A stretch of DNA of 64,000 nt. Source: Macrostomum lignano (lineage: Eukaryota). The number at the start of each line of letters is the position of its first letter. The first letter of the stretch is position 1. Where the stretch lies: assembly GCA_002269645.1 (NCBI GenBank), contig NIVC01000282.1, positions 310,001 through 374,000 of the forward strand, in the 5' to 3' direction. Below, piece after piece: positions 1 to 64,000 of the stretch. Under the pieces are notes generated by a model. That model was given only the letters and a program-made list of their open reading frames with translations, had not been told where the DNA came from and ran no database searches. Position numbers and translations under genes: made by a program.

Positions 1-140
1 CCTAACAGACATTCCCTAATAGACATTCCCTAATAGACATTCCCTAACAGACATTCCCTAACAGACATTCCATAATAGACATTCCCTAATAGACATTCCC
101 TAACAGGCATTCTCAATAGACATGCCGTAATAGACATTCC
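1..140. repeat. 14-bp minisatellite (cctaatagacattc)
   Basis: Direct tandem copies in the intron of the uncharacterised gene. Confidence 0.9.
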
Positions 141-171
141 CTATCGAAGGCACTGTAAGCATCAAACTCAC

Positions 172-3013
172 AGATTTGAGAACGAAAGATGGCCGCCGAG
201 GCGGAGGCGGCGGGGCCAGAGGAGGCGGCGGGGCCAGCGGAGGCGGCGGGACCAGAGGAGGCGGCGGGACCAGAGGAGGCGGCGGGACCAGAGGAGGCGG
301 TGCCGCCGCCAGTCGAGAAGGTGCCGCTAAAATTTACGGACCTGCTGGTTGTAGCGGCGCCTGCCTGCGCCTGCGGCCGCTGCTGCTGAGCGGAGCTGCT
401 CACTAGCAGGCAGCAGCCGGCGAAATGGACGACACGCCGACAGTTCGGCTGAGCAGACTCGGACAGGTAGTCGGTCACAGTGGCCAACAGTCGCCTGCGG
501 AGATCCTCACTGACATCGCCGGTGTTTGGCTGGGAGAATGACACGCCTGCGGGTTGTGCGGATGTGGGAGGGATGCGGGTGAGGGGGATGAGGGTGAGAG
601 AGGATGGGAGGGTATGGGGATGAGGGGATGAGGATGGGAGGGATGAGGATTTGGAAGGATTTGGGATGGGGATGAGGGGCGTGAGGGGATGAGGATCTGG
701 GATGGGGATAATGGGAATGAGGGAGGGGATGAGGAAGAGGGGGTGAGGAAGAGGGGATGAGGGATGAGGGGATGAGGATGAGGAAGAGGGGTTGAGGAAG
801 AGGGGATGAGGGAGAGGATGGGGATGAGGGGATGAGGATGAGAGGGGATGGAGATGAGGGGGTGAGGGGATGAGGATCTTGGATGGGGATAATGGGAATG
901 AGGGAGGGGATGAGGAAGAGGGGTGAGGAAGAGGGGATGAGGGGGATGATAGGGATGAGGGGATGATGATGAGAGGGGATGGAGATGAGGGGGTGAGGGG
1001 ATGAGGATCTGGGATGGGGATGAGGGGGATGAGGATCTGGGAGTGGGGATGGGGATGAGGGGATGAGGGAGGGGAATGGGGATGAGGGGATGGGAGGATA
1101 AAGATAGGAGGGTATTGGGATGAGGGGATGGGAAGGGATGAGGATAGGATGGGGATGAGGGGATAAGGATGGGAAGTGATGAGAGAAGGGATGAGGATGT
1201 GGGAGGTGATAACACTGTAACCGCACCCAGTCCAGGCTGGCTGGCTGTGCCATCGCAGGCCCCAGAGCCGGCCCTGCTGGCAGCGCCCTGCAGCAGGGTG
1301 GACTGGATTTCTTTTAGCGGCCGCGAGTGCAACAGTGAGGCGAGGCGGCGAGCCCGCGGGCCGCAGGCGTTCAGGCAGTCGACGCAGTCGTGGGAAGTCA
1401 GCGAGAAGACAGCGTTTTCTGTTTGGGCTGCATTGGACTGCAGTGAGCGGAAAGGAAAGCGAAGCGATTTGGTTATGCCGTTCATTGGTACTTAACACTA
1501 AGGCTGTTGTGTTCAGGTGTACATCAGGACTGTTGTGTGTAGAGGTGTACATCAGGACTGTTGTGTGTACAGGTGTACATCAGGACTGTTGTGTGTAGAG
1601 GTGTACATCAGGACTGTGTGTGTACGGGTGTACATCAGGACTGTTGTGTGTACGGGTGTACATCAGGACTGTGTGTGTACAGGTGTACATCAGGACTGTT
1701 GTGTGTTCAGGTGTACATCAGGACTGTTGTGTGTACAGGTGTACATCAGGACTGTTGTGTGTACGGGTGTACATCAGGACTGTGTGTGTACAGGTGTACA
1801 TCAGGACTGTTGTGTGTACGGGTGTACATCAGGACTGTGTGTGTACAGACGTACATCAGGACTGTGTGTGTACAGGCGTACATCAGGACTGTGTGTACAG
1901 GCGTACATCAGGACTGTGTGTGTACAGGTGTACATCAGGACTGTGTGTGTACAGGTGTACATCAGGACTGTTGTGTGTACGGGTGTACATCAGGATTGTG
2001 TGTACGGGTGTACATCAGGACTGTGTGTGTACAGGTGTACATCAGGACTGTTGTGTGTACGGGTGTACATCAGGACTGTTGTGTGTACGGGTGTACATAA
2101 GGACTGTGTGTACAGGCGTACATTAGGACTGTTGTGTGTACGGGTGTACATCAGGACTGTGTGTGTACAGGTGTACATCAGGACTGTTGTGTGTACGGGT
2201 GTACATAAGGACTGTGTGTACAGGCGTACATCAGGACTGTGTGTGTACAGGTGTACATCAGGACTGTGTATGTACAGGTATACATTAGCACGCAAATTTG
2301 ATTCTTGATTTCACCAGAGCTTACAGCTGCAACAAGCCGGTCTGTGTGAGGAGAGCTCAGGGTTGAGCAGAGCAGCCGGAGCCGCCGCTGTCTCTCAAAG
2401 CTGGAGTGAGTCGATTCAAGTTTGTAGGCCTCCTCGCCTGAAAATTCTGAATCGTCAGTCAGAGCGGACGGCTCAGGCCCTGAGCAGCGGATGATTGCCG
2501 CCTCCCAGAAGCAGACGGATTTCACTATGTTCGCCTGCGGTTGTTGGGCAACAATTTAAGTGGCTGGCGTTGGCGAGCGATCTGTGTGCAGCTACCTTGA
2601 TAACACTCTGGTCTCAACATCCTCCTCCCTGAACATAATTTAAGTATCTCTTATCCGAAAATTCATGCAACACCCGTCTACCCAAAGATTCATTAAACAC
2701 TCTGCCTACCTGACGGTTGATTAAACATTCTCTTATTTAAACGTCCATTAAACATCCTCCTACCTGAAGATCTATCTCCCCAGTATCTCAAAAATAAAAT
2801 TGAAGTTAGCCCCATCAGAGCAGCACTAACCACTGTCTGCAGTACCCGCAGCGCCAGGGCTTCAACATCGGCCTGCATGCGATTGTTGCGACTGCCGCCA
2901 GCGAAGGCGGTTGCCTTGGAGATTAGCGACTGCGTGTCCAGGCTTAAAAAATTCAATTCGTCGGTGCGCCAGTGCACTTGACGCATGGCCGGTTCCGCTT
3001 GTTTGTGACTCAT
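172..3013 (-). CDS. Uncharacterised spliced protein-coding gene, 3' end runs off the left edge of the window
   Basis: Exons 3013-2831, 2534-2325, 1437-1227, 546-172 are joined by GT-AG introns with consistent phases (0,0,1,1) into one open frame starting MSHKQAEPAMRQVHWRTDELNF. An acceptor ctattgcag lies 6 nt upstream of the ATG. No family recognised. Confidence 0.7.
570..1205. repeat. G/A-rich degenerate minisatellite (gaggggatgag)
   Basis: Fills intron 3 of the uncharacterised gene and produces spurious P/S/H-rich ORFs. Confidence 0.9.
1505..2280. repeat. 26-28-bp minisatellite (gtgtacatcaggactgttgtgtgtacag)
   Basis: Tandem copies in intron 2 of the uncharacterised gene. Confidence 0.95.
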
Positions 3014-3084
3014 TTTTGACTGCAATAGTTGACAAAGCATATAGTTTTCGTTTTAGCTATGTAGATCTATGTTAGGTCAATTTG

Positions 3085-3525
3085 GCACCGGTTGCTATGC
3101 AACAGATACAGACAAATAACTGGTTGCTATGCAACAGATACCGACTAATAACTGGTTGCTATGCAGTAGATACCGACTAATAGCTGGTTGCTATGCAGTA
3201 GAGACCGACTGATAGCCGGTTGCTATGCAACAGATACCGACTAATAGCTGGTTGCTATGCAACAAATACCGACTAATAGCTGGTTGCTATGCAGTAGATG
3301 CCGACTACTAGCTGGTTGCTATGCACCCGATACCGACTACTAGCTGGTTGCCATGCAGTAGATACCGACAAATAACTGGTTGCTATGCAGTAGATACCGA
3401 CTAATAGCTGGTTGCTATGCAGTAGAGACCGACTAATAGCTGGTTGCTATGCAATAGAGACCGACTAATAGCTGGTTGCTATGCAGTAGAGACCGACTGA
3501 TAGCCGGTTGCTATGCAACAGATGT
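3085..3525. repeat. 32-bp minisatellite (tagctggttgctatgcagtagataccgactaa)
   Basis: Tandem copies just upstream of the orphan acceptor at 3020. Confidence 0.95.
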
Positions 3526-4029
3526 TGATTATATTTGGATTGCTAAGCACAAGCTGCATACATTTCTACGGAAACGGTACATCATTGATAACTAATAAAC
3601 CAATGAATGAAAATGCTAACACACGGACGCTTGACAAAAGCAAATAAAATGAACACACGAGCGTAGTATTCAAATAAATAACAGAAAATATTTCCGTCAC
3701 AGATGTATTTTTCAGCAAGCATAGTTCTCAAATACCCGGCAATCACTGCTGCAATTGACAATTCAGAAATACCAATTATGAGACACAAAGACCAGCAGTC
3801 TCATACAGTTTATAAGAATGCAAAATACGTCTACATTTTTACTGTGTAAAGGCGTGATTGGCAAAAATGCATGTTGTTTCTTTTTTGTCTTAATTGCGCT
3901 ACATTTGCAAACTTGAATGCAAATTGTTCATAAAATAATGACAAAGGGTGTTAAGCAGGCAGACTCGCGCCTGAAAACCTGCCATGCTAACAAAAACTAG
4001 AGGGTCCGTGATGACTCTTGACAAGAGGT

Positions 4030-4915
4030 CAGTGAGGTCACCAAGACAACGGGTCAGTGAGGTCATCAGGACAAGGGGTCAGTGAGGTCACCAGGACAAG
4101 GGATCAGTGAGGTCATCTGTCAAAGGGGTCAGTGAGGTCATCTGACAAAGGGGTCAGTGAGGCCACAAGGACAAGGGGTCAGTAAAATCACCAAGACAAG
4201 GGGTCAGTGAGGTCACCCGGACAGGGGGTCAGTGAAATCACCAAAACAAGGGGTCAGTGAGGGGGTCAGTGAGGTCACCAGGACAGGGGGTCAGTGAGGT
4301 CATCTGTCAAAGGAGTCAGTGGGGTCATCTGACAAAGGGGTCAGTGAGGTCATCTGACAAAGGGGTCAGTGAGGTCATCTGACAAAGGGGTCAGTGAGGT
4401 CATCTGTAAAAGGAGTCAGTGAAATCACCAAGACAAGGGGTCAGTGAAATCACCAAGACAAGGGGTCAGTGAGGTCATCTGTCAAAGGAGTCAGTGAGGT
4501 CATCTGACAAAGGGGTCAGTGAGGTCATCTGACAAAGGGGTCAGTGAGGTCATCTGTAAAAGGAGTCAGTGAAATCACCAAGACAAGGGGTCAGTGAAAT
4601 CACCAAGACAAGGGGTCAGTGAAATCACCAAGACAAGGGGTCAGTGAAATCACCAAGACAAGGGGTCAGTGAGGTCATCTGTCAAAGGAGTCAGTGAGGT
4701 CATCTGACAAAGGGTCAGTGAGGTCATCTGGCAAAGGGGTCAGTGAGGTCATCTGGCAAAGGGGTCAGTTAGGTCATCTGTAAAAGGAGTCAGTGAGGTC
4801 ACCAGAACAAGGGGTCAGTGAGGCCACCAAGACAAGGGATCAGTGAGGTCATCTAACAAAAGGGGTCAGTGAGGTCACCAAGACAATGGATCAGTAAGGT
4901 CATCTGGCAAAGGGG
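4030..4915. repeat. 25-bp minisatellite (aggggtcagtgaggtcatctgacaa)
   Basis: Tandem copies with variant units. Confidence 0.95.
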
Positions 4916-5153
4916 TCATTAAAGTCAGCTAACACTACTTAAGAGGTCATAAACAAAGAAGCACTTAGTTCCAGGTGTGACAAATTCAAAAAGATATTTC
5001 GACCTCACAGATAAGACAGAAAAGCACCAGTTAAAAAAGATGTTTTATAAAGCAGCGGATAGCTAAATCTGAGCGATGACCGGCAACTCAAGGAAAACAG
5101 AGAAACATGAAAATAAGCAAGCCATCCACACGCTACTTATGAGTAGCTACTGG

Positions 5154-7117
5154 CTACTTTCGCGACACTTTCCTGCTGTTTATCGCAGCGGCCGCAGCCT
5201 CGGCGGCTTTTGCGGCGCTGGCGGCCTGGCGTGCGGCAGATTCGGCCCTCTTTGCCAGCCTCTTGGCCTCCGCGGCGGCCTTCGCTGCCGAGGCGGCAGC
5301 AGCAGCGGAGGCGGCTACAGCGGTGGTCGATTCGGCATTAGAGTTTGAGGCACAGTCTGGCTCGCTGTGGCTGCTGGCGCTGGCTCCGCTGTCATTATTG
5401 GACTGTAGTGAAGGTCAAGGTTGTGGGAGGTCAGTAAGTGGTTGTGGCGTTTCATATTGGAATGGGGTCGGGGATGGGGTTGGGGGAGATTCGTGAATGA
5501 TTGGGTTGGGGGAGATTCGTGAATGATGGGATTGGGGAAGATTCGTGATTCGTGAATGATGAGGATAGGGGAGATTAGTGAATGATGGGGATAGGGGAGA
5601 TTAGTGAATGATAGGGATAGGGGAGATTAGTGAATGATAGGCATAGGGGAGATTAGTGAATGATGGGGTTGGGGGAGATTCGTGAATGATGGGGTTGGGG
5701 GAGATTAGTGATTCGTGAATGATGGGGATAGGGGAGATTAGAGAATGATGGGGTTAGGGGAGATTAGTGATTCGTGAATGATGCAGATAGGGGAGATTAG
5801 TGAATGATGGGGTTGGGGGAGATTAGTGAATGATGGGGCTGGGGAGATTAGTGGATGATGAGGATGGGGAGATTAGTGGATGATGGGGATGGGGAGATTC
5901 ATGAAGGATGGGGCTGGTGTCGAAGATTCTGGATTCGGGCAATACAAAGAGCTTACACTAGCGGAGCCAGACTCTTCGTCAGTATCCGAAATCTCTTCCA
6001 GTTCGCTCTCGTCAGAGTCTGCAACAATTGAAAGCGAATGCGGCGCCGACCCGGCCGTTTCCTGACTGTCTTGCTGATTAGCGGCGCACTTCGGACATTC
6101 CGGCCGGCGAATTCGCAGATTAATTTGCAACAGATTATCTTCGGACGCCTCCAGGTAGACGGGCACCTCGGAGCGGAAGTTCAGCTTGAGCGTCAGCCGG
6201 TGCGGGCAGCTGCCAGCGGGCGGGAACACCAGGTTGCAGGCCTTCTGCCGCCGTCTCACCACCAGGCCGGGGCACTGCGATTGGAGTCGCTGATAGTCCA
6301 ATCTAGTGGTGAACAGCAGCTGGGGAATCATCACCTGCGATTGCGGTTGGGTTGGGTGAGGACTGAGCGTCAGGAAAGGAGAGACAGGGTGAGATAGAAG
6401 ATTAACCAGACCAAGGAACCAGGTCAGGTGAGACTAGGAACCAGGTCAGGTGAGACTAGGAACCAGGTCAGGTGAGACTAGGAACCAGGTCAGGTGAGAC
6501 TAGGAACCAGGTCAGGTGAGACTAGGAACCAGGTCAGGTGAGACTAGGAACCAGGTCAGGTGAGACTAGGAACCAGGTCAGGTGAGACTAGGAAGCAGGT
6601 CAGGTGAGACTAGGAACCAGGTCAGGGTGAGACTAGGAACCAGGTAATGAGGTGAGACTAGGAAGCAGATCAGGCAAGACTAGGAAGCAGGTCAGGCGAG
6701 ACTAGGAAGCAGGTGAGGTGAGACTAGGATCTAGATCAGGTGAGACTAGGAACCAGGTAATGGGGTGAGACTGGGGTGATGGGGTGAATGGGGTGAGAAC
6801 CAGGTAATGAGGTGAGACTAGGAACCAGGTAATGAGGTGAGACTAGGAACCAGGTGAGGTGAGAGCCACCCCAGTTACTCTAGTATCTGTGGGTGAGACG
6901 CGGCTACTGATGAGAAGAGCTGCAAGAACTAAGCTAGCAGCGAGCCCAAACCTCCATGCCGAGCCGGCCGACAGACTTGGCAAACGCGAAGCCCTCGCTT
7001 GGCCCGGTGGCGCGCAGGAAGGCGGCATAGAATAGCTGGGAGCTGCGCTCGGACGCTCGCTTGGCGCTGATGCGCCACCTGTTGCACCACATGGCCTGGG
7101 CTTCCACCTGATCGGCC

Positions 7118-7153
<36 letters not shown>

Positions 7154-10100
7154 GTCGTCGGCGACGACAGGCCGAGCGCTCCGACCAGCTGTCGATGAAC
7201 CAGCAAGTCGGCGTATCGACGTATAGGCGAAGTGAAATGCGTGTACACTGGGAACTTCAAAGCGAAATGCCGCCAAGAGTCCCGATCCGGGTGGTAGCCG
7301 GTGCAGATGTACTCGGCCAGGGACATCTGCATGATGGCCAGGGTGGCTGCGAAGCTGCGGAATTGCGGGTCGTCCGACTGCTCGGCCAGGAAGTCGTTCA
7401 GCTTCAGCATGATCTCGGTTGATGATGCTGCCAGATTGTTGTTGCCGGGCGAGCCGGCCGCTGCTGAGGGTGGGGGGGGGGCGACAGTATCCTATATGCG
7501 TAAATAAGATCAACTGGAGGAGGACAAAGGTCAATAGGGTCACTGATGTTGAGGGGGTAGGTCACTGGTACATATGGGTCATTGGTATTGATATGCCACT
7601 GGTATCCATGGGGTCACTGGTATAGCTAGGTCACTGGTATAGCTAGGTCACTGGTATTGATGGGGTTACTGTTACAGATGGGGTACTGTTATAGATGGGG
7701 TACTGTTATAGATGGGGTACTGTTATAGATGGGGTACTGTTATAGATGGGGTACTGTTATAGATGGGGTACTGTTATAGATGGGGTACTGTTATAGATGG
7801 GGTACTGTTATAGATGGGGTACTGTTATAGATGGGGTACTGTTATAGATGGGGTCACTGGTATTGATGGTTCACTGGTAAAGATTGGGGTCACTGGTATC
7901 GGTGGGGTCACTGGTATCTGTGGGGTCACTGGTATCCATGGGGTCACTGGTATTTCTGATATCGCTGAGGGTAACGGGTACCGTGGGTCACAAGGTCACG
8001 GCAAGGTAATAAATCTAGCACAAACAAAACCCACAAACCTTGCAGAATGGACCTAGCCGCCTTGCTGCCATTCCCAGAATTCTCAGCCCCATCTTCGGCG
8101 GACTCAACCACCACTCGGGCCAGCGACACCAGAGTCTCCGCCAGGCCGCGCGGATCTCTGGGCGGAGGGTGCCGACGGAGCAGGGCCACGTCCGGGGCCT
8201 CCTTGACCAGCGTCTCTGCCGCGGCAACGTTGGCTTTGAGCATCCACTCTTCGACTAGCTGGTGCGACCATTCAGCATCCTCTTCCTTCATCAGCTGGGG
8301 CACGCCGTTGACACCGTCCGGGCAGGTGAACTGCAACTTGTTGGCCACACTGAAGCCGAGGGCGGCCTTCGATAGGCGCTCCTTGCGAAACTTTTTAGCC
8401 AACTGATGCAGCTGGCGCAGAGTTGTGCGCACCTGCCGACCGGAGAAAGGGCTGGACACCTCCGATGGGAGGAACTCGTCCGAGTTGAGCATCTGCTCGG
8501 CCTCCTCGTACGATAGACGGCAGCAGGACTTGATGATGGACTTTGCAAAGCTGCGGTATTTGAAATTGGATTTAGAAGTGAAGTTAGGCACATACAAGCG
8601 TAGCAATACTGTAAGCAGACACGCACTCTACACACGCTCATCCAGGGTGTACACAGCGGTCCTGACTTTCTAATCGTCAGACATGTACAGTCTCTGTGCC
8701 TTGGGGGTTGGGCCTCATGGGTGGACCAATTTTCGTGCACACAAGCCCCAAGCCGCGCACAGAATCAAACCAATGGTTCTGCTCCCTAAATAATGCCTAA
8801 ACAATAATCCTAATGTTCCAGGTAGATTGCCTCGAGAGTTGACGATAGGAACGGTCTATCCCTATTTAGTTGCGTACTAACCGCACTCAACTCTGCTTAA
8901 CTTGCAGGACTAGCAACTAAGCAACTCTATTAAGTTAAGCTAAGTCGGCCGCGGTTAGCACGCAGCTGAAAGGCGCCATATTGAGCTGAGCTGTTGAAAT
9001 TGAACTCTCACCGGTAACTCTGCACGTCGCCTTTGAGGCCAATCTGAAAGATGACGGAGAAGGCCAGCTTCTCTTCGCCGGGATGCAGCGAGCAGTAGCC
9101 GTTGCTCAACGCCTCTGGCAGCATCGGGATTACCCGCTGAACCAGGTAGACTGAGGTGGACCGGCGACGGGCCTCTCGGTCGAGGGCCGACTCTGACGGC
9201 ACAAAGTGCGACACGTCGGCGATGTGGACACCCACCTGGGTTTGAAAAATCGAAAATATCACCCTGCTGCATGACCTGGTATGACCTTTGCTCGCAGAGC
9301 TTCTAACAAAGAAGAAATAATAGAAACTGATCGGAAGCAGATTATCTAAAGTAAAAAACCAGGGATTTTGAAGGAAATTGGAGGATCAGGGATTCTAGGG
9401 GAAATTGGGGATCTGGGATTCTAGGGGAAATTGGGGGATCTGGGATTCTAGGGGAAATTGGGGGATCTGGAATTCTAGGGGAAATTGGGGGATCTGGGAT
9501 TCTAGGGGAAATTGGGGGATCTGGGATTCTAGGGGAAATGGGGGATCTGGGATTCTAGGGGAAATTGGGGGATCTGGGATTCTAGGGGAAATTGGGGGAT
9601 CTGGGATTCTAGGGGAAATTGGGGAATCTGGGATTCTAGGGGAAATTGGGGGATCTGGGATTCTAGGGGAAATTGGGGGATCTGGGATTCTAGGGGAAAT
9701 TGGGGGATCTGGGATTCTAAGGAAGATTGGGGGATCTGGGATTTTAGGGGGAAATTAGGGGATCTGGGATTCTAAGGGAAATTGGGGGATCTGGGATTCT
9801 AGGGGAAATTGGGGGATCTGGGATTCTAAGGAAGATTGGGGGATCTGGGATTTTAGGGGAGAAATTAGGGGATCTGGGATTCTAGCAAAGATCAATGGAT
9901 CTGGGATTCTAGGGGGAAATTAGGGGATCCGGGATTCTAGCGAAGATCAATGGATCTGGGATTTAAATAACAAACAAGAGCACCAGGTATTTAGGGAAAA
10001 TACAGGAACTGGGATTTGATAGGGAAAATTTAGGAGCTGAAATTTAGGAAAAACCTGAGGATCTGCGATTTAGGACAACCAGAGGATGGGATTTAAGGAA

Positions 10101-13100
10101 AACGAAAAAGTCTATGATCGGATCGGAAACACCATCATTGCAAACTTTTACCTCATAGCAACCGTTTCCATGGGATTTGACGTGCAAAGCGTCGTCCAGA
10201 TCTCTAGCCGTGGCCGGGTCAATCGATACAACGCACCGATCGGTGAAATCCTCCCGATCTTTCCTGTCCTGCTTGGTGATGTAGAAAGTCTTGGCCACAT
10301 CCTCCAGCGCTGCCGGGGGGAACGGCAGCTCCTCGATGCCAGTCTCCACCAGGATGGCCTGCGTGGCGCCCTCGATGGTGGCCACGTCGGTGTTCAACGG
10401 CAGAACCTCCGCCACTGGGCGCAGCAGGTGGCTCGGCCAGTCCACCATCTGCGGGTGTTACGTGGATGAAAGAGAGGGCCCAGGGGTCAATAAGGTCACG
10501 GGCCTCACAAAGATTCAACGAGGTTAGGGGCTAAGGTCATGGGCCCCAGTGAGAGGTCAATGAGGTCACGGACTACATACAGTGAGGGGTCAATGAGGTA
10601 ATAGGCTAAAGATTTAATAGGCTAAAGATAGGGGTCAAGGTCACGGATTACAAATAGTGAGGGGTAAATGAAGTCATGGGGGTTCAGTAAGAGGTCAATG
10701 AGATCACGGGGCCTTAGTGAGGGGTCAATGAGGTCAAAGACCTCAGTGACAGGTCAATGAGGTCATGAGCTAAAGATACAGATCAAGGTCACGGGCTAAG
10801 AATAGTGAGGGATCAATGAAGTCACGGTGGTTCAGCGAGTGGTCGATAAGGTCACTGGGGCTCAGTAAAAGTTTAATGAGGTCCAGGGGGCTCAGTAAGG
10901 GTTTAATGAGGTCCAGGGGGCTCAGTAAGTGTTTAATGAGGTCCAGGGGGCTCAGTAAGGGTTTAATGAGGTCCAGGGGGCTCAGTAAGGGTTTAATGAG
11001 GTCCAGGGGGCTCAGTAAGGGTTTAATGAGGTCTAGGGGGCTCAGTAAGGGTTTAATGAGGTCACGAGGGACATTTAAGGGTAATGCAGCCAATTAGCAA
11101 ACCTTCACAGCCACGGTGTAAGCCTCTCCGGCCAGGCCCATGTCCACATTTTTCTGCAGCTGCCGTTTAACCTCCAGGCCCATGAACAGTGGGTGCACCG
11201 GCACCAGCATGAGCGGCACCCGGCGGTCGCGCGGCTTGAACAGGGCTGCCCGACCGCTGCGGTGCATGGACAGGCTGCCAACGAAGCATTTGTTATTGAA
11301 TGACGACACAATGCGAACAACTTCGCCTGTCATCACTAAGCCGGCTTGGCACAGCAAATTAATCTGCTCATGACTCATAAATGGGGAGTCGATATCGACC
11401 GGATCCGGGACAATCTCAGCGAGAAAGTTGGGACGGCGTTTCAATTCCGACTCGACTGTGGGACCGCTCAGGCCCAGGGTCCATTGGCGGATGGGGAGCA
11501 GGTGGACCGCCACTTGGTCGCGGTCCAGGGCCCGGTTCATGGCCTCGCCTGAGCGGATGGCGATCATCTTGCCCTGCGGGTGATTTGTGGGTCAGCGTGA
11601 CAGCCAGTGAGTCAGCTAGTGACAGCAGGTGAGTCAGCTATAACAGGCGAGTCAGCTAAGGTGAGTCAGCTAGTGACAGCAAGTGAGTCAGCTATAACAG
11701 GTGAGTCAGCTATAACAGGTGAGTCAGCTAAGGTGAGTCAGATAGTGACAGCAGGTGAGTCAACTAGTGACAGCAGGTGAGTCAGTAGTGACAGCAGGTG
11801 AGTCAGTAGTGACAGGTGAGTCAGTAGTGACAGGTAAGTCAGCTAGTGACAGCAGGTCAGTCTGCTAGTGACAGCAGGTGAGTCAGCTAGTGACAGCAGG
11901 TGAGTCAGCTAAGATGAGTCAGCTAGTGACAGCAGGTGAGTCAGCTAAGATGAGTCAGCTAGTGACAGCAGGTGAGTCAGTAGTGACAGGTGAGTCAGTA
12001 GTGACAGGTAAGTCAGCTAGTGACAGCAGGTCAGTCTGCTAGTGACAGCAGGTGAGTCAGCTAGTGACAGCAAGTGAGTCAGCTATAACAGCAGGTGAGT
12101 CAGCTAAGGTGAGTCAGCTAGTGACAGCAGGTGAGTCAGCTAAGATGAGTCAGCTAGTGACAGCAGGTGAGTCAGCTAAGGTGAGTCAGCTAGTGACAGC
12201 AGGTGAGTCAGTTATAACAGCAGGTGAGTCAGCTAAGATGAGTCAGCTATAACAGCAGGTGAGTCAGCTAAGATGAGTCAGCTATAACAGCAGGTGAGTC
12301 AGCTAAGATGAGTCAGCTAGTGACAGCAGGAATGAAATCCTGATCTAGCGACAGTTAAAAGTATGAACCAATAAGAAGTAAAAAGGAGATCATAGCCTAG
12401 CGCACTCACCTGCCACTTGCAGATGGCCAGACTACCAGGATTAATGACGGTGAAATAGCATAACATGAGGTGATTAGCTCGCATCCCTTTGCCAAGCATT
12501 CTGGCGTCCCAGTGGTCCTTGAAATTCTGCAATTCGATTTTCATATGTTTTCGGTTATAAGCAACAGAAGGGCCAGTGTAAAACAAGACAACTCGTTCCA
12601 ATTTTAATGGAAACATGTAACATGTAAATATGCTCGTACATGTAACAAAGAACGCAATTTGTTGAACTAAACCAGACACTAAAACTCGGACAATGCTCTT
12701 ACAAAACAGCGGGTGTGTTTGTCTAACATTCTCAGCTGACGATCTCTTGATAATTGCAATGCTTCGAAATCTTTTGCCGTTTCAGTCTGAAGTACTTCGG
12801 TAAGATAATATGGTGATTGAATTTGTGCTGTTGTTCACCTGTTTTCTTCTACCTTTGACTCATCACTGAGAAGAGTTGGGTAAGTAGGATGAAGATAGGA
12901 AAATGGAAGAGAGAAGTCGGTTCTGATGTGAAGTGCCTTTGGAGTGAGGTGGTTGCGGAGTGAGGTGGGTGAGGGACTGAGGTGGTTGAGGGAGTGAGGC
13001 GGTTGCGGAGTGAGGTGGGTGAAGGAGTGACGTGAGTGAGGGAGTGAGGTGGGTGAGGGAGTGAGGCGATTGCGGAGTGAGGTGGGTGCGGAGTGACGTG

Positions 13101-14955
13101 ATTGAGGGAGTGAGGTGGGTGAGAGAGTGAGGTAAATGAGAGAGTGAGGTGGTTGCGGAGCTAGTGGTTGCGGCGTGAGGTGGGTGAGGGAGTGAGGTGG
13201 GTGAGGGAGTGAGGTGGGTGTGGGAGTGAGGTAAATGAGAGAGTGAGGTGGTTGCGGAGTGAGGTGGTTGCGGCGTAAGGTGGGTGAGGGATTCAGGTGG
13301 TTGCGGAGTGAGGTGGTTGCGGAGTGAGGTGGTTGCGGAGTGAGGTGGGTGAGGGATTCAGGTGGTTGCGGAGTGAGGTGGGTGAGGGATTCAGGTGGTT
13401 GCGGAGTGAGGTGGGTGAGGGATTCAGGTGGTTGCGGAGTGAGGTGGGTGAGGGATTCAGGTGGTTGCGGAGTGAGGTGGGTGAGGGATTCAGGTGGTTG
13501 CGGAGTGAGGTGGGTGAGGGATTCAGGTGGTTGCGGAGTGAGGTGGGTGAGGGATTCAGGTGGTTGCGGAGTGAGGTGGGTGAGGGATTCAGGTGGTTGC
13601 GGAGTGAGGTGGGTGACGGATTTAGGTGGTTGCGGAGTGAGGTGGGTGACGGATTTAGGTGGTTGCGGAGTGAGGTGGGTGAGGGATTCAGGTGGTTGCG
13701 GAGTGAGGTGGGTGACGGATTCAGGTGGTTGCGGAGTGAGGTGGGTGAGGGATTCAGGTGGTTGCGGAGTGAGGTGGGTGAGGGATTCAGGTGGTTGTGG
13801 AGTGAGGTGGGTGAGGGATTCAGGTGGTTGCGGAGTGAGGTGGGTGACAGATTCAGGTGGTTGCGGAGTGAGGTGGGTGAGGGATTCAGGTGGTTGCGGA
13901 GTGAGGTGGGTGACGGATTCAGGTGGTTGCGGAGTGAGGTGGGTGAGGGATTCAGGTGGTTGCGGAGTGAGGTGGGTGCAGATCAAAGCGGGCTAGACAC
14001 GGGCTGCTACAGGCCACTCACAGCGGTCATTCCAGGCACGGTGAGGCCGGCAATATGCGCCAGTTTCTGTTCACGCAGTCGCATCTCGGCGGAGGTTGGC
14101 TCGGGCGCCAATTCGATGAGTCGGTGCTCCGCATCTATGGAACTGATCACCTCCTCGGCGTGGCGCATGTCGGCCTCTTCGACGTCTTCGACTGCGGCGG
14201 CGGTGGCGGAATCAGCAGTTGATTCAGTTAATAAGTCCGGCGACACGGCGCTTGCAAACCGGTTGACGACGGGCGCTGGGGCCTCCTAAAATCGTGGCGC
14301 ATGAATTTTTAATTCTTATCGATAAAAAGCATTACTTTGTCTCACGTACGAACTTTCAGAAGTCAGCGGAATGAGAAGAATCGTCTCAGCGCTGGTTTCG
14401 GGACAATGTCACCAAATCCATTGCACCAGGGTGCCCGCAGCCCACTTGCAAATATGATTTATTACTTGGTTACAGAAAAACAGCGCTCACCGGCTCAGCC
14501 AGCTGCCCCTCCTTGCCAACCGCTCCGCCGCCCGCCGCAGCATTGGAGTCCGGAGCAGTCGGCCGCTCGCCCCATCCCAGCGCTGAGCGGATCACGGATA
14601 GCAGCGGCTTGGAGCCGCCAGCCCCGCTTGCCGAGGACAGCCTCTGCTGCCGGCCGCGCAAGTAGCCGCCGCTGCCGCCTCCGCCAACGACCCCGCCGCC
14701 GCCTTGCCGCGTGTCCGCCCAGGATCGCAAAATCTGCCGGTTCAAAGCTGTCGGCGTTGACGACGAAGTCGAGGACCTTCGACCGGCGAAGCCACCGCCG
14801 CCGCCGCCGCCAGATGACGAGGCTGGGGCGCGTTGAATAGCGAGCATCCCGCGGCGCCGATGCCAGCAATAGCTGCAGTAAATAACGCTACTGTTATTAT
14901 TGTTATAATTAGCAAAGCGCGCATAGCGATAGCATAACGGCGCGCGCCATAGCAT
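5154..14955 (-). CDS. Divergent DIS3L2-like RNase II/R-family 3'-5' exoribonuclease (paralog A, about 1162 aa) with N- and C-terminal extensions
   Basis: Exons 14955-14491, 14285-14022, 12526-12410, 11573-11103, 10448-10152, 9235-9012, 8550-8039, 7463-6952, 6334-5957, 5402-5154, all phase-compatible. Motifs: [10 protein letters not shown] (CSD), [15 protein letters not shown] (catalytic Asp cluster of DIS3L2 type), [43 protein letters not shown]. No PIN domain. An in-frame TGA upstream of ATG 14955 fixes the start. Confidence 0.88.
5460..5900. repeat. About 26-bp minisatellite (aggggagattagtgaatgatggggat)
   Basis: Intron of DIS3L2 paralog A. Confidence 0.9.
6410..6870. repeat. 22-bp minisatellite (aggtcaggtgagactaggaacc)
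   Basis: Intron of paralog A. The unit contains CAG|GTGAGA on the + strand. Confidence 0.95.
7540..7960. repeat. 17-bp minisatellite (gatggggtactgttata) with ggtcactggtat variants
   Basis: Intron of paralog A. Confidence 0.9.
9385..9960. repeat. 27-bp minisatellite (gggaaattgggggatctgggattctag)
   Basis: Intron of paralog A. Confidence 0.95.
10480..11075. repeat. 30-bp minisatellite (gggggctcagtaagggtttaatgaggtcca)
   Basis: Homogeneous near 10850-11060 and degenerate leftwards. Confidence 0.9.
11595..12330. repeat. About 22-bp minisatellite (caggtgagtcagctagtgacag)
   Basis: Intron of paralog A. The unit contains CAG|GTGAGT on the + strand. Confidence 0.95.
12940..13980. repeat. 33-bp minisatellite (gaggtgggtgagggattcaggtggttgcggagt)
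   Basis: Highly homogeneous at 13320-13980; source of the repetitive ORFs. Confidence 0.95.
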
Positions 14956-15089
14956 TATTGCGCGTCTCGGTCAGAGGCAGAGAGCCGTCCCGCTGGCAAT
15001 GAATGGCTGGGAAGCAGAAAAAAATCGATAAAATGATTTATGGTATTTTTTTGAAATTGTCAATACTTACACTGAGTTTCTAAGTCTTG

Positions 15090-15850
15090 AGTTTTACTAA
15101 CTGAATATCCTGAGTTTTACTAACTGAATATCCTGAGTTTTACTAACTGAATATCCTGAGTTTTGCTAACTGAATATCCTGAGTTTTACTAACTGAATGT
15201 CCTGAGTTTTACTAACTGAATGTCCCGAGTTTTACTAACTGAATGTCCTGAGTTTTGCTAACTGAAGGTCCTGAGTTTTGCTAATTAAATGTCCTGAGTT
15301 TTGCTAACTGAAGGTCCTGAGTTTTGTTAACTGAATATCCTGAGTTTTGCTAACTGAATATCCTGAGTTTTGCTAACTGAAGGTCCTGAGTTTTACTAAC
15401 TGAATGTCCTGAGTTTTACTATCTGAATGTCCTGAGTTTTGCTAACTGAATGTCCTGAGTTTTACTAACTGAATGTCCTGAGTTTTGCTAACTGAATATT
15501 CTGAGTTTTGCTAACTGAATATCCTGAGTTTTACTAACTGAATATTCTGAGTTTTGCTAACTGAATATCCTGAGTTTTACTAACTGAATATCCTGAGTTT
15601 TGCTAACTGAATATCCTGAGTTTTGCTAACTGAATGTCCTGAGTTTTGCTAACTGAATGTCCTGAGTTTTGCTAATTGAATGTCCTGAGTTTTGCTAACT
15701 GAAGGTCCTGAGTTTTGCTAACTGAATATCCTGAGTTTTGCTAACTGAAGGTCCTGAGTTTTGCTAACTGAATGTCCTGAGTTTTGCTAACTGAATATCC
15801 TGAGTTTTACTAACTGAATATCCTGAGTTTTGCTAACTGAATGTCCTGAG
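15090..15850. repeat. 23-bp minisatellite (ctgagttttgctaactgaatatc)
   Basis: Upstream of the paralog A start. Confidence 0.95.
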
Positions 15851-16269
15851 TCTTCATTCGGACATCTTCGCAAGTTTCGATTCAAGATTCGAAGTCCTTG
15901 CAAACCTGTAGAATTACCTGCTGATCGAGTAATCAGGTAATAAATTTAAGATCAAATTTAGTCCGCTATACAGCAAAATTATATCAGGATCAAATGTATC
16001 TTGGATGGACCAGTCATTAACAAAAATCATAGAAACTTTGTCTATGTAGGACAATATTTACAAAAACTGAGAAATTAAAACAGAATTATCAATTTACATG
16101 AACGAATAAGATATGGAAACTGTCTATTACAGATCCTCGTATGCATTATATAATTGCTATGACATAATCCTTAATCTCTAATCCATTTTTAAACATATGC
16201 AAATTATTTTCTAAAGTGAATAATATATTTTAGAAAAATTTATAAGATTTAAAAGATTATCAGAATCCT

Positions 16270-16800
16270 ATAGTTTACTTTGGATGAGACTATTGGAAAT
16301 CCTAGTTACTATGGTTCAGATTATCTATGATCCTGCTTACTATCGGTGAGATTATCAGGGATCCTAGTTACTATGGGTGAGATTGTCAGGGATCCTAGTT
16401 ACTATGGGTGCAATTATCGGGGATCCTTGTTACTATGGCTGAGATTTTCTATGATCCTACTTACTATGGGTGAGATTATCAGGGATCCTAGTTACTATGG
16501 TTGAGATTTTCTATGATCCTACTTACTATGGGTGAGATTATCGGGGATCACAGTTACTATGGGTGAGATTATCTATGATCCTACTTACTATCGATGAGAT
16601 TATCGGGGGTCACAGTTACTATGGTGAGATTATCGGGGATCTCACAGTTACTATGGGTGAGATTATCGGGGATCCGAGTTACTATGGATGAGATTATCAG
16701 GATTCTGTATGGTTTACCATGGCTGAGATTACCGGGATCTCAGTTTATCTAGTAATAAAGAGATTATCGCGACCCCAGTTTAATAAATTAGGGTAAGATT
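16270..16800. repeat. 31-bp minisatellite (ttactatgggtgagattatcagggatcctag)
   Basis: Downstream of the ATG7 stop. Confidence 0.9.
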
Positions 16801-16915
16801 ATCAATATCCTAGCTAACAAAGGCTAGCATTATGCAGATCAAAGAGATTAATTACTAAATAGTGACGCCAACAGTATCAGTTGACAGTCACATACAAGTA
16901 GAATAAATACAGGCA

Positions 16916-19900
16916 CTAAAAGTCGTCATCGTCAGCGTCCATCTCCAGCACCTCAACGGACAGCTCAGCCTCGGCATGCAGCTCGGCCAGCCCGGCCACC
17001 AGTTCCAGATGAGAGGAATCGTTGAATACCTTCAACAAGAAGCCGCGGTAGCCGCCAGACCGATAGGCGGACAAAACGGCATCGGAGCAGGCGGAGCAGC
17101 GGTCGAACCGGTGGCCAACAGGCGACATCTGGCTGGCGTCGGACAGGAAGCCGCGCACCTGGTGCGGCACCCGGCCCATGGGTGGCCGGTCGTCGTCGGC
17201 GGCGGCATCGACATTGTCCGGATCGACTGTCGGACCGGCGGGATGCTGCAATGCGGAGACCATCAGCTCCACTAGCAGGCCGGCGGCTATCATGGCCAGG
17301 CCGGGCCGGGTCACCGTGCACTGCTGGTCCAGGGTTCGATCCTGGCTGGAGTTGCCGGGCGCCGTGACGTCCGAGCAGAAATAGCAGCCGTGACGCGAGC
17401 CCGGGCCCAGACCGTGCCGCATCACCAAGTAGGAATCGAAGCCCAATGCGGCGTTCATCGCCAGCTTGCCAGCGGAGGCGGCCAGCAGAGTTGGCAGCCA
17501 GCGGGCCTCCCGACTGTCCAGCAGCAGGAAAACGACGTCGTGCTCGGCCACGAGCGACTCCAGCTGGGCGACGTCCTGACCGACTGAAGCTTCCTGATCG
17601 CGCGGTATGGCGTGGCCCGGCATGGGGATCTGCGGGGAGAATTGAATGGGGATTTGATAGTGAGATCCTGCCTGACGAACTAATTAGATTGATCCATTGA
17701 TTAGCCTACCTGACCCACTACTTGACCCACTGAGTAGCCTACTTGACCCACTGACTAGCCTACTTGACCCACCAGTGACAAGTTTATTTGAGCAGTAACT
17801 AGAGATGGTCGACACCGATTAGCCACTTGACCTTTTTTTCTATTCTAATCCCACCCGACAGTCCCCATTAGCCGGTCTCAACAATGGACCCACCGATGAT
17901 CCTCAGACAGTACAATAAAAAAAACCTTCTTACCTGAAAGCACCTCCACTGCGCATTGACGCCGGGGAAGATGTCAATCAAAGCTTTAGCAGCCGCTTCG
18001 GCTTTCAATTTGCCGCCAGGCTGGTGCTGCGAGTCGGCAAAGGTGAACAGGGACTGCCGGACCGGATTAGAATAGGACACCTGGCCGTTGTCAACCAGGG
18101 TGATGTTGCGCACGCCCCAGCCCATCAGCAGGCGGGCAACGTTGCAGCCGAGAGTGCCGGCGCCCAGCAGCAGGCAGCGGGTGGCGGCCAGGCTGCTCAA
18201 ATTGAGCTCGGGTACGAGGCGCCAGCGCATGAGCTGCAGGTTGAGATCGACAGCGCTCTCGGCCAGCCGGTCGGGACTCAGGCTGGCCGACAGGTCCACG
18301 AACCGGGGCTGCAGCACGGCCCGGCCGGAGCCAGGCGATGGGGATTTCTCCCAGCCTAGGCAGCGGAAAGCTGCACCAGCTGATGAAGCTGCACCAGGGA
18401 CGCGGACTCGCATCAGGCGGCTGTGCGAGCAGGTGCGCTGACCTGATTGGAAACGGTCGCTGAAAAGAGGGGGGGGGTAGCAAGCATGAATGATTGGGGG
18501 ACAACGTGGACACATTAGATTAGGAGATAGGTAGACACATAAATTAGGAGACAGGTGGACACATTAATTAGGAGACAGGTGGACACATAGATTGGAGGAC
18601 AGGAGGACACATAGATTGGAGGACAGGAGGACACATAGACTAGGGGACAGGTGGACACATAGTTAGGAGACAGGTGAACACATAGACTAGGAGACAGGTG
18701 GACACACAGATTAGGAGACAGGTGGACACATAGATTAAGAGACAGATGGACAGATAGATTAGGAGACACGGGGACACAGATTAGGAGACACGGGGACACA
18801 GATTAGGAGACACGGGGACACAGATTAGGAGACAGGTGGACAGATAGATTAGGAGACAGGTGGACACACGATTAGGAGACAGGTGGACACACAGATTAGG
18901 AGACAGGTGGACACACAGATTAGGAGACAGGTGGACACAGATTAGGAGACAGGTGGACACATAGATTAGGAAACAGGTGGACACACAGAGTAAGAGACAC
19001 GTGGACACACAGATTAGGAGACACGTGGACACATAGAGTAAGAGACACGTGGACGCATAGATTAAGAGACAGATGGACACATAGATTAGGAGACACGTGG
19101 ACACAGATTAGGAGACAGGTGGACACATAGATTAAGAGACAGGTGGACACATTAGATTAGGAGACAGTTGGACAAATAGATTAAGAGACAGGTGGACAGA
19201 TAGATTAGGAGACACGTGGACACACAGATTAGGAGACAGGTGAACACAGATTAAGAGACAGGTGGACACACAGATTAAGAGACAGGTGGACACACAGATT
19301 AAGAGACAGGTGGACACATAGATTAAGAGACAGGTGGACACATAGATTAGGAGACACGTGGACACATTAGGAGACAGGTGGACACATAGATTAGGAGACA
19401 CGTGGACATAGATTAAGAGACAGGTGGACACATAGATTAAGAGACAGGTGGACACATAGATTAAGAGACAGGTGGACACATAGATTAGGAGACACGTGGA
19501 CACAGATTAGGAGACAGGTGGACAGTCCATGATGCTCACCGGTAAGCGAGCACAGAGCACTCCTCCCCAGGCCAGTGATGCGCCAGCAGCACCAGCAGAT
19601 TCCGCAGTGGCCAGCCGGCAGCCCGGCTGTCAGTAGACGGATCGGCGTAGCCAAAGGTGCAGTGCTGAGCTTGCAGGCCCAGCTGCTTGGCTTCGGCCAG
19701 CGAAATCAGCTGAACGGAGTCGGGTGACTGCGGAAGGAAAATCAATACTTGATGCATGTAGATTGCGGAGCATCAGATTCGGAATTCAAGACAAGAAAGA
19801 AAGCAGATTGGATTAAAAAAGGAGAAAGTCGGGATGGAGGCATGGGTAAGTTTTATAATGCAGTACATGTGGAGTTGGATAAGCTGGTCAGGGATTAAGA

Positions 19901-19945
19901 AATGTGGAATATGAAGATGAAAACAGAACAAAAATGGACAGACAA

Positions 19946-20000
<55 letters not shown>

Positions 20001-20003
20001 CTA

Positions 20004-20060
<57 letters not shown>

Positions 20061-20095
20061 GTCAGACAGACAGACAGACAGACAGACAGACACTA

Positions 20096-20140
<45 letters not shown>

Positions 20141-20199
20141 CTAAGACAGACAGACAGACAGACAGTCAGACAGACAGACAGACAGACAGACAGACACTA

Positions 20200-20264
<65 letters not shown>

Positions 20265-20267
20265 CTA

Positions 20268-20300
<33 letters not shown>

Positions 20301-20304
20301 CTAC

Positions 20305-20368
<64 letters not shown>

Positions 20369-20371
20369 CTA

Positions 20372-20448
<77 letters not shown>

Positions 20449-20451
20449 CTA

Positions 20452-20488
<37 letters not shown>

Positions 20489-20491
20489 CTA

Positions 20492-20562
<71 letters not shown>

Positions 20563-20567
20563 GACTA

Positions 20568-20615
<48 letters not shown>

Positions 20616-20882
20616 GGGCAGATAGGCAGACAGACAAAAAGACAGACGGGCAGATAGGCAGACAGACAGACAGACAAACAGACAGACGGGCAGATAGGCA
20701 GACAGACAGACAGACAAAAAGACAGACGGGCAGATAGGCAGACAGACAGACAGACAAAAAGACAGACGGGCAGATAGGCAGACAGACAGACAGACAAACA
20801 GACAGACGGGCAGACAGACAAACAGACAGACGGGCAGATAGGCAGACAGACAGACAGACAAACAGACAGACGGGCAGATAGG

Positions 20883-20934
<52 letters not shown>

Positions 20935-20941
20935 GACTAAA

Positions 20942-20975
<34 letters not shown>

Positions 20976-20995
20976 GGGCAGATAGGCAGACAGGC

Positions 20996-21038
<43 letters not shown>

Positions 21039-22249
21039 GACTAAGACAGACAGACAGACAGACAGACAGACGGGCAGATAGGCAGACAGACAGACAGACA
21101 AACAGACAGACGGGCAGATAGGCAGACAGACAGACAGACAAACAGACAGACGGGCAGACAGACAAACAGACAGACGGGCAGATAGGCAGACAGACAGACA
21201 GACAGACGGGCAGATAGGCAGACAGACAGACAGACAGACGGGCAGATAGGCAGACAGACAGATAGGCAGACAGACAGACAGACAAACAGACAGACGGGCA
21301 GACAGACAAACAGACAGACGGGCAGATAGGCAGACAGACAGACAGACAGACGGGCTGTCCCATGGGTCAGACCACTGACCCATCCAGCCTGGTCCAGGCC
21401 GCGGACAGCAAAGTACGGACAGCGGCCGGACGTGGCGAAGAACTCCAGCACCCGATCGGCAAATCTGGACAAGTCTTGGCCGCCGCTAACAGCCGCCGAC
21501 TCCGCTAGACTGGCGTTGCTAAGCAACACAGGCGAAATTTCGGGCGGGAACGCCAGCACGGGCATGCAGAGCCAGTAGTAGAAATGGTACTTCTTCAGGT
21601 CAACGTAGGACAGGATGGAAAATTCCAGCAGGCGGGCGGGACGATGAAGCGCCTCGCCGGACCGGATGCTGGACAGCAGCTCGGCGCCCAGCTGGTCAGC
21701 AAAGGCTTGCTTGTCCAGGGCCTGTCCGGTTGCCATGGGGATACGATAGGGGGGTTTGGTTACGCTTACATCTTGACTAGAGATCCCACACCTTGACCAG
21801 AGACCATACACTTTGACCAGAGACCCACACTTTGAGCTGAAACCCCACACTTTGAGCTGAAACCCCACACCTTGACTAGGGACCCACACCTTGACCAGAG
21901 ACCCACACTTTGAGCTGAAACCCCACACCTTGACTAGGGACCCACACCTTGACCACAGACCCCACACCTTAAACGAGTCCAAGCTATTGAAATTTAACAG
22001 CCGGCCAGCCGGAGCGAATGCCCTCGATGACAGCTCGGCCTCGACGGCCGCGGTATCGAAGGCGTTGTACTCGAAGGCCAGCCGGCACGGCAGCCGGTCG
22101 GCGTCGCCAATGCTGAACAGGCCGCGGATTGGCACGGGCTCCTCGGACAGCTTCAGCTGTTCCAGCTTCATCTTGCAGAATCTGTGCCAGAATGCCACGC
22201 TGATGCTGGACTCGAACGCTACGAATTGCAATTGCTGTTGATCTGACAT
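16916..22249 (-). CDS. ATG7: Ubiquitin-like modifier-activating enzyme ATG7 (about 683 aa)
   Basis: Exons 22249-21968, 21721-21380, 19727-19540, 18459-17934, 17629-16916. Motifs: [52 protein letters not shown] (nucleotide binding), [28 protein letters not shown] (catalytic Cys). Confidence 0.96.
18505..19525. repeat. 24-bp minisatellite (ggtggacacatagattaggagaca)
   Basis: ATG7 intron 3. Confidence 0.95.
19935..21355. repeat. (CAGA)n microsatellite with interspersed variant blocks (ctaa, gggcagataggc)
   Basis: About 1.4 kb in ATG7 intron 2. Confidence 0.97.
21770..21970. repeat. About 20-bp minisatellite containing the ATG7 intron-1 donor
   Basis: Sense-strand unit (C)AAG|GTGTGGG... repeated about 9-10 times. 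Confidence 0.85.
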
Positions 22250-22454
22250 GCTTGCAATTGAGACTTAATGAGGCTGCAATTGTAAATGCGAAGGGATCTT
22301 TGCCACCGGCAATCGTTTGTTGTTCCAGTTTCACTTCTTCCTCATCTCTCCCTCCCTTCTCTCGCCTACTGCTCCCTTCGCATGTCCCTCTCCCACCTGC
22401 CTTTCTCCACTAAACCACCCCTACCCACTTATCTAACACTCTCCCTCTCCCACC

Positions 22455-22745
22455 GTATCTCCTTTCCCACCCTACCTCCCTTTCCCACCCTACCTCCCTT
22501 TCCCACCCTACCTCCCTTTCCCACCCTTCATCCCTTTCTCACCCTACCTCCCTTTCCCACCCTACATTCCTTTCCCACCCTACCTCCCTTTCTCACCCTA
22601 CCTCCCTTTCTCACCCTACCTCCATTTCCCACCCTACTTCCCTTTCTCACCCTACCTCCCTTTCTCACTCTACCTCCATTTCCCACCCTACTTCCCTTTC
22701 CCACCCTACCTCCCTTTCCCACCCTGCCTCCCTTTTCCACCCTAG
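22455..22745. repeat. 18-bp pyrimidine-rich minisatellite (ctttcccaccctacctcc)
   Basis: Upstream of the ATG7 start, probably in a 5' UTR intron. Confidence 0.9.
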
Positions 22746-23509
22746 CTCTCCCTCCCATCCTCTCCCTCTCCCACCCTACCTCCCTCTCCGACCCTCTCTT
22801 TTCACCTTTTCTCCCTTGATGACATTTTCATACGCAACATATCGGGAGCTAAAAAATAAGTCTAACACGTTACAATAAATCTAAAAAAAACTAAAAACTA
22901 CTGAAAGAGAGAAAGATAGAAGAGTGTCGAGTCCGTTCACGAGGCCTATAATTTGGCATTGAATGACTGCAGATTGCTTTAGTCAAATATTACGAGTATG
23001 AGGGAAGGAACAGCTGCAAGTTATATGATAATATATTTAACTATTAAACAACTTTAAATATTACAACATAACAATTTGTAATAGTAATAACTGTATACGG
23101 ATACGCTGGACAATTTACTAGTAACAAAATTTATAAATACAGCTTACATGTTTAACAACAATTAATAAAAGTATTACTATGATGCAGTTAGACAGGTGCA
23201 ACCATGCATAAAGGTATAGGTAAGAGCATTACACTTAATAGCACAGAACACAAACGAATGCACACGAATGCACACTATTGGGACAATTTCAATATTCGCA
23301 ACTTATAATAGAATACACAGACAAAATACGTTCCCGAAGTAATGACTCATTACTAGGTCTAAAAATAGAGTATGACGACTAATCGGGTGAGACAGATGTA
23401 GGACTAGTGTAGTATTAAATGTGACATTGCCTTAATTTGCAATACCTATGCACACACTGATAACTTACGCAATAGTATATTAAAAATCGGAAAATTGGTT
23501 TGGATAGGT

Positions 23510-23680
23510 TGGGTGGGGCAGACCGGAGGCGGGGGTGGGGCAGACCGGAGGCGTGGGTGGGGCAGACTGGAGGCGTGGGTGGGGCAGACCGGAGGCGTGG
23601 GTGGGGCAGACCGGAAGCGGGGGTGTGGCAGACCGGAGGCGGGGGTGGGGCAGACTGGAGGCGGGGGTGGGGCAGACCGT
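23510..23680. repeat. 22-bp G-rich minisatellite (gggtggggcagaccggaggcgt)
   Basis: Downstream of the DPF stop. Confidence 0.9.
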
Positions 23681-23818
23681 AGACAGGGGTAATAATTGTG
23701 TCCATCAGCAAAGTGAACCTGTCCGTACCCAGGACATTTTGCCACTACGAGTACAATCAAGCACTAAAACACTGACACAAAAAGCCAACAGCTAGACAGC
23801 ACTATAGAGATACTACTA

Positions 23819-26800
23819 CTAGTTGCCAGCAGTAGTAGTGCTAGCAGTTGAAGTAGCAGATGAAGCGGCAGTAGAAGCAGCGGTAGCGACAGCAGCGGCG
23901 GCGGCGACGGCGGCGGCTTGTTCAACACACAGACTGCAGGACCAGTTACCCTCGGGCGGTTCAGTCAGCGGCGGCTTCAAGCAGAACATGTGGTAGCCCC
24001 GGTCGCAGTCGTCGCAGAACAGCATCTGATCGTCGTCCTCGGAGGTGCCGCACATCCAGCAGGTTTTGCACTCGATGCACTGCCACCGATAGTTGGTGCT
24101 GGCCGAGGCCATGGCCGCGGTGAACTGCAGGCAGGCGTGATGGGCAGAGCGGCCGCAATCGGCGCAGGTTGCCATGGCAACTGATGAACCAGCCGGGGCG
24201 GCTGGCGATGAGTCGGCGGCTTCTTTTCGTACAATAATATGCTCGTTGCCGCCGCACAGATCGCACGGCTTGTTGCCGGGGGGAATATTTGCAGCAGCAG
24301 CAGCAGCAGCACCAGCCGAGGTCGGCGCAGTTGAGGCGTCGGCTGCATCGATTTGAGGCGGCCCGATTGAAGAAGAGCTGCCGCCACCGCCCATGCCGTT
24401 GCCGCCAGCGCCGCCGCCGCTGCTGCCGCCAGGTCCGGGCGTGGAAGCGGCGGAAGCGGACTCAACAGCAGAGACGGTCTGGGCGAGCTGAGTTCATGTT
24501 GGATTGTTGCAGAAATTGGGAGAGTGGACGGGGGCGGAGGCGGTTAAAGGCTGTGTGTACGTACTTCTGGTGGTTTAACAGAACAGTAAAGGAGACCATT
24601 GGGCGCATCTGCACACACTGCCGCCCTAGAGCTTCAGGAATTGGTGATAATCCCAATGAAAACGGTACCTACGCCAAGAAGCATCCCAGAGTCACTTGCG
24701 TTGCCCCACAGTCATTTCAGAGTCAACTTGAGCCGTTTTTATAACGACTCTGGGGCCGTAGAGTCCTATCTGAGGCGTGCTTGAGTCGCTAAGATGCGTT
24801 TAGAGCGCCAACAAAACGACTCTTGGAAGACTTTCTTGCGACTCTTATGATTCTGCAACTCCCGTGATGCGCTCGTGACTCAACAGTCACCTCTCAGTTG
24901 CATTGCAGTCGTTTGAGTCATTACAAAGTCACCACAGAAGTCGCCAGGGTCACTAGTGAGTTGTTTTCAATAACTCTTTAGCGATTTTTGTCACAGTAAC
25001 GTTTTCAACGGGAATGAGTCAGATTAGGAATTGGTGATAATGAGTCAGAGTAGGAATTGCTGATAATGAGTCAGAGTAGGAATGGGTGATAATGAGTCAG
25101 AGTAGGAATTGGTGATAATGAGTCAGATTAGGAATTGGTGATAATGAGTCAGATTAGGAATTGGTGATAATGAGTCAGAGTAGGAATTGGTGATAATGAG
25201 TCAGAGTAGGAATTGCTGATAATGAGTCAGAGTAGGAATTGCTGATAATGAGTCAGAGTAGGAATTGCTGATAATGAGTCAGAGTAGGAATTGCTGATAA
25301 TGAGTCAGAGTAGGAATTGCTGATAATGAGTCAGAGTAGGAATTGCTGATAATGAGTCAGAGTAGAAATGGGTGATAATGAGTCAGAGTAGGAATTGGTG
25401 ATAATGAGTCAGAGTAGGAATGGGTGATAATGAGTCAGAGTAGAAATGGGTGATAATGAGTCAGAGTAGAAATGGGTGATAATGAGTCAGAGTAGGAATT
25501 GGTGATAATGAGTCAGAGTAGGAATTGGTGATAATGAGTCAGAGTAGGAATTGGTGATAATGAGTCAGAGTAGGAATTGATGATAATGAGTCAGAGTAGG
25601 AATTGATGATAATGAGTCAGAGTAGGAATTGATGATAATGAGTCAGAGTAGGAATTGATGATAATGAGTCAGAGTAGGAATTGGTGATAATGAGTCAGAG
25701 TAGGAATTGATGATAATGAGTCAGAGTAGGAATTGATGATAATGAGTCAGAGTAGGAATTGGTGATAATGAGTCAGAGTAGGAATTGATGATAATGAGTC
25801 AGAGTAGGAATTGATGATAATGAGTCAGAGTAGGAATTGATGATAATGAGTCAGAGTAGGAATTGATGATAATGAGTCAGAGTAGGAATTGGTGATAATG
25901 AGTCAGAGTAGAAATGGGTGATAATGAGTCAGAGTAGGAATTGGTGATAATGAGTCAGAGTAGGAATTGATGATAATGAGTCAGAGTAGGAATTGGTGAT
26001 AATGAGTCAGAGTAGGAATTGATGATAATGAGTCAGAGTAGGAATTGATGATAATGAGTCAGAGTAGAAATGGGTGATAATGAGTCAGAGTAGGAATTGG
26101 TGATAATGAGTCAGAGTAGGAATGGGTGATAATGAGTCAGAGTAGGAATGGGTGATAATGAGTCAGAGTAGAAATGGGTGATAATGAGTCAGAGTAGGAA
26201 TTGGTGATAATGAGTCAGAGTAGGAATGGGTGATAATGAGTCAGAGTAGAAATGGGTGATAATGAGTCAGAGTAGAAATGGGTGATAATGAGTCAGAGTA
26301 GGAATTGGTGATAATGAGTCAGAGTAGGAATTGGTGATAATGAGTCAGAGTAGGAATTGGTGATAATGAGTCAGAGTAGGAATTGATGATAATGAGTCAG
26401 AGTAGGAATTGATGATAATGAGTCAGAGTAGGAATTGATGATAATGAGTCAGAGTAGGAATTGATGATAATGAGTCAGAGTAGGAATTGATGATAATGAG
26501 TCAGAGTAGGAATTGGTGATAATGAGTCAGAGTAGGAATGGGTGATAATGAGTCAGAGTAGGAATTGATGATAATGAGTCAGAGTAGGAATTGATGATAA
26601 TGAGTCAGAGTAGGAATTGGTGATAATGAGTCAGAGTAGGAATTGCTGATAATGAGTCAGAGTAGGAATGGGTGATAATGAGTCAGAGTAGGAATTGGTG
26701 ATAATGAGTCAGAGTAGGAATTGATGATAATGAGTCAGAGTAGAAATGGGTGATAATGAGTCAGAGTAGGAATTGGTGATAATGAGTCAGAGTAGGAATT

Positions 26801-29800
26801 GATGATAATGAGTCAGAGTAGGAATTGATGATAATGAGTCAGAGTAGAAATGGGTGATAATGAGTCAGAGTAGGAATGGGTGATAATGAGTCAGAGTAGA
26901 AATGGGTGATAATGAGTCAGAGTAGAAATGGGTGATAATGAGTCAGAGTAGGAATTGATGATAATGAGTCAGAGTAGGAACTGGTGATAATGAGTCAGAG
27001 TAGGAATTGATGATAATGAGTCAGAGTAGGAATTGGTGATAATGAGTCAGAGTAGAAATGGGTGATAATGAGTCAGAGTAGGAATTGATGATAATGAGTC
27101 AGAGTAGGAATTGATGATAATGAGCCGGTTTTGTTGCTGGTGAATAGCACACTTCACAGATGCAGAAAACAACAAAATATTTAGACTGCAATTCAAATAA
27201 TCCCATTGGTTTGTTTTACCGAACAATGGAAAACCCAAAAGCCACAGGACAAACAGACAAGACAGATAGGACAATGCTCAAGTTTGTGTCGAGTTGAGAG
27301 TCTACAATCTAGGCGTGGACACAATTGCTAGAAATATGAGTAGAACCAGTATCATAGCAAAAAACTGTTACTAGAACGCGACTGCCAAGTACGCTATGCA
27401 CTTCAATTTTTGTCTAGTAATCATATGTTTATTATGCTTTTGCTCGTCTTTCTGTGATTTTCAACTTTGACAGCAAAAACTAAACAGTAAACGTGATTTA
27501 TTATTATTATTATTAGCAGTAGTAAACGAATTAACAATCAAACTGAGACAACAGGCGGTTGCCAGAATCTATTGTACAAAGCTGGGTGGTTGCTCGTAAA
27601 AATAACTATAACAGTACACGTGTACTTTATAACGAATTGAAGCATAGAAGTTTACCTGAACATTAACTAATTATCATTACTGGAAAAATATTCTTGAAGC
27701 ACCGGAGAAGAGCACTGAAATTATTCGCGAAAAAAAACCTCCATAAACTACTGGTAAGGCCTACTGCGATGGCGTCAGACCAGGATGAAGGAGCAGAATG
27801 GATTGCTAATCTAGAAGCCAATGTGAATGGATTGCTAATCTAGAAGCCAATGTGAATGGATTGCTAATCTAGAAGCCAATGTGAATGGATTGCTAATCTA
27901 GTAGCCAATGTGAATGGATTGCTAATCTAGTAGCCAATGTGAATGGATTGCTAATCTAGAAGCCAATGTGAATGGATTGCTAATCTAGAAGCCAATGTGA
28001 ATGGATTGCTAATCTAGAAGCCAATGTGAATGGATTGCTAATCTAGTAGCCAATGTGAATGGATTGCTAATCTAGTAGCCAATGTGAATGGATTGCTAAT
28101 CTAGAAGCCAATGTGAATGGATTGCTAATCTAGAAGCCAATGTGAATGGATTGCTAATCTAGAAGCCAATGTGAATGGATTGCTAATCTAGTAGCCAATG
28201 TGAATGGATTGCTAATCTAGAAGCCAATGTGAATGGATTGCTAATCTAGAAGCCAATGTGAATGGATTGCTAATCTAGAAGCCAATGTGAATGGATTGCT
28301 AATCTAGAAGCCAATGTGAATGGAGCAGAATGGATTGCTAATCTAGTAGCCAATGTGAATGGATTGCTAATCTAGAAGCCAATGTGAATGGATTGCTAAT
28401 CTAGAAGCCAATGTGAATGGATTGCTAATCTAGAAGCCAATGTGAATGGATTGCTAATCTAGAAGCCAATGTGAATGGAGCAGAATGGATTGCTAATCTA
28501 GTAGCCAATGTGAATGGATTGCTAATCTAGAAGCCAATGTGAATGGATTGCTAATCTAGAAGCCAATGTGAATGGATTGCTAATCTAGCAGCCAATGTGA
28601 ATGGAGTAGAATGGATTGCTAATCTAGCCAATGTGAATGGAGTAGAATGGATTGCTAATCTAGCCAATGTGAATGGAGTAGAATGGATTGCTAATCTAGC
28701 CAATGTGAATGGATTAGAATGGATTGCTAATCTAGCCAATTTGAATTAAGTAAAATAGATTGCTAATCTAGCAGCCAATGTGAATGGAGTAGAATGGATT
28801 GCTAATCTAGCCAATGTGAATGGAGTAGAATGGATTGCTAATCTAGCCAATGTGAATGGAGTAGAATAAATTGCTAATCTAGCCTATGTGAATGAATGAA
28901 CAGAATGGATTGCTAATCTAGCCAACGTGAATCAATGAACAGAATGGATTGCTAATCTAGCCAATGTGAATGAATGAAAAGAATGGATTGCTAATATAGC
29001 GAACAGCTAAAAACTCTTACCGGCAGCTCCGGCTGAAGTGACGGCATTGACAGAACCGACGAACTCCGCGAAGTCTGCCGTCGAGACGACGAACCCTTGG
29101 CTGCACCGCCGCCGCGGCGTCGGCCGCCACCGGAAGCGACAGCGTTGGCGGCAACAGCGGCAGCTTTCCGACCGCCGTAGCGACGCTTGCCTCCGCCTTC
29201 GCCTCCTCTGCCGCCGCCGCCCTCCCTGCCAGCGGAGTAGCCGAACGTGTCGTCCCAGTCGGAATTGGCGTCGGAAAATTCGTCGTCTCCGCCGGCGTTG
29301 CCAGCCGAATTCGACATAAACTGCTGCTGTTGCTGATGATGATGCTGGAACTGCTGTTGATGAAGCGACGTAGCCGACGATGACGGCATGTCGCCGTCAA
29401 GCACGGCCGGACTGCTGGCCGAATCGGTCGGGTCGTAGGCGCTGACGGGCAGGCGATTCAGCGACACCAGAGGGTGGCCGGGGTGCTGCTGAAGATGGCG
29501 AGGCATTTCATTGGCTATTAGATAGGCACAGAGCAACAATTAAATAACTAATTAGATGACGAGTAAAAAGTGTTATTACAAACAGTCATAGTTACTCTCC
29601 CTATTTACCCTAGAGAACTAACGCAACAGTTTCCAAACTGCTGCGAATTACGAGTACATGACGAGGCATTAAAATATGCTTAGGCGGGCATAGTTACTCC
29701 CAAAATTTACCTAAACAAGGATTATCCCACTCACCCGCATCAACTGCTGCATAGCAACCGCCGAGTCCGGCCCGCTAGCCGCCAAATCGTTGGCGCCATT

Positions 29801-30085
29801 CTCTCCAACACGTTTGCGTTTTTTCAGCCAACGAGCAGCGGGATAGCGCCAGACTAGGTGCGGCTGATCGGGCGCCAGGCGCTCCTTGGTGCTGCGATAG
29901 AGTCGGCAGGGCTTCTGCGCTACGCCCGAGGCCGGGTCCAGATAAGGCAGGTGAGCTCGCCTGGACTGCAGTCGGCTGGTATTGAACGACGAGGCGCCCG
30001 AGATGAACCGCTCGTAGTCCGGCGTGCCCCGCTCTAGGGCGTAGCCGCGTAGACTGCTGTGAGCAGCTGCTGAGCCAGTAATCAT
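23819..30085 (-). CDS. DPF2: d4/Requiem family double-PHD finger protein (DPF1/2/3-like BAF subunit, about 495 aa)
   Basis: Exons 30085-29735, about 29488-29021, about 24487-23819. Requiem N-domain ([12 protein letters not shown]...[11 protein letters not shown]) and tandem PHD ([15 protein letters not shown]...[51 protein letters not shown]). Acceptors of exons 2 and 3 have in-phase alternatives. The symbol is family-level. Confidence 0.9.
24652..25012. mobile_element. Non-autonomous DNA transposon (MITE) with CCC-type TIRs and a 3-bp TSD; CACTA/EnSpm-like by inference
   Basis: Left end CCCAATGAAAACG, right end CGTTTTCAACGGG. AAT is duplicated at 24649-24651 and 25013-25015. A related copy lies at about 42790-43329. 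Confidence 0.75.
25013..27125. repeat. 26-bp minisatellite (aatgagtcagagtaggaattggtgat), about 2.1 kb
   Basis: DPF intron 2. Variation is limited to a few unit types. Confidence 0.97.
27790..28990. repeat. 29-bp minisatellite (tggattgctaatctagaagccaatgtgaa)
   Basis: DPF intron 2. Confidence 0.95.
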
Positions 30086-30179
30086 GGAGATGGTCTATTG
30101 CTGAAAAGTACAGTGTGTACTTGGATGCTGTGTTCCATTAAAGCTCAAATTTTGGTTGTCTAAAATGACTCAAAGTATG

Positions 30180-32435
30180 AAGTTCACTCGGGTAATTGGG
30201 TCATTGTACTAAAGTTCACTCAGGTAATTGGGTCATTGTACTAAAGTTCACTCAGGTAATTGGGTCATTGTACTAAAGTTCACTCAGGTAATTGGGTCAT
30301 TGTACTAAAGTTCACTCAGGTAATTGGGTCATTGTACTAAAGTTCACTCAGGTAATTGGGTCATTGTACTAAAGTTCACTCAGGTAATTGGGTCATTGTA
30401 CTAAAGTTCACTCAGGTAATTGGGTCATTGTACTAAAGTTCACTCAGGTAATTGGGTCATTGTACTAAAGTTCACTCAGGTAATTGGGTCATTGTACTAA
30501 AGAATTACTCAGGTAATTGGGTCATTGTACTAAAGTTCATTCAGGTAATTGGGTCATTGTACTAAAGTTCACTCAGGTAATTGGGTCATTGTACTAAAGA
30601 ATTACCCAGGTAATTGGGTCATTGTACTAAAGAATTACTCAGGTAATTGGGTCATTGTACTAAAGAATTACTCAGGTAATTAAGTCATTGTACTAAAGAA
30701 TTACTCAGGTAATTGGGTCATTGTACTAAAGTTCATTCAGGTAATTGGGTCATTGTACTAAAGTTCACTCAGGTAATTGGGTCATTGTACTAAAGTTCAC
30801 TCAGGTAATTGGGTCATTGTACTAAAGAATTACTCAGGTAATTGGGTCATTGTACTAAAGTTCACTCAGGTAATTGGGTCATTGTACTAAAGTTCACTCA
30901 GGTAATTGGGTCATTGTACTAAAGAATTACTCAGGTAATTGGGTCATTGTACTAAAGTTCATTCAGGTAATTGGGTCATTGTACTAAAGTTCACTCAGGT
31001 AATTGGGTCATTGTACTAAAGAATTACTCAGGTAATTGGGTCATTGTACTAAAGAATTACTCAGGTAATTGGGTCATTGTACTAAAGAATTACTCAGGTA
31101 ATTGGGTCATTGTACTAAATAATTACTCAGGTAATTGGGTCATTGTACTAAAGTTCACTCAGGTAATTGGGTCATTGTACTAAAGTTCACTCAGGTAATT
31201 GGGTCATTGTACTAAAGTTCATTCAGGTAATTGGGTCATTGTACTAAAGAATTACTCAGGTAATTGGGTCATTGTACTAAAGTTCATTCAGGTAATTGGG
31301 TCATTGTACGAAAGAATTACTCAGGTAATTGGGTCATTGTACTAAAGAATTACTCAGGTAATTGGGTCATTGTACTAAAGTTCACTCAGGTAATTGGGTC
31401 ATTGTACTAAAGAATTACTCAGGTAATTAGGTCATTCTACGAAAGTTCACTCAGGTAGTTGGGTCATTGTACTAAAGTTCACTCGGGTAATTGGGTCATT
31501 GTACTAAAGTTCACTCAGGTAATTGGGTCATTGTACTAAAGTTCATTCAGGTAATTGGGTCATTGTACTAAAGTTCATTCAGGTAATTGGGTCATTGTAC
31601 TAAAGTTCATTCAGGTAATTGGGTCATCATTGTACTAAAGTTCATTCAGGTAATTGGGTCATCATTGTACTAAAGTTCATACAGGTAATTGGGTCATTGT
31701 ACTAAAGTTCATTCAGGTAATTGGGTCATCATTGTACTAAAGTTCATTCAGGTAATTGGGTCATCATTGTACTAAAGTTCATTCAGGTAATTGGGTCATC
31801 ATTGTACTAAAGTTCATACAGGTAATTGGGTCATTGTACTAAAGTTCACTCAGGTAGTTGGGTAATTGTACTAAAGTTCACTCAGGTAATTGGGTCATTG
31901 TACTAAAGTTCATACAGATAATTGGGTCATTGTACTAAAGTTCACTCAGGTAGTTGGGTAATTGTACTAAAGTTCATACAGATAATTGGGTCATTGTACT
32001 AAAGTTCACTCAGGTAATTGGGTCATCATTGTACTAAAGTTCACTCAGGTAATTGGGTCATCATTGTACTAAAGTTCACTCAGGTAATTGGGTCATCAGT
32101 GTACTAAAGTTCACTCAGGTAGTTGGGTCATTGTACTAAAGTTCACTCAGGTAGTTGGGTCATTGTACTAAAGTTCATTCAGGTAATTGGGTCATCATTG
32201 TACTAAAGTTCACTCAGGTAATTGGGTCATCATTGTACTAAAGTTCACTCAGGTAATTGGGTCATCAGTGTACTAAAGTTCACTCAGGTAGTTGGGTCAT
32301 TGTACTAAAGTTCATTCAGGTAATTGGGTCATTGTACTAAAGTTCATTCAGGTAATTGGGTCATCATTGTACTAAAGTTCACTCAGGTAATTGGGTCATC
32401 AGTGTACTAAAGTTCATACAGGTAATTGGGTCACT
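30180..32435. repeat. 32/33-bp minisatellite (ggtaattgggtcattgtactaaagttcactca), about 2.2 kb
   Basis: Upstream of the DPF ATG, probably in a 5' UTR intron. The unit junction contains CAG|GTAATT on +. Confidence 0.97.
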
Positions 32436-33206
32436 TAATTAGGTAATCAGATAATGGCACTAAGGGTCATTTAATAATGCACTTACTCTTAATGAGAATA
32501 ATATAATTAACTAAATAAATGATGACAGAAAACAAACAATGCACGCTAATAATATATAATAATCTCCATATAATTTAACAGTGGTTGCTATGAGCTCTTA
32601 GCGATGTCGGGCATTTGAATAATTAAATTAAATATTAAAAGGGCCAGATACCTGAAGCTACGGGGAGATGACAACAAAGAGAATTAAAGGAAAGACAAAA
32701 TTTTTGACGCAGATTGAAAGAGATGCATAAATTCAGAATCTAATAGCTTAGTAAATAGAATCAGTTTAGAGACCAGTTACTACTTGCATCTAACTAAGTA
32801 GTATAGCAGGGAAATTTTACATTAGAACCAGTTTGATTTGAACAACAGTACATTTTAAAAAACGAAGTTCTGCTAATCACATATTCTACTAGCCAATTAA
32901 ATATTCAATAAGTACACCGAAGCATTAGATGACAGTGTAAGCTGCCGTTTAGTATTGGCACAAGGTGCAACAAGTCAGGATATAACAGTGAAACAAATAC
33001 AGACTATAGAGCGATAAATTAATAATCAGACAAAAAATTGAAATCCAGCCAAGTTGAAAAAAACGAACGAATTCTCTACAAGAAAATTTTTTTAAAGAAA
33101 TTAAATTTACCAAACCAAAAAAGCAAATAAAATGCTTGATATAATAATATATTAATGCAGAATTCAGTTGCTATGGCAAAATCAGTTAAAATCCAAGGGC
33201 CGATGT

Positions 33207-36200
33207 TTAACAGCCGGTGCCCACCGGAGTGTCGCACAGGTCGCATGACGGAGGCTTCAACAGCAGTTTCAGCCGCATGGGGTCGTCTTTGCTCAGGCAG
33301 CTGGACACGACCACCTCTATGGTGGACATTGGGCACAGCGTCAGGTGGTGGCTGGCCGAGTGGCAGCCGTTGAAGTGCAGACTGAGCTGGCCGCAGCCCT
33401 GTGGAGGGGTTCAAGTGCGACTGTAGATGGAGGCAACTGAGGATCTGGGAGGCTGGCCCAGCAACTGGGGATCTGGGAGGCTGGCCCAGCAACTGAGGAT
33501 CTGGGAGGTTGGCCCAGCAACTGAGGATCTGGGAGGCTGGCCCAGCAACTGAGGATCTGGGAGGTTGGCCAAGCAACTGAGGATCTGGGAGGCTGGCCCA
33601 GCAACTGGGGATCTGGGAGGCTGGCCCAGCAACTGAGGATCTGGGAGGCTGGCCCAGCAACTGAGGATCTGGGAGGTTGGCCCAGCAACTGAGGATCTGG
33701 GAGGCTGGCCCAGCAACTGGGGATCTGGGAGGCTGGCCCAGCAACTGAGGATCTGGGAGGCTGGCCCAGCAACTGGGGATCTGGGAGGCTGGCAAGCAAC
33801 TGGGGATCTGGGAGGCTGGCCCTGAGGATCTGGGAGGCTGGCCCAGCAACTAGGGATCTGGGAGGCTGGCCCAGCAACTGAGGATCTGGGAGGCTGGCCA
33901 AGCAACTGAGGATCTGGGAGGCTGGCCCAGCAACTGGGGATCTGGGAGGCTGGCCCAGCAACTGAGGATCTGGGAGGCTGGCCCAGCAACTGAGGATCTG
34001 GGAGGTTGGCCCAGCAACTGAGGATCTGGGAGGCTGGCCCAGCAACTGGGGATCTGGGAGGCTGGCCCAGCAACTGAGGATCTGGGAGGCTGGCCCAGCA
34101 ACTGGGGATCTGGGCGGCTGGCCCAGCAACTGGGGATCTGGGAGGCTGGCCCAGCAACTGAGGATCTGGGAGGCTGGCCCAGCAACTGGGGATCTGGGCG
34201 GCTGGCCCAGCAACTGGGGATCTGGGCGGCTGGCAAGCAACTGGGGATCTGGGCGGCTGGCCCAGCAACTGGGGATCTGGGAGGCTGGCAAGCAACTGGG
34301 GATCTGGGAGGCTGGCCCTGAGGATCTGGGAGGCTGGCCCAGCAACTAGGGATCTGGGAGGCTGGCCCAGCAACTGAGGATCTGGGAGGCTGGCCCAGCA
34401 ACTGAGGATCTGGGAGGCTGGCCCAGCAACTGAGGATCTGGGAGGCTGGCCCAGCAACTGGGGATCTGGGAGGCTGGCCCAGCAACTGGGGATCTGGGCG
34501 GCTGGCAAGCAACTGGGGATCTGGGAGGCTGGCCCAGCAACTGGGGATCTGGGCGGCTGGCAAGCAACTGGGGATCTGGGAGGCTGGCCCAGCAACTGGG
34601 GATCTGGCTTGTGTTTGCCAAAGCAGGAAGAGGCTAATCCGACCCCACCTGCACAGCGCCAGCCCTGAACTCGTGCGACTTGCGCAGCATTGGCGCCTGC
34701 TGATCCATGTAGAGGCGGCGCACCAGTCCGCAGCGGGTGAGCAGGACGTCCATGGCTTTGTCCAGGACGCCAATAACAACGCCGACTTCGTCTAGGGGGC
34801 CGTTAGCAATCACAAAGGCGGCATAGTGCAAGTCAATGCTCCGCTCGCCGGCCTCCTTGGCGTCCTTCTTTTTCTTGTTGCAGACTTGCGCCTGGTCTGT
34901 TAGGCTCTCAACAGTCTCTGCCTGGAGATTTTTTATGGTAGCATGACGTTAAAGGTAAGAATTAGCTTCTTTGCATAATAGCTAATGATTAATGAGGATG
35001 GGTTAATGATAAGAATAAATATTATTCATTTTTCAATACTACTTGCAGTAGTAGGTTAGCTAAAACACTAAATTCATTTTCAATACTACTTGCAGTAGTA
35101 GGTTAGCTAAAACACTAAATTAATTTTCAATACTACTTGCAGTAGTAGGTTAGCTAAAACACTAAATTCATTTTCAATACTACTTGCAGTAGTAGGTTAG
35201 CTAAAACACTAAATTCATTTTCAATACTACTTGCAGTAGTAGGCTAGCTAAAACACTAAATTCATTTTCAATACTACTTGCAGTAGTAGGCTAGCTAAAA
35301 CACTAAATTCATCTTCAATACTACTTGCAGTAGTAGGTTAGCTAAAACACTAAATTCATTTTCAATACTACTTGCAGTAGTAGGCTAGCTAAAACACTAA
35401 ATTCATTTTCAATACTACTTGCAGTAGTAGGCTAGCTAAAACACTAAATTCATTTTCAATACTACTTGTAGTAGTAGGCTAGCTAAAACACCAAATTTAG
35501 TTTGAATACTACTTGAAGTAGTAGGTTAGCTAAAAAACAACACTACTAAAGCAGAATGATAAAATAGAGCACAACAGAGACAACATGCCGCACCAGCTGA
35601 ACAACAGACTGGTCCAGCTCGAGGCCGGAGTCGCTGCACACCGCGGCGCACAGCTGCCTGTGCACGACAACATCCGCGTAGCGACGTATCGGAGACGTGA
35701 AGTGGGTGTAGAGCGGCACATTCAGAGCGTAGTGCCGCCACAGCTCCGGATGCTTAGCGGAGCCGATGCAGAAGTACTTGGCAAGCTGCATTTGCTTTGC
35801 GCACAGGCTTAGCAAGCAGAGGTGCTGCTCGGAGTCCAGTACCTGTGCGGCCTGCAGTTTTTAATGGGGCGAACAAATTGGGGTTAAGAAGGTTGTGGGA
35901 TACTTTTTGGGTAGTTTCAACGGGTAGTTTGGGAAGCTTTTGTTAGTAGTTTGGAGGATTTTCTTCGGGTAGTTTTGAGAGATGCTTTGCGGCAGTTTTG
36001 AGAGATGCTTTGCGGCAGATTTGAGACATTCTTTGCGGCAGTTTTGAGAGATGCTTTGCAGCAGTTTTGAGAGGTGCTTTCCGGCAGATTTGAGACATTC
36101 TTTGCGCAGTTTTGAGAGATGATTTGCAGCAGTTTTGAGAGGTGCTTTCCGGCAGATTTGAGACATTCTTTGCGGCAGTTTTGAGAGATGCTTTGCAGCA

Positions 36201-39200
36201 GTTTTGAGAGGTGCTTTCCGGCAGATTTGAGACATTCTTTGCGCAGTTTTGAGAGATGCTTTGCAGCAGTTTTGAGAGGTGCTTTCCGGCAGATTTGAGA
36301 CATTCTTTGCGCAGTTTTGAGAGATGCTTTGCAGCAGTTTTGAGAGGTGCTTTCCGGCAGATTTGAGACATTCTTTGCGCAGATTTGAGAGATGCTTTGC
36401 AGCAGTTTTGAGAGGTGCTTTCCGGCAGATTTGAGACATTCTTTGCGCAGTTTTGAGAGATGCTTTGCAGCAGTTTTGAGAGGTGCTTTCCGGCAGATTT
36501 GAGACATTCTTTGCGCAGTTTTGAGAGATGCTTTGCAGCAGTTTTGAGAGGTGCTTTCCGGCAGATTTGAGACATTCTTTGCGCAGATTTGAGAGATGCT
36601 TTGCAGCAGTTTTGAGAGGTGCTTTCCGGCAGATTTGAGACATTCTTTGCGCAGTTTTGAGAGATGCTTTGCAGCAGTTTTGAGAGGTGCTTTCCGGCAG
36701 ATTTGAGACATTCTTTGCGCAGTTTTGAGAGATACTTTGGGGAAGTTTTTAAAGATACTTTGCGTTAGTTTTGAGGGATGCTTTGCTGTTTACAGATTTT
36801 TTAGTAGGTTAGATATTATGATTTATGGTCAGTTTTGATATGGTTCTAGTACTTGTCCCAGGCTGGCCTGCAGGGTGCCAGATGAGCCCACATCCAGCTG
36901 CACTCCCAGAGCACTCGAAGTCTTCTTCAAAGCCTGCAGCGCCCGCTCCGACGGCGGCATGTGGCGCCTTAGAAATGCCAAATCTGGCTGAGAGTCGCGC
37001 AGCTTATGCGCCACAGAACAGTTGGCTAATAGCATGAACTCTTCAATCATTCTGTTGCTGTCTTTCAGCTCGTACACGGAGAATGCAATTGGCGGCGCGG
37101 AGGCGCCAGCATCGGCGCCGTCGGTTGGCGCCTCTGCCAGTCGGAAGGTCAGACGCGGCTGATCGATTCGAAGGGCGCCGTCGGTGAACCGTTGGCGGCG
37201 TAGTTTAACAGCCAGACTGTGCATGGCGCGCACGCTATCGGCCACGGATTGCACGGTGTGCGGCGCTTCTACCCGGGCCGAGGCGCGGCGCAGGTCCGAC
37301 ATGAGAGCGACCTCTTCGGTATTGTTGGAGCCGGATTCCTTCTGGCCGGCTGCATCAGCCACCTGCGGCAATTGGAGGGGCGGTTTAGGGGAATTTGAAG
37401 GCTCGAAGGGGCGATTGTTAATGCCAGTTGAACCATGTGGCGACTCTAGATGTGGTTTACAGCCAAATCTAGGTGGCTTACAGGCGACTCTAGAGGTGGC
37501 TTACAGGCGACTCTAGAGGTGATTCACAGCCAAAACTAGAGGTTGTTTACAGGCGACTCTAGCGGTGATTTACAGGCGATCTAAAGGTGGCTTACAGGCG
37601 ATTCAAGGGGTGGTTTACAGGCGACTCTAGCGGTGGTTTACAGGCGATCTAGAGGTGGTTTACAGCCGATCTAGAGGTGGCTTACAGGCGATCTAGAGGT
37701 GTTTTACAGGCGACTCTAGCGGTAGTTAACAGGCGATCTAGAGGTGGTTTACAGGCGATCTAGAGGTGGTTTACAGGCGATTTAGAGGTGGGTTACAGGC
37801 GACTCTAGCGGTGGTTTACAGGCGACTCTAGCGGTGGTTTACAGGCGATCTTAGAGGTGGTTTACAGGCGACTCTAGGGGTGTTTTACAGGCGATCTAGA
37901 GGTGGTTTACAGGCGATCTAGAGGTGGCTTACAGGCGATCTAGAGGTGTTTTACAGGCGACTCTAGCGGTAGTTAACAGGCGATCTAGAGGTGGTTTACA
38001 GGCGATCTAGAGGTGGTTTACAGGCGATCTAGAGGTGGTTTACAGGCGATCTAGAGGTGGTTTACAGGCGATCTAGAGGTGGTTTACAGGCGATTTAGAG
38101 GTGGTTTACAGGCGACTCTAGCGGTGGTTTACAGGCGATCTAGAGGTGGTTTACAGGCGATCTAGAGGTGGTTTACAGGCGATTTAGAGGTGGTTTACAG
38201 GCGATTTAGAGGTGGTTTACAGGCGATTTAGAGGTGGTTTACAGGCGATCTAGAGGTGGTTTACAGACGACTCTAGAGGTGATTTTTGGACGATTATAGA
38301 GGCAGTCCAAGCTCAGTCGGACCCTACTCCTAAACACACCTGAGCATCTCCGCCCAGGTCCACTTCTTGCGGCTCCCGCATATCGGAATGGCCCTCAATA
38401 AAGTGCTGCGCGTGCTGGTAGCTCAGCTGGCAGCAGGACCGAATGATAGACTTGCCGAACCAAGTAGATTTAAGCTCGCAGCTGTTGGGATCAATTCGCC
38501 AAACAACGCTAAACGCAAGTTTGTCTTCGCGCGGATTCAACGAGCACAGCTGTTCGCATAGACGGCGCGGCAGCATTGGATAGGCCCGCTGCACCAAGTA
38601 GGTGGTGGTGGCCCTGGCGCGTGCGACGGCGTCCACTTTGGAGCCGGGCCGAACGTAGTGGGACACGTCCGCGATGTGTACACCAACCTGGTTGGGGGGG
38701 GGGGGTTCCATAGTTGCTAAGTGTTACTCACTGCACCGGGAGAAAGTTATATCTCAAGTATAAATTTTACAGACAAATTGTCATCGTCACTCACTTCAAC
38801 AGAAAGATGACTAAAACTGCCTAAAATGCCACTCCAGCAGACAAAATATCCCTCTAGCAGAATCAATGTTTCTTCAGCAGACTAAATCTCACTCCAGCAG
38901 ACTAAATCTCACTCCAGAAGACTAAATCTCACTCCAGCAGACTAAATGTCACTCTAGCAGACTAAATTTCACTCCAGCAGACTAAATGATTTCACTACAG
39001 CAGACTAAATGATTTCACTACAGCAGACTAAATGATTTCACTACAACAGACTAAATGATTTCACTACAGCAGACTAAATGATTTCACTACAACAGACTAA
39101 ATGATTTTACTACAGCAGACTAAATGATTTCACTCCAGCAGACTAAATGATTTCACTACAGCAGACTAAATGATTTCACTACAGCAGACTAAATGATGTC

Positions 39201-42200
39201 ACTACAGCAGACTAAATGATTTCACTACAACAGACTAAATGATTTTACTACAGCAGACTAAATGATTTCACTCCAGCAGACTAAATGATTTCACTACAGC
39301 AGACTAAATGATTTTACTACAGCAGACTAAATGATTTCACTACAGCAGACTAAATGATGTCACTACAGCAGACTAAATGATTTCACTACAGCAGACTAAA
39401 TGATTTCACTACAGCAGACTTAATGATTTCACTCCAGCAGACTAAATGATTTTACTACAGCAGACTAAATGATTTTACTACAGCAGACTAAATGATTTCA
39501 CTCCAGCAGACTAAATGATTTCACTACAGCAGACTAAATGATTTCACTACAACAGACTAAATGATTTCACTACAGCAGACTAAATGATTTCACTCCAGCA
39601 GACTAAATGATTTCACTACAGCAGACTAAATGATGTCACTACAGCAGACTAAATGATGTCACTACAGCAGACTAAATGATGTCACTACAGCAGACTAAAT
39701 GATGTCACTACAGCAGACTAAATGATGTCACTACAGCAGACTAAATGATGTCACTACAGCAGACTAAATGATGTCACTACAGCAGACTAAATGATGTCAC
39801 TACAGCAGACTAAATGATGTCACTACAGCAGACTAAATGATGTCACTACAGCAGACTAAATGATGTCACTACAGCAGACTAAATGATGTCACTACAGCAG
39901 ACTAAATGATGTCACTACAGCAAACTAAATGTCACTCTAGCAGACTAAATGTCACTCCAGCAGACTAAATGTCACTCCAGCAGACTAATGTCACTCTAGC
40001 AGACTAAATGTCACTCCAGCAGACTAAATGTCAGCTAAGTAAACCGTCAGCTTAATATCCTAAAAGAAGGGGGGCAGCTGCCACTCTTTGCCCCGTTCCT
40101 CGGTACGTGAGCACCACACCAACAATGATACCATATCAGAGACTGGAACAAACCTCGCAGTCCCCAGACCCGTCGTCCAGCTCCCGAAAGTGTACAGCGT
40201 CGTCCAAATCTCTGGCCGTTTCCGGGTCCACGGTGAACACGCAGTACCGGCTGGGATCTCGGAAATCCCGCCTGCGAGAAACTTCATCACTGTCGATATC
40301 GGCGGAAATTTCGGCCACCTCGGCCAATGTGTCCGGTTCGAAATCTTCAGCATCGATGCTGTGATGCTCGAGTATGACTCTGGTCTCCAGTTCGAGATCA
40401 ATGCGGCCGGCCGCCCGGTTGCCAAGCTGGCGAGAGATTCGAACCTGCGGCATCCGACACTCTGGACGCCAGTCGTTGGCCAGCTCGGCTACGAATAGGG
40501 TGCGCTCGAAGTCGCCCGGCCGGCTGGCGAACATCGGCGGCAGGTCGGAGCGGGGCACCAGGCAGCGCGGCTGGCGGGAGTCCAGCGGAGCGAACAGAAC
40601 CATCGGCTGAGGGAGGGGAAGCGAGGACGCGGTGAATGCTTTGGGGGAAGTTGAACAGGTCCCTTTCGCGTTAGAAATTGGTCACTCTCGTTACGCGTAG
40701 AAATAGGTCACTCTCTCGTTACGCGTAGAAATAGGTGTAAAAACAGGCGTAAAAACACAAAATGCCGTCAATCTCAGAGTTTAGGCACTCACAGAAAGCA
40801 ATTATATGTGAGCAATCATCTCACCTGATTAGAACTGTTGCCAGGCTTCACGTAGCCAACAAACCTCCTATTAGCTAGCTGGCGAACAATGGCCACCACC
40901 TGACCGATTCGTTGCACTTTGTCAACTGGTAAAGGCTGGCACGGGTCTGCGTTGGATTTCAGTATGGCAGCAATTGCCGACTCCTCGCCATTGTCGCCTT
41001 CGCCCTCGCCGTCGTCGTCGCCCCGACTGTCCGGATAGACAACGCCAGGGAACAGTTCGGCGAAGGTGGCCTGACCGCTGGCTAGGACAGACTCCACCGT
41101 CGGCGGCTGCTGCTGCTGGCCGAACTTCGACGGCGTCGATTCGATGTCGAGGCCAGCAGCGCTGCTGGGGTCCAGGCCGATGACCCGCCAGCTCGCGACC
41201 TGGCGACGCATGAAAGGCACATTATTGACAATTCAGTGACACATTTAGCGGCACTCTAGTGACGCTTCAGTGACACATTTATCGACACTCTAGTTAGTGA
41301 CAAGTCGGTGACACATTTAGTGACAAATCAATGATACATTTAGCGACACTCAGTGACAATTCAGTGACACATTTAGCGACACTCTAGTGACAATTCAGTG
41401 ACACATTTATCGACACTCTAGTGACGCTTCAGTGACACATTTATCGACACTCTAGTGACGCTTCAGTGACACATTTATCGACACTCTAGTGACGCTTCAG
41501 TGACACATTTATGGACACTCTAGTTAGAGACAAGTCAGTGACACATTTATCGACACTCTAGTGACGCTTCAGTGACACATTTATGGACACTCTAGTTAGA
41601 GACAAGTCAGTGACACATTTATCGACACTCTAGTGACGCTTCAGTGACACATTTATGGACACTCTAGTTAGAGACAAGTCAGTGACACATTTATCGACAC
41701 TCTAGTGACGCTTCAGTGACACATTTATGGACACTCTAGTTAGAGACAAGTCAGTGACACATTTATCGACACTCTAGTGACGCTTCAGTGACACATTTAT
41801 GGACACTCTAGTTAGAGACAAGTCAGTGACACATTTAGTGATAAATCAGTGACACATTTAGCGGCACTCTAGTGACACATTTAGCGGCACTCTAGTGACA
41901 GATCAGTGACACATTTAGCAACATTCTAGTGACAAAAAATCATGCCACAACTTACCGGCTTGATACGCAGAGCGACTTCGTCGTCATTAAGCGCCCTATT
42001 GCGATCAATCAGGCTGGTAATTAGAATGTCGGAATCGCCGTTCGGATGACTAACAAACGCTTCTTCGAAATTTCTCTGACTAATTCGCACCTGGCCAGTG
42101 ATTAACTCGCCAGAAGCCAGACCGGCGGACACCTCCTGATTAAGAAAGAGAAAATATTTATTGAGTATAAAGTGCACAAATAGCAAGCTGTTTATGTCTG

Positions 42201-44059
42201 AAGGTCAGCTTCTGATTTTCATAAAAAATAGCTTTAGCATTCTTAATTGCTACTGAATTGAAAGTAGCAACTCTAATACAGTTGATGGAGAGGCCTGGGT
42301 GGAGTTCATGCAGTGTCCTCATGGCAACCCATGACTCTACAGGAGGCACAGAGAAGCAGCTCAGCTGGATAATGCCTTCCTAACTCTCAGGCCAAATCAT
42401 GTAGTCACATTGATTTGTAGATCTTGCCAACAAGTTTGGGCTTTTGAGTCCAAGGTTGTAGCCTAGTCGCTAGAGTGTCGGACTCACGACTGAAAGGTCG
42501 GGGGTTCGATTCTCGACCCGATCGGAACAATCTGTGTCCTTGAGCAAGACAACTTAACTCTGCATTGCTTCAGTTCACCAAGCTGTAAAATGGGTGCCAG
42601 CATTAGCTGGGCAATTGACGGTGTGTGTGGCGACCCCCCAGTCCTTGGACTGAACAGCCGTACGCAGCCTTCAGATGCGCCGCGCAATGGCTGCGGCTGA
42701 GCTGTCCGTTGCACATCTGCCCATTGGGGCAGGCGTAATTAATTATTATTGTATTATTACCGACGATCAGAAAGCCGAGGCATTTATGTCAGTGAACACC
42801 GTGACCCGCGTCCCAGAGTCACTTGCGTCGCGCCAGTTGTTTCAGAATCGTTGCAGGCAACACGTAGGTAAAATAGAAAAGAAGACGACTCTTGAAACGA
42901 CGAGATGTCACGGTACAAGTCGCCAAAAAGTCGCCAAAGAGTCTCCTAAGAGTCTATTTAAGGCGTTTTATTGTCTGCGACCCTGGGCGCCGGAGTCGCA
43001 TCTGAGGCGTGCCCGAGTGGCTGCAGAACCGCTGAGTTGCGTCTAAAGCGCATCAGCGACACTTTATGAATTCAGAATCGCATTTCGCATTGATGACAAC
43101 TCCATTTAGGCTACCTGAGTTAGTAGAAAGTTAATCGCCAACACAACGACTTTTGACGACTTTCTCGCGACTCTTTTAAGATTCTGCAACTCACGTGATG
43201 CACTCGTGACCGAACAGTCGCCTCTTCGTTGCATTGCAGTCGTTTGAGTCATTAAAAAGTCACAAGATTCGCCCCAGAGTCGCTATGAAGTTGTTTGCAA
43301 TGACTCTAGCGATACCCGTTTTCAACGGGTGATCGTGTGCCTACCTACTATCAACCTATCTATAGATACTTCAACAGAGATCTATAAGAAAAAAGTCGCA
43401 GACAACTCCATCTAGACAGTCACCTCGGGTGTCAGGTGAGCTACGAACTGCGACGAAGCGCCGTTGGCGCCACCGCCGCCGCTGCCGAACTGTTGCTGCG
43501 ACTGCCGATGCCCGCCGCGATGCCCAGCGCCAGGATAGGGCTGGCCGCTACTGAACTGCCGCTGCTGCTGCTGATAGTGATGATGCTGACTGGCGCCGCC
43601 ACGGCGACCACCGCGTTTGCCAACATAGCCAGGATACTGATGATGATGATGCTGCTGATGGTGATGATTGGGATTGTAGTGTGGATGGTGCCCGCCACCC
43701 CGATGATGATGATGCTGATGATGATGAGGAGGAGGCTGCGGATATCCCGGAGCGTGATGCGGCGGCGGCGGCGCTGGCGGCAGCTGCGGCAGCTGATGCT
43801 GAGTCGAAGTTGATGAAGAAGCTGCCGCTGCTGCGCTGCACTGCAGCTGAGTCTGGGCGCCAGGCAGCGGCGGGCCCTGCAGCTGGGCACCGGCGCCTTC
43901 GGGCGGACAGCCCGGACGGAACACCAGCGGGACGGAGGCCGCCGTACTAGAAGCGCCGTTCGACGTAGAATTGTTGCCGCATTGCTGCTGCTGCTGCGGC
44001 GATGCAGCTGACTGCTGAGTTTGACTACTCACGTTAGTAGCCTCTGATGAGTCGGACAT
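33207..44059 (-). CDS. DIS3L2: DIS3-like exonuclease 2 (canonical-looking paralog B, about 1071 aa)
   Basis: Exons 44059-43424, 42135-41956, 41199-40825, 40606-40154, 38687-38340, 37362-36853, 35842-35594, 34921-34649, 33398-33207, all phase 0. Motifs: [72 protein letters not shown]. Confidence 0.94.
33435..34605. repeat. 28-bp minisatellite (ggatctgggaggctggcccagcaactga)
   Basis: Last intron of DIS3L2 (B). Confidence 0.97.
35030..35530. repeat. 47-bp minisatellite with internal hairpin (actac-ttgca-gtagt)
   Basis: DIS3L2 (B) intron. Confidence 0.95.
35900..36780. repeat. 68-bp higher-order repeat of three about 22-23-bp subunits
   Basis: ttttgagagatgctttgcagcag / ttttgagaggtgctttccggcag / atttgagacattctttgcgcag; near-identical 68-bp period. 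Confidence 0.95.
37440..38285. repeat. 22-bp minisatellite (tagaggtggtttacaggcgatc)
   Basis: DIS3L2 (B) intron. Confidence 0.95.
38870..40025. repeat. 23-bp minisatellite (cagcagactaaatgatttcacta)
   Basis: DIS3L2 (B) intron, with a homogeneous gatgtc-variant block at about 39620-39915. Confidence 0.95.
41230..41935. repeat. Minisatellite with 72-bp dimeric higher-order unit (agtgacacatttat...)
   Basis: DIS3L2 (B) intron. Confidence 0.9.
42454..42760 (+). mobile_element. tRNA-derived SINE with CORE-like central domain
   Basis: Pol III A-box-like TAGCCTAGTCGCTAG and B-box GGTTCGATTC. These are followed by tgtgtccttgagcaagacaacttaactc...cttcagttcaccaagctgtaaaatggg, which resembles the MIR CORE, and a (TTA)-rich tail. 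Confidence 0.75.
42790..43329. mobile_element. Second, longer copy of the same CCC-TIR MITE family
   Basis: Shares long blocks with 24652-25012 (e.g. cccagagtcacttgcgt, gattctgcaactc.cgtgatgc.ctcgtgac, gttgcattgcagtcgtttgagtcatta) and the right end cgttttcaacggg. The left end is degenerate. Confidence 0.72.
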
Positions 44060-44174
44060 GACTTTTCTTCAATTGCAAGCTTGGGTTGGATTGGTATTCT
44101 TTGCTTGCTTATGCAATCCGCTGAAATAAAAATATAAATGTACCTTTATACTTTGAAAATAGCTTAACACGACC

Positions 44175-44545
44175 TCTGGTCCTTCAGCGGGAGTGAAAAC
44201 CCAAGACCTCTGGTCCTTCGGCGGGAGCCGCCAACCCTTAGACCTCTGGTCCTTCAGCGGGAGCCGCTAACCCTTAGGCCTCTGGTCCTTCAGCGGGAGC
44301 CGCTAACCCTTAGGCCTCTGGTCCTTCAGCGGGAGCCGCTAACCCTTAGGCCTCTGGTCCTTCAGCGGGAGCCGCCAACCCTTAGGCCTCTGGTCCTTCA
44401 GCGGGAGCCGCCAACCCTAAGGCCTCTGGTCCTTCAGCGGGAGCCGCCAACCCTTAGGCCTCTGGTCCTTCAGCGGGAGCCGCCAACCCTTAGGCCTCTG
44501 GTCCTTCAGCGGGAGCGAGAACCCAAGACCTCTGGTCCTTCAATG
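44175..44545. repeat. 36-bp minisatellite (cttaggcctctggtccttcagcgggagccgctaacc)
   Basis: Between a donor at 44567 and an acceptor at 44122, i.e. a 5' UTR intron of DIS3L2 (B). Confidence 0.95.
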
Positions 44546-44987
44546 ATCAAATAGAAAGCCGTCTTACCATTAACCAGAACCGAGATCGAACAGCAAAGAT
44601 AGGGTATAAAAACGATCAATAATCTGACTAATTAAAATTTCGGCGTTTTGTTTGGGTACTCAATGACAAGCCTAAACTTACATTATGCATAGATATATGG
44701 ATCTCAGTAGGAATAGGAGTGTTCCCCACAGACAAAAAAGAATTTTAAACACACAGGAGAATGAATGAAAGGCAAATGAATTAACTAAAGGAACAGTATA
44801 TATTTCGTATTCAAATCTTGGTCTTTCAGTATCAAGATTGAAGATATCATTAAATTACACAAGCCAAAATGTGGGAGCTCTAAAACGAACCGGTTCTTAA
44901 CCTTGCGCAAACATGAATACTATGAGTAGAAATGGTCATGCAATTTAATAACAAAAAATAACCCTTGGTCAGTAATAGACAGCTGAA

Positions 44988-44993
44988 TTTATT
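44988..44993 (-). terminator. Candidate polyadenylation signal of DJ-1
   Basis: AATAAA on the minus strand about 195 nt downstream of the DJ-1 stop. Confidence 0.55.
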
Positions 44994-45187
44994 AAAAGTA
45001 TTACCATGAATTAGCCTTAACAAACAATAATCATGAAGCTTATGGGCTGTTCTCTATATATATTCATATACCAAAATTGTTATGAACGAAAATGAGTGGC
45101 TAACTAATAAACTGTGAAAGCGGTTAGGCTATAATGAAAAAAGCGAAAATTTAAGCCTCTCATTGGAGTTTCTTTTAGACCGACCGA

Positions 45188-48100
45188 TCAGATCTTCAGC
45201 AGCATCGGACCTACCAGACTGTCCGCCTTCTCTCGGCCCTGTGAATTTAGAGTGGGACAACAATCAGATGTTTGATTGTCGGGAGCAGAAACATACCATC
45301 AGAGAAAAACAACATATGCCATGAGAGTACAAGAATCCCAGATCCCAATCAGACCAGAAGAATCCCAGATCCCAATCAGACCAGAAGAATCCCAGATCCC
45401 AATCAGACCAGAAGAATCCCAGATCCCAATCAGACCAGAAGAATCCCAGATCCCAAGCAAAAAGAAGAATCCCAAATCCGAAGCAAACAGAAGAATCCCA
45501 AATCCCAAGCAAACAGAAGAATCCCAGATCCCAATCAGGCCAGAAGAATCCCAGATCCCAATCAGACCAGAAGAATCCCAGATCCCAATCAGACCAGAAG
45601 AATCCCAGATCCCAATCAGACCAGAAGAATCCCAGATCCGAAGCAAACAGAAGAATCCCAAATCCCAAGCAAACAGAAGAATCCCAGATCCCAATCAGGC
45701 CAGAAGAATCCCAGATCCCATCAGACCAGAAGAATCCCAGATCCCAATCAGACCAGAAGAATCCCAGATCCCAATCAGACCAGAAGAATCCCAGATCCCA
45801 ATCAGGCCAGAAGAATCCCAGATCCCAATCAGACCAGAAGAATCCCAGATCCGAAGCAAACAGAAGAATCCCAAATCCCAAGCAAACAGAAGAATCCCAG
45901 ATCCCAATCAGGCCAGAAGAATCCCAGATCCCATCAGACCAGAAGAATCCCAGATCCCAATCAGACCAGAAGAATCCCAGATCCCAATCAGGCCAGAAGA
46001 ATCCCAGATTCAAATTAGACCCGTATAATCCCAGATCCCAAGCAAAAAGAAGAATCCCAAATCCGAAGCAAACAGCGGAATCCCAAATCCCAAGCAAACA
46101 GAGGAATCCCAAATCCCAAGCAAACAGAAGAATCCCAAATCCCAAGCAAACAGAGGAATCCCAAATCCCAAGCAAACAGAAGAATCCCAAATCCCAAGCA
46201 AACAGAAGAATCCCAAATCCCAAGCAAACAGAAGAATCCCAGATCCAAATAAAACGGAAGAATCCCAGATCCCAAGCCACCCCACCAACCTGCAGCAGCT
46301 CGACAAGCTTCAGGGCAAACTCGAACGCCGTACCCGGTCCCCGGCTAGTAACCAGGCGACCGTCGGCCGCAACGCAGACTCGCTCCTCGGAATAATTGTA
46401 GCTCTTCAGTTGATCCCGCACACTAGGATGCGAGGTGACGGTTGAGCCGGGCAGGAAGGCGTGGCTCTCCAGCGCGATGCTGGCAGCGCAGATGGCGGCG
46501 ACAATACCGCCTGCGGCGTAGTGCCGCTCCAGCAGGGCCTTCACTGGCAGAGAGGCGGCGAAAGCTTTGGCGCCAGGCAGGCCGCCGGGCAGCACAACGC
46601 AGTCGAATGCGCGATCGGCCACGCTGGCCAGGGAGGCGTGCGGCTGGATGCGGACGTTCCGACTGCAGGTGACAGCGTCGGCTGATTCCAAGCCGGCGAT
46701 GGTGACGTCAACCTGGCCGGATCGATAAATAATTTTCAAGATGCGCCATTGCGGGCCTACGACAATTGACTATTGCAACTTAGCTGCCACAAACTGACTG
46801 TCAGCTGTTTAACTATTGACAAATTGAATTCTGACCCAAACCCTAACCTAAATTCTGACCCAAACCCTAACCTAAACTCTGACCCAAACTATAACCTAAA
46901 GTCTGACCCAAACACTAACCTAAAGTCTGACCCAAACACTAAACTAAAGTCTGACTCAAACTGTAACCTAAAGTCTGACTCAAGCACTAACCTAAAATCT
47001 GACCCAAACCCTAACCTAAGGCCTGACCCAAACCCTAACCTAAAGTCTGACCCAAAACCCTAACCTAAAGTCTGACCCAAAACCCTAACCTAAAGTCTGA
47101 CCCAAAACCCTAACCTAAAGTCTGACCCAAACCCTAACCTAAGGCCTGACCCAAACCATAACCTAAAGTATGACCCAAAACCCTAACCTAAAGTCTGACC
47201 CAAGCCCTAACCTAAACTCTGACCCAAACTATAACATAAAATCTGACCCAAACCCTAACCTAAAGTTAGACCCAAACTGTAACCCAAAGTGTGACCCAAC
47301 CCAGACCCAAACCTAAACCTGACCCAAGTCTGACTTGAACCCTGACCAAAACCCTAATCTAAACCTTGACCTAAACATTGACCCTGATGCAAACCCTAAC
47401 ATAAACCCTGACTAAAACCTATCTAACCCTGACTTAAGCATGGTTTTTAGCTTTATTACCAAATGTTATATAAGATATTACTATTTCATTATAACATTAT
47501 AAAAGATAGAAGCTAAAAACATGTATTTCTGCCATTTAAAAGATCATAAACCAAAGTACGAGTAGATATATAGCCTAGGATCTTTTTCAACAAAGTTCTG
47601 GATCTTGAAATGATATAGAATAAAACCCCCTTAGCTTTGGTTCACAATTATTTACATATATTTCTCCCATTTAAATCATAATAAACCAAGGTGGATATAT
47701 AGGATTCTCTTCAACTTCAATAAACATTTGGTTGATATAAACATCTTACTATCTCTTTGTATCATTTTATTCTATATTTATTTGGAACTGGATACTTTCA
47801 TGATTGAAAAAAGATTGTTTGACTAGATTGCTAGTTTGATATATGATGAAAATGACATGTTTTGTCTTTTTATATCTTTTTTATAGGGATTGTCACAAAT
47901 TTAAATGATCATAAACCAGAGGAATACCAAATACAATACTCTCTACAAAGCTTCATATTGTCAATTTTGAAATTTTATTACTAGACAAGTGATTTAGACT
48001 TTAAATTTTAATTAGACTAAGTTAGAAAATTAAAATAATCATTATATTTATATAATGTTTATGCATCACAGATATAAAGAACAAAAACTAATTTTTTATA

Positions 48101-50874
48101 GTTTTGTAAAAATTTCAAATTGTTTTATGTAAAAAACAGAAAGCAGTTTTGCATTAAACAGTTATTATGGACAACTATAATGACTATTATTGATAATATA
48201 ATTTTTTGGTGCACGTCACATACAAAAATACTAAATGTGTATACCAATATCCCAAAATCACTTTTATATGCCAACATGTATGCCCAATTTCTAGAGTATA
48301 CCCTGGAAATTTCTTTTTTTATCTTTTTTCTGACTATGACTGACAAAGCATCATAGAGACACACATACATGCGCAACCTCCAAATTTCGGTCGGCCATGC
48401 GACTTAGTTTTAACAAAAATGCGACGTAGTTTTTGGCCAAAAATGCGACTTACATGTAAAAAAACCCGAAAGCAAAATTAACGCAACTTTGGGTAAACGG
48501 CAGGAGTAACTATGACTGTCTTATAAAGCCAAAATGCCTCGTCAGCTACTTAGTACTACTACTCTGTGTTTTTCGGGTTGGCATTTTTGCGACTTCCTTG
48601 GTTGGCCGCCAAATCGGTCGGCCGGATCGGCCGACTCGGCCGACTGTTGCGCATGTATGGAGACACAATGCATATTTATAGGCCTCAACAGATCAGATAG
48701 CATTCTATTGCAACTATGGTAATAATATGGTTTATATTTAAGTTCAAATTTTCAATATTTTTTAACTGTTCAGATTAAGTATTATAAATATGCTTGGAAT
48801 ATATTTAATGTGCTATGCTGCTCCGATGCCTAGAGGCTTTTGATGGGCATGTGATATGGTAACTTGGCAAGATGGCTACAACTGTAGACTCTACAGTTAT
48901 AGAGTCTTTGCAACTGAGTGTAGAGCTACAAGGGCATCTACACCTGGCAGAATTCATTGTGGTAACTTCCACTAAACTGTATGGCTTGCTGGGCTGGGAC
49001 CTCCTCGATTTTGATGGTCTCTTCCACACAGAATCACCAGCTAGCAACACAGCTGCAGAGCACCTACCCACCATCAGAGGCATCAAGGCCCAAATGGAGT
49101 TGAAAGATGGTGCTCAACCACAATTCTGCCATGCACACCCAGTTCCCTTGGCCCTGGAAGACCAGATCAATGCTGAACTAGACCATCTTCACCAACTAGG
49201 TGTCATTGAACCAATAGAAGGCCCAGTGAGTAATTTTCCCCCATGGTATGGGTGAAAAAGGATGGATCACTATGGATGTGCATAGACTGTAATGTGCATG
49301 TCAACTCAAAGATCAAATAAGATTTGTAGCCTATCTGATCCCACACATGGATACCATGTTCTTGAAACTAAAGAATGCAAGACATTTGCCACTGTTGACC
49401 TGCATTCTGCATATTGGCATATTGAGCTAGACCAGGGGTCGGCTAACTTTTTTCAGTGCGGGCCGAATTGGACGACTGGCTGAGGTGGTGGGCCAAAAAA
49501 ATGCACAACAATGCACACAAAGTAGTACCTTCGTGTCGTGATGCGGCAATTGACTATAACAAACAATTTAGCTGCCAGTACATTTAATTGTAAACTGTAA
49601 GATTGTTCACTTGTTTCATATTTTTGGACTCTAAAAATAGAAAGAAATCGAATTCAATCAAAAATTAATTTAACAAACAATTCTACTAAAGGATAGCCGC
49701 CAATTTTATATGATAGACCAAATACAACCAACAACATCACAATTGAAATTGACACAGTGTTGTGATAGGAATGCCGAGGTGAAAGCTAATTTTGCTTGAA
49801 AAGTTGAATGTTTCAACACAAAATTGGTTCGCAGGCCACTTTTACATTGTTAGATAGTAAGAGTGCTGTGGGCCGGACTTGAAGATGACGCGGGCTGGAT
49901 CTGGCCCGCGGGCCGCAGTTTGCCGACCCCTGAGCTAGACAAAGCAACGAGAGATCTGTCAGTTATCAATACAATACGTCCTGCGGGCTCTATCAAGTAA
50001 ATTGATTGCAAATGGACATGAAAAACGCCTCTTATCTTTCAAAGAACAATGGAGTCCATTCTAGGAAACATAAAGGGTTTACTGATCTATTAGGACAACA
50101 TTCTTGTCTATGCACTAGACAAAACAACCCTAGAAAAGCATCTTGACTTACTGCTATCCGGACACAGCTCACTGAGAAGTGCATGACCATCAACAAGTCA
50201 AAATACATTAGCTATTGTGATTCCATCTCATTCTTAGGCTTTTGGATCTCTGCTGCAGGTATACAGCCCAATGATCGCCTAGTCGAGAAAATTTGTCATG
50301 TGTGTGCACCTGGTATGCTTACATCTTATTTCCTAAGTTAAAATACAACTGTTATCTGCCAAGCTCGATACACAACAATGGCATCGCAAGCAGGACAGTT
50401 TTTTTTAATTTTATGCCAAAAAACATGAATTTTCATTCTGGCATATGCCTGCCATGATCTGGACTATGGTAGACTATAACTAGAGCCGCCATGGACTAGT
50501 CATTTGCTTTGCTTTTGGACAATGTTTGGGTTTGGCCTAGCCTCAATGCCTCATGAATGTTTATAGGCCCCTATCTACAAATACAAGACAGGATATTATG
50601 ATGGACTAATTTATTTCTAGGTTTGGGGGCTAGGCCTAACAATACTCAATAGGACTACAAGACAGGTTATTTTAATTATTATAGACAATCTTGCTTTTTT
50701 GAAATGTAGGCCCCCTAAATACAAAATTGATGCCACAGTTACTAGAAAAAATAGATGCTTAAAGATGCAAGAACAAACACATACATCACCACGAACGAGA
50801 ACGTCAGCAGTTGTGACAGCTTCTATTTCTTCTGTTCCGTTCGTAACAATCACAAGTGCAGTCTTCTTCGACAT
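45188..50874 (-). CDS. PARK7: DJ-1/PARK7 protein (187 aa)
   Basis: Exons 50874-50785, 46712-46290, 45238-45188. MSKKTALVIVTNGTEEIE (conserved Glu), VVLPGG, AAICAA (nucleophile-elbow Cys), TSRGPGTAFEFAL, C-terminus GREKADSLVGPMLLKI*. Confidence 0.96.
45330..46270. repeat. About 27-bp minisatellite (gaagaatcccagatcccaatcagacca)
   Basis: DJ-1 intron 2. Confidence 0.95.
46830..47420. repeat. 24-bp minisatellite containing telomere-like AACCCTAACC
   Basis: DJ-1 intron 1; unit aaaccctaacctaaagtctgaccc. Confidence 0.9.
48364..48659. mobile_element. hAT-like MITE (296 bp)
   Basis: Perfect 14-bp TIR CATACATGCGCAAC and an 8-bp TSD GAGACACA at 48356-48363 and 48660-48667. Confidence 0.85.
48830..50310 (+). 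mobile_element. Decayed Ty3/Gypsy pol fragment (end of protease plus RT) in DJ-1 intron 1, interrupted by a hAT MITE
   Basis: LLGWDLL; PQFCHAHPVPLALEDQINAELDHLHQLGVIEP; KKDGSLWMCID; DLHSAYWHIELD; FQRTMESILGNIKG; degenerate YLDDIL (LDNILVY); SISFLGFWISAAGIQP. Several frameshifts and stops. Confidence 0.85.
49433..49932. mobile_element. hAT-Charlie-like MITE (500 bp)
   Basis: TIR CAGGGGTCGGC(T/A)AACT; subterminal GCGGCCCGCGGGCCAGATCC is typical of Charlie/MER58-type ends. 8-bp TSD AGCTAGAC at 49425-49432 and 49933-49940. Confidence 0.9.
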
Positions 50875-51476
50875 ACTTTTAAATAAGATATTAAATAAAC
50901 CAAAATTCAATGAAGCTTTAAAACTTTTAGAAAATAGTTGAACAGTAAATCGATTGCGCAATGTTGTCAACATAAAAATGCAAGCATAATGCTTAAACTG
51001 TTTTATAGCAGCTTTTTAATAGCGGTCTTGATTGCATTCGTTTCTCGTAAGATTGTTATTTAAATTCTTTAGAAAATTTAACAAACAATTATTTTAGGTA
51101 TAAAGTTAGTAAACAGCTAATATAGTAAAATTAATTAAACAGTTCAAATTTTTTTTAAAAATTGATTAATCCTGTTGTTGGTCAGATTGTTAAATTCTAT
51201 TTCGTCACAGGCTGCTACAGATACTAGCACACATACACACTGCTAGACATAATTCACATAAGTACACATACACATAAGCTGCTACACGTAACCAGGCATG
51301 ATAGCTTAAAAAGTGTATAATTAAAAACACAATTTTAAATTGATGCCTTATACTGCACTGTATACACAAAATGCATGCCATACAATGTATCAGAAGAAAT
51401 TGACGCAAATTAAACCCTCTCTGGTTGACTTTTCAGTTCAACGTAGGATCGAAAACAATATATGGAACGGACATAC

Positions 51477-51555
51477 CTGCACCGGATTCTGGTTTGGAGT
51501 CTGCGCACGTGCGGACCTCGGACAGATATTCAAATCGCCACCAATCAGCTACATG
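51477..51555 (-). promoter_or_regulatory. Candidate DJ-1 promoter and short 5' UTR exon
   Basis: NF-Y-type CCAAT box (ccaccaatcagct, about 51538-51550), E-box CACGTG (about 51506), strong donor CAG|GTATGT at 51476, and an acceptor 1 nt before the DJ-1 ATG. Confidence 0.45.
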
Positions 51556-52063
51556 CAGGTGTTCTGGGCTTCAAAAAAATACTCTGAGGCGCAAGACTCA
51601 GCGCCGATGACCGCGGTGGGCAACTCAAATTTAACTTTAACTGCTCTGATCGTTGTTAACAATTTGATTTCAAGTACATCTCGTGACTCCCAACTTGTAG
51701 TGTGTGACTGGAAAAAACTAAGTTGTACATGTACATGTGATGCGCGCGTCGCCCTCAAATTCGTGTTACATGTACGTGTACTTGTCCGTGCGTTTCGGAC
51801 TTAAGGTTTTTTTGTTGCCGAGAATTAACACATAATTAATATAACCAAGGAATTAAAAAATCTAACTGTTTTTTATTATGGTGTAACAACCCGAAAATGA
51901 CATTTATGGATTTACACGTAATCAGAGCTACCTTCACTTCCATCCATTGCAAAAAATTACTGCTGCATACTTGCTAACGGATTTGCTAACTTCCATATAG
52001 CTAATTTCACAGAAGCACCAACCACAGAACACGGTCATCTCCACTTATAAGTTAAGTGGTACC

Positions 52064-52508
52064 CATGCCGGGGCGTCGCCATGGATTTTATGGGGGGGGG
52101 ACAAAGCCAAGAATTCAACATGTTGTACATATGACTAAATTCCTACATTTCAATTATTTTGAGAATCGTGTTGTCAGCGCTCATTTAGCGCCGCAGGCAC
52201 TCTTTGGCGCCGCAGGCACTCATTTTGGCGCCGCAGGCACTCATTTTGGCGCCGAAGGCATTCCTTTTGGCGCCGTAGTCATTCGTATTGGCGCCGCAGG
52301 CATTCCTTTTGGCGCCACAGGCATTCCTTTTGGCGCCGCAGGCATTCCTTTTGGCGCCGAATGCGCTATATTTTGCGCCCCGAAGAAAAATTGTTGATTC
52401 CACAACGGGTCCCAAAGTGGGGGGACAAGCATTGGCATGTCCCCCCATAGCTTTTACTGGGGGGGGGGACATGTCCCCCCTGTCCCCCCCCCGGTGGCGA
52501 CGCGCTTG
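52064..52508. mobile_element. hAT-like non-autonomous element with internal tandem repeats
   Basis: Imperfect TIR (CATGCCGGGGCGTCGCCA / TGGCGACGCGCTTG) and near-perfect 8-bp TSD GTGGTACC / GTGCTACC. Internal ttttggcgccgcaggcattc repeats at about 52185-52365. Confidence 0.65.
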
Positions 52509-53216
52509 GTGCTACCCAATAATTACAGCTGTACAAATTCACATGATCGAATCCCAAAGATGAAATATCTAACTCTGACACGTACTTACTCGTTTTCCAT
52601 GTAAAATATTTACGAAATTAAGTTTTAGAAAAATATTGTTTTATTATTTTCTTTTACATGTACATAGTACGAGTAAATGTACATGTAAATAGTAGAATTC
52701 ATTATATGATGAAATGACAGGAATATGAATAAGGTGATAAAGTTAACGCGCGTACAAGCTTACATGGTGAATGTGCATTACATGCGCTTACTACATAGTT
52801 TAATTATGACAACTGTACTACTGCTATGTCATGTATACTACAAATGTACTGATGTACAGTGTAAATTGAATTCGTTACAAACTTCATAATAAGAAGAATC
52901 AGGATGAGTTGATAATGTTGAAACGCGCGTTGCAGGCTAGTGTAAAAAATTGTACTCACCATACATGTAAAAGTACATGATATACAATTTAGTACCATGA
53001 AAGCAAGTGGAGCGACCGTGACGGACAAAGTAAAAAATACGCAAGGGACAAAAACAATTGGACTGAAATTATGGAACGCAAAAAACGCGTTCAGAAACTC
53101 TAATGCGTGGATCGGAATGAACTGGAAACCTGCACATGCAGTTGTTTTAATTACAGTCACTCTAGATAGCAATGACGAATTTCTAGACAAAGTCCCAGCT
53201 ATAGCTCGATGCAAAT

Positions 53217-54450
53217 TCACAGCTTGCCACCGCGGCGCTCGGCTCGGTCGTCCTCCCGGTCGGCAGCGGTGATCGCGCGTCGACTGCGACTCGGCTGCTC
53301 GGCCTGGGGACGCTCGAGGGCGTGTCGACGTCGCCTACCGCCGGCTGCCGCGTCGTCGTCGGCGGCCATCAGAGCAGTTGCCCGGCCGTGCCATTCGCGA
53401 TCGAATGAGTCGACTTCGCCTGTTAGAGAATGGAATTGAGGCGCGAAATGTGCTTGTAATGGATTGCTAATCTAACCCATGAGAATTTCATGTAGTTGAG
53501 TAGAATAAGTTGCTGATGTAAACTTACCTTCGCTAATGCCTGAATACCTGTGATCCTCGTGCTGATCGCCGGTGCCCATGTTTCGGCGACGTTCTACCAC
53601 GTGTCCCCTGGCGCCAATGTGCCGGCCATGGGCGGCGCGCTCCTCTTGAGCTCTGGTGTCGCGAACGGCTCGTCTGCAAAGGTATGAAGTTGGAGAACAT
53701 TTCAAGGTTTTTGCTTGTAGCTCTCAGCTAATTTATTCCAGATTGGAGAAAGCAGCTGAGATCTTGCAGAGGCACAGCAGTTAGCGTAAGCTTACCTGGT
53801 CTCGCGGACGCCCCCAGGACCGGATCGAGTCTCGGACATGGCTTGATAAACGTGCGGCTCGCCTTTCTCGCCGTCATATTGGCGCGAGTACACGGACGCG
53901 TGGCTGTACATGTGACCGTCGAAATCGTCGCGCGAGGCCGCCTCCTCCATCTGGCGCATCCGGTCGCCCATGTCGGCCATCATGCGCTGCATGCCGTTCA
54001 TCATCTGCAATATTATAAAGTTATGTTGAAATCTTCTGGACCAAACCGACTGCAATCAAAGAGTTTAATAGTCTGACCAAGTACTGTATATTATAGAAAG
54101 GCCAAGACAAAGAAAAAACAAATCGTAAAAACAAAGAAAAAGTTATCCACAATCCACATGTACGTTTTTAAATGTTTGCTTACCTGGTTGAACTGGCGCT
54201 CAAACGACGCGAAACCCCCAAACATAGACGAATATGGTGACATTGCGAAGTCATCTCCCGCGCCTCGTTCCGGCCTGCGCTCGGCAACTTGACGTTGCTG
54301 GCGGGATCCATGATCGTATCGTTCAAGCTGACGACTTTTGGTCCCTCCATGCTCGTCGTCAAAGGCGGCAGCGTCCGGTCTTTGGCGAACCTGTCGAGTT
54401 GGGTAGTCCTCGCCGGAGCGATAGTCGCGGGCGCCGCGGTCTTCTAGCAT
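53217..54450 (-). CDS. MLF: Myeloid leukemia factor family protein (274 aa)
   Basis: Exons 54450-54184, 54004-53796, 53673-53528, 53419-53217 (phases 0,2,1). The Mlf core VYQAMSETRSGPGGVRETRRAVRD...GRHIGARGHVVERRRNMGTGD...FDREW matches the MLF1/2 consensus. Confidence 0.9.
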
Positions 54451-56944
54451 CGCGTGACCTCGCCGCTGTCGTCTGAATGGCGAGTTTCTGAAAGTTAAAA
54501 CAAAATAAAAAAGAATCAGCAAAAAAGTCAATTTAGAAGTGTCCAGGATACAAAATTTCAAACAATCCCGGATTTTTTGTAGCTTATAAAAGCTTGCATA
54601 TCCGGAAAATCTAAATCAAGGATGTTACAGAAAAAAAACAATTTTCAAAGGCATTTACATTTGTACAGTATAAATAAACAATATAGTTTTTATTTTAAAA
54701 TTACACGTTAACACAGTAGCTGCATTCACTTTAATTAAAATTGGAAGACTACTAAAAATGTTGGAGCCGCTAATCTGAAGTGGTATAACTACTACGTCAC
54801 TTTAAATTTATGTCTTTGTCCATCTGCACGAGAAAAAGATTGGTCATTGAACTTACCCAAAGTCAAAAAATGGATCAGACTCAAACTCTCTGAATGCGCT
54901 GCTAAACATTTTGAAGCTAGCGGATTTTTAATTTGGTAGCGTGCTTATTGCTTTATTGCTTTGAGAAGCTTACAAGAGACAGAGATTCAGCTTGCGTCGT
55001 GTTTGCTTACAGCGGGCATATCTTCGGAGCGGGTTATGCAAAGTGCTTAAATATGCAAACTATTATAGTCCAGAGAAGAAAAGAAATTTCTAGAATATTC
55101 TTTGAAGTAAAAAAATTTACTGAAAGATACTTAATGTGCTATTTTAACGAATAAGTATTTCTGATTTTTTATTATTTAACGTATAAAACTACAGAAAACA
55201 AAAAAGCGTTTTTAATTTGTTATAATGTGCATAGAAAAATTTAAAATGAATATATTCAACGAAATGACCGTACCAAATGTTTAATGCTTGCCACGTGCAC
55301 TATACTATTGCCTAAATCTTTTGAAAAAATACTGTTTCGCTGCTCTACTAGAATATGAAATATTATTAAAATATTTCAATACAAATAGCTGTTTTCGGGA
55401 ATTAATGTCAATTTTTTTGACAAACTTCATTTAAACGAAGATTTTTACATATTTATATGGGTCATTTAAGCATAAGTCCTGGCAAACTACATGTAATTTT
55501 TCTAGTCGTACATGTGCATAAATATGCCTTAGAATGATCCATGGTAAAAAATAAGCATGGCCTTACTTTACAAAACTTAACCTGACACTAAATATATGTT
55601 TTGTAAAATAAATTTGCTTTGGATTATTTTCTCAAATTTAGAACTTGAACTATGTCTACTAAGTATTATTCCTTTTTAGTGAGTTTAAACTGTTTTAAAG
55701 TGATAAAATCTCCTTAAAAGCAGTTAAACTGTTCTGAGTACTATATTCAAACAAAAATATTTACAAAAGAATGGCACTCCTATTGCCATTTAAAATGGCT
55801 TGGTTGAAAAACTTAGCTATACCTATTTCATTGTCTATTTCTGAGAGTTGAAATGCCTAGCTAGAGCAAACTGCTTTCTACAGTCGAATTAGTGCGAAGC
55901 CTATTTGTAGTAAAAACTGATGAGCTTTAATTAATATAATAATCAGAAATAATATTTAAGGAATTCACATAGCTATGTTTATATTCCTGCACTGATATGT
56001 GCTTACCACACTTTGCTTCCACCGTACAATGTGAAATAAGAAATAAATTAAAACACCAGAAATATACGGTACTCGTTTTTAATTACCAATTTTGTACTAC
56101 AGATTACGGAATAAAAGTTTTAGTTTGCTGTAACTGACTTTTGCTAGATAAATTCTTTATTTGAATTTGCTGACTAATACTTAGCTTACTGTACATGTAA
56201 ATTTATAAAAAAATGATTTATACGGGAAGACAGCAGCTTACTGCAATAAATCATCAGGATTAGCATCATTATGGTAAAGCATTGTTGTATTGCACCATTG
56301 GATAATTTGGACAGAAAACACAACCGCTAATTATTGCTGTCAACTAATTGGTCAAAGCAACTAGAGTTAGCTACTAAAAGTAGGATATAGCTAGAATAAA
56401 ATAATAAAAATGGCTATTTGCTGGAACGCACTAGACAATAATAATTAATACTTTACTGCTAAAACAGCAAAAATATCGAACTCACTACTCGCTAATAAAA
56501 ATAGAGTTCAGAGAAACGCAATCTCATATTATTAAGTTGGCGCATGAAACTCTCAGTGGCAAATAGATATGGGATAACATCGATTTAATGCCAGAAGACT
56601 CGGAAGCACAAATTTTAAATTTCTAAACAAACCGGAAACAAAATCAAACTATAAATTTCATAATTAATATATACTATAAAATTTGCTAAAGCGTGCAGTG
56701 CCAACAGATAAAAGAGTTTTCTAAATTGTGACATTTCCTACAATAGCAATAAGGGACCCCAAGAAAAATGTTCAAAATATTGCTGGATGATACAAATCTC
56801 GTTCTGATTGTACCATGTCCATGCGGTTGAAATTGATCCCAAAAGAGCGTCATTAGCAACAGAACTTTCGTTACCATAGATCACTCCGGAAAGCATATAA
56901 TTAATTGATTCCCGGTGTTGATTTTAAATTCTGACCCCAGATTT

Positions 56945-57130
56945 CTGACTTTGTTGGTCACTGGCCTTCACCCTGGCAGAGCTTCTGGACATTCAGCAGG
57001 TGGCAACAGGTGACTATGGACACCATGTTGTGAATTTCTCTAGTTTTGCTTATCAAGCCTCGACAGTGGGCGAACCTTAACTACTGGACACCCTTAACTA
57101 GACTCTCAAGCCAGTGACCAACGAAGTCAG
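56945..57130. repeat. Inverted-repeat (foldback/MITE-like) element
   Basis: 21-bp inverted repeat with 1 mismatch (ctgactttgttggtcactggc ... gccagtgaccaacgaagtcag). No TSD seen. Confidence 0.5.
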
Positions 57131-57456
57131 AGCTGATGCAGACACATGCGGTAGACGTGATGATGAAATTTGGGGCTTGGCAAATGAAATAAGGCTTGGC
57201 TAGGTCGCACTGAGGCGCAGTGCTGATTGGCTCACAGGGTTGTATTAGTGAATACGATACGACTTGATTGCGCTGACGACTTGATTCTTGTTTGAGAAGG
57301 TGCGCAACAAAATGTTTGTCCCTTGGTAGTTCGAAGGGCGGAAAAAATGGCTTGGAATTTCTGCTAATTCCCTAATGTCAAAAGCATGAGCGCTGCAAAT
57401 AAGAGCGCCTCCGTTCCAGGTCTAACATAAATCGTTCACAATGCGTCGTACAACTC

Positions 57457-60400
57457 TCAGCCAAGCGTGATCCAAACTTGATCGTCGCTAACAAAGCTCT
57501 GCTCGGACAGAGTTCTGGGCACCGAGTCGCTCTCGTACACGGACTCGTGCTTAGCCAGAATGCGCAGCAGCGGGCGCAGACGGAGCCACCATTGCGTGTC
57601 GGCGCGGGGCATCCGCAGCTTGAAGTCGGTCACTGGCAGCAGCTCGCTGAGGGGCCGGATGGCCGTGCCGCGCCGCGTGATGCCGATGATGCCGGCCCTG
57701 GCCAGGTGCGAGTCCACCGACAGGCTGTCGATGTCGTCGCCGCAATCGGCTGCGTCTCCGACGACTTCTCCATCTGTGGAGTTCTTGGTAGCCGCCGCAG
57801 TTGCCGCGCTGTGCGCGCGCAGAAACCAATCAGCGCTTTTGACGCCGAACTTTGTGGCCAAGTTGCGGTCGTAGGGCGATGGCGTGCCGCCTGTCGGGGT
57901 TATTTGGGGTCTTTGGCGTCTGGCTGTTTGCCTGCCTGCCTGTCTGTCTGCCTGCCTGGTTTACTGTGTCCTAGTGTCTGTCTGTTTGACCGCCTGCCTG
58001 TCTGTTTTAGTGTCTTAGTGTTGTCTGTCTGCCTATCTGCCTGCCTGCCTGTTTAGTGTGTCTTAGGGTCTGTCTGTCTGACTGCCTGTCTGCCATCTGT
58101 TTTAGTGTGTGTCTTAGTGTCCGTCTGTCTGACTGCCTGCCTGTCTGTTTAGTGTGTCTTAGTGTCCGTCTGTCTGACTGCATGTCTGTCTGTTTTAGTG
58201 TCTTAGTGTCTGTCTGCTTGCCCGGCTGCCTGCCCAGTCGCATTCCAGTTTTATGCTTGGTCAGCTGTGGTCAGAGGATTCAATTCCTTTTCGGTGTCAT
58301 TAAAACACGCTATTTACATGTAAAGTGAATATAATAAAGATAACAAATAAAATTTTTGCTGTGTTTTGTTCGTGTAGATTAGCTCTTTTTTAACTGACGC
58401 GCAATAGTCAACAGCCTCTTCACTCAGTCAAACTATACTGTTTTGCATTGGTCTAGACAGGGTCTGGGGGTAATTCCACATTGACTCAACTATTTCCAGT
58501 TGTCTCCAACAAACACTGGGTTAGCTGTCAAAACTAGCATTAGCAAAGTTCAGGGTCCAGCGATTTACTAGGCGTCAACTCAACAGAGGCTTATGCAGAC
58601 ACGCAGTGAATTGTGGAGGTTTGGGTCTTATCGAAGTTTCTGCACTGCAAGTTTAATTTGCTGACCTCTCTATGAACTCGCCAAATAAAATTTGTTGACT
58701 AGCTGTTCGGTCGTATTGCACTGCGTAGGACAGCCAGTAATGAGTGGCACAGTTAGCAGTTGCTGCTTTTATCTCGTATTTCTGATTAAAGCATGATTTG
58801 TTGCAGCCTTTAATCTGCTGCTTACCGAATTTTTTATCTGATGTTTTCTGCTCCCTGTTCAGGGTAATCGGAAGATCTCTGAAAGATGGCTATGGGATTG
58901 TTCAGGGGTGGCCATGGGAACCTTTAGGCTAGCCATGGGATACTTCAGGCTAGCCATGGGATCCTTCAGGGACCAGGGTGGCCATGTGATCCTTCAGACT
59001 AGCCATGGGATCCCTCAGGCTAGCCATGGGATCCTTCAGGGTAGCCATGTGATCCTTCAGGGTAGCTATGTGATCCTTCAGGGTGGCCATGGGATCCTTC
59101 AGGGTAGCCATGGGATATAGTTTTTTTATCCTTCAGGGTGGCCATAGGATCTTTCAGGGTGGCCATTGATCCTTTAGGGTGGCCATGGATCCTTCAGGGT
59201 GGCCATGGGATCTTTGGTGTGGCCATGAGATCTTTCAGGGTGGCCATGGGATCCTTCAGGAGTGGCTATGGCATTCTATGGTTGGCCATGAGATTGTTCA
59301 GATGTTAATTAATGAACAAAGAGGTGTGTTAGGTAATGTGTCAATAGCACAGAGGCGCGGCTCCACTCACCCTGCTGCATGTGTCCCAGCACATTGGATC
59401 GGCAGTCAAACACGCCTTTGCCCTCCTCTTTGAACACCCGATAGACAAAGTCGGTGCTGTAATTCTCATTGGCATTCTCGTTGCGCAGAATCAGTCCAAT
59501 CTGCTGGGCGCTGCCGTCGGCCATTTTCTTTTTAAGATGCCGGACATCGTCGAGCAGCACGGAGAGGTCGAATTTGTCCTCGGTGATGTAGGCGGCGTCA
59601 GCTCCGCCGGCCAGTCCGGCCAGGGTGGCCAAATAGCCGCAGTTGCCGCCCATGGTTTCCACAACAAACACCCGACGCTGGGTGCCAACGGCCGACTGTT
59701 TGAGCTTGTCGATTATTTGAGCAATCTCGTTCAGAGCGGTGTCGGCCCCGATTGAAAAGTCCGTGCCAGGCACATTGTTGGAGATGGTGCAGGGCGCCAG
59801 CAGCAGGGGTATGCCGAAGACCGGGTAGGTCAAACGGCTCTCGTGCAGCTGCACCATGGAGGTGTAGGCTTCGAATCCGCCGATTAGTAGGATGCCGCTT
59901 AGGTTGCCGACTTTGGCTAGCGCGTCGGAGATCTGATTGGCCATTGAAAGTCGGAAAATCAGCCGTTCAGAGTCAGGCAATGAGCCGTTGAAAGTCAGAG
60001 AGCTGCTGACAGTCAAGAAATGAGCCGTTGAGAGTCAGACAGTGAGTTGCTGACAGTCAAGAAATGAGCCGTTGAGAGTCAGACAGAGAGTTGCTGACAG
60101 TCAAGAAACGAGCCGTTGAGAGTCAGACAGAGAGCTGCTGACAGTCAAGAAACGAGCCGTTGAGAGTCAGACAGAGAGTTGCTGACAGTCAAGAAACGAG
60201 CCGTTAAGAGTCAGACAAAGAGCTGCTGACAGTCAAGAAATGAGCCGTTGAGAGTCAGACAGAGAGCTGCTGACAGTCAAGAAACGAGCCGTTGAGAGTC
60301 AGACAGAGAGCTGCTGACAGTCAAGAAATGAGCCGTTGAGAGTCAGACAGAGAGCTGCTGACAGTCAAGAAATGAGCCGTTGAGACTGAGAGTCAGACAG

Positions 60401-63393
60401 TGAGTTGCTGACAGTCAAGAAATGAGCCGTTGAGAGTCAGACAGAGAGCTGCTGACAGTCAAGAAACGAGCCATTGAGAGTCAGACAGAGAGCTGCTGAC
60501 AGTCAAGAAATGAGCCGTTGAGAGTCAGACAGAGAGCTGCTGAAAGTCAAGAAACGAGCCATTGAGAGTCAGACAGAGAGCTGCTGACAGTCAAGAAATG
60601 AGCCGTTGAGAGTCAGACAGTGATTTGCTGACAGTCAAGAAACGAGCCGTTGAGAGTCAGACAGAGAGCTGCTGACAGTCAAGAAACGAGCCGTTGAGAG
60701 TCAGACAGAGAGTTGCTGACAGTCAAGAAACGAGCCGTTGAGAGTCAGACAGAGAGTTGCTGACAGTCAAGAAACGAGCCGTTGAGAGTCAGACAGAGAG
60801 CTGCTGACAGTCAAGAAATGAGCCGTTGAGAGTCAGACAAAGAGCTGCTGACAGTCAAGAAACGAGCCGTTGAGAGTCAGACAGTGAGCCTCAGAGAGAC
60901 GGCAGGTGGATTTGAAATTATGACTGCGTGAGATAAGCACTATGAAACCAAGGCCATACAGGATACTTTAACTGATTATCAGCCCACCTTGTCCAGTCCA
61001 ACTTCCGCCGCCGTGGCCCGCTTGGTGCCAAGAAAGCTGCCCCCAGTGGCTGTCAGGCCGGTCACGCACTCCCAGGTTAATTGGCGAATATTGCCCCGGG
61101 CCAAGCCTTCAAAGCTGCCGTTGACGCCGAGCACGCGGAAGCCGTTGCTAATGCCGGTGCGCACGAACGAGCGAATGCAGGCGTTGGCGCCGCAGGCGGG
61201 GGCTCCAACCATCACTACTAACAGAGTTGGGGAGGCCGTCCGGGACTGCAGACTGGCCGCGGGTGAGTGCAGCTTCTTTAGTGTCCGGTAGGTGATGAGG
61301 TTATTCTGGAACGACTTGCCGCGCAGCTCAACGGACCTGCACATTTTAGAGAAGGTTATTGCTTTGTTGCTGACGAAATCGGCATGTAGAACTCAATAAT
61401 AATTTGCTGCCCTCAAGTTACTCAAGGGGGGAGGAGCTTCATAAGACAGAAATTTCACAACGCCGAAAATTCTGCATGGTCCTTGTTATATTGTTTTCTA
61501 CGATATGAAATTTCGGTCTTAAAAAGGGCCTTGCATATTAAGTTTTCTACAATGTGAAATTTTGGTCTTATGAAGGACCATGCAGTAGTTATCAGCGTTG
61601 TGAAACTTCGGTCTTATGAAAGCGACCCACTCAAAGCACTCTCTCGGAAGTTCTCATCTGATCCCCAGCATCCATTAAGGTCCTTAAATGACCCTTGAAA
61701 CACTCACTCAGGATTCTCAAATGACCTTGAAACACCCACCCGGGATTCTCAAATGACCTTGAAACACCCACTCGGGATTCTCAAATGACCTTGAAACACC
61801 CACTCGGGAAACTCAAATGACCTTACAACACCCACTCGGGATTCTCAAATGAGTCAATGACCTTACAACACCTATTCGGGATTCTTAAATGACCTTGAAA
61901 CACCCACTCGGGAATCTCAAATGAACTTACAACACCTATTCGGGATTCTTAAATGACCTTGAAACACCCACTCGGGATTCTCAAATGACCTTGAAACACC
62001 CACTCGGGATTCTTAAATGACCTTGAAACACCCACTCAGGATTCTCAAATGACCTTGAAACACCCACTCGGGATTCTGCAATGACTTAAAAGCATTGGTT
62101 TTTGTAACATCTAAAACTCTAAAACACACCTGGCATACTCCTTAGCCATGATAGCCTCATTAACCGCCTTAGTCCGCTGAACGCAGTCCATGAGGTTCAA
62201 CCGCACAGCCTGATTGGCCTCCAAACTGACAACGGTTGACGGCAAGTCGGGATCTGCGCGGGCGTCAACCAACGCCAGGACGGCTTCAGCAGCCATCCGG
62301 CAGCCCAGCAGGCGATCGAAAGCCGACGGCGCGCCGCCGCGCTGCACGTGGCCGAGCACGGTGATCCGGGTGTCGTAGTTTAGGCGCTGCACAATGGCGT
62401 CGCGAACCGAAGCGGCGCTAATCGGCGAACCTTCCTTATCGATGGCGCCCTCGGCCACGATTACAATGTTGAGCCGCTTGCCGCCCTGGGTGCGAGCCTG
62501 CGGGGTGGAAGGTCGGTGTGAACACACGCGGGCGACTGGGTATTGGGCCTGACACACTGTAACCCATCAGCTGCTAGCACAAGACCTGACCTGACCCACC
62601 ACTAAGGTAATTAACCAGATAAGCTGACCCACCAACCAGCTGATCTGATTCACCAAGGCAATTAACCAGCTGACCTGACCCACCAAAATAACTAACCAGC
62701 AGACCTGACTCACCAAAGCAATTAACCAGCTGACCTTACACACGAACCAGCTGACCTGACCCATGAACCAGCTGACCTGACCCACCAACAGCTGACCTGA
62801 CTCACCAACCAGCTGACCTGACCCACCAACCAGCTGACCTGACCCACCAACCAGCTGACCTGACCCACCAACCAGCTGACCTGACCCACCAACCAGCTGA
62901 CCTGACCCACCAACAAGCTGACCTGACCCACCAAGGCAATTAATCAGCTGACATGACATACCAAGGCAATTAAGCAGCTGACCTGACCCACCAAGGCCGC
63001 AAACAAAGCAACCAACCTTGCTCAGATGGTTGCACATCACGTCGGGCCAATCGGGCGCCGGCGGCTCCTCCGGGATGAACAAGAAGTCAGCCTCGCAGCA
63101 TAGGGCGGACACCAGCGCCAGGTAGCCGCAGTGCCGGCCCATCACCTCCATGACGAATGCCCGCTGATGGCTCTGAGCAGTTGTTACAATGGCGTCGCAG
63201 GCCTCCATAATGCGATGCAGGGCGGAGTCTGTGCCAATAGTCATATCTGTGCCGCAGAAGTCGTTATCAATGGAGCCGACCATGCCAGCAATGTGCAGCA
63301 GGCCGTAGTCCATCCTCTGTCGCTCGGTGATGGCGCCGGACCTGTGCAGATCTTCTAGCAGAGCTGGCCACTCGCGTCGGAATAGGTCCGCGC
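57457..63393 (-). CDS. PFK: ATP-dependent 6-phosphofructokinase, 5' exons beyond the right edge
   Basis: Exons 63393-63017, 62497-62130, 61336-60988, 59932-59371, 57890-57457. Motifs: [78 protein letters not shown]. Confidence 0.96.
57905..58240. repeat. Degenerate (CTGT/CTGC)n microsatellite
   Basis: Last PFK intron. Confidence 0.85.
58885..59290. repeat. 21-bp minisatellite (gggtggccatgggatccttca)
   Basis: Last PFK intron. Confidence 0.9.
59985..60890. repeat. 44-bp minisatellite (gagccgttgagagtcagacagagagctgctgacagtcaagaaa+t/c)
   Basis: PFK intron. Confidence 0.95.
61426..61628. mobile_element. MITE with long inverted repeats in a PFK intron
   Basis: Inverted arms ttcataagacagaaatttcacaacgc / gcgttgtgaaacttcggtcttatgaa plus inner ctgcatggtcctt / aaggaccatgcag. 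Flanked by the direct repeat ACTCAA (61420-61425, 61629-61634). Confidence 0.7.
61690..62085. repeat. 32-bp minisatellite (cacccactcgggattctcaaatgaccttgaaa)
   Basis: PFK intron. Confidence 0.92.
62575..63000. repeat. 21-bp minisatellite (ctgacctgacccaccaaccag)
   Basis: PFK intron. Confidence 0.92.
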
Positions 63394-64000
63394 CTGGAAG
63401 GCAAGAACGCGATGCACTTTATATTTTTGCACTCTTTAATTTAAATGTTTAGGCATTGATTTTTTATTTTAATGATACTCTGGATTTCTGGGAATCTGGA
63501 AATTCTGGGATTCTTGAATGTCCTGTGTTTAATTAAGCTTCCTGTGATCATGAGTGTCGGAGATTCGGGCTTCAACAATTAAAGAGGTTAGAACAAAGAC
63601 TTTAGGAATTTCAGTAAGGAGTATATTAAATATTTATAACTGTGGCGTTTTTGCCCCGGACATTATGAACTCTTAGTGTTTTGCGTATGCACCTTCCCTT
63701 TGTCTGAATCACTGCGTGTCTGTCTGGTTCCAACATCTCTCTCTGTCTGTCTGTCCGTCTGCGTGTGATCACCCCATTGTCCGTATCTCTCTGTCTATGT
63801 GCGTCCCACTCATGCCTTCCCTCTACGAAGCTCGGGGCGTACCCACCCCAAATATACTTCCTTAAAGGTGCCTCCCACTCCGCTTGGGAAGGGCACATCT
63901 TTTCCGGTATCGCAATTCTCAGCTCAGCAGAGCAAACTAATTCGTGCAACAAGCCAGCCTTTGCCTTCAAAGTTATTACAATAACCTAAATGTTAGCATT

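Follow-up and report, generated by a model that had tools for sequence, protein, structure and literature searches.

Two DIS3L2-type genes, already described as neighbouring paralogs by the first-pass annotation and referred to here as gene A and gene B, lie on one strand of the 64,000-nucleotide stretch of the Macrostomum lignano genome that we analysed (the window), with about 18 kb between them. Gene A was modelled from open frames joined by GT/AG phase matching. The rebuilt gene comprises ten exons on the minus strand (14955..5154; 3489 nt) and encodes a protein of 1162 aa that reproduces the length and N-terminus of the earlier model. All of its splice sites are canonical GT-AG, neither a frameshift nor a stop interrupts the ten exons, and coding scores in exons 2-10 range from 0.29 to 0.72. 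The features of the locus are collected in Table 1, in which the model of gene B carries uncertainty at the internal junctions B6/B7 and B7/B8. An Rfam scan of the whole 64-kb window found no RNA genes.

Table 1. Features of the two DIS3L2-type genes in the window
Feature	Position	Strand	Description
Gene A, candidate 64-nt 5'UTR intron, or SL trans-splice acceptor alone	15007..15070	-	GTAAGT ... TTTTTTTCTGCTTCCCAG; read from sequence
Gene A, exon 1 (codons 1-155)	14491..14955	-	Arg-rich acid-free start, then Gly/Ser/Arg-rich low-complexity; open from ATG to GTGAGC donor
Gene A, exon 2 (codons 156-243)	14022..14285	-	Acidic, Ala-rich linker; coding score 0.47
Gene A, exon 3	12410..12526	-	Start of cold-shock domain 1 (CSD1); AlphaFold strands 263-289
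Gene A, exon 4	11103..11573	-	Remainder of CSD1, plus CSD2; Pfam OB_Dis3 at residues 392-475
Gene A, exon 5	10152..10448	-	Start of RNB domain; four-Asp motif at 10220-10191
Gene A, exon 6	9012..9235	-	RNB
Gene A, exon 7	8039..8550	-	RNB; junction common to UniRef model P0001
Gene A, exon 8	6952..7463	-	RNB; HFTSPIRRY at 7239-7213; 11-Gln run
Gene A, exon 9	5957..6334	-	S1-like C-terminal OB domain, acidic Ser-rich stretch; model strands 939-1029
Gene A, exon 10	5154..5402	-	Ala/Lys-rich C-terminal tail, one long predicted helix; stop codon 5156-5154
Gene B, conservative DIS3L2 paralog	33207..44059	-	~1074 aa, 9 modelled exons

Only one frame of exon 1 runs from an ATG to the donor, the one beginning MLWRAPL that had been proposed earlier; the two others hit stops at 14742 and 14498. 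An in-frame TGA (14973-14971, minus strand) does lie upstream of this ATG, 15 nt on its 5' side, and the first AUG has an A at -3. The exon 1 donor is strong (CCG/GTGAGC, final exon base 14491) and joins the exon 2 acceptor (GATTTTAG/GAG, opening exon base 14285) in phase 0. Exon 2 itself contains two alternative in-frame starts, M194 (14171) and M222 (14087). The candidate element situated 52 nt 5' of the ATG may possibly be a 5'UTR intron, or an acceptor only, serving spliced-leader trans-splicing; the spliced-leader sequence of M. lignano and its acceptor motif were taken from PMC8629364.

Gene A does encode an enzyme of the DIS3L2 type. Pfam detected an RNB domain at residues 504-880 (E 3.4e-94) together with CSD2, and the catalytic motifs are complete, as had been claimed, with both the four-Asp motif (DxxxxxDxDD) and the conserved Arg/Tyr motif, HFTSPIRRY, present and the magnesium-binding aspartates D516, D522, D524, and D525 kept. 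When ranked against PDB sequences, gene A is closest to DIS3L2 (4PMW; 7.6e-89), followed by RRP44 (2.5e-69), RNase R (2e-52), and DIS3L1 (1.3e-46), with Dss1 (6F3H) far behind at 4e-7. A search with the protein returned M. lignano RNB proteins as the best matches and then DIS3L2 from many animals, and the named top matches were all DIS3L2. Likewise, the AlphaFold model (pTM 0.68) aligns with mouse and human DIS3L2 at TM 0.87-0.88 over about 800 columns, and with Dss1 at 0.44. At E <= 0.001, Pfam detected CSD1 and the DIS3L2 C-terminal domain in gene B and left both undetected in gene A; beta-structures matching CSD1 and the C-terminal S1 domain appear in the AlphaFold model, and a Pfam scan for a PIN domain was negative. 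By the predicted structure, gene A encodes every part of the CSD1-CSD2-RNB-S1 fold, and PIN is missing from it.

In animals and fission yeast, DIS3L2 is a cytoplasmic, exosome-independent RNB exonuclease that prefers oligo(U), with structures deposited as 4PMW, 8E27-8E2A, 4RO1, and 9CY7. Gene A shares with this enzyme the domain order and the lack of PIN, all of the catalytic residues, and a basic N-terminal tail as found in many members. It differs in the length of that tail (about 240 residues), in two low-confidence insertions within the modelled RNB domain (743-813), in the 11-Gln run, and in an Ala-rich helical C-terminal tail. Identification as DIS3 or DIS3L1, to which a PIN and CR3 module belongs, is ruled out by the missing PIN domain and the lower scores. 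Judging by its fold and catalytic motifs, the product would be a processive, hydrolytic, exosome-independent exoribonuclease, in which single-stranded RNA 3' ends would pass through a funnel of OB domains into the RNB channel. Gene A is a second gene for a 3'-5' exoribonuclease of the DIS3L2 type, intact and expressed-looking.

The two paralogs have diverged to very different extents from the rest of the family. Gene B carries the Pfam domains CSD1, CSD2, RNB, and Dis3l2_C_term, is 31% identical to gene A, and outscores it against 117 of 117 other DIS3L2 proteins (median 469 vs 305 bits). Conserved DIS3L2 positions are kept at 153/169 in gene B and at 130/169 in gene A. The 39 positions changed in gene A (23%) include seven that are invariant across the 117 homologs, and several fall in the RNA path of the RNB domain, for example where the family sequence LCEELCSLNP is replaced. 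Some intron positions also differ between the two genes. In a neighbour-joining tree, whose homolog set held no other flatworm DIS3L2 among its named sequences, gene A has the longest branch, and 107 of 200 bootstraps pair it with gene B as its sister. These comparisons show gene A to be the fast-evolving copy from an old duplication. Its specificity may have changed, since 39 of the 169 conserved positions differ, and we infer a substrate range that is specialised or altered relative to gene B. A literature search on Macrostomum together with DIS3L2 found no report.

The N-terminal tail of gene A is as Arg-rich as the first-pass annotation had counted, with 11 Arg and no Asp or Glu in residues 1-80 and the first acidic residue at D81; residues 1-48 hold 7 Arg and no Lys, Asp, or Glu, and the protein begins with ML. 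With the composition defined as no acidic residue up to position 40 and 8 or more Arg in the first 80, it is shown by 5 of the 68 ATG-initiated ORFs of at least 80 aa in the window (7%). The four besides exon 1 of gene A start at 6038+, 18103+, 8641-, and 57560+, and we judged 6038+ and 18103+ to be antisense to coding exons and 8641- to be an alternative frame. The composition is only weakly beyond chance, and it is common among the ORFs of this GC-rich DNA that do not code. AlphaFold predicts residues 1-189 to be disordered (pLDDT <50) with no helix before residue 72, and about 150 more residues of poly-Gly and Ser-rich disorder come after the extreme N-terminus. A signal peptide was considered and rejected for the modelled frame, in which no hydrophobic core was seen.

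Tails of this kind are not peculiar to gene A. The N-terminus of gene B is His/Gln/Pro/Gly-rich and has no detectable similarity to that of gene A, in line with the earlier description, but both proteins bear long, disordered, acid-poor tails, with motifs of the RGG type in gene B and GRR, RRG, and RGR in gene A. Only 4 acidic residues occur in the 212-aa tail of gene B. Among other DIS3L2 proteins, 11/116 have a basic, acid-poor tail with the first acidic residue after position 25, at least 250 residues precede the NRAL motif of CSD1 in 27/116, and one of the 11, from a marine metatranscriptome and with a complete cDNA-supported N-terminus, is free of acidic residues for 80 positions. The reading that we favour, at a probability of roughly 60%, sees gene A as a specialised DIS3L2 paralog that has a basic, disordered tail and is not mitochondrial. 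The first ~190 residues would be a disordered, basic stretch rich in Gly, Ser, and Arg, like the tails of gene B and many other DIS3L2 proteins, with a role in RNA or partner binding, or in granule or nuclear localisation, being more likely than mitochondrial import. The enzyme would most likely be active outside mitochondria.

It is also conceivable, although rather unlikely, that the N-terminus is mis-modelled and that codons 1-40, or possibly codons 1-155 to 1-193, go untranslated in the main mRNA. The codon-usage score of exon 1 is low (0.038 overall, the best of three frames; 0.24 for codons 81-155), and codons 1-80 lack the signal that is present in exons 2-10. However, exon 1 of gene B, which is certainly coding and of low complexity, is equally flat (0.009). 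A HMMER search of 1.84 billion proteins with the exon-1 ORF gave zero matches to residues 1-40, and its sole match, P0003 from an older M. lignano assembly, aligns over residues 41-156. In a word-indexed search with residues 1-313, none of 8000 candidates scored, and poly-Gly words are suspected of having swamped the list; with low-complexity runs removed, none of 910 scored and even P0003 was missed, which marks the index as ill-suited to this region. Neither the exon-1 ORF nor P0003 was on record when looked up. With no counterpart to residues 1-40 among the proteins searched, conservation lends no support to mitochondrial targeting.

P0003 is in a different frame 5' of APASSS, which we infer to reflect one extra C in a CCCC run at about 14828; since P0003 contains many frameshifts elsewhere, the additional C probably stems from misassembly, and the exon 1-2 junction is identical in P0003. 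A truncated product could arise if transcription started, or the spliced leader were joined, at the exon 2 acceptor (phase 0), with the 3' AUG of the leader in frame; initiation at M37, M194, or M222 and a frame error in a C run are other routes. The spliced leader of M. lignano does have ATG at its 3' end, and trans-splicing affects 30% of genes (PMC8629364); with M194 as the start, CSD1 would be preceded by about 50 residues, as in mammalian DIS3L2. Against this, exon 1 offers 155 open codons that lead from a first AUG in good context to the strong GTGAGC donor, whose phase fits exon 2.

The first-pass annotation had read the N-terminus as resembling a mitochondrial presequence. The Arg-rich, acid-free composition that it described stands, and our tests of amphipathicity, predicted helix, and rarity of the composition did not support the reading. 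Taken further, this reading holds that gene A begins with a cleavable matrix presequence and that its product is imported, supplementing or replacing PNPase beside SUV3, which we regard as improbable. The maximum hydrophobic moment of the N-terminus is 0.53 over 11 residues and 0.30 over 18, below 9/10 classical presequences (0.48-0.83 and 0.41-0.70, for ten control sequences), and it does not exceed shuffles of its own residues (p 0.4-0.9). Seven of the ten controls lie in roughly the top 10% of their shuffles, and the other three, genuine presequences too, fail this test, a point against the non-mitochondrial reading. Pattern matches of the MPP-like R-2/R-3/R-10 type at residues 10-15, 59-62, 73-82, and 77-80 supply candidate cleavage motifs (RFA at 13-15, RSWA at 77-80, and an R-10-like stretch at 73-82); motifs this short are expected by chance in Arg-rich sequence. 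The start with ML and the composition of residues 1-48 are those of a classical presequence, and the first AUG has a good -3 base and an in-frame stop closely 5'. However, an equal composition occurs in 7% of window ORFs, antisense ones included, basic and acid-poor tails are common to gene B and other DIS3L2 proteins, residues 1-40 are an orphan segment without coding signal, and the ~150 residues downstream are again disordered. The mitochondrial reading depends entirely on composition, and we doubt that this N-terminus targets mitochondria.

Dss1, or mtEXO, is the mitochondrial RNB exonuclease of fungi and kinetoplastids and has Suv3 as its partner; its structures are 6F3H and 6F4A. To our knowledge there is no RNB enzyme in animal mitochondria, which gives the import of gene A a low prior. 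Divergence of a paralog is expected when function changes, and the altered residues would fit a change of either substrate or compartment. The proposed convergence on a Dss1-like degradosome finds no support in structure, gene A being DIS3L2 in fold: the catalytic RNB domain and the S1 domain are common to both enzymes, but in Dss1 the cold-shock domains have given way to a beta-barrel and to winged-helix and HTH domains (PMC9181182), whereas gene A retains CSD1 and CSD2. The remote similarity (E 4e-7, TM 0.44) rules gene A out as a Dss1 ortholog. The contrast between PNPase-SUV3 in animals and Dss1 in yeast on which that proposal drew agrees with the same review, as does the activity of RNB enzymes in fungal, kinetoplastid, and plant mitochondria. 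For an RNB enzyme in an organelle there is a precedent in plant RNR1, an RNase R-like protein, dual-targeted to chloroplasts and mitochondria, that keeps CSD1-CSD2-S1 and occurs together with PNPase (PMC9181182). Its lineage is that of bacterial RNase R, however, and gene A is of the eukaryotic DIS3L2 lineage (RNase R ranks behind DIS3L2 and RRP44, at 2e-52). A literature search on PNPT1 and SUPV3L1 in flatworms found nothing useful. We consider it unlikely that a DIS3L2 duplicate of the Macrostomum lineage gained a matrix-targeting N-terminus and works inside mitochondria, in addition to PNPase or in its place. Under that reading, joining the ATG-ending spliced leader to the exon 2 acceptor (phase 0) might also yield a cytosolic isoform of gene A that is shorter.

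That gene A is in decay or no longer encodes an active enzyme, either as a pseudonuclease like fungal Ssd1 or as an incipient pseudogene, is very improbable: the loss of 39/169 conserved positions (seven of them invariant in 117 homologs), the failure of Pfam to find CSD1 and the DIS3L2 C-terminal domain, and the inactive RNase II-family pseudonucleases known from fungi (PMC8097288) are outweighed by the retention of all four catalytic Asp and HFTSPIRRY, by ten canonically spliced exons with strong coding scores and without frameshift or stop, and by a complete fold confidently predicted by AlphaFold.

If the gene A product did work in mitochondria, animals would have their first mitochondrial exonuclease of the RNB family, the textbook split between PNPase in animal and plant mitochondria and an RNB enzyme in those of fungi and kinetoplastids would be overturned, and retargeting after duplication would have a clean example. 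As a lesson of method, an Arg-rich, acid-free N-terminus by itself carries little weight in GC-rich, low-complexity genomes. The solid result is that M. lignano, a regenerating, germline-rich model flatworm for which RNAi and transgenesis exist, has two deeply diverged, closely placed DIS3L2 genes. In gene A many family-conserved residues have changed while the catalytic centre is kept, which makes a specialised role in RNA decay a reasonable proposal for its product.

Gene A, the 10-exon DIS3L2-type gene of the window, was rebuilt without recourse to the earlier model from open minus-strand blocks and phase-compatible GT/AG pairs. The reconstruction comprises ten exons, 3489 nt, and 1162 aa and agrees with that of the first-pass annotation in both length and N-terminus. 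Its donors are GTGAGC, GTGAGT, GTGAGT, GTTTGC, GTAAAA, GTGAGA, GTTTGT, GTTTGG, and GTAAGC; several of them fit the M. lignano consensus GT[G/A]AG (PMC8629364), and the junctions 14491/14285 (exon 1-2), 8039/7463, and 5957/5402 are also present in older database models. The best matches of an RNB-region exon query were three UniRef M. lignano 'RNB domain-containing' models (P0001-P0003), which map to the window at 97%–99% identity in frameshift-interrupted pieces. Among the three exon-1 frames, the MLWRAPL frame alone reaches the donor from an ATG, and an in-frame TGA lies 15 nt 5' of this ATG. Residues 1-80 contain 11 Arg and zero Asp/Glu, and the RNB four-Asp motif and HFTSPIRRY are both intact. 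The rebuilt model, splice sites, upstream TGA, N-terminal composition, and motifs thus confirm what had been observed from the sequence.

Pfam identified an RNB domain (E 3.4e-94) and a Dis3-type CSD2 in A, with no match to a PIN domain. Against solved structures, A ranked DIS3L2 (4PMW, 7.6e-89; human 8E27-8E2A; S. pombe 4RO1) ahead of RRP44/DIS3, RNase R, and DIS3L1, with mitochondrial Dss1 far behind (6F3H, E 4e-7). An AlphaFold model built with 33 homologs (pTM 0.68) has a confident core at about residues 244-1040, which gives a TM of 0.87-0.88 to mouse and human DIS3L2 but only 0.44 to Dss1. Therefore, as far as sequence and predicted structure describe it, A belongs to the DIS3L2-type enzymes, its CSD1-CSD2-RNB-S1 funnel being full and its catalytic site complete. 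The proposed convergence on a Dss1-like degradosome is not supported by these values, and A is no relative of Dss1. Lineage-specific additions in A include low-confidence RNB-domain insertions at residues 743-813 (window about 8159-7378). An 11-Gln run stands right behind HFTSPIRRY (residues 888-898, window about 7152-7120), and the Ala/Lys-rich C-terminal tail is predicted as a single 50-residue helix (residues 1109-1161, window about 5315-5157).

A and paralog B, the second DIS3L2-type gene, are 31% identical across 870 residues. M. lignano is described as a hidden polyploid with a recent genome duplication (PMC10468722); by their sequences, A and B are an old pair and not products of that event. 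Although 117 non-Macrostomum DIS3L2 proteins had been selected as best matches of A, B outscores A against all 117 (median bits 469 vs 305). B keeps 153 of the 169 columns at least 90% conserved in these homologs and A keeps 130, A departs from seven positions that are invariant across all of them, and in its RNB domain the segment LCEELCSLNP is altered. Pfam CSD1 and the DIS3L2 C-terminal domain were detected in B and missed in A. In a neighbour-joining tree, A and B were grouped in 107/200 bootstraps and A formed the longest branch; Macrostomum is the sole named flatworm source of DIS3L2 in the retrieved homolog set. B is thus the conservative ortholog and A a divergent copy whose constraints have altered. 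That A is a decaying or non-catalytic copy, a reading to be weighed between its altered positions and its intact catalytic motifs, is highly improbable.

That the N-terminus of A is mis-modelled or isoform-dependent is rather unlikely. The case for its translation is logical and not statistical. The start codon is the first AUG and has A at -3, the 52 nt that follow a strong acceptor-like site hold no earlier AUG, and the exon-1 frame stays open up to a strong donor. A codon table trained on other genes of the window scores exons 2-10 of A at 0.29-0.72 in frame and exon 1 at only 0.038, with 0.24 for codons 81-155 and zero or below for codons 1-80. However, exon 1 of B, certainly coding and of low complexity, scores only 0.009, so the flat score of codons 1-80 is not decisive. 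The older model P0003 reads another frame 5' of APASSS and A's frame downstream, a difference that one extra C in a CCCC run near 14828 would account for; since the P0003 assembly is full of frameshifts, the extra C is probably an error. The first 43 codons of A nevertheless depend on the length of this single homopolymer, and the P0003 version would start A with a hydrophobic N-terminus instead of MLWRAPL….

The spliced leader of M. lignano is 35 nt long with ATG at its 3' end, and trans-splicing affects 30% of genes (PMC8629364). Because the exon 2 acceptor is in phase 0, a leader spliced there would initiate in frame and bypass exon 1, so that, speculatively, a short isoform of A might be made. 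At 15007-15070 (-), a pyrimidine tract and CAG, the latter 52 nt before A's ATG, are preceded 64 nt upstream by a perfect GTAAGT donor. This segment may represent a short 5'UTR intron; alternatively, its acceptor could take the spliced leader, whose terminal ATG would then begin an upstream ORF of 12 codons that stops at TGA 14973-14971.

The first-pass annotation regarded this N-terminus as mitochondrial-presequence-like. Its composition fits (residues 1-48 start with ML, include 7 Arg, and lack Lys, Asp, and Glu), whereas all other tested evidence is neutral or negative. The helical hydrophobic moment peaks at 0.53 (11 residues) and 0.30 (18 residues), lower than in 9/10 classical presequence controls, whose sequences are approximate, and not above composition-preserving shuffles (p 0.4-0.9). 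Seven of the ten controls fell within roughly the top 10% in the same test; as three genuine presequences also fail it, the result for A is a weak negative and not an exclusion. Residues 1-189 have pLDDT <50 and the earliest predicted helix is at 72-80. The window, read in six frames, holds 68 ATG-ORFs of 80 aa or more; in five of these (7%), positions 1-40 are acid-free and residues 1-80 include 8 or more Arg. One of the five is A exon 1, and three of the other four exceed A in hydrophobic moment. Arg-rich acid-free peptides arise readily where GC-rich DNA carries trinucleotide repeats, (GGC)n in this case. A full HMMER search of the exon-1 ORF against 1.84 billion representative proteins matched P0003 alone, from the same species, at residues 41-156; residues 1-40 are an orphan.

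Disordered, basic, acid-poor N-terminal tails recur among DIS3L2 proteins. At least 250 residues precede the CSD1 NRAL motif in 27/116 homologs, and the first 25 residues are acid-free in 11/116. The tail of A carries GRR, RRG, and RGR. The 212-residue tail of B has 4 acidic residues, 8 Arg, and 26 His in long runs, with Gln/Pro and RGG-type motifs, in accordance with the His/Gln-rich N-terminus reported earlier; as it lacks an internal Met (exon 1, 43412-44059, -), the entire tail must be translated if B is. The DIS3L2-family protein P0005, one of these 11 homologs, is acid-free for 80 residues with no special amphipathicity; in-frame stops upstream define its start, and it was traced to Logan and JGI contigs resembling marine metatranscriptome cDNA. 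P0005, P0006, and P0017 of this family have basic N-termini acid-free for 41-81 residues (e.g., MLKANNCFVRSIWKQSMSKSFHNKRPNL…). P0005 clusters with the tunicate Styela in the neighbour-joining tree, and on its contig L001 another gene lies 186 nt upstream in the same orientation.

Minisatellite arrays occupy 7/9 introns of A and the ATG7-A spacer (period 17-36 nt, 7-60 copies, 74%–97% matches) and generate long spurious ORFs in several frames. ORF translations suggest similar arrays in the introns of B (e.g., 33076-34779 and 35861-36789). Between A and B lie three genes: ATG7, a DPF-type gene, and a Q/H-rich ORF (28991-29539) that may belong to the DPF gene. ORFs 48872-49255 (+), 50617-50973 (-), and 57457-57861 (-) had no Pfam match; by eye, the first looks like a retroelement protease region, and the second possibly represents a further DJ-1-like exon (…ALVIVTNGTEEIEAVTTADVLVRG…).

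Features of the window and source contigs of P0005
Feature	Position	Strand	Remark
Minisatellite arrays, A introns	5473-5917, 6414-6858, 7558-7953, 9373-9940, 10857-11063, 11607-12330, 12941-13978		
Minisatellite array, ATG7-A spacer	15084-15851		
ATG7	16916-22249	-	ATG7_N + ThiF
DPF-type double-PHD protein	23819-24394 and 29711-30085	-	DPF1-3_N + PHD
Paralog B	44059..33207	same as A	modelled, about 1074 aa, two internal junctions uncertain
DJ-1/PfpI protein	45264-46739	-	
Phosphofructokinase	59309-63313	-	
ORF of A-like composition	18103	+	judged antisense to coding exon, opposite ATG7
ORF of A-like composition	6038	+	judged antisense to coding exon, opposite A exon 9
ORF of A-like composition	8641	-	judged alternative frame of A exon 7
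ORF of A-like composition	57560	+	meets composition thresholds
P0005 source contigs	L001 899-3706, L002, L003		

Taken jointly, A is probably a DIS3L2-type enzyme diverged from B, with a tail more likely non-mitochondrial (probability about 0.6). Its catalytic motifs and fold point to enzymatic activity, predicted to be that of a hydrolytic, processive 3'-5' exoribonuclease independent of the exosome, and A may have diverged from B in substrate range or context. The disordered basic tail would more likely bind RNA or partners, or direct A to a site within the cytoplasm, than act in import into mitochondria. Targeting of A to mitochondria is quite improbable, N-terminal composition being the whole of the present evidence for it. 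Animal mitochondria degrade RNA with PNPase-SUV3, those of fungi and kinetoplastids use Dss1-Suv3, and plant organelles have RNR1 (PMC9181182), which bears out the background first given for PNPase-SUV3 and Dss1-Suv3. As PNPase-SUV3 is the animal system, a mitochondrial DIS3L2 would, if true, be new for animals, and A would be the first of its kind.
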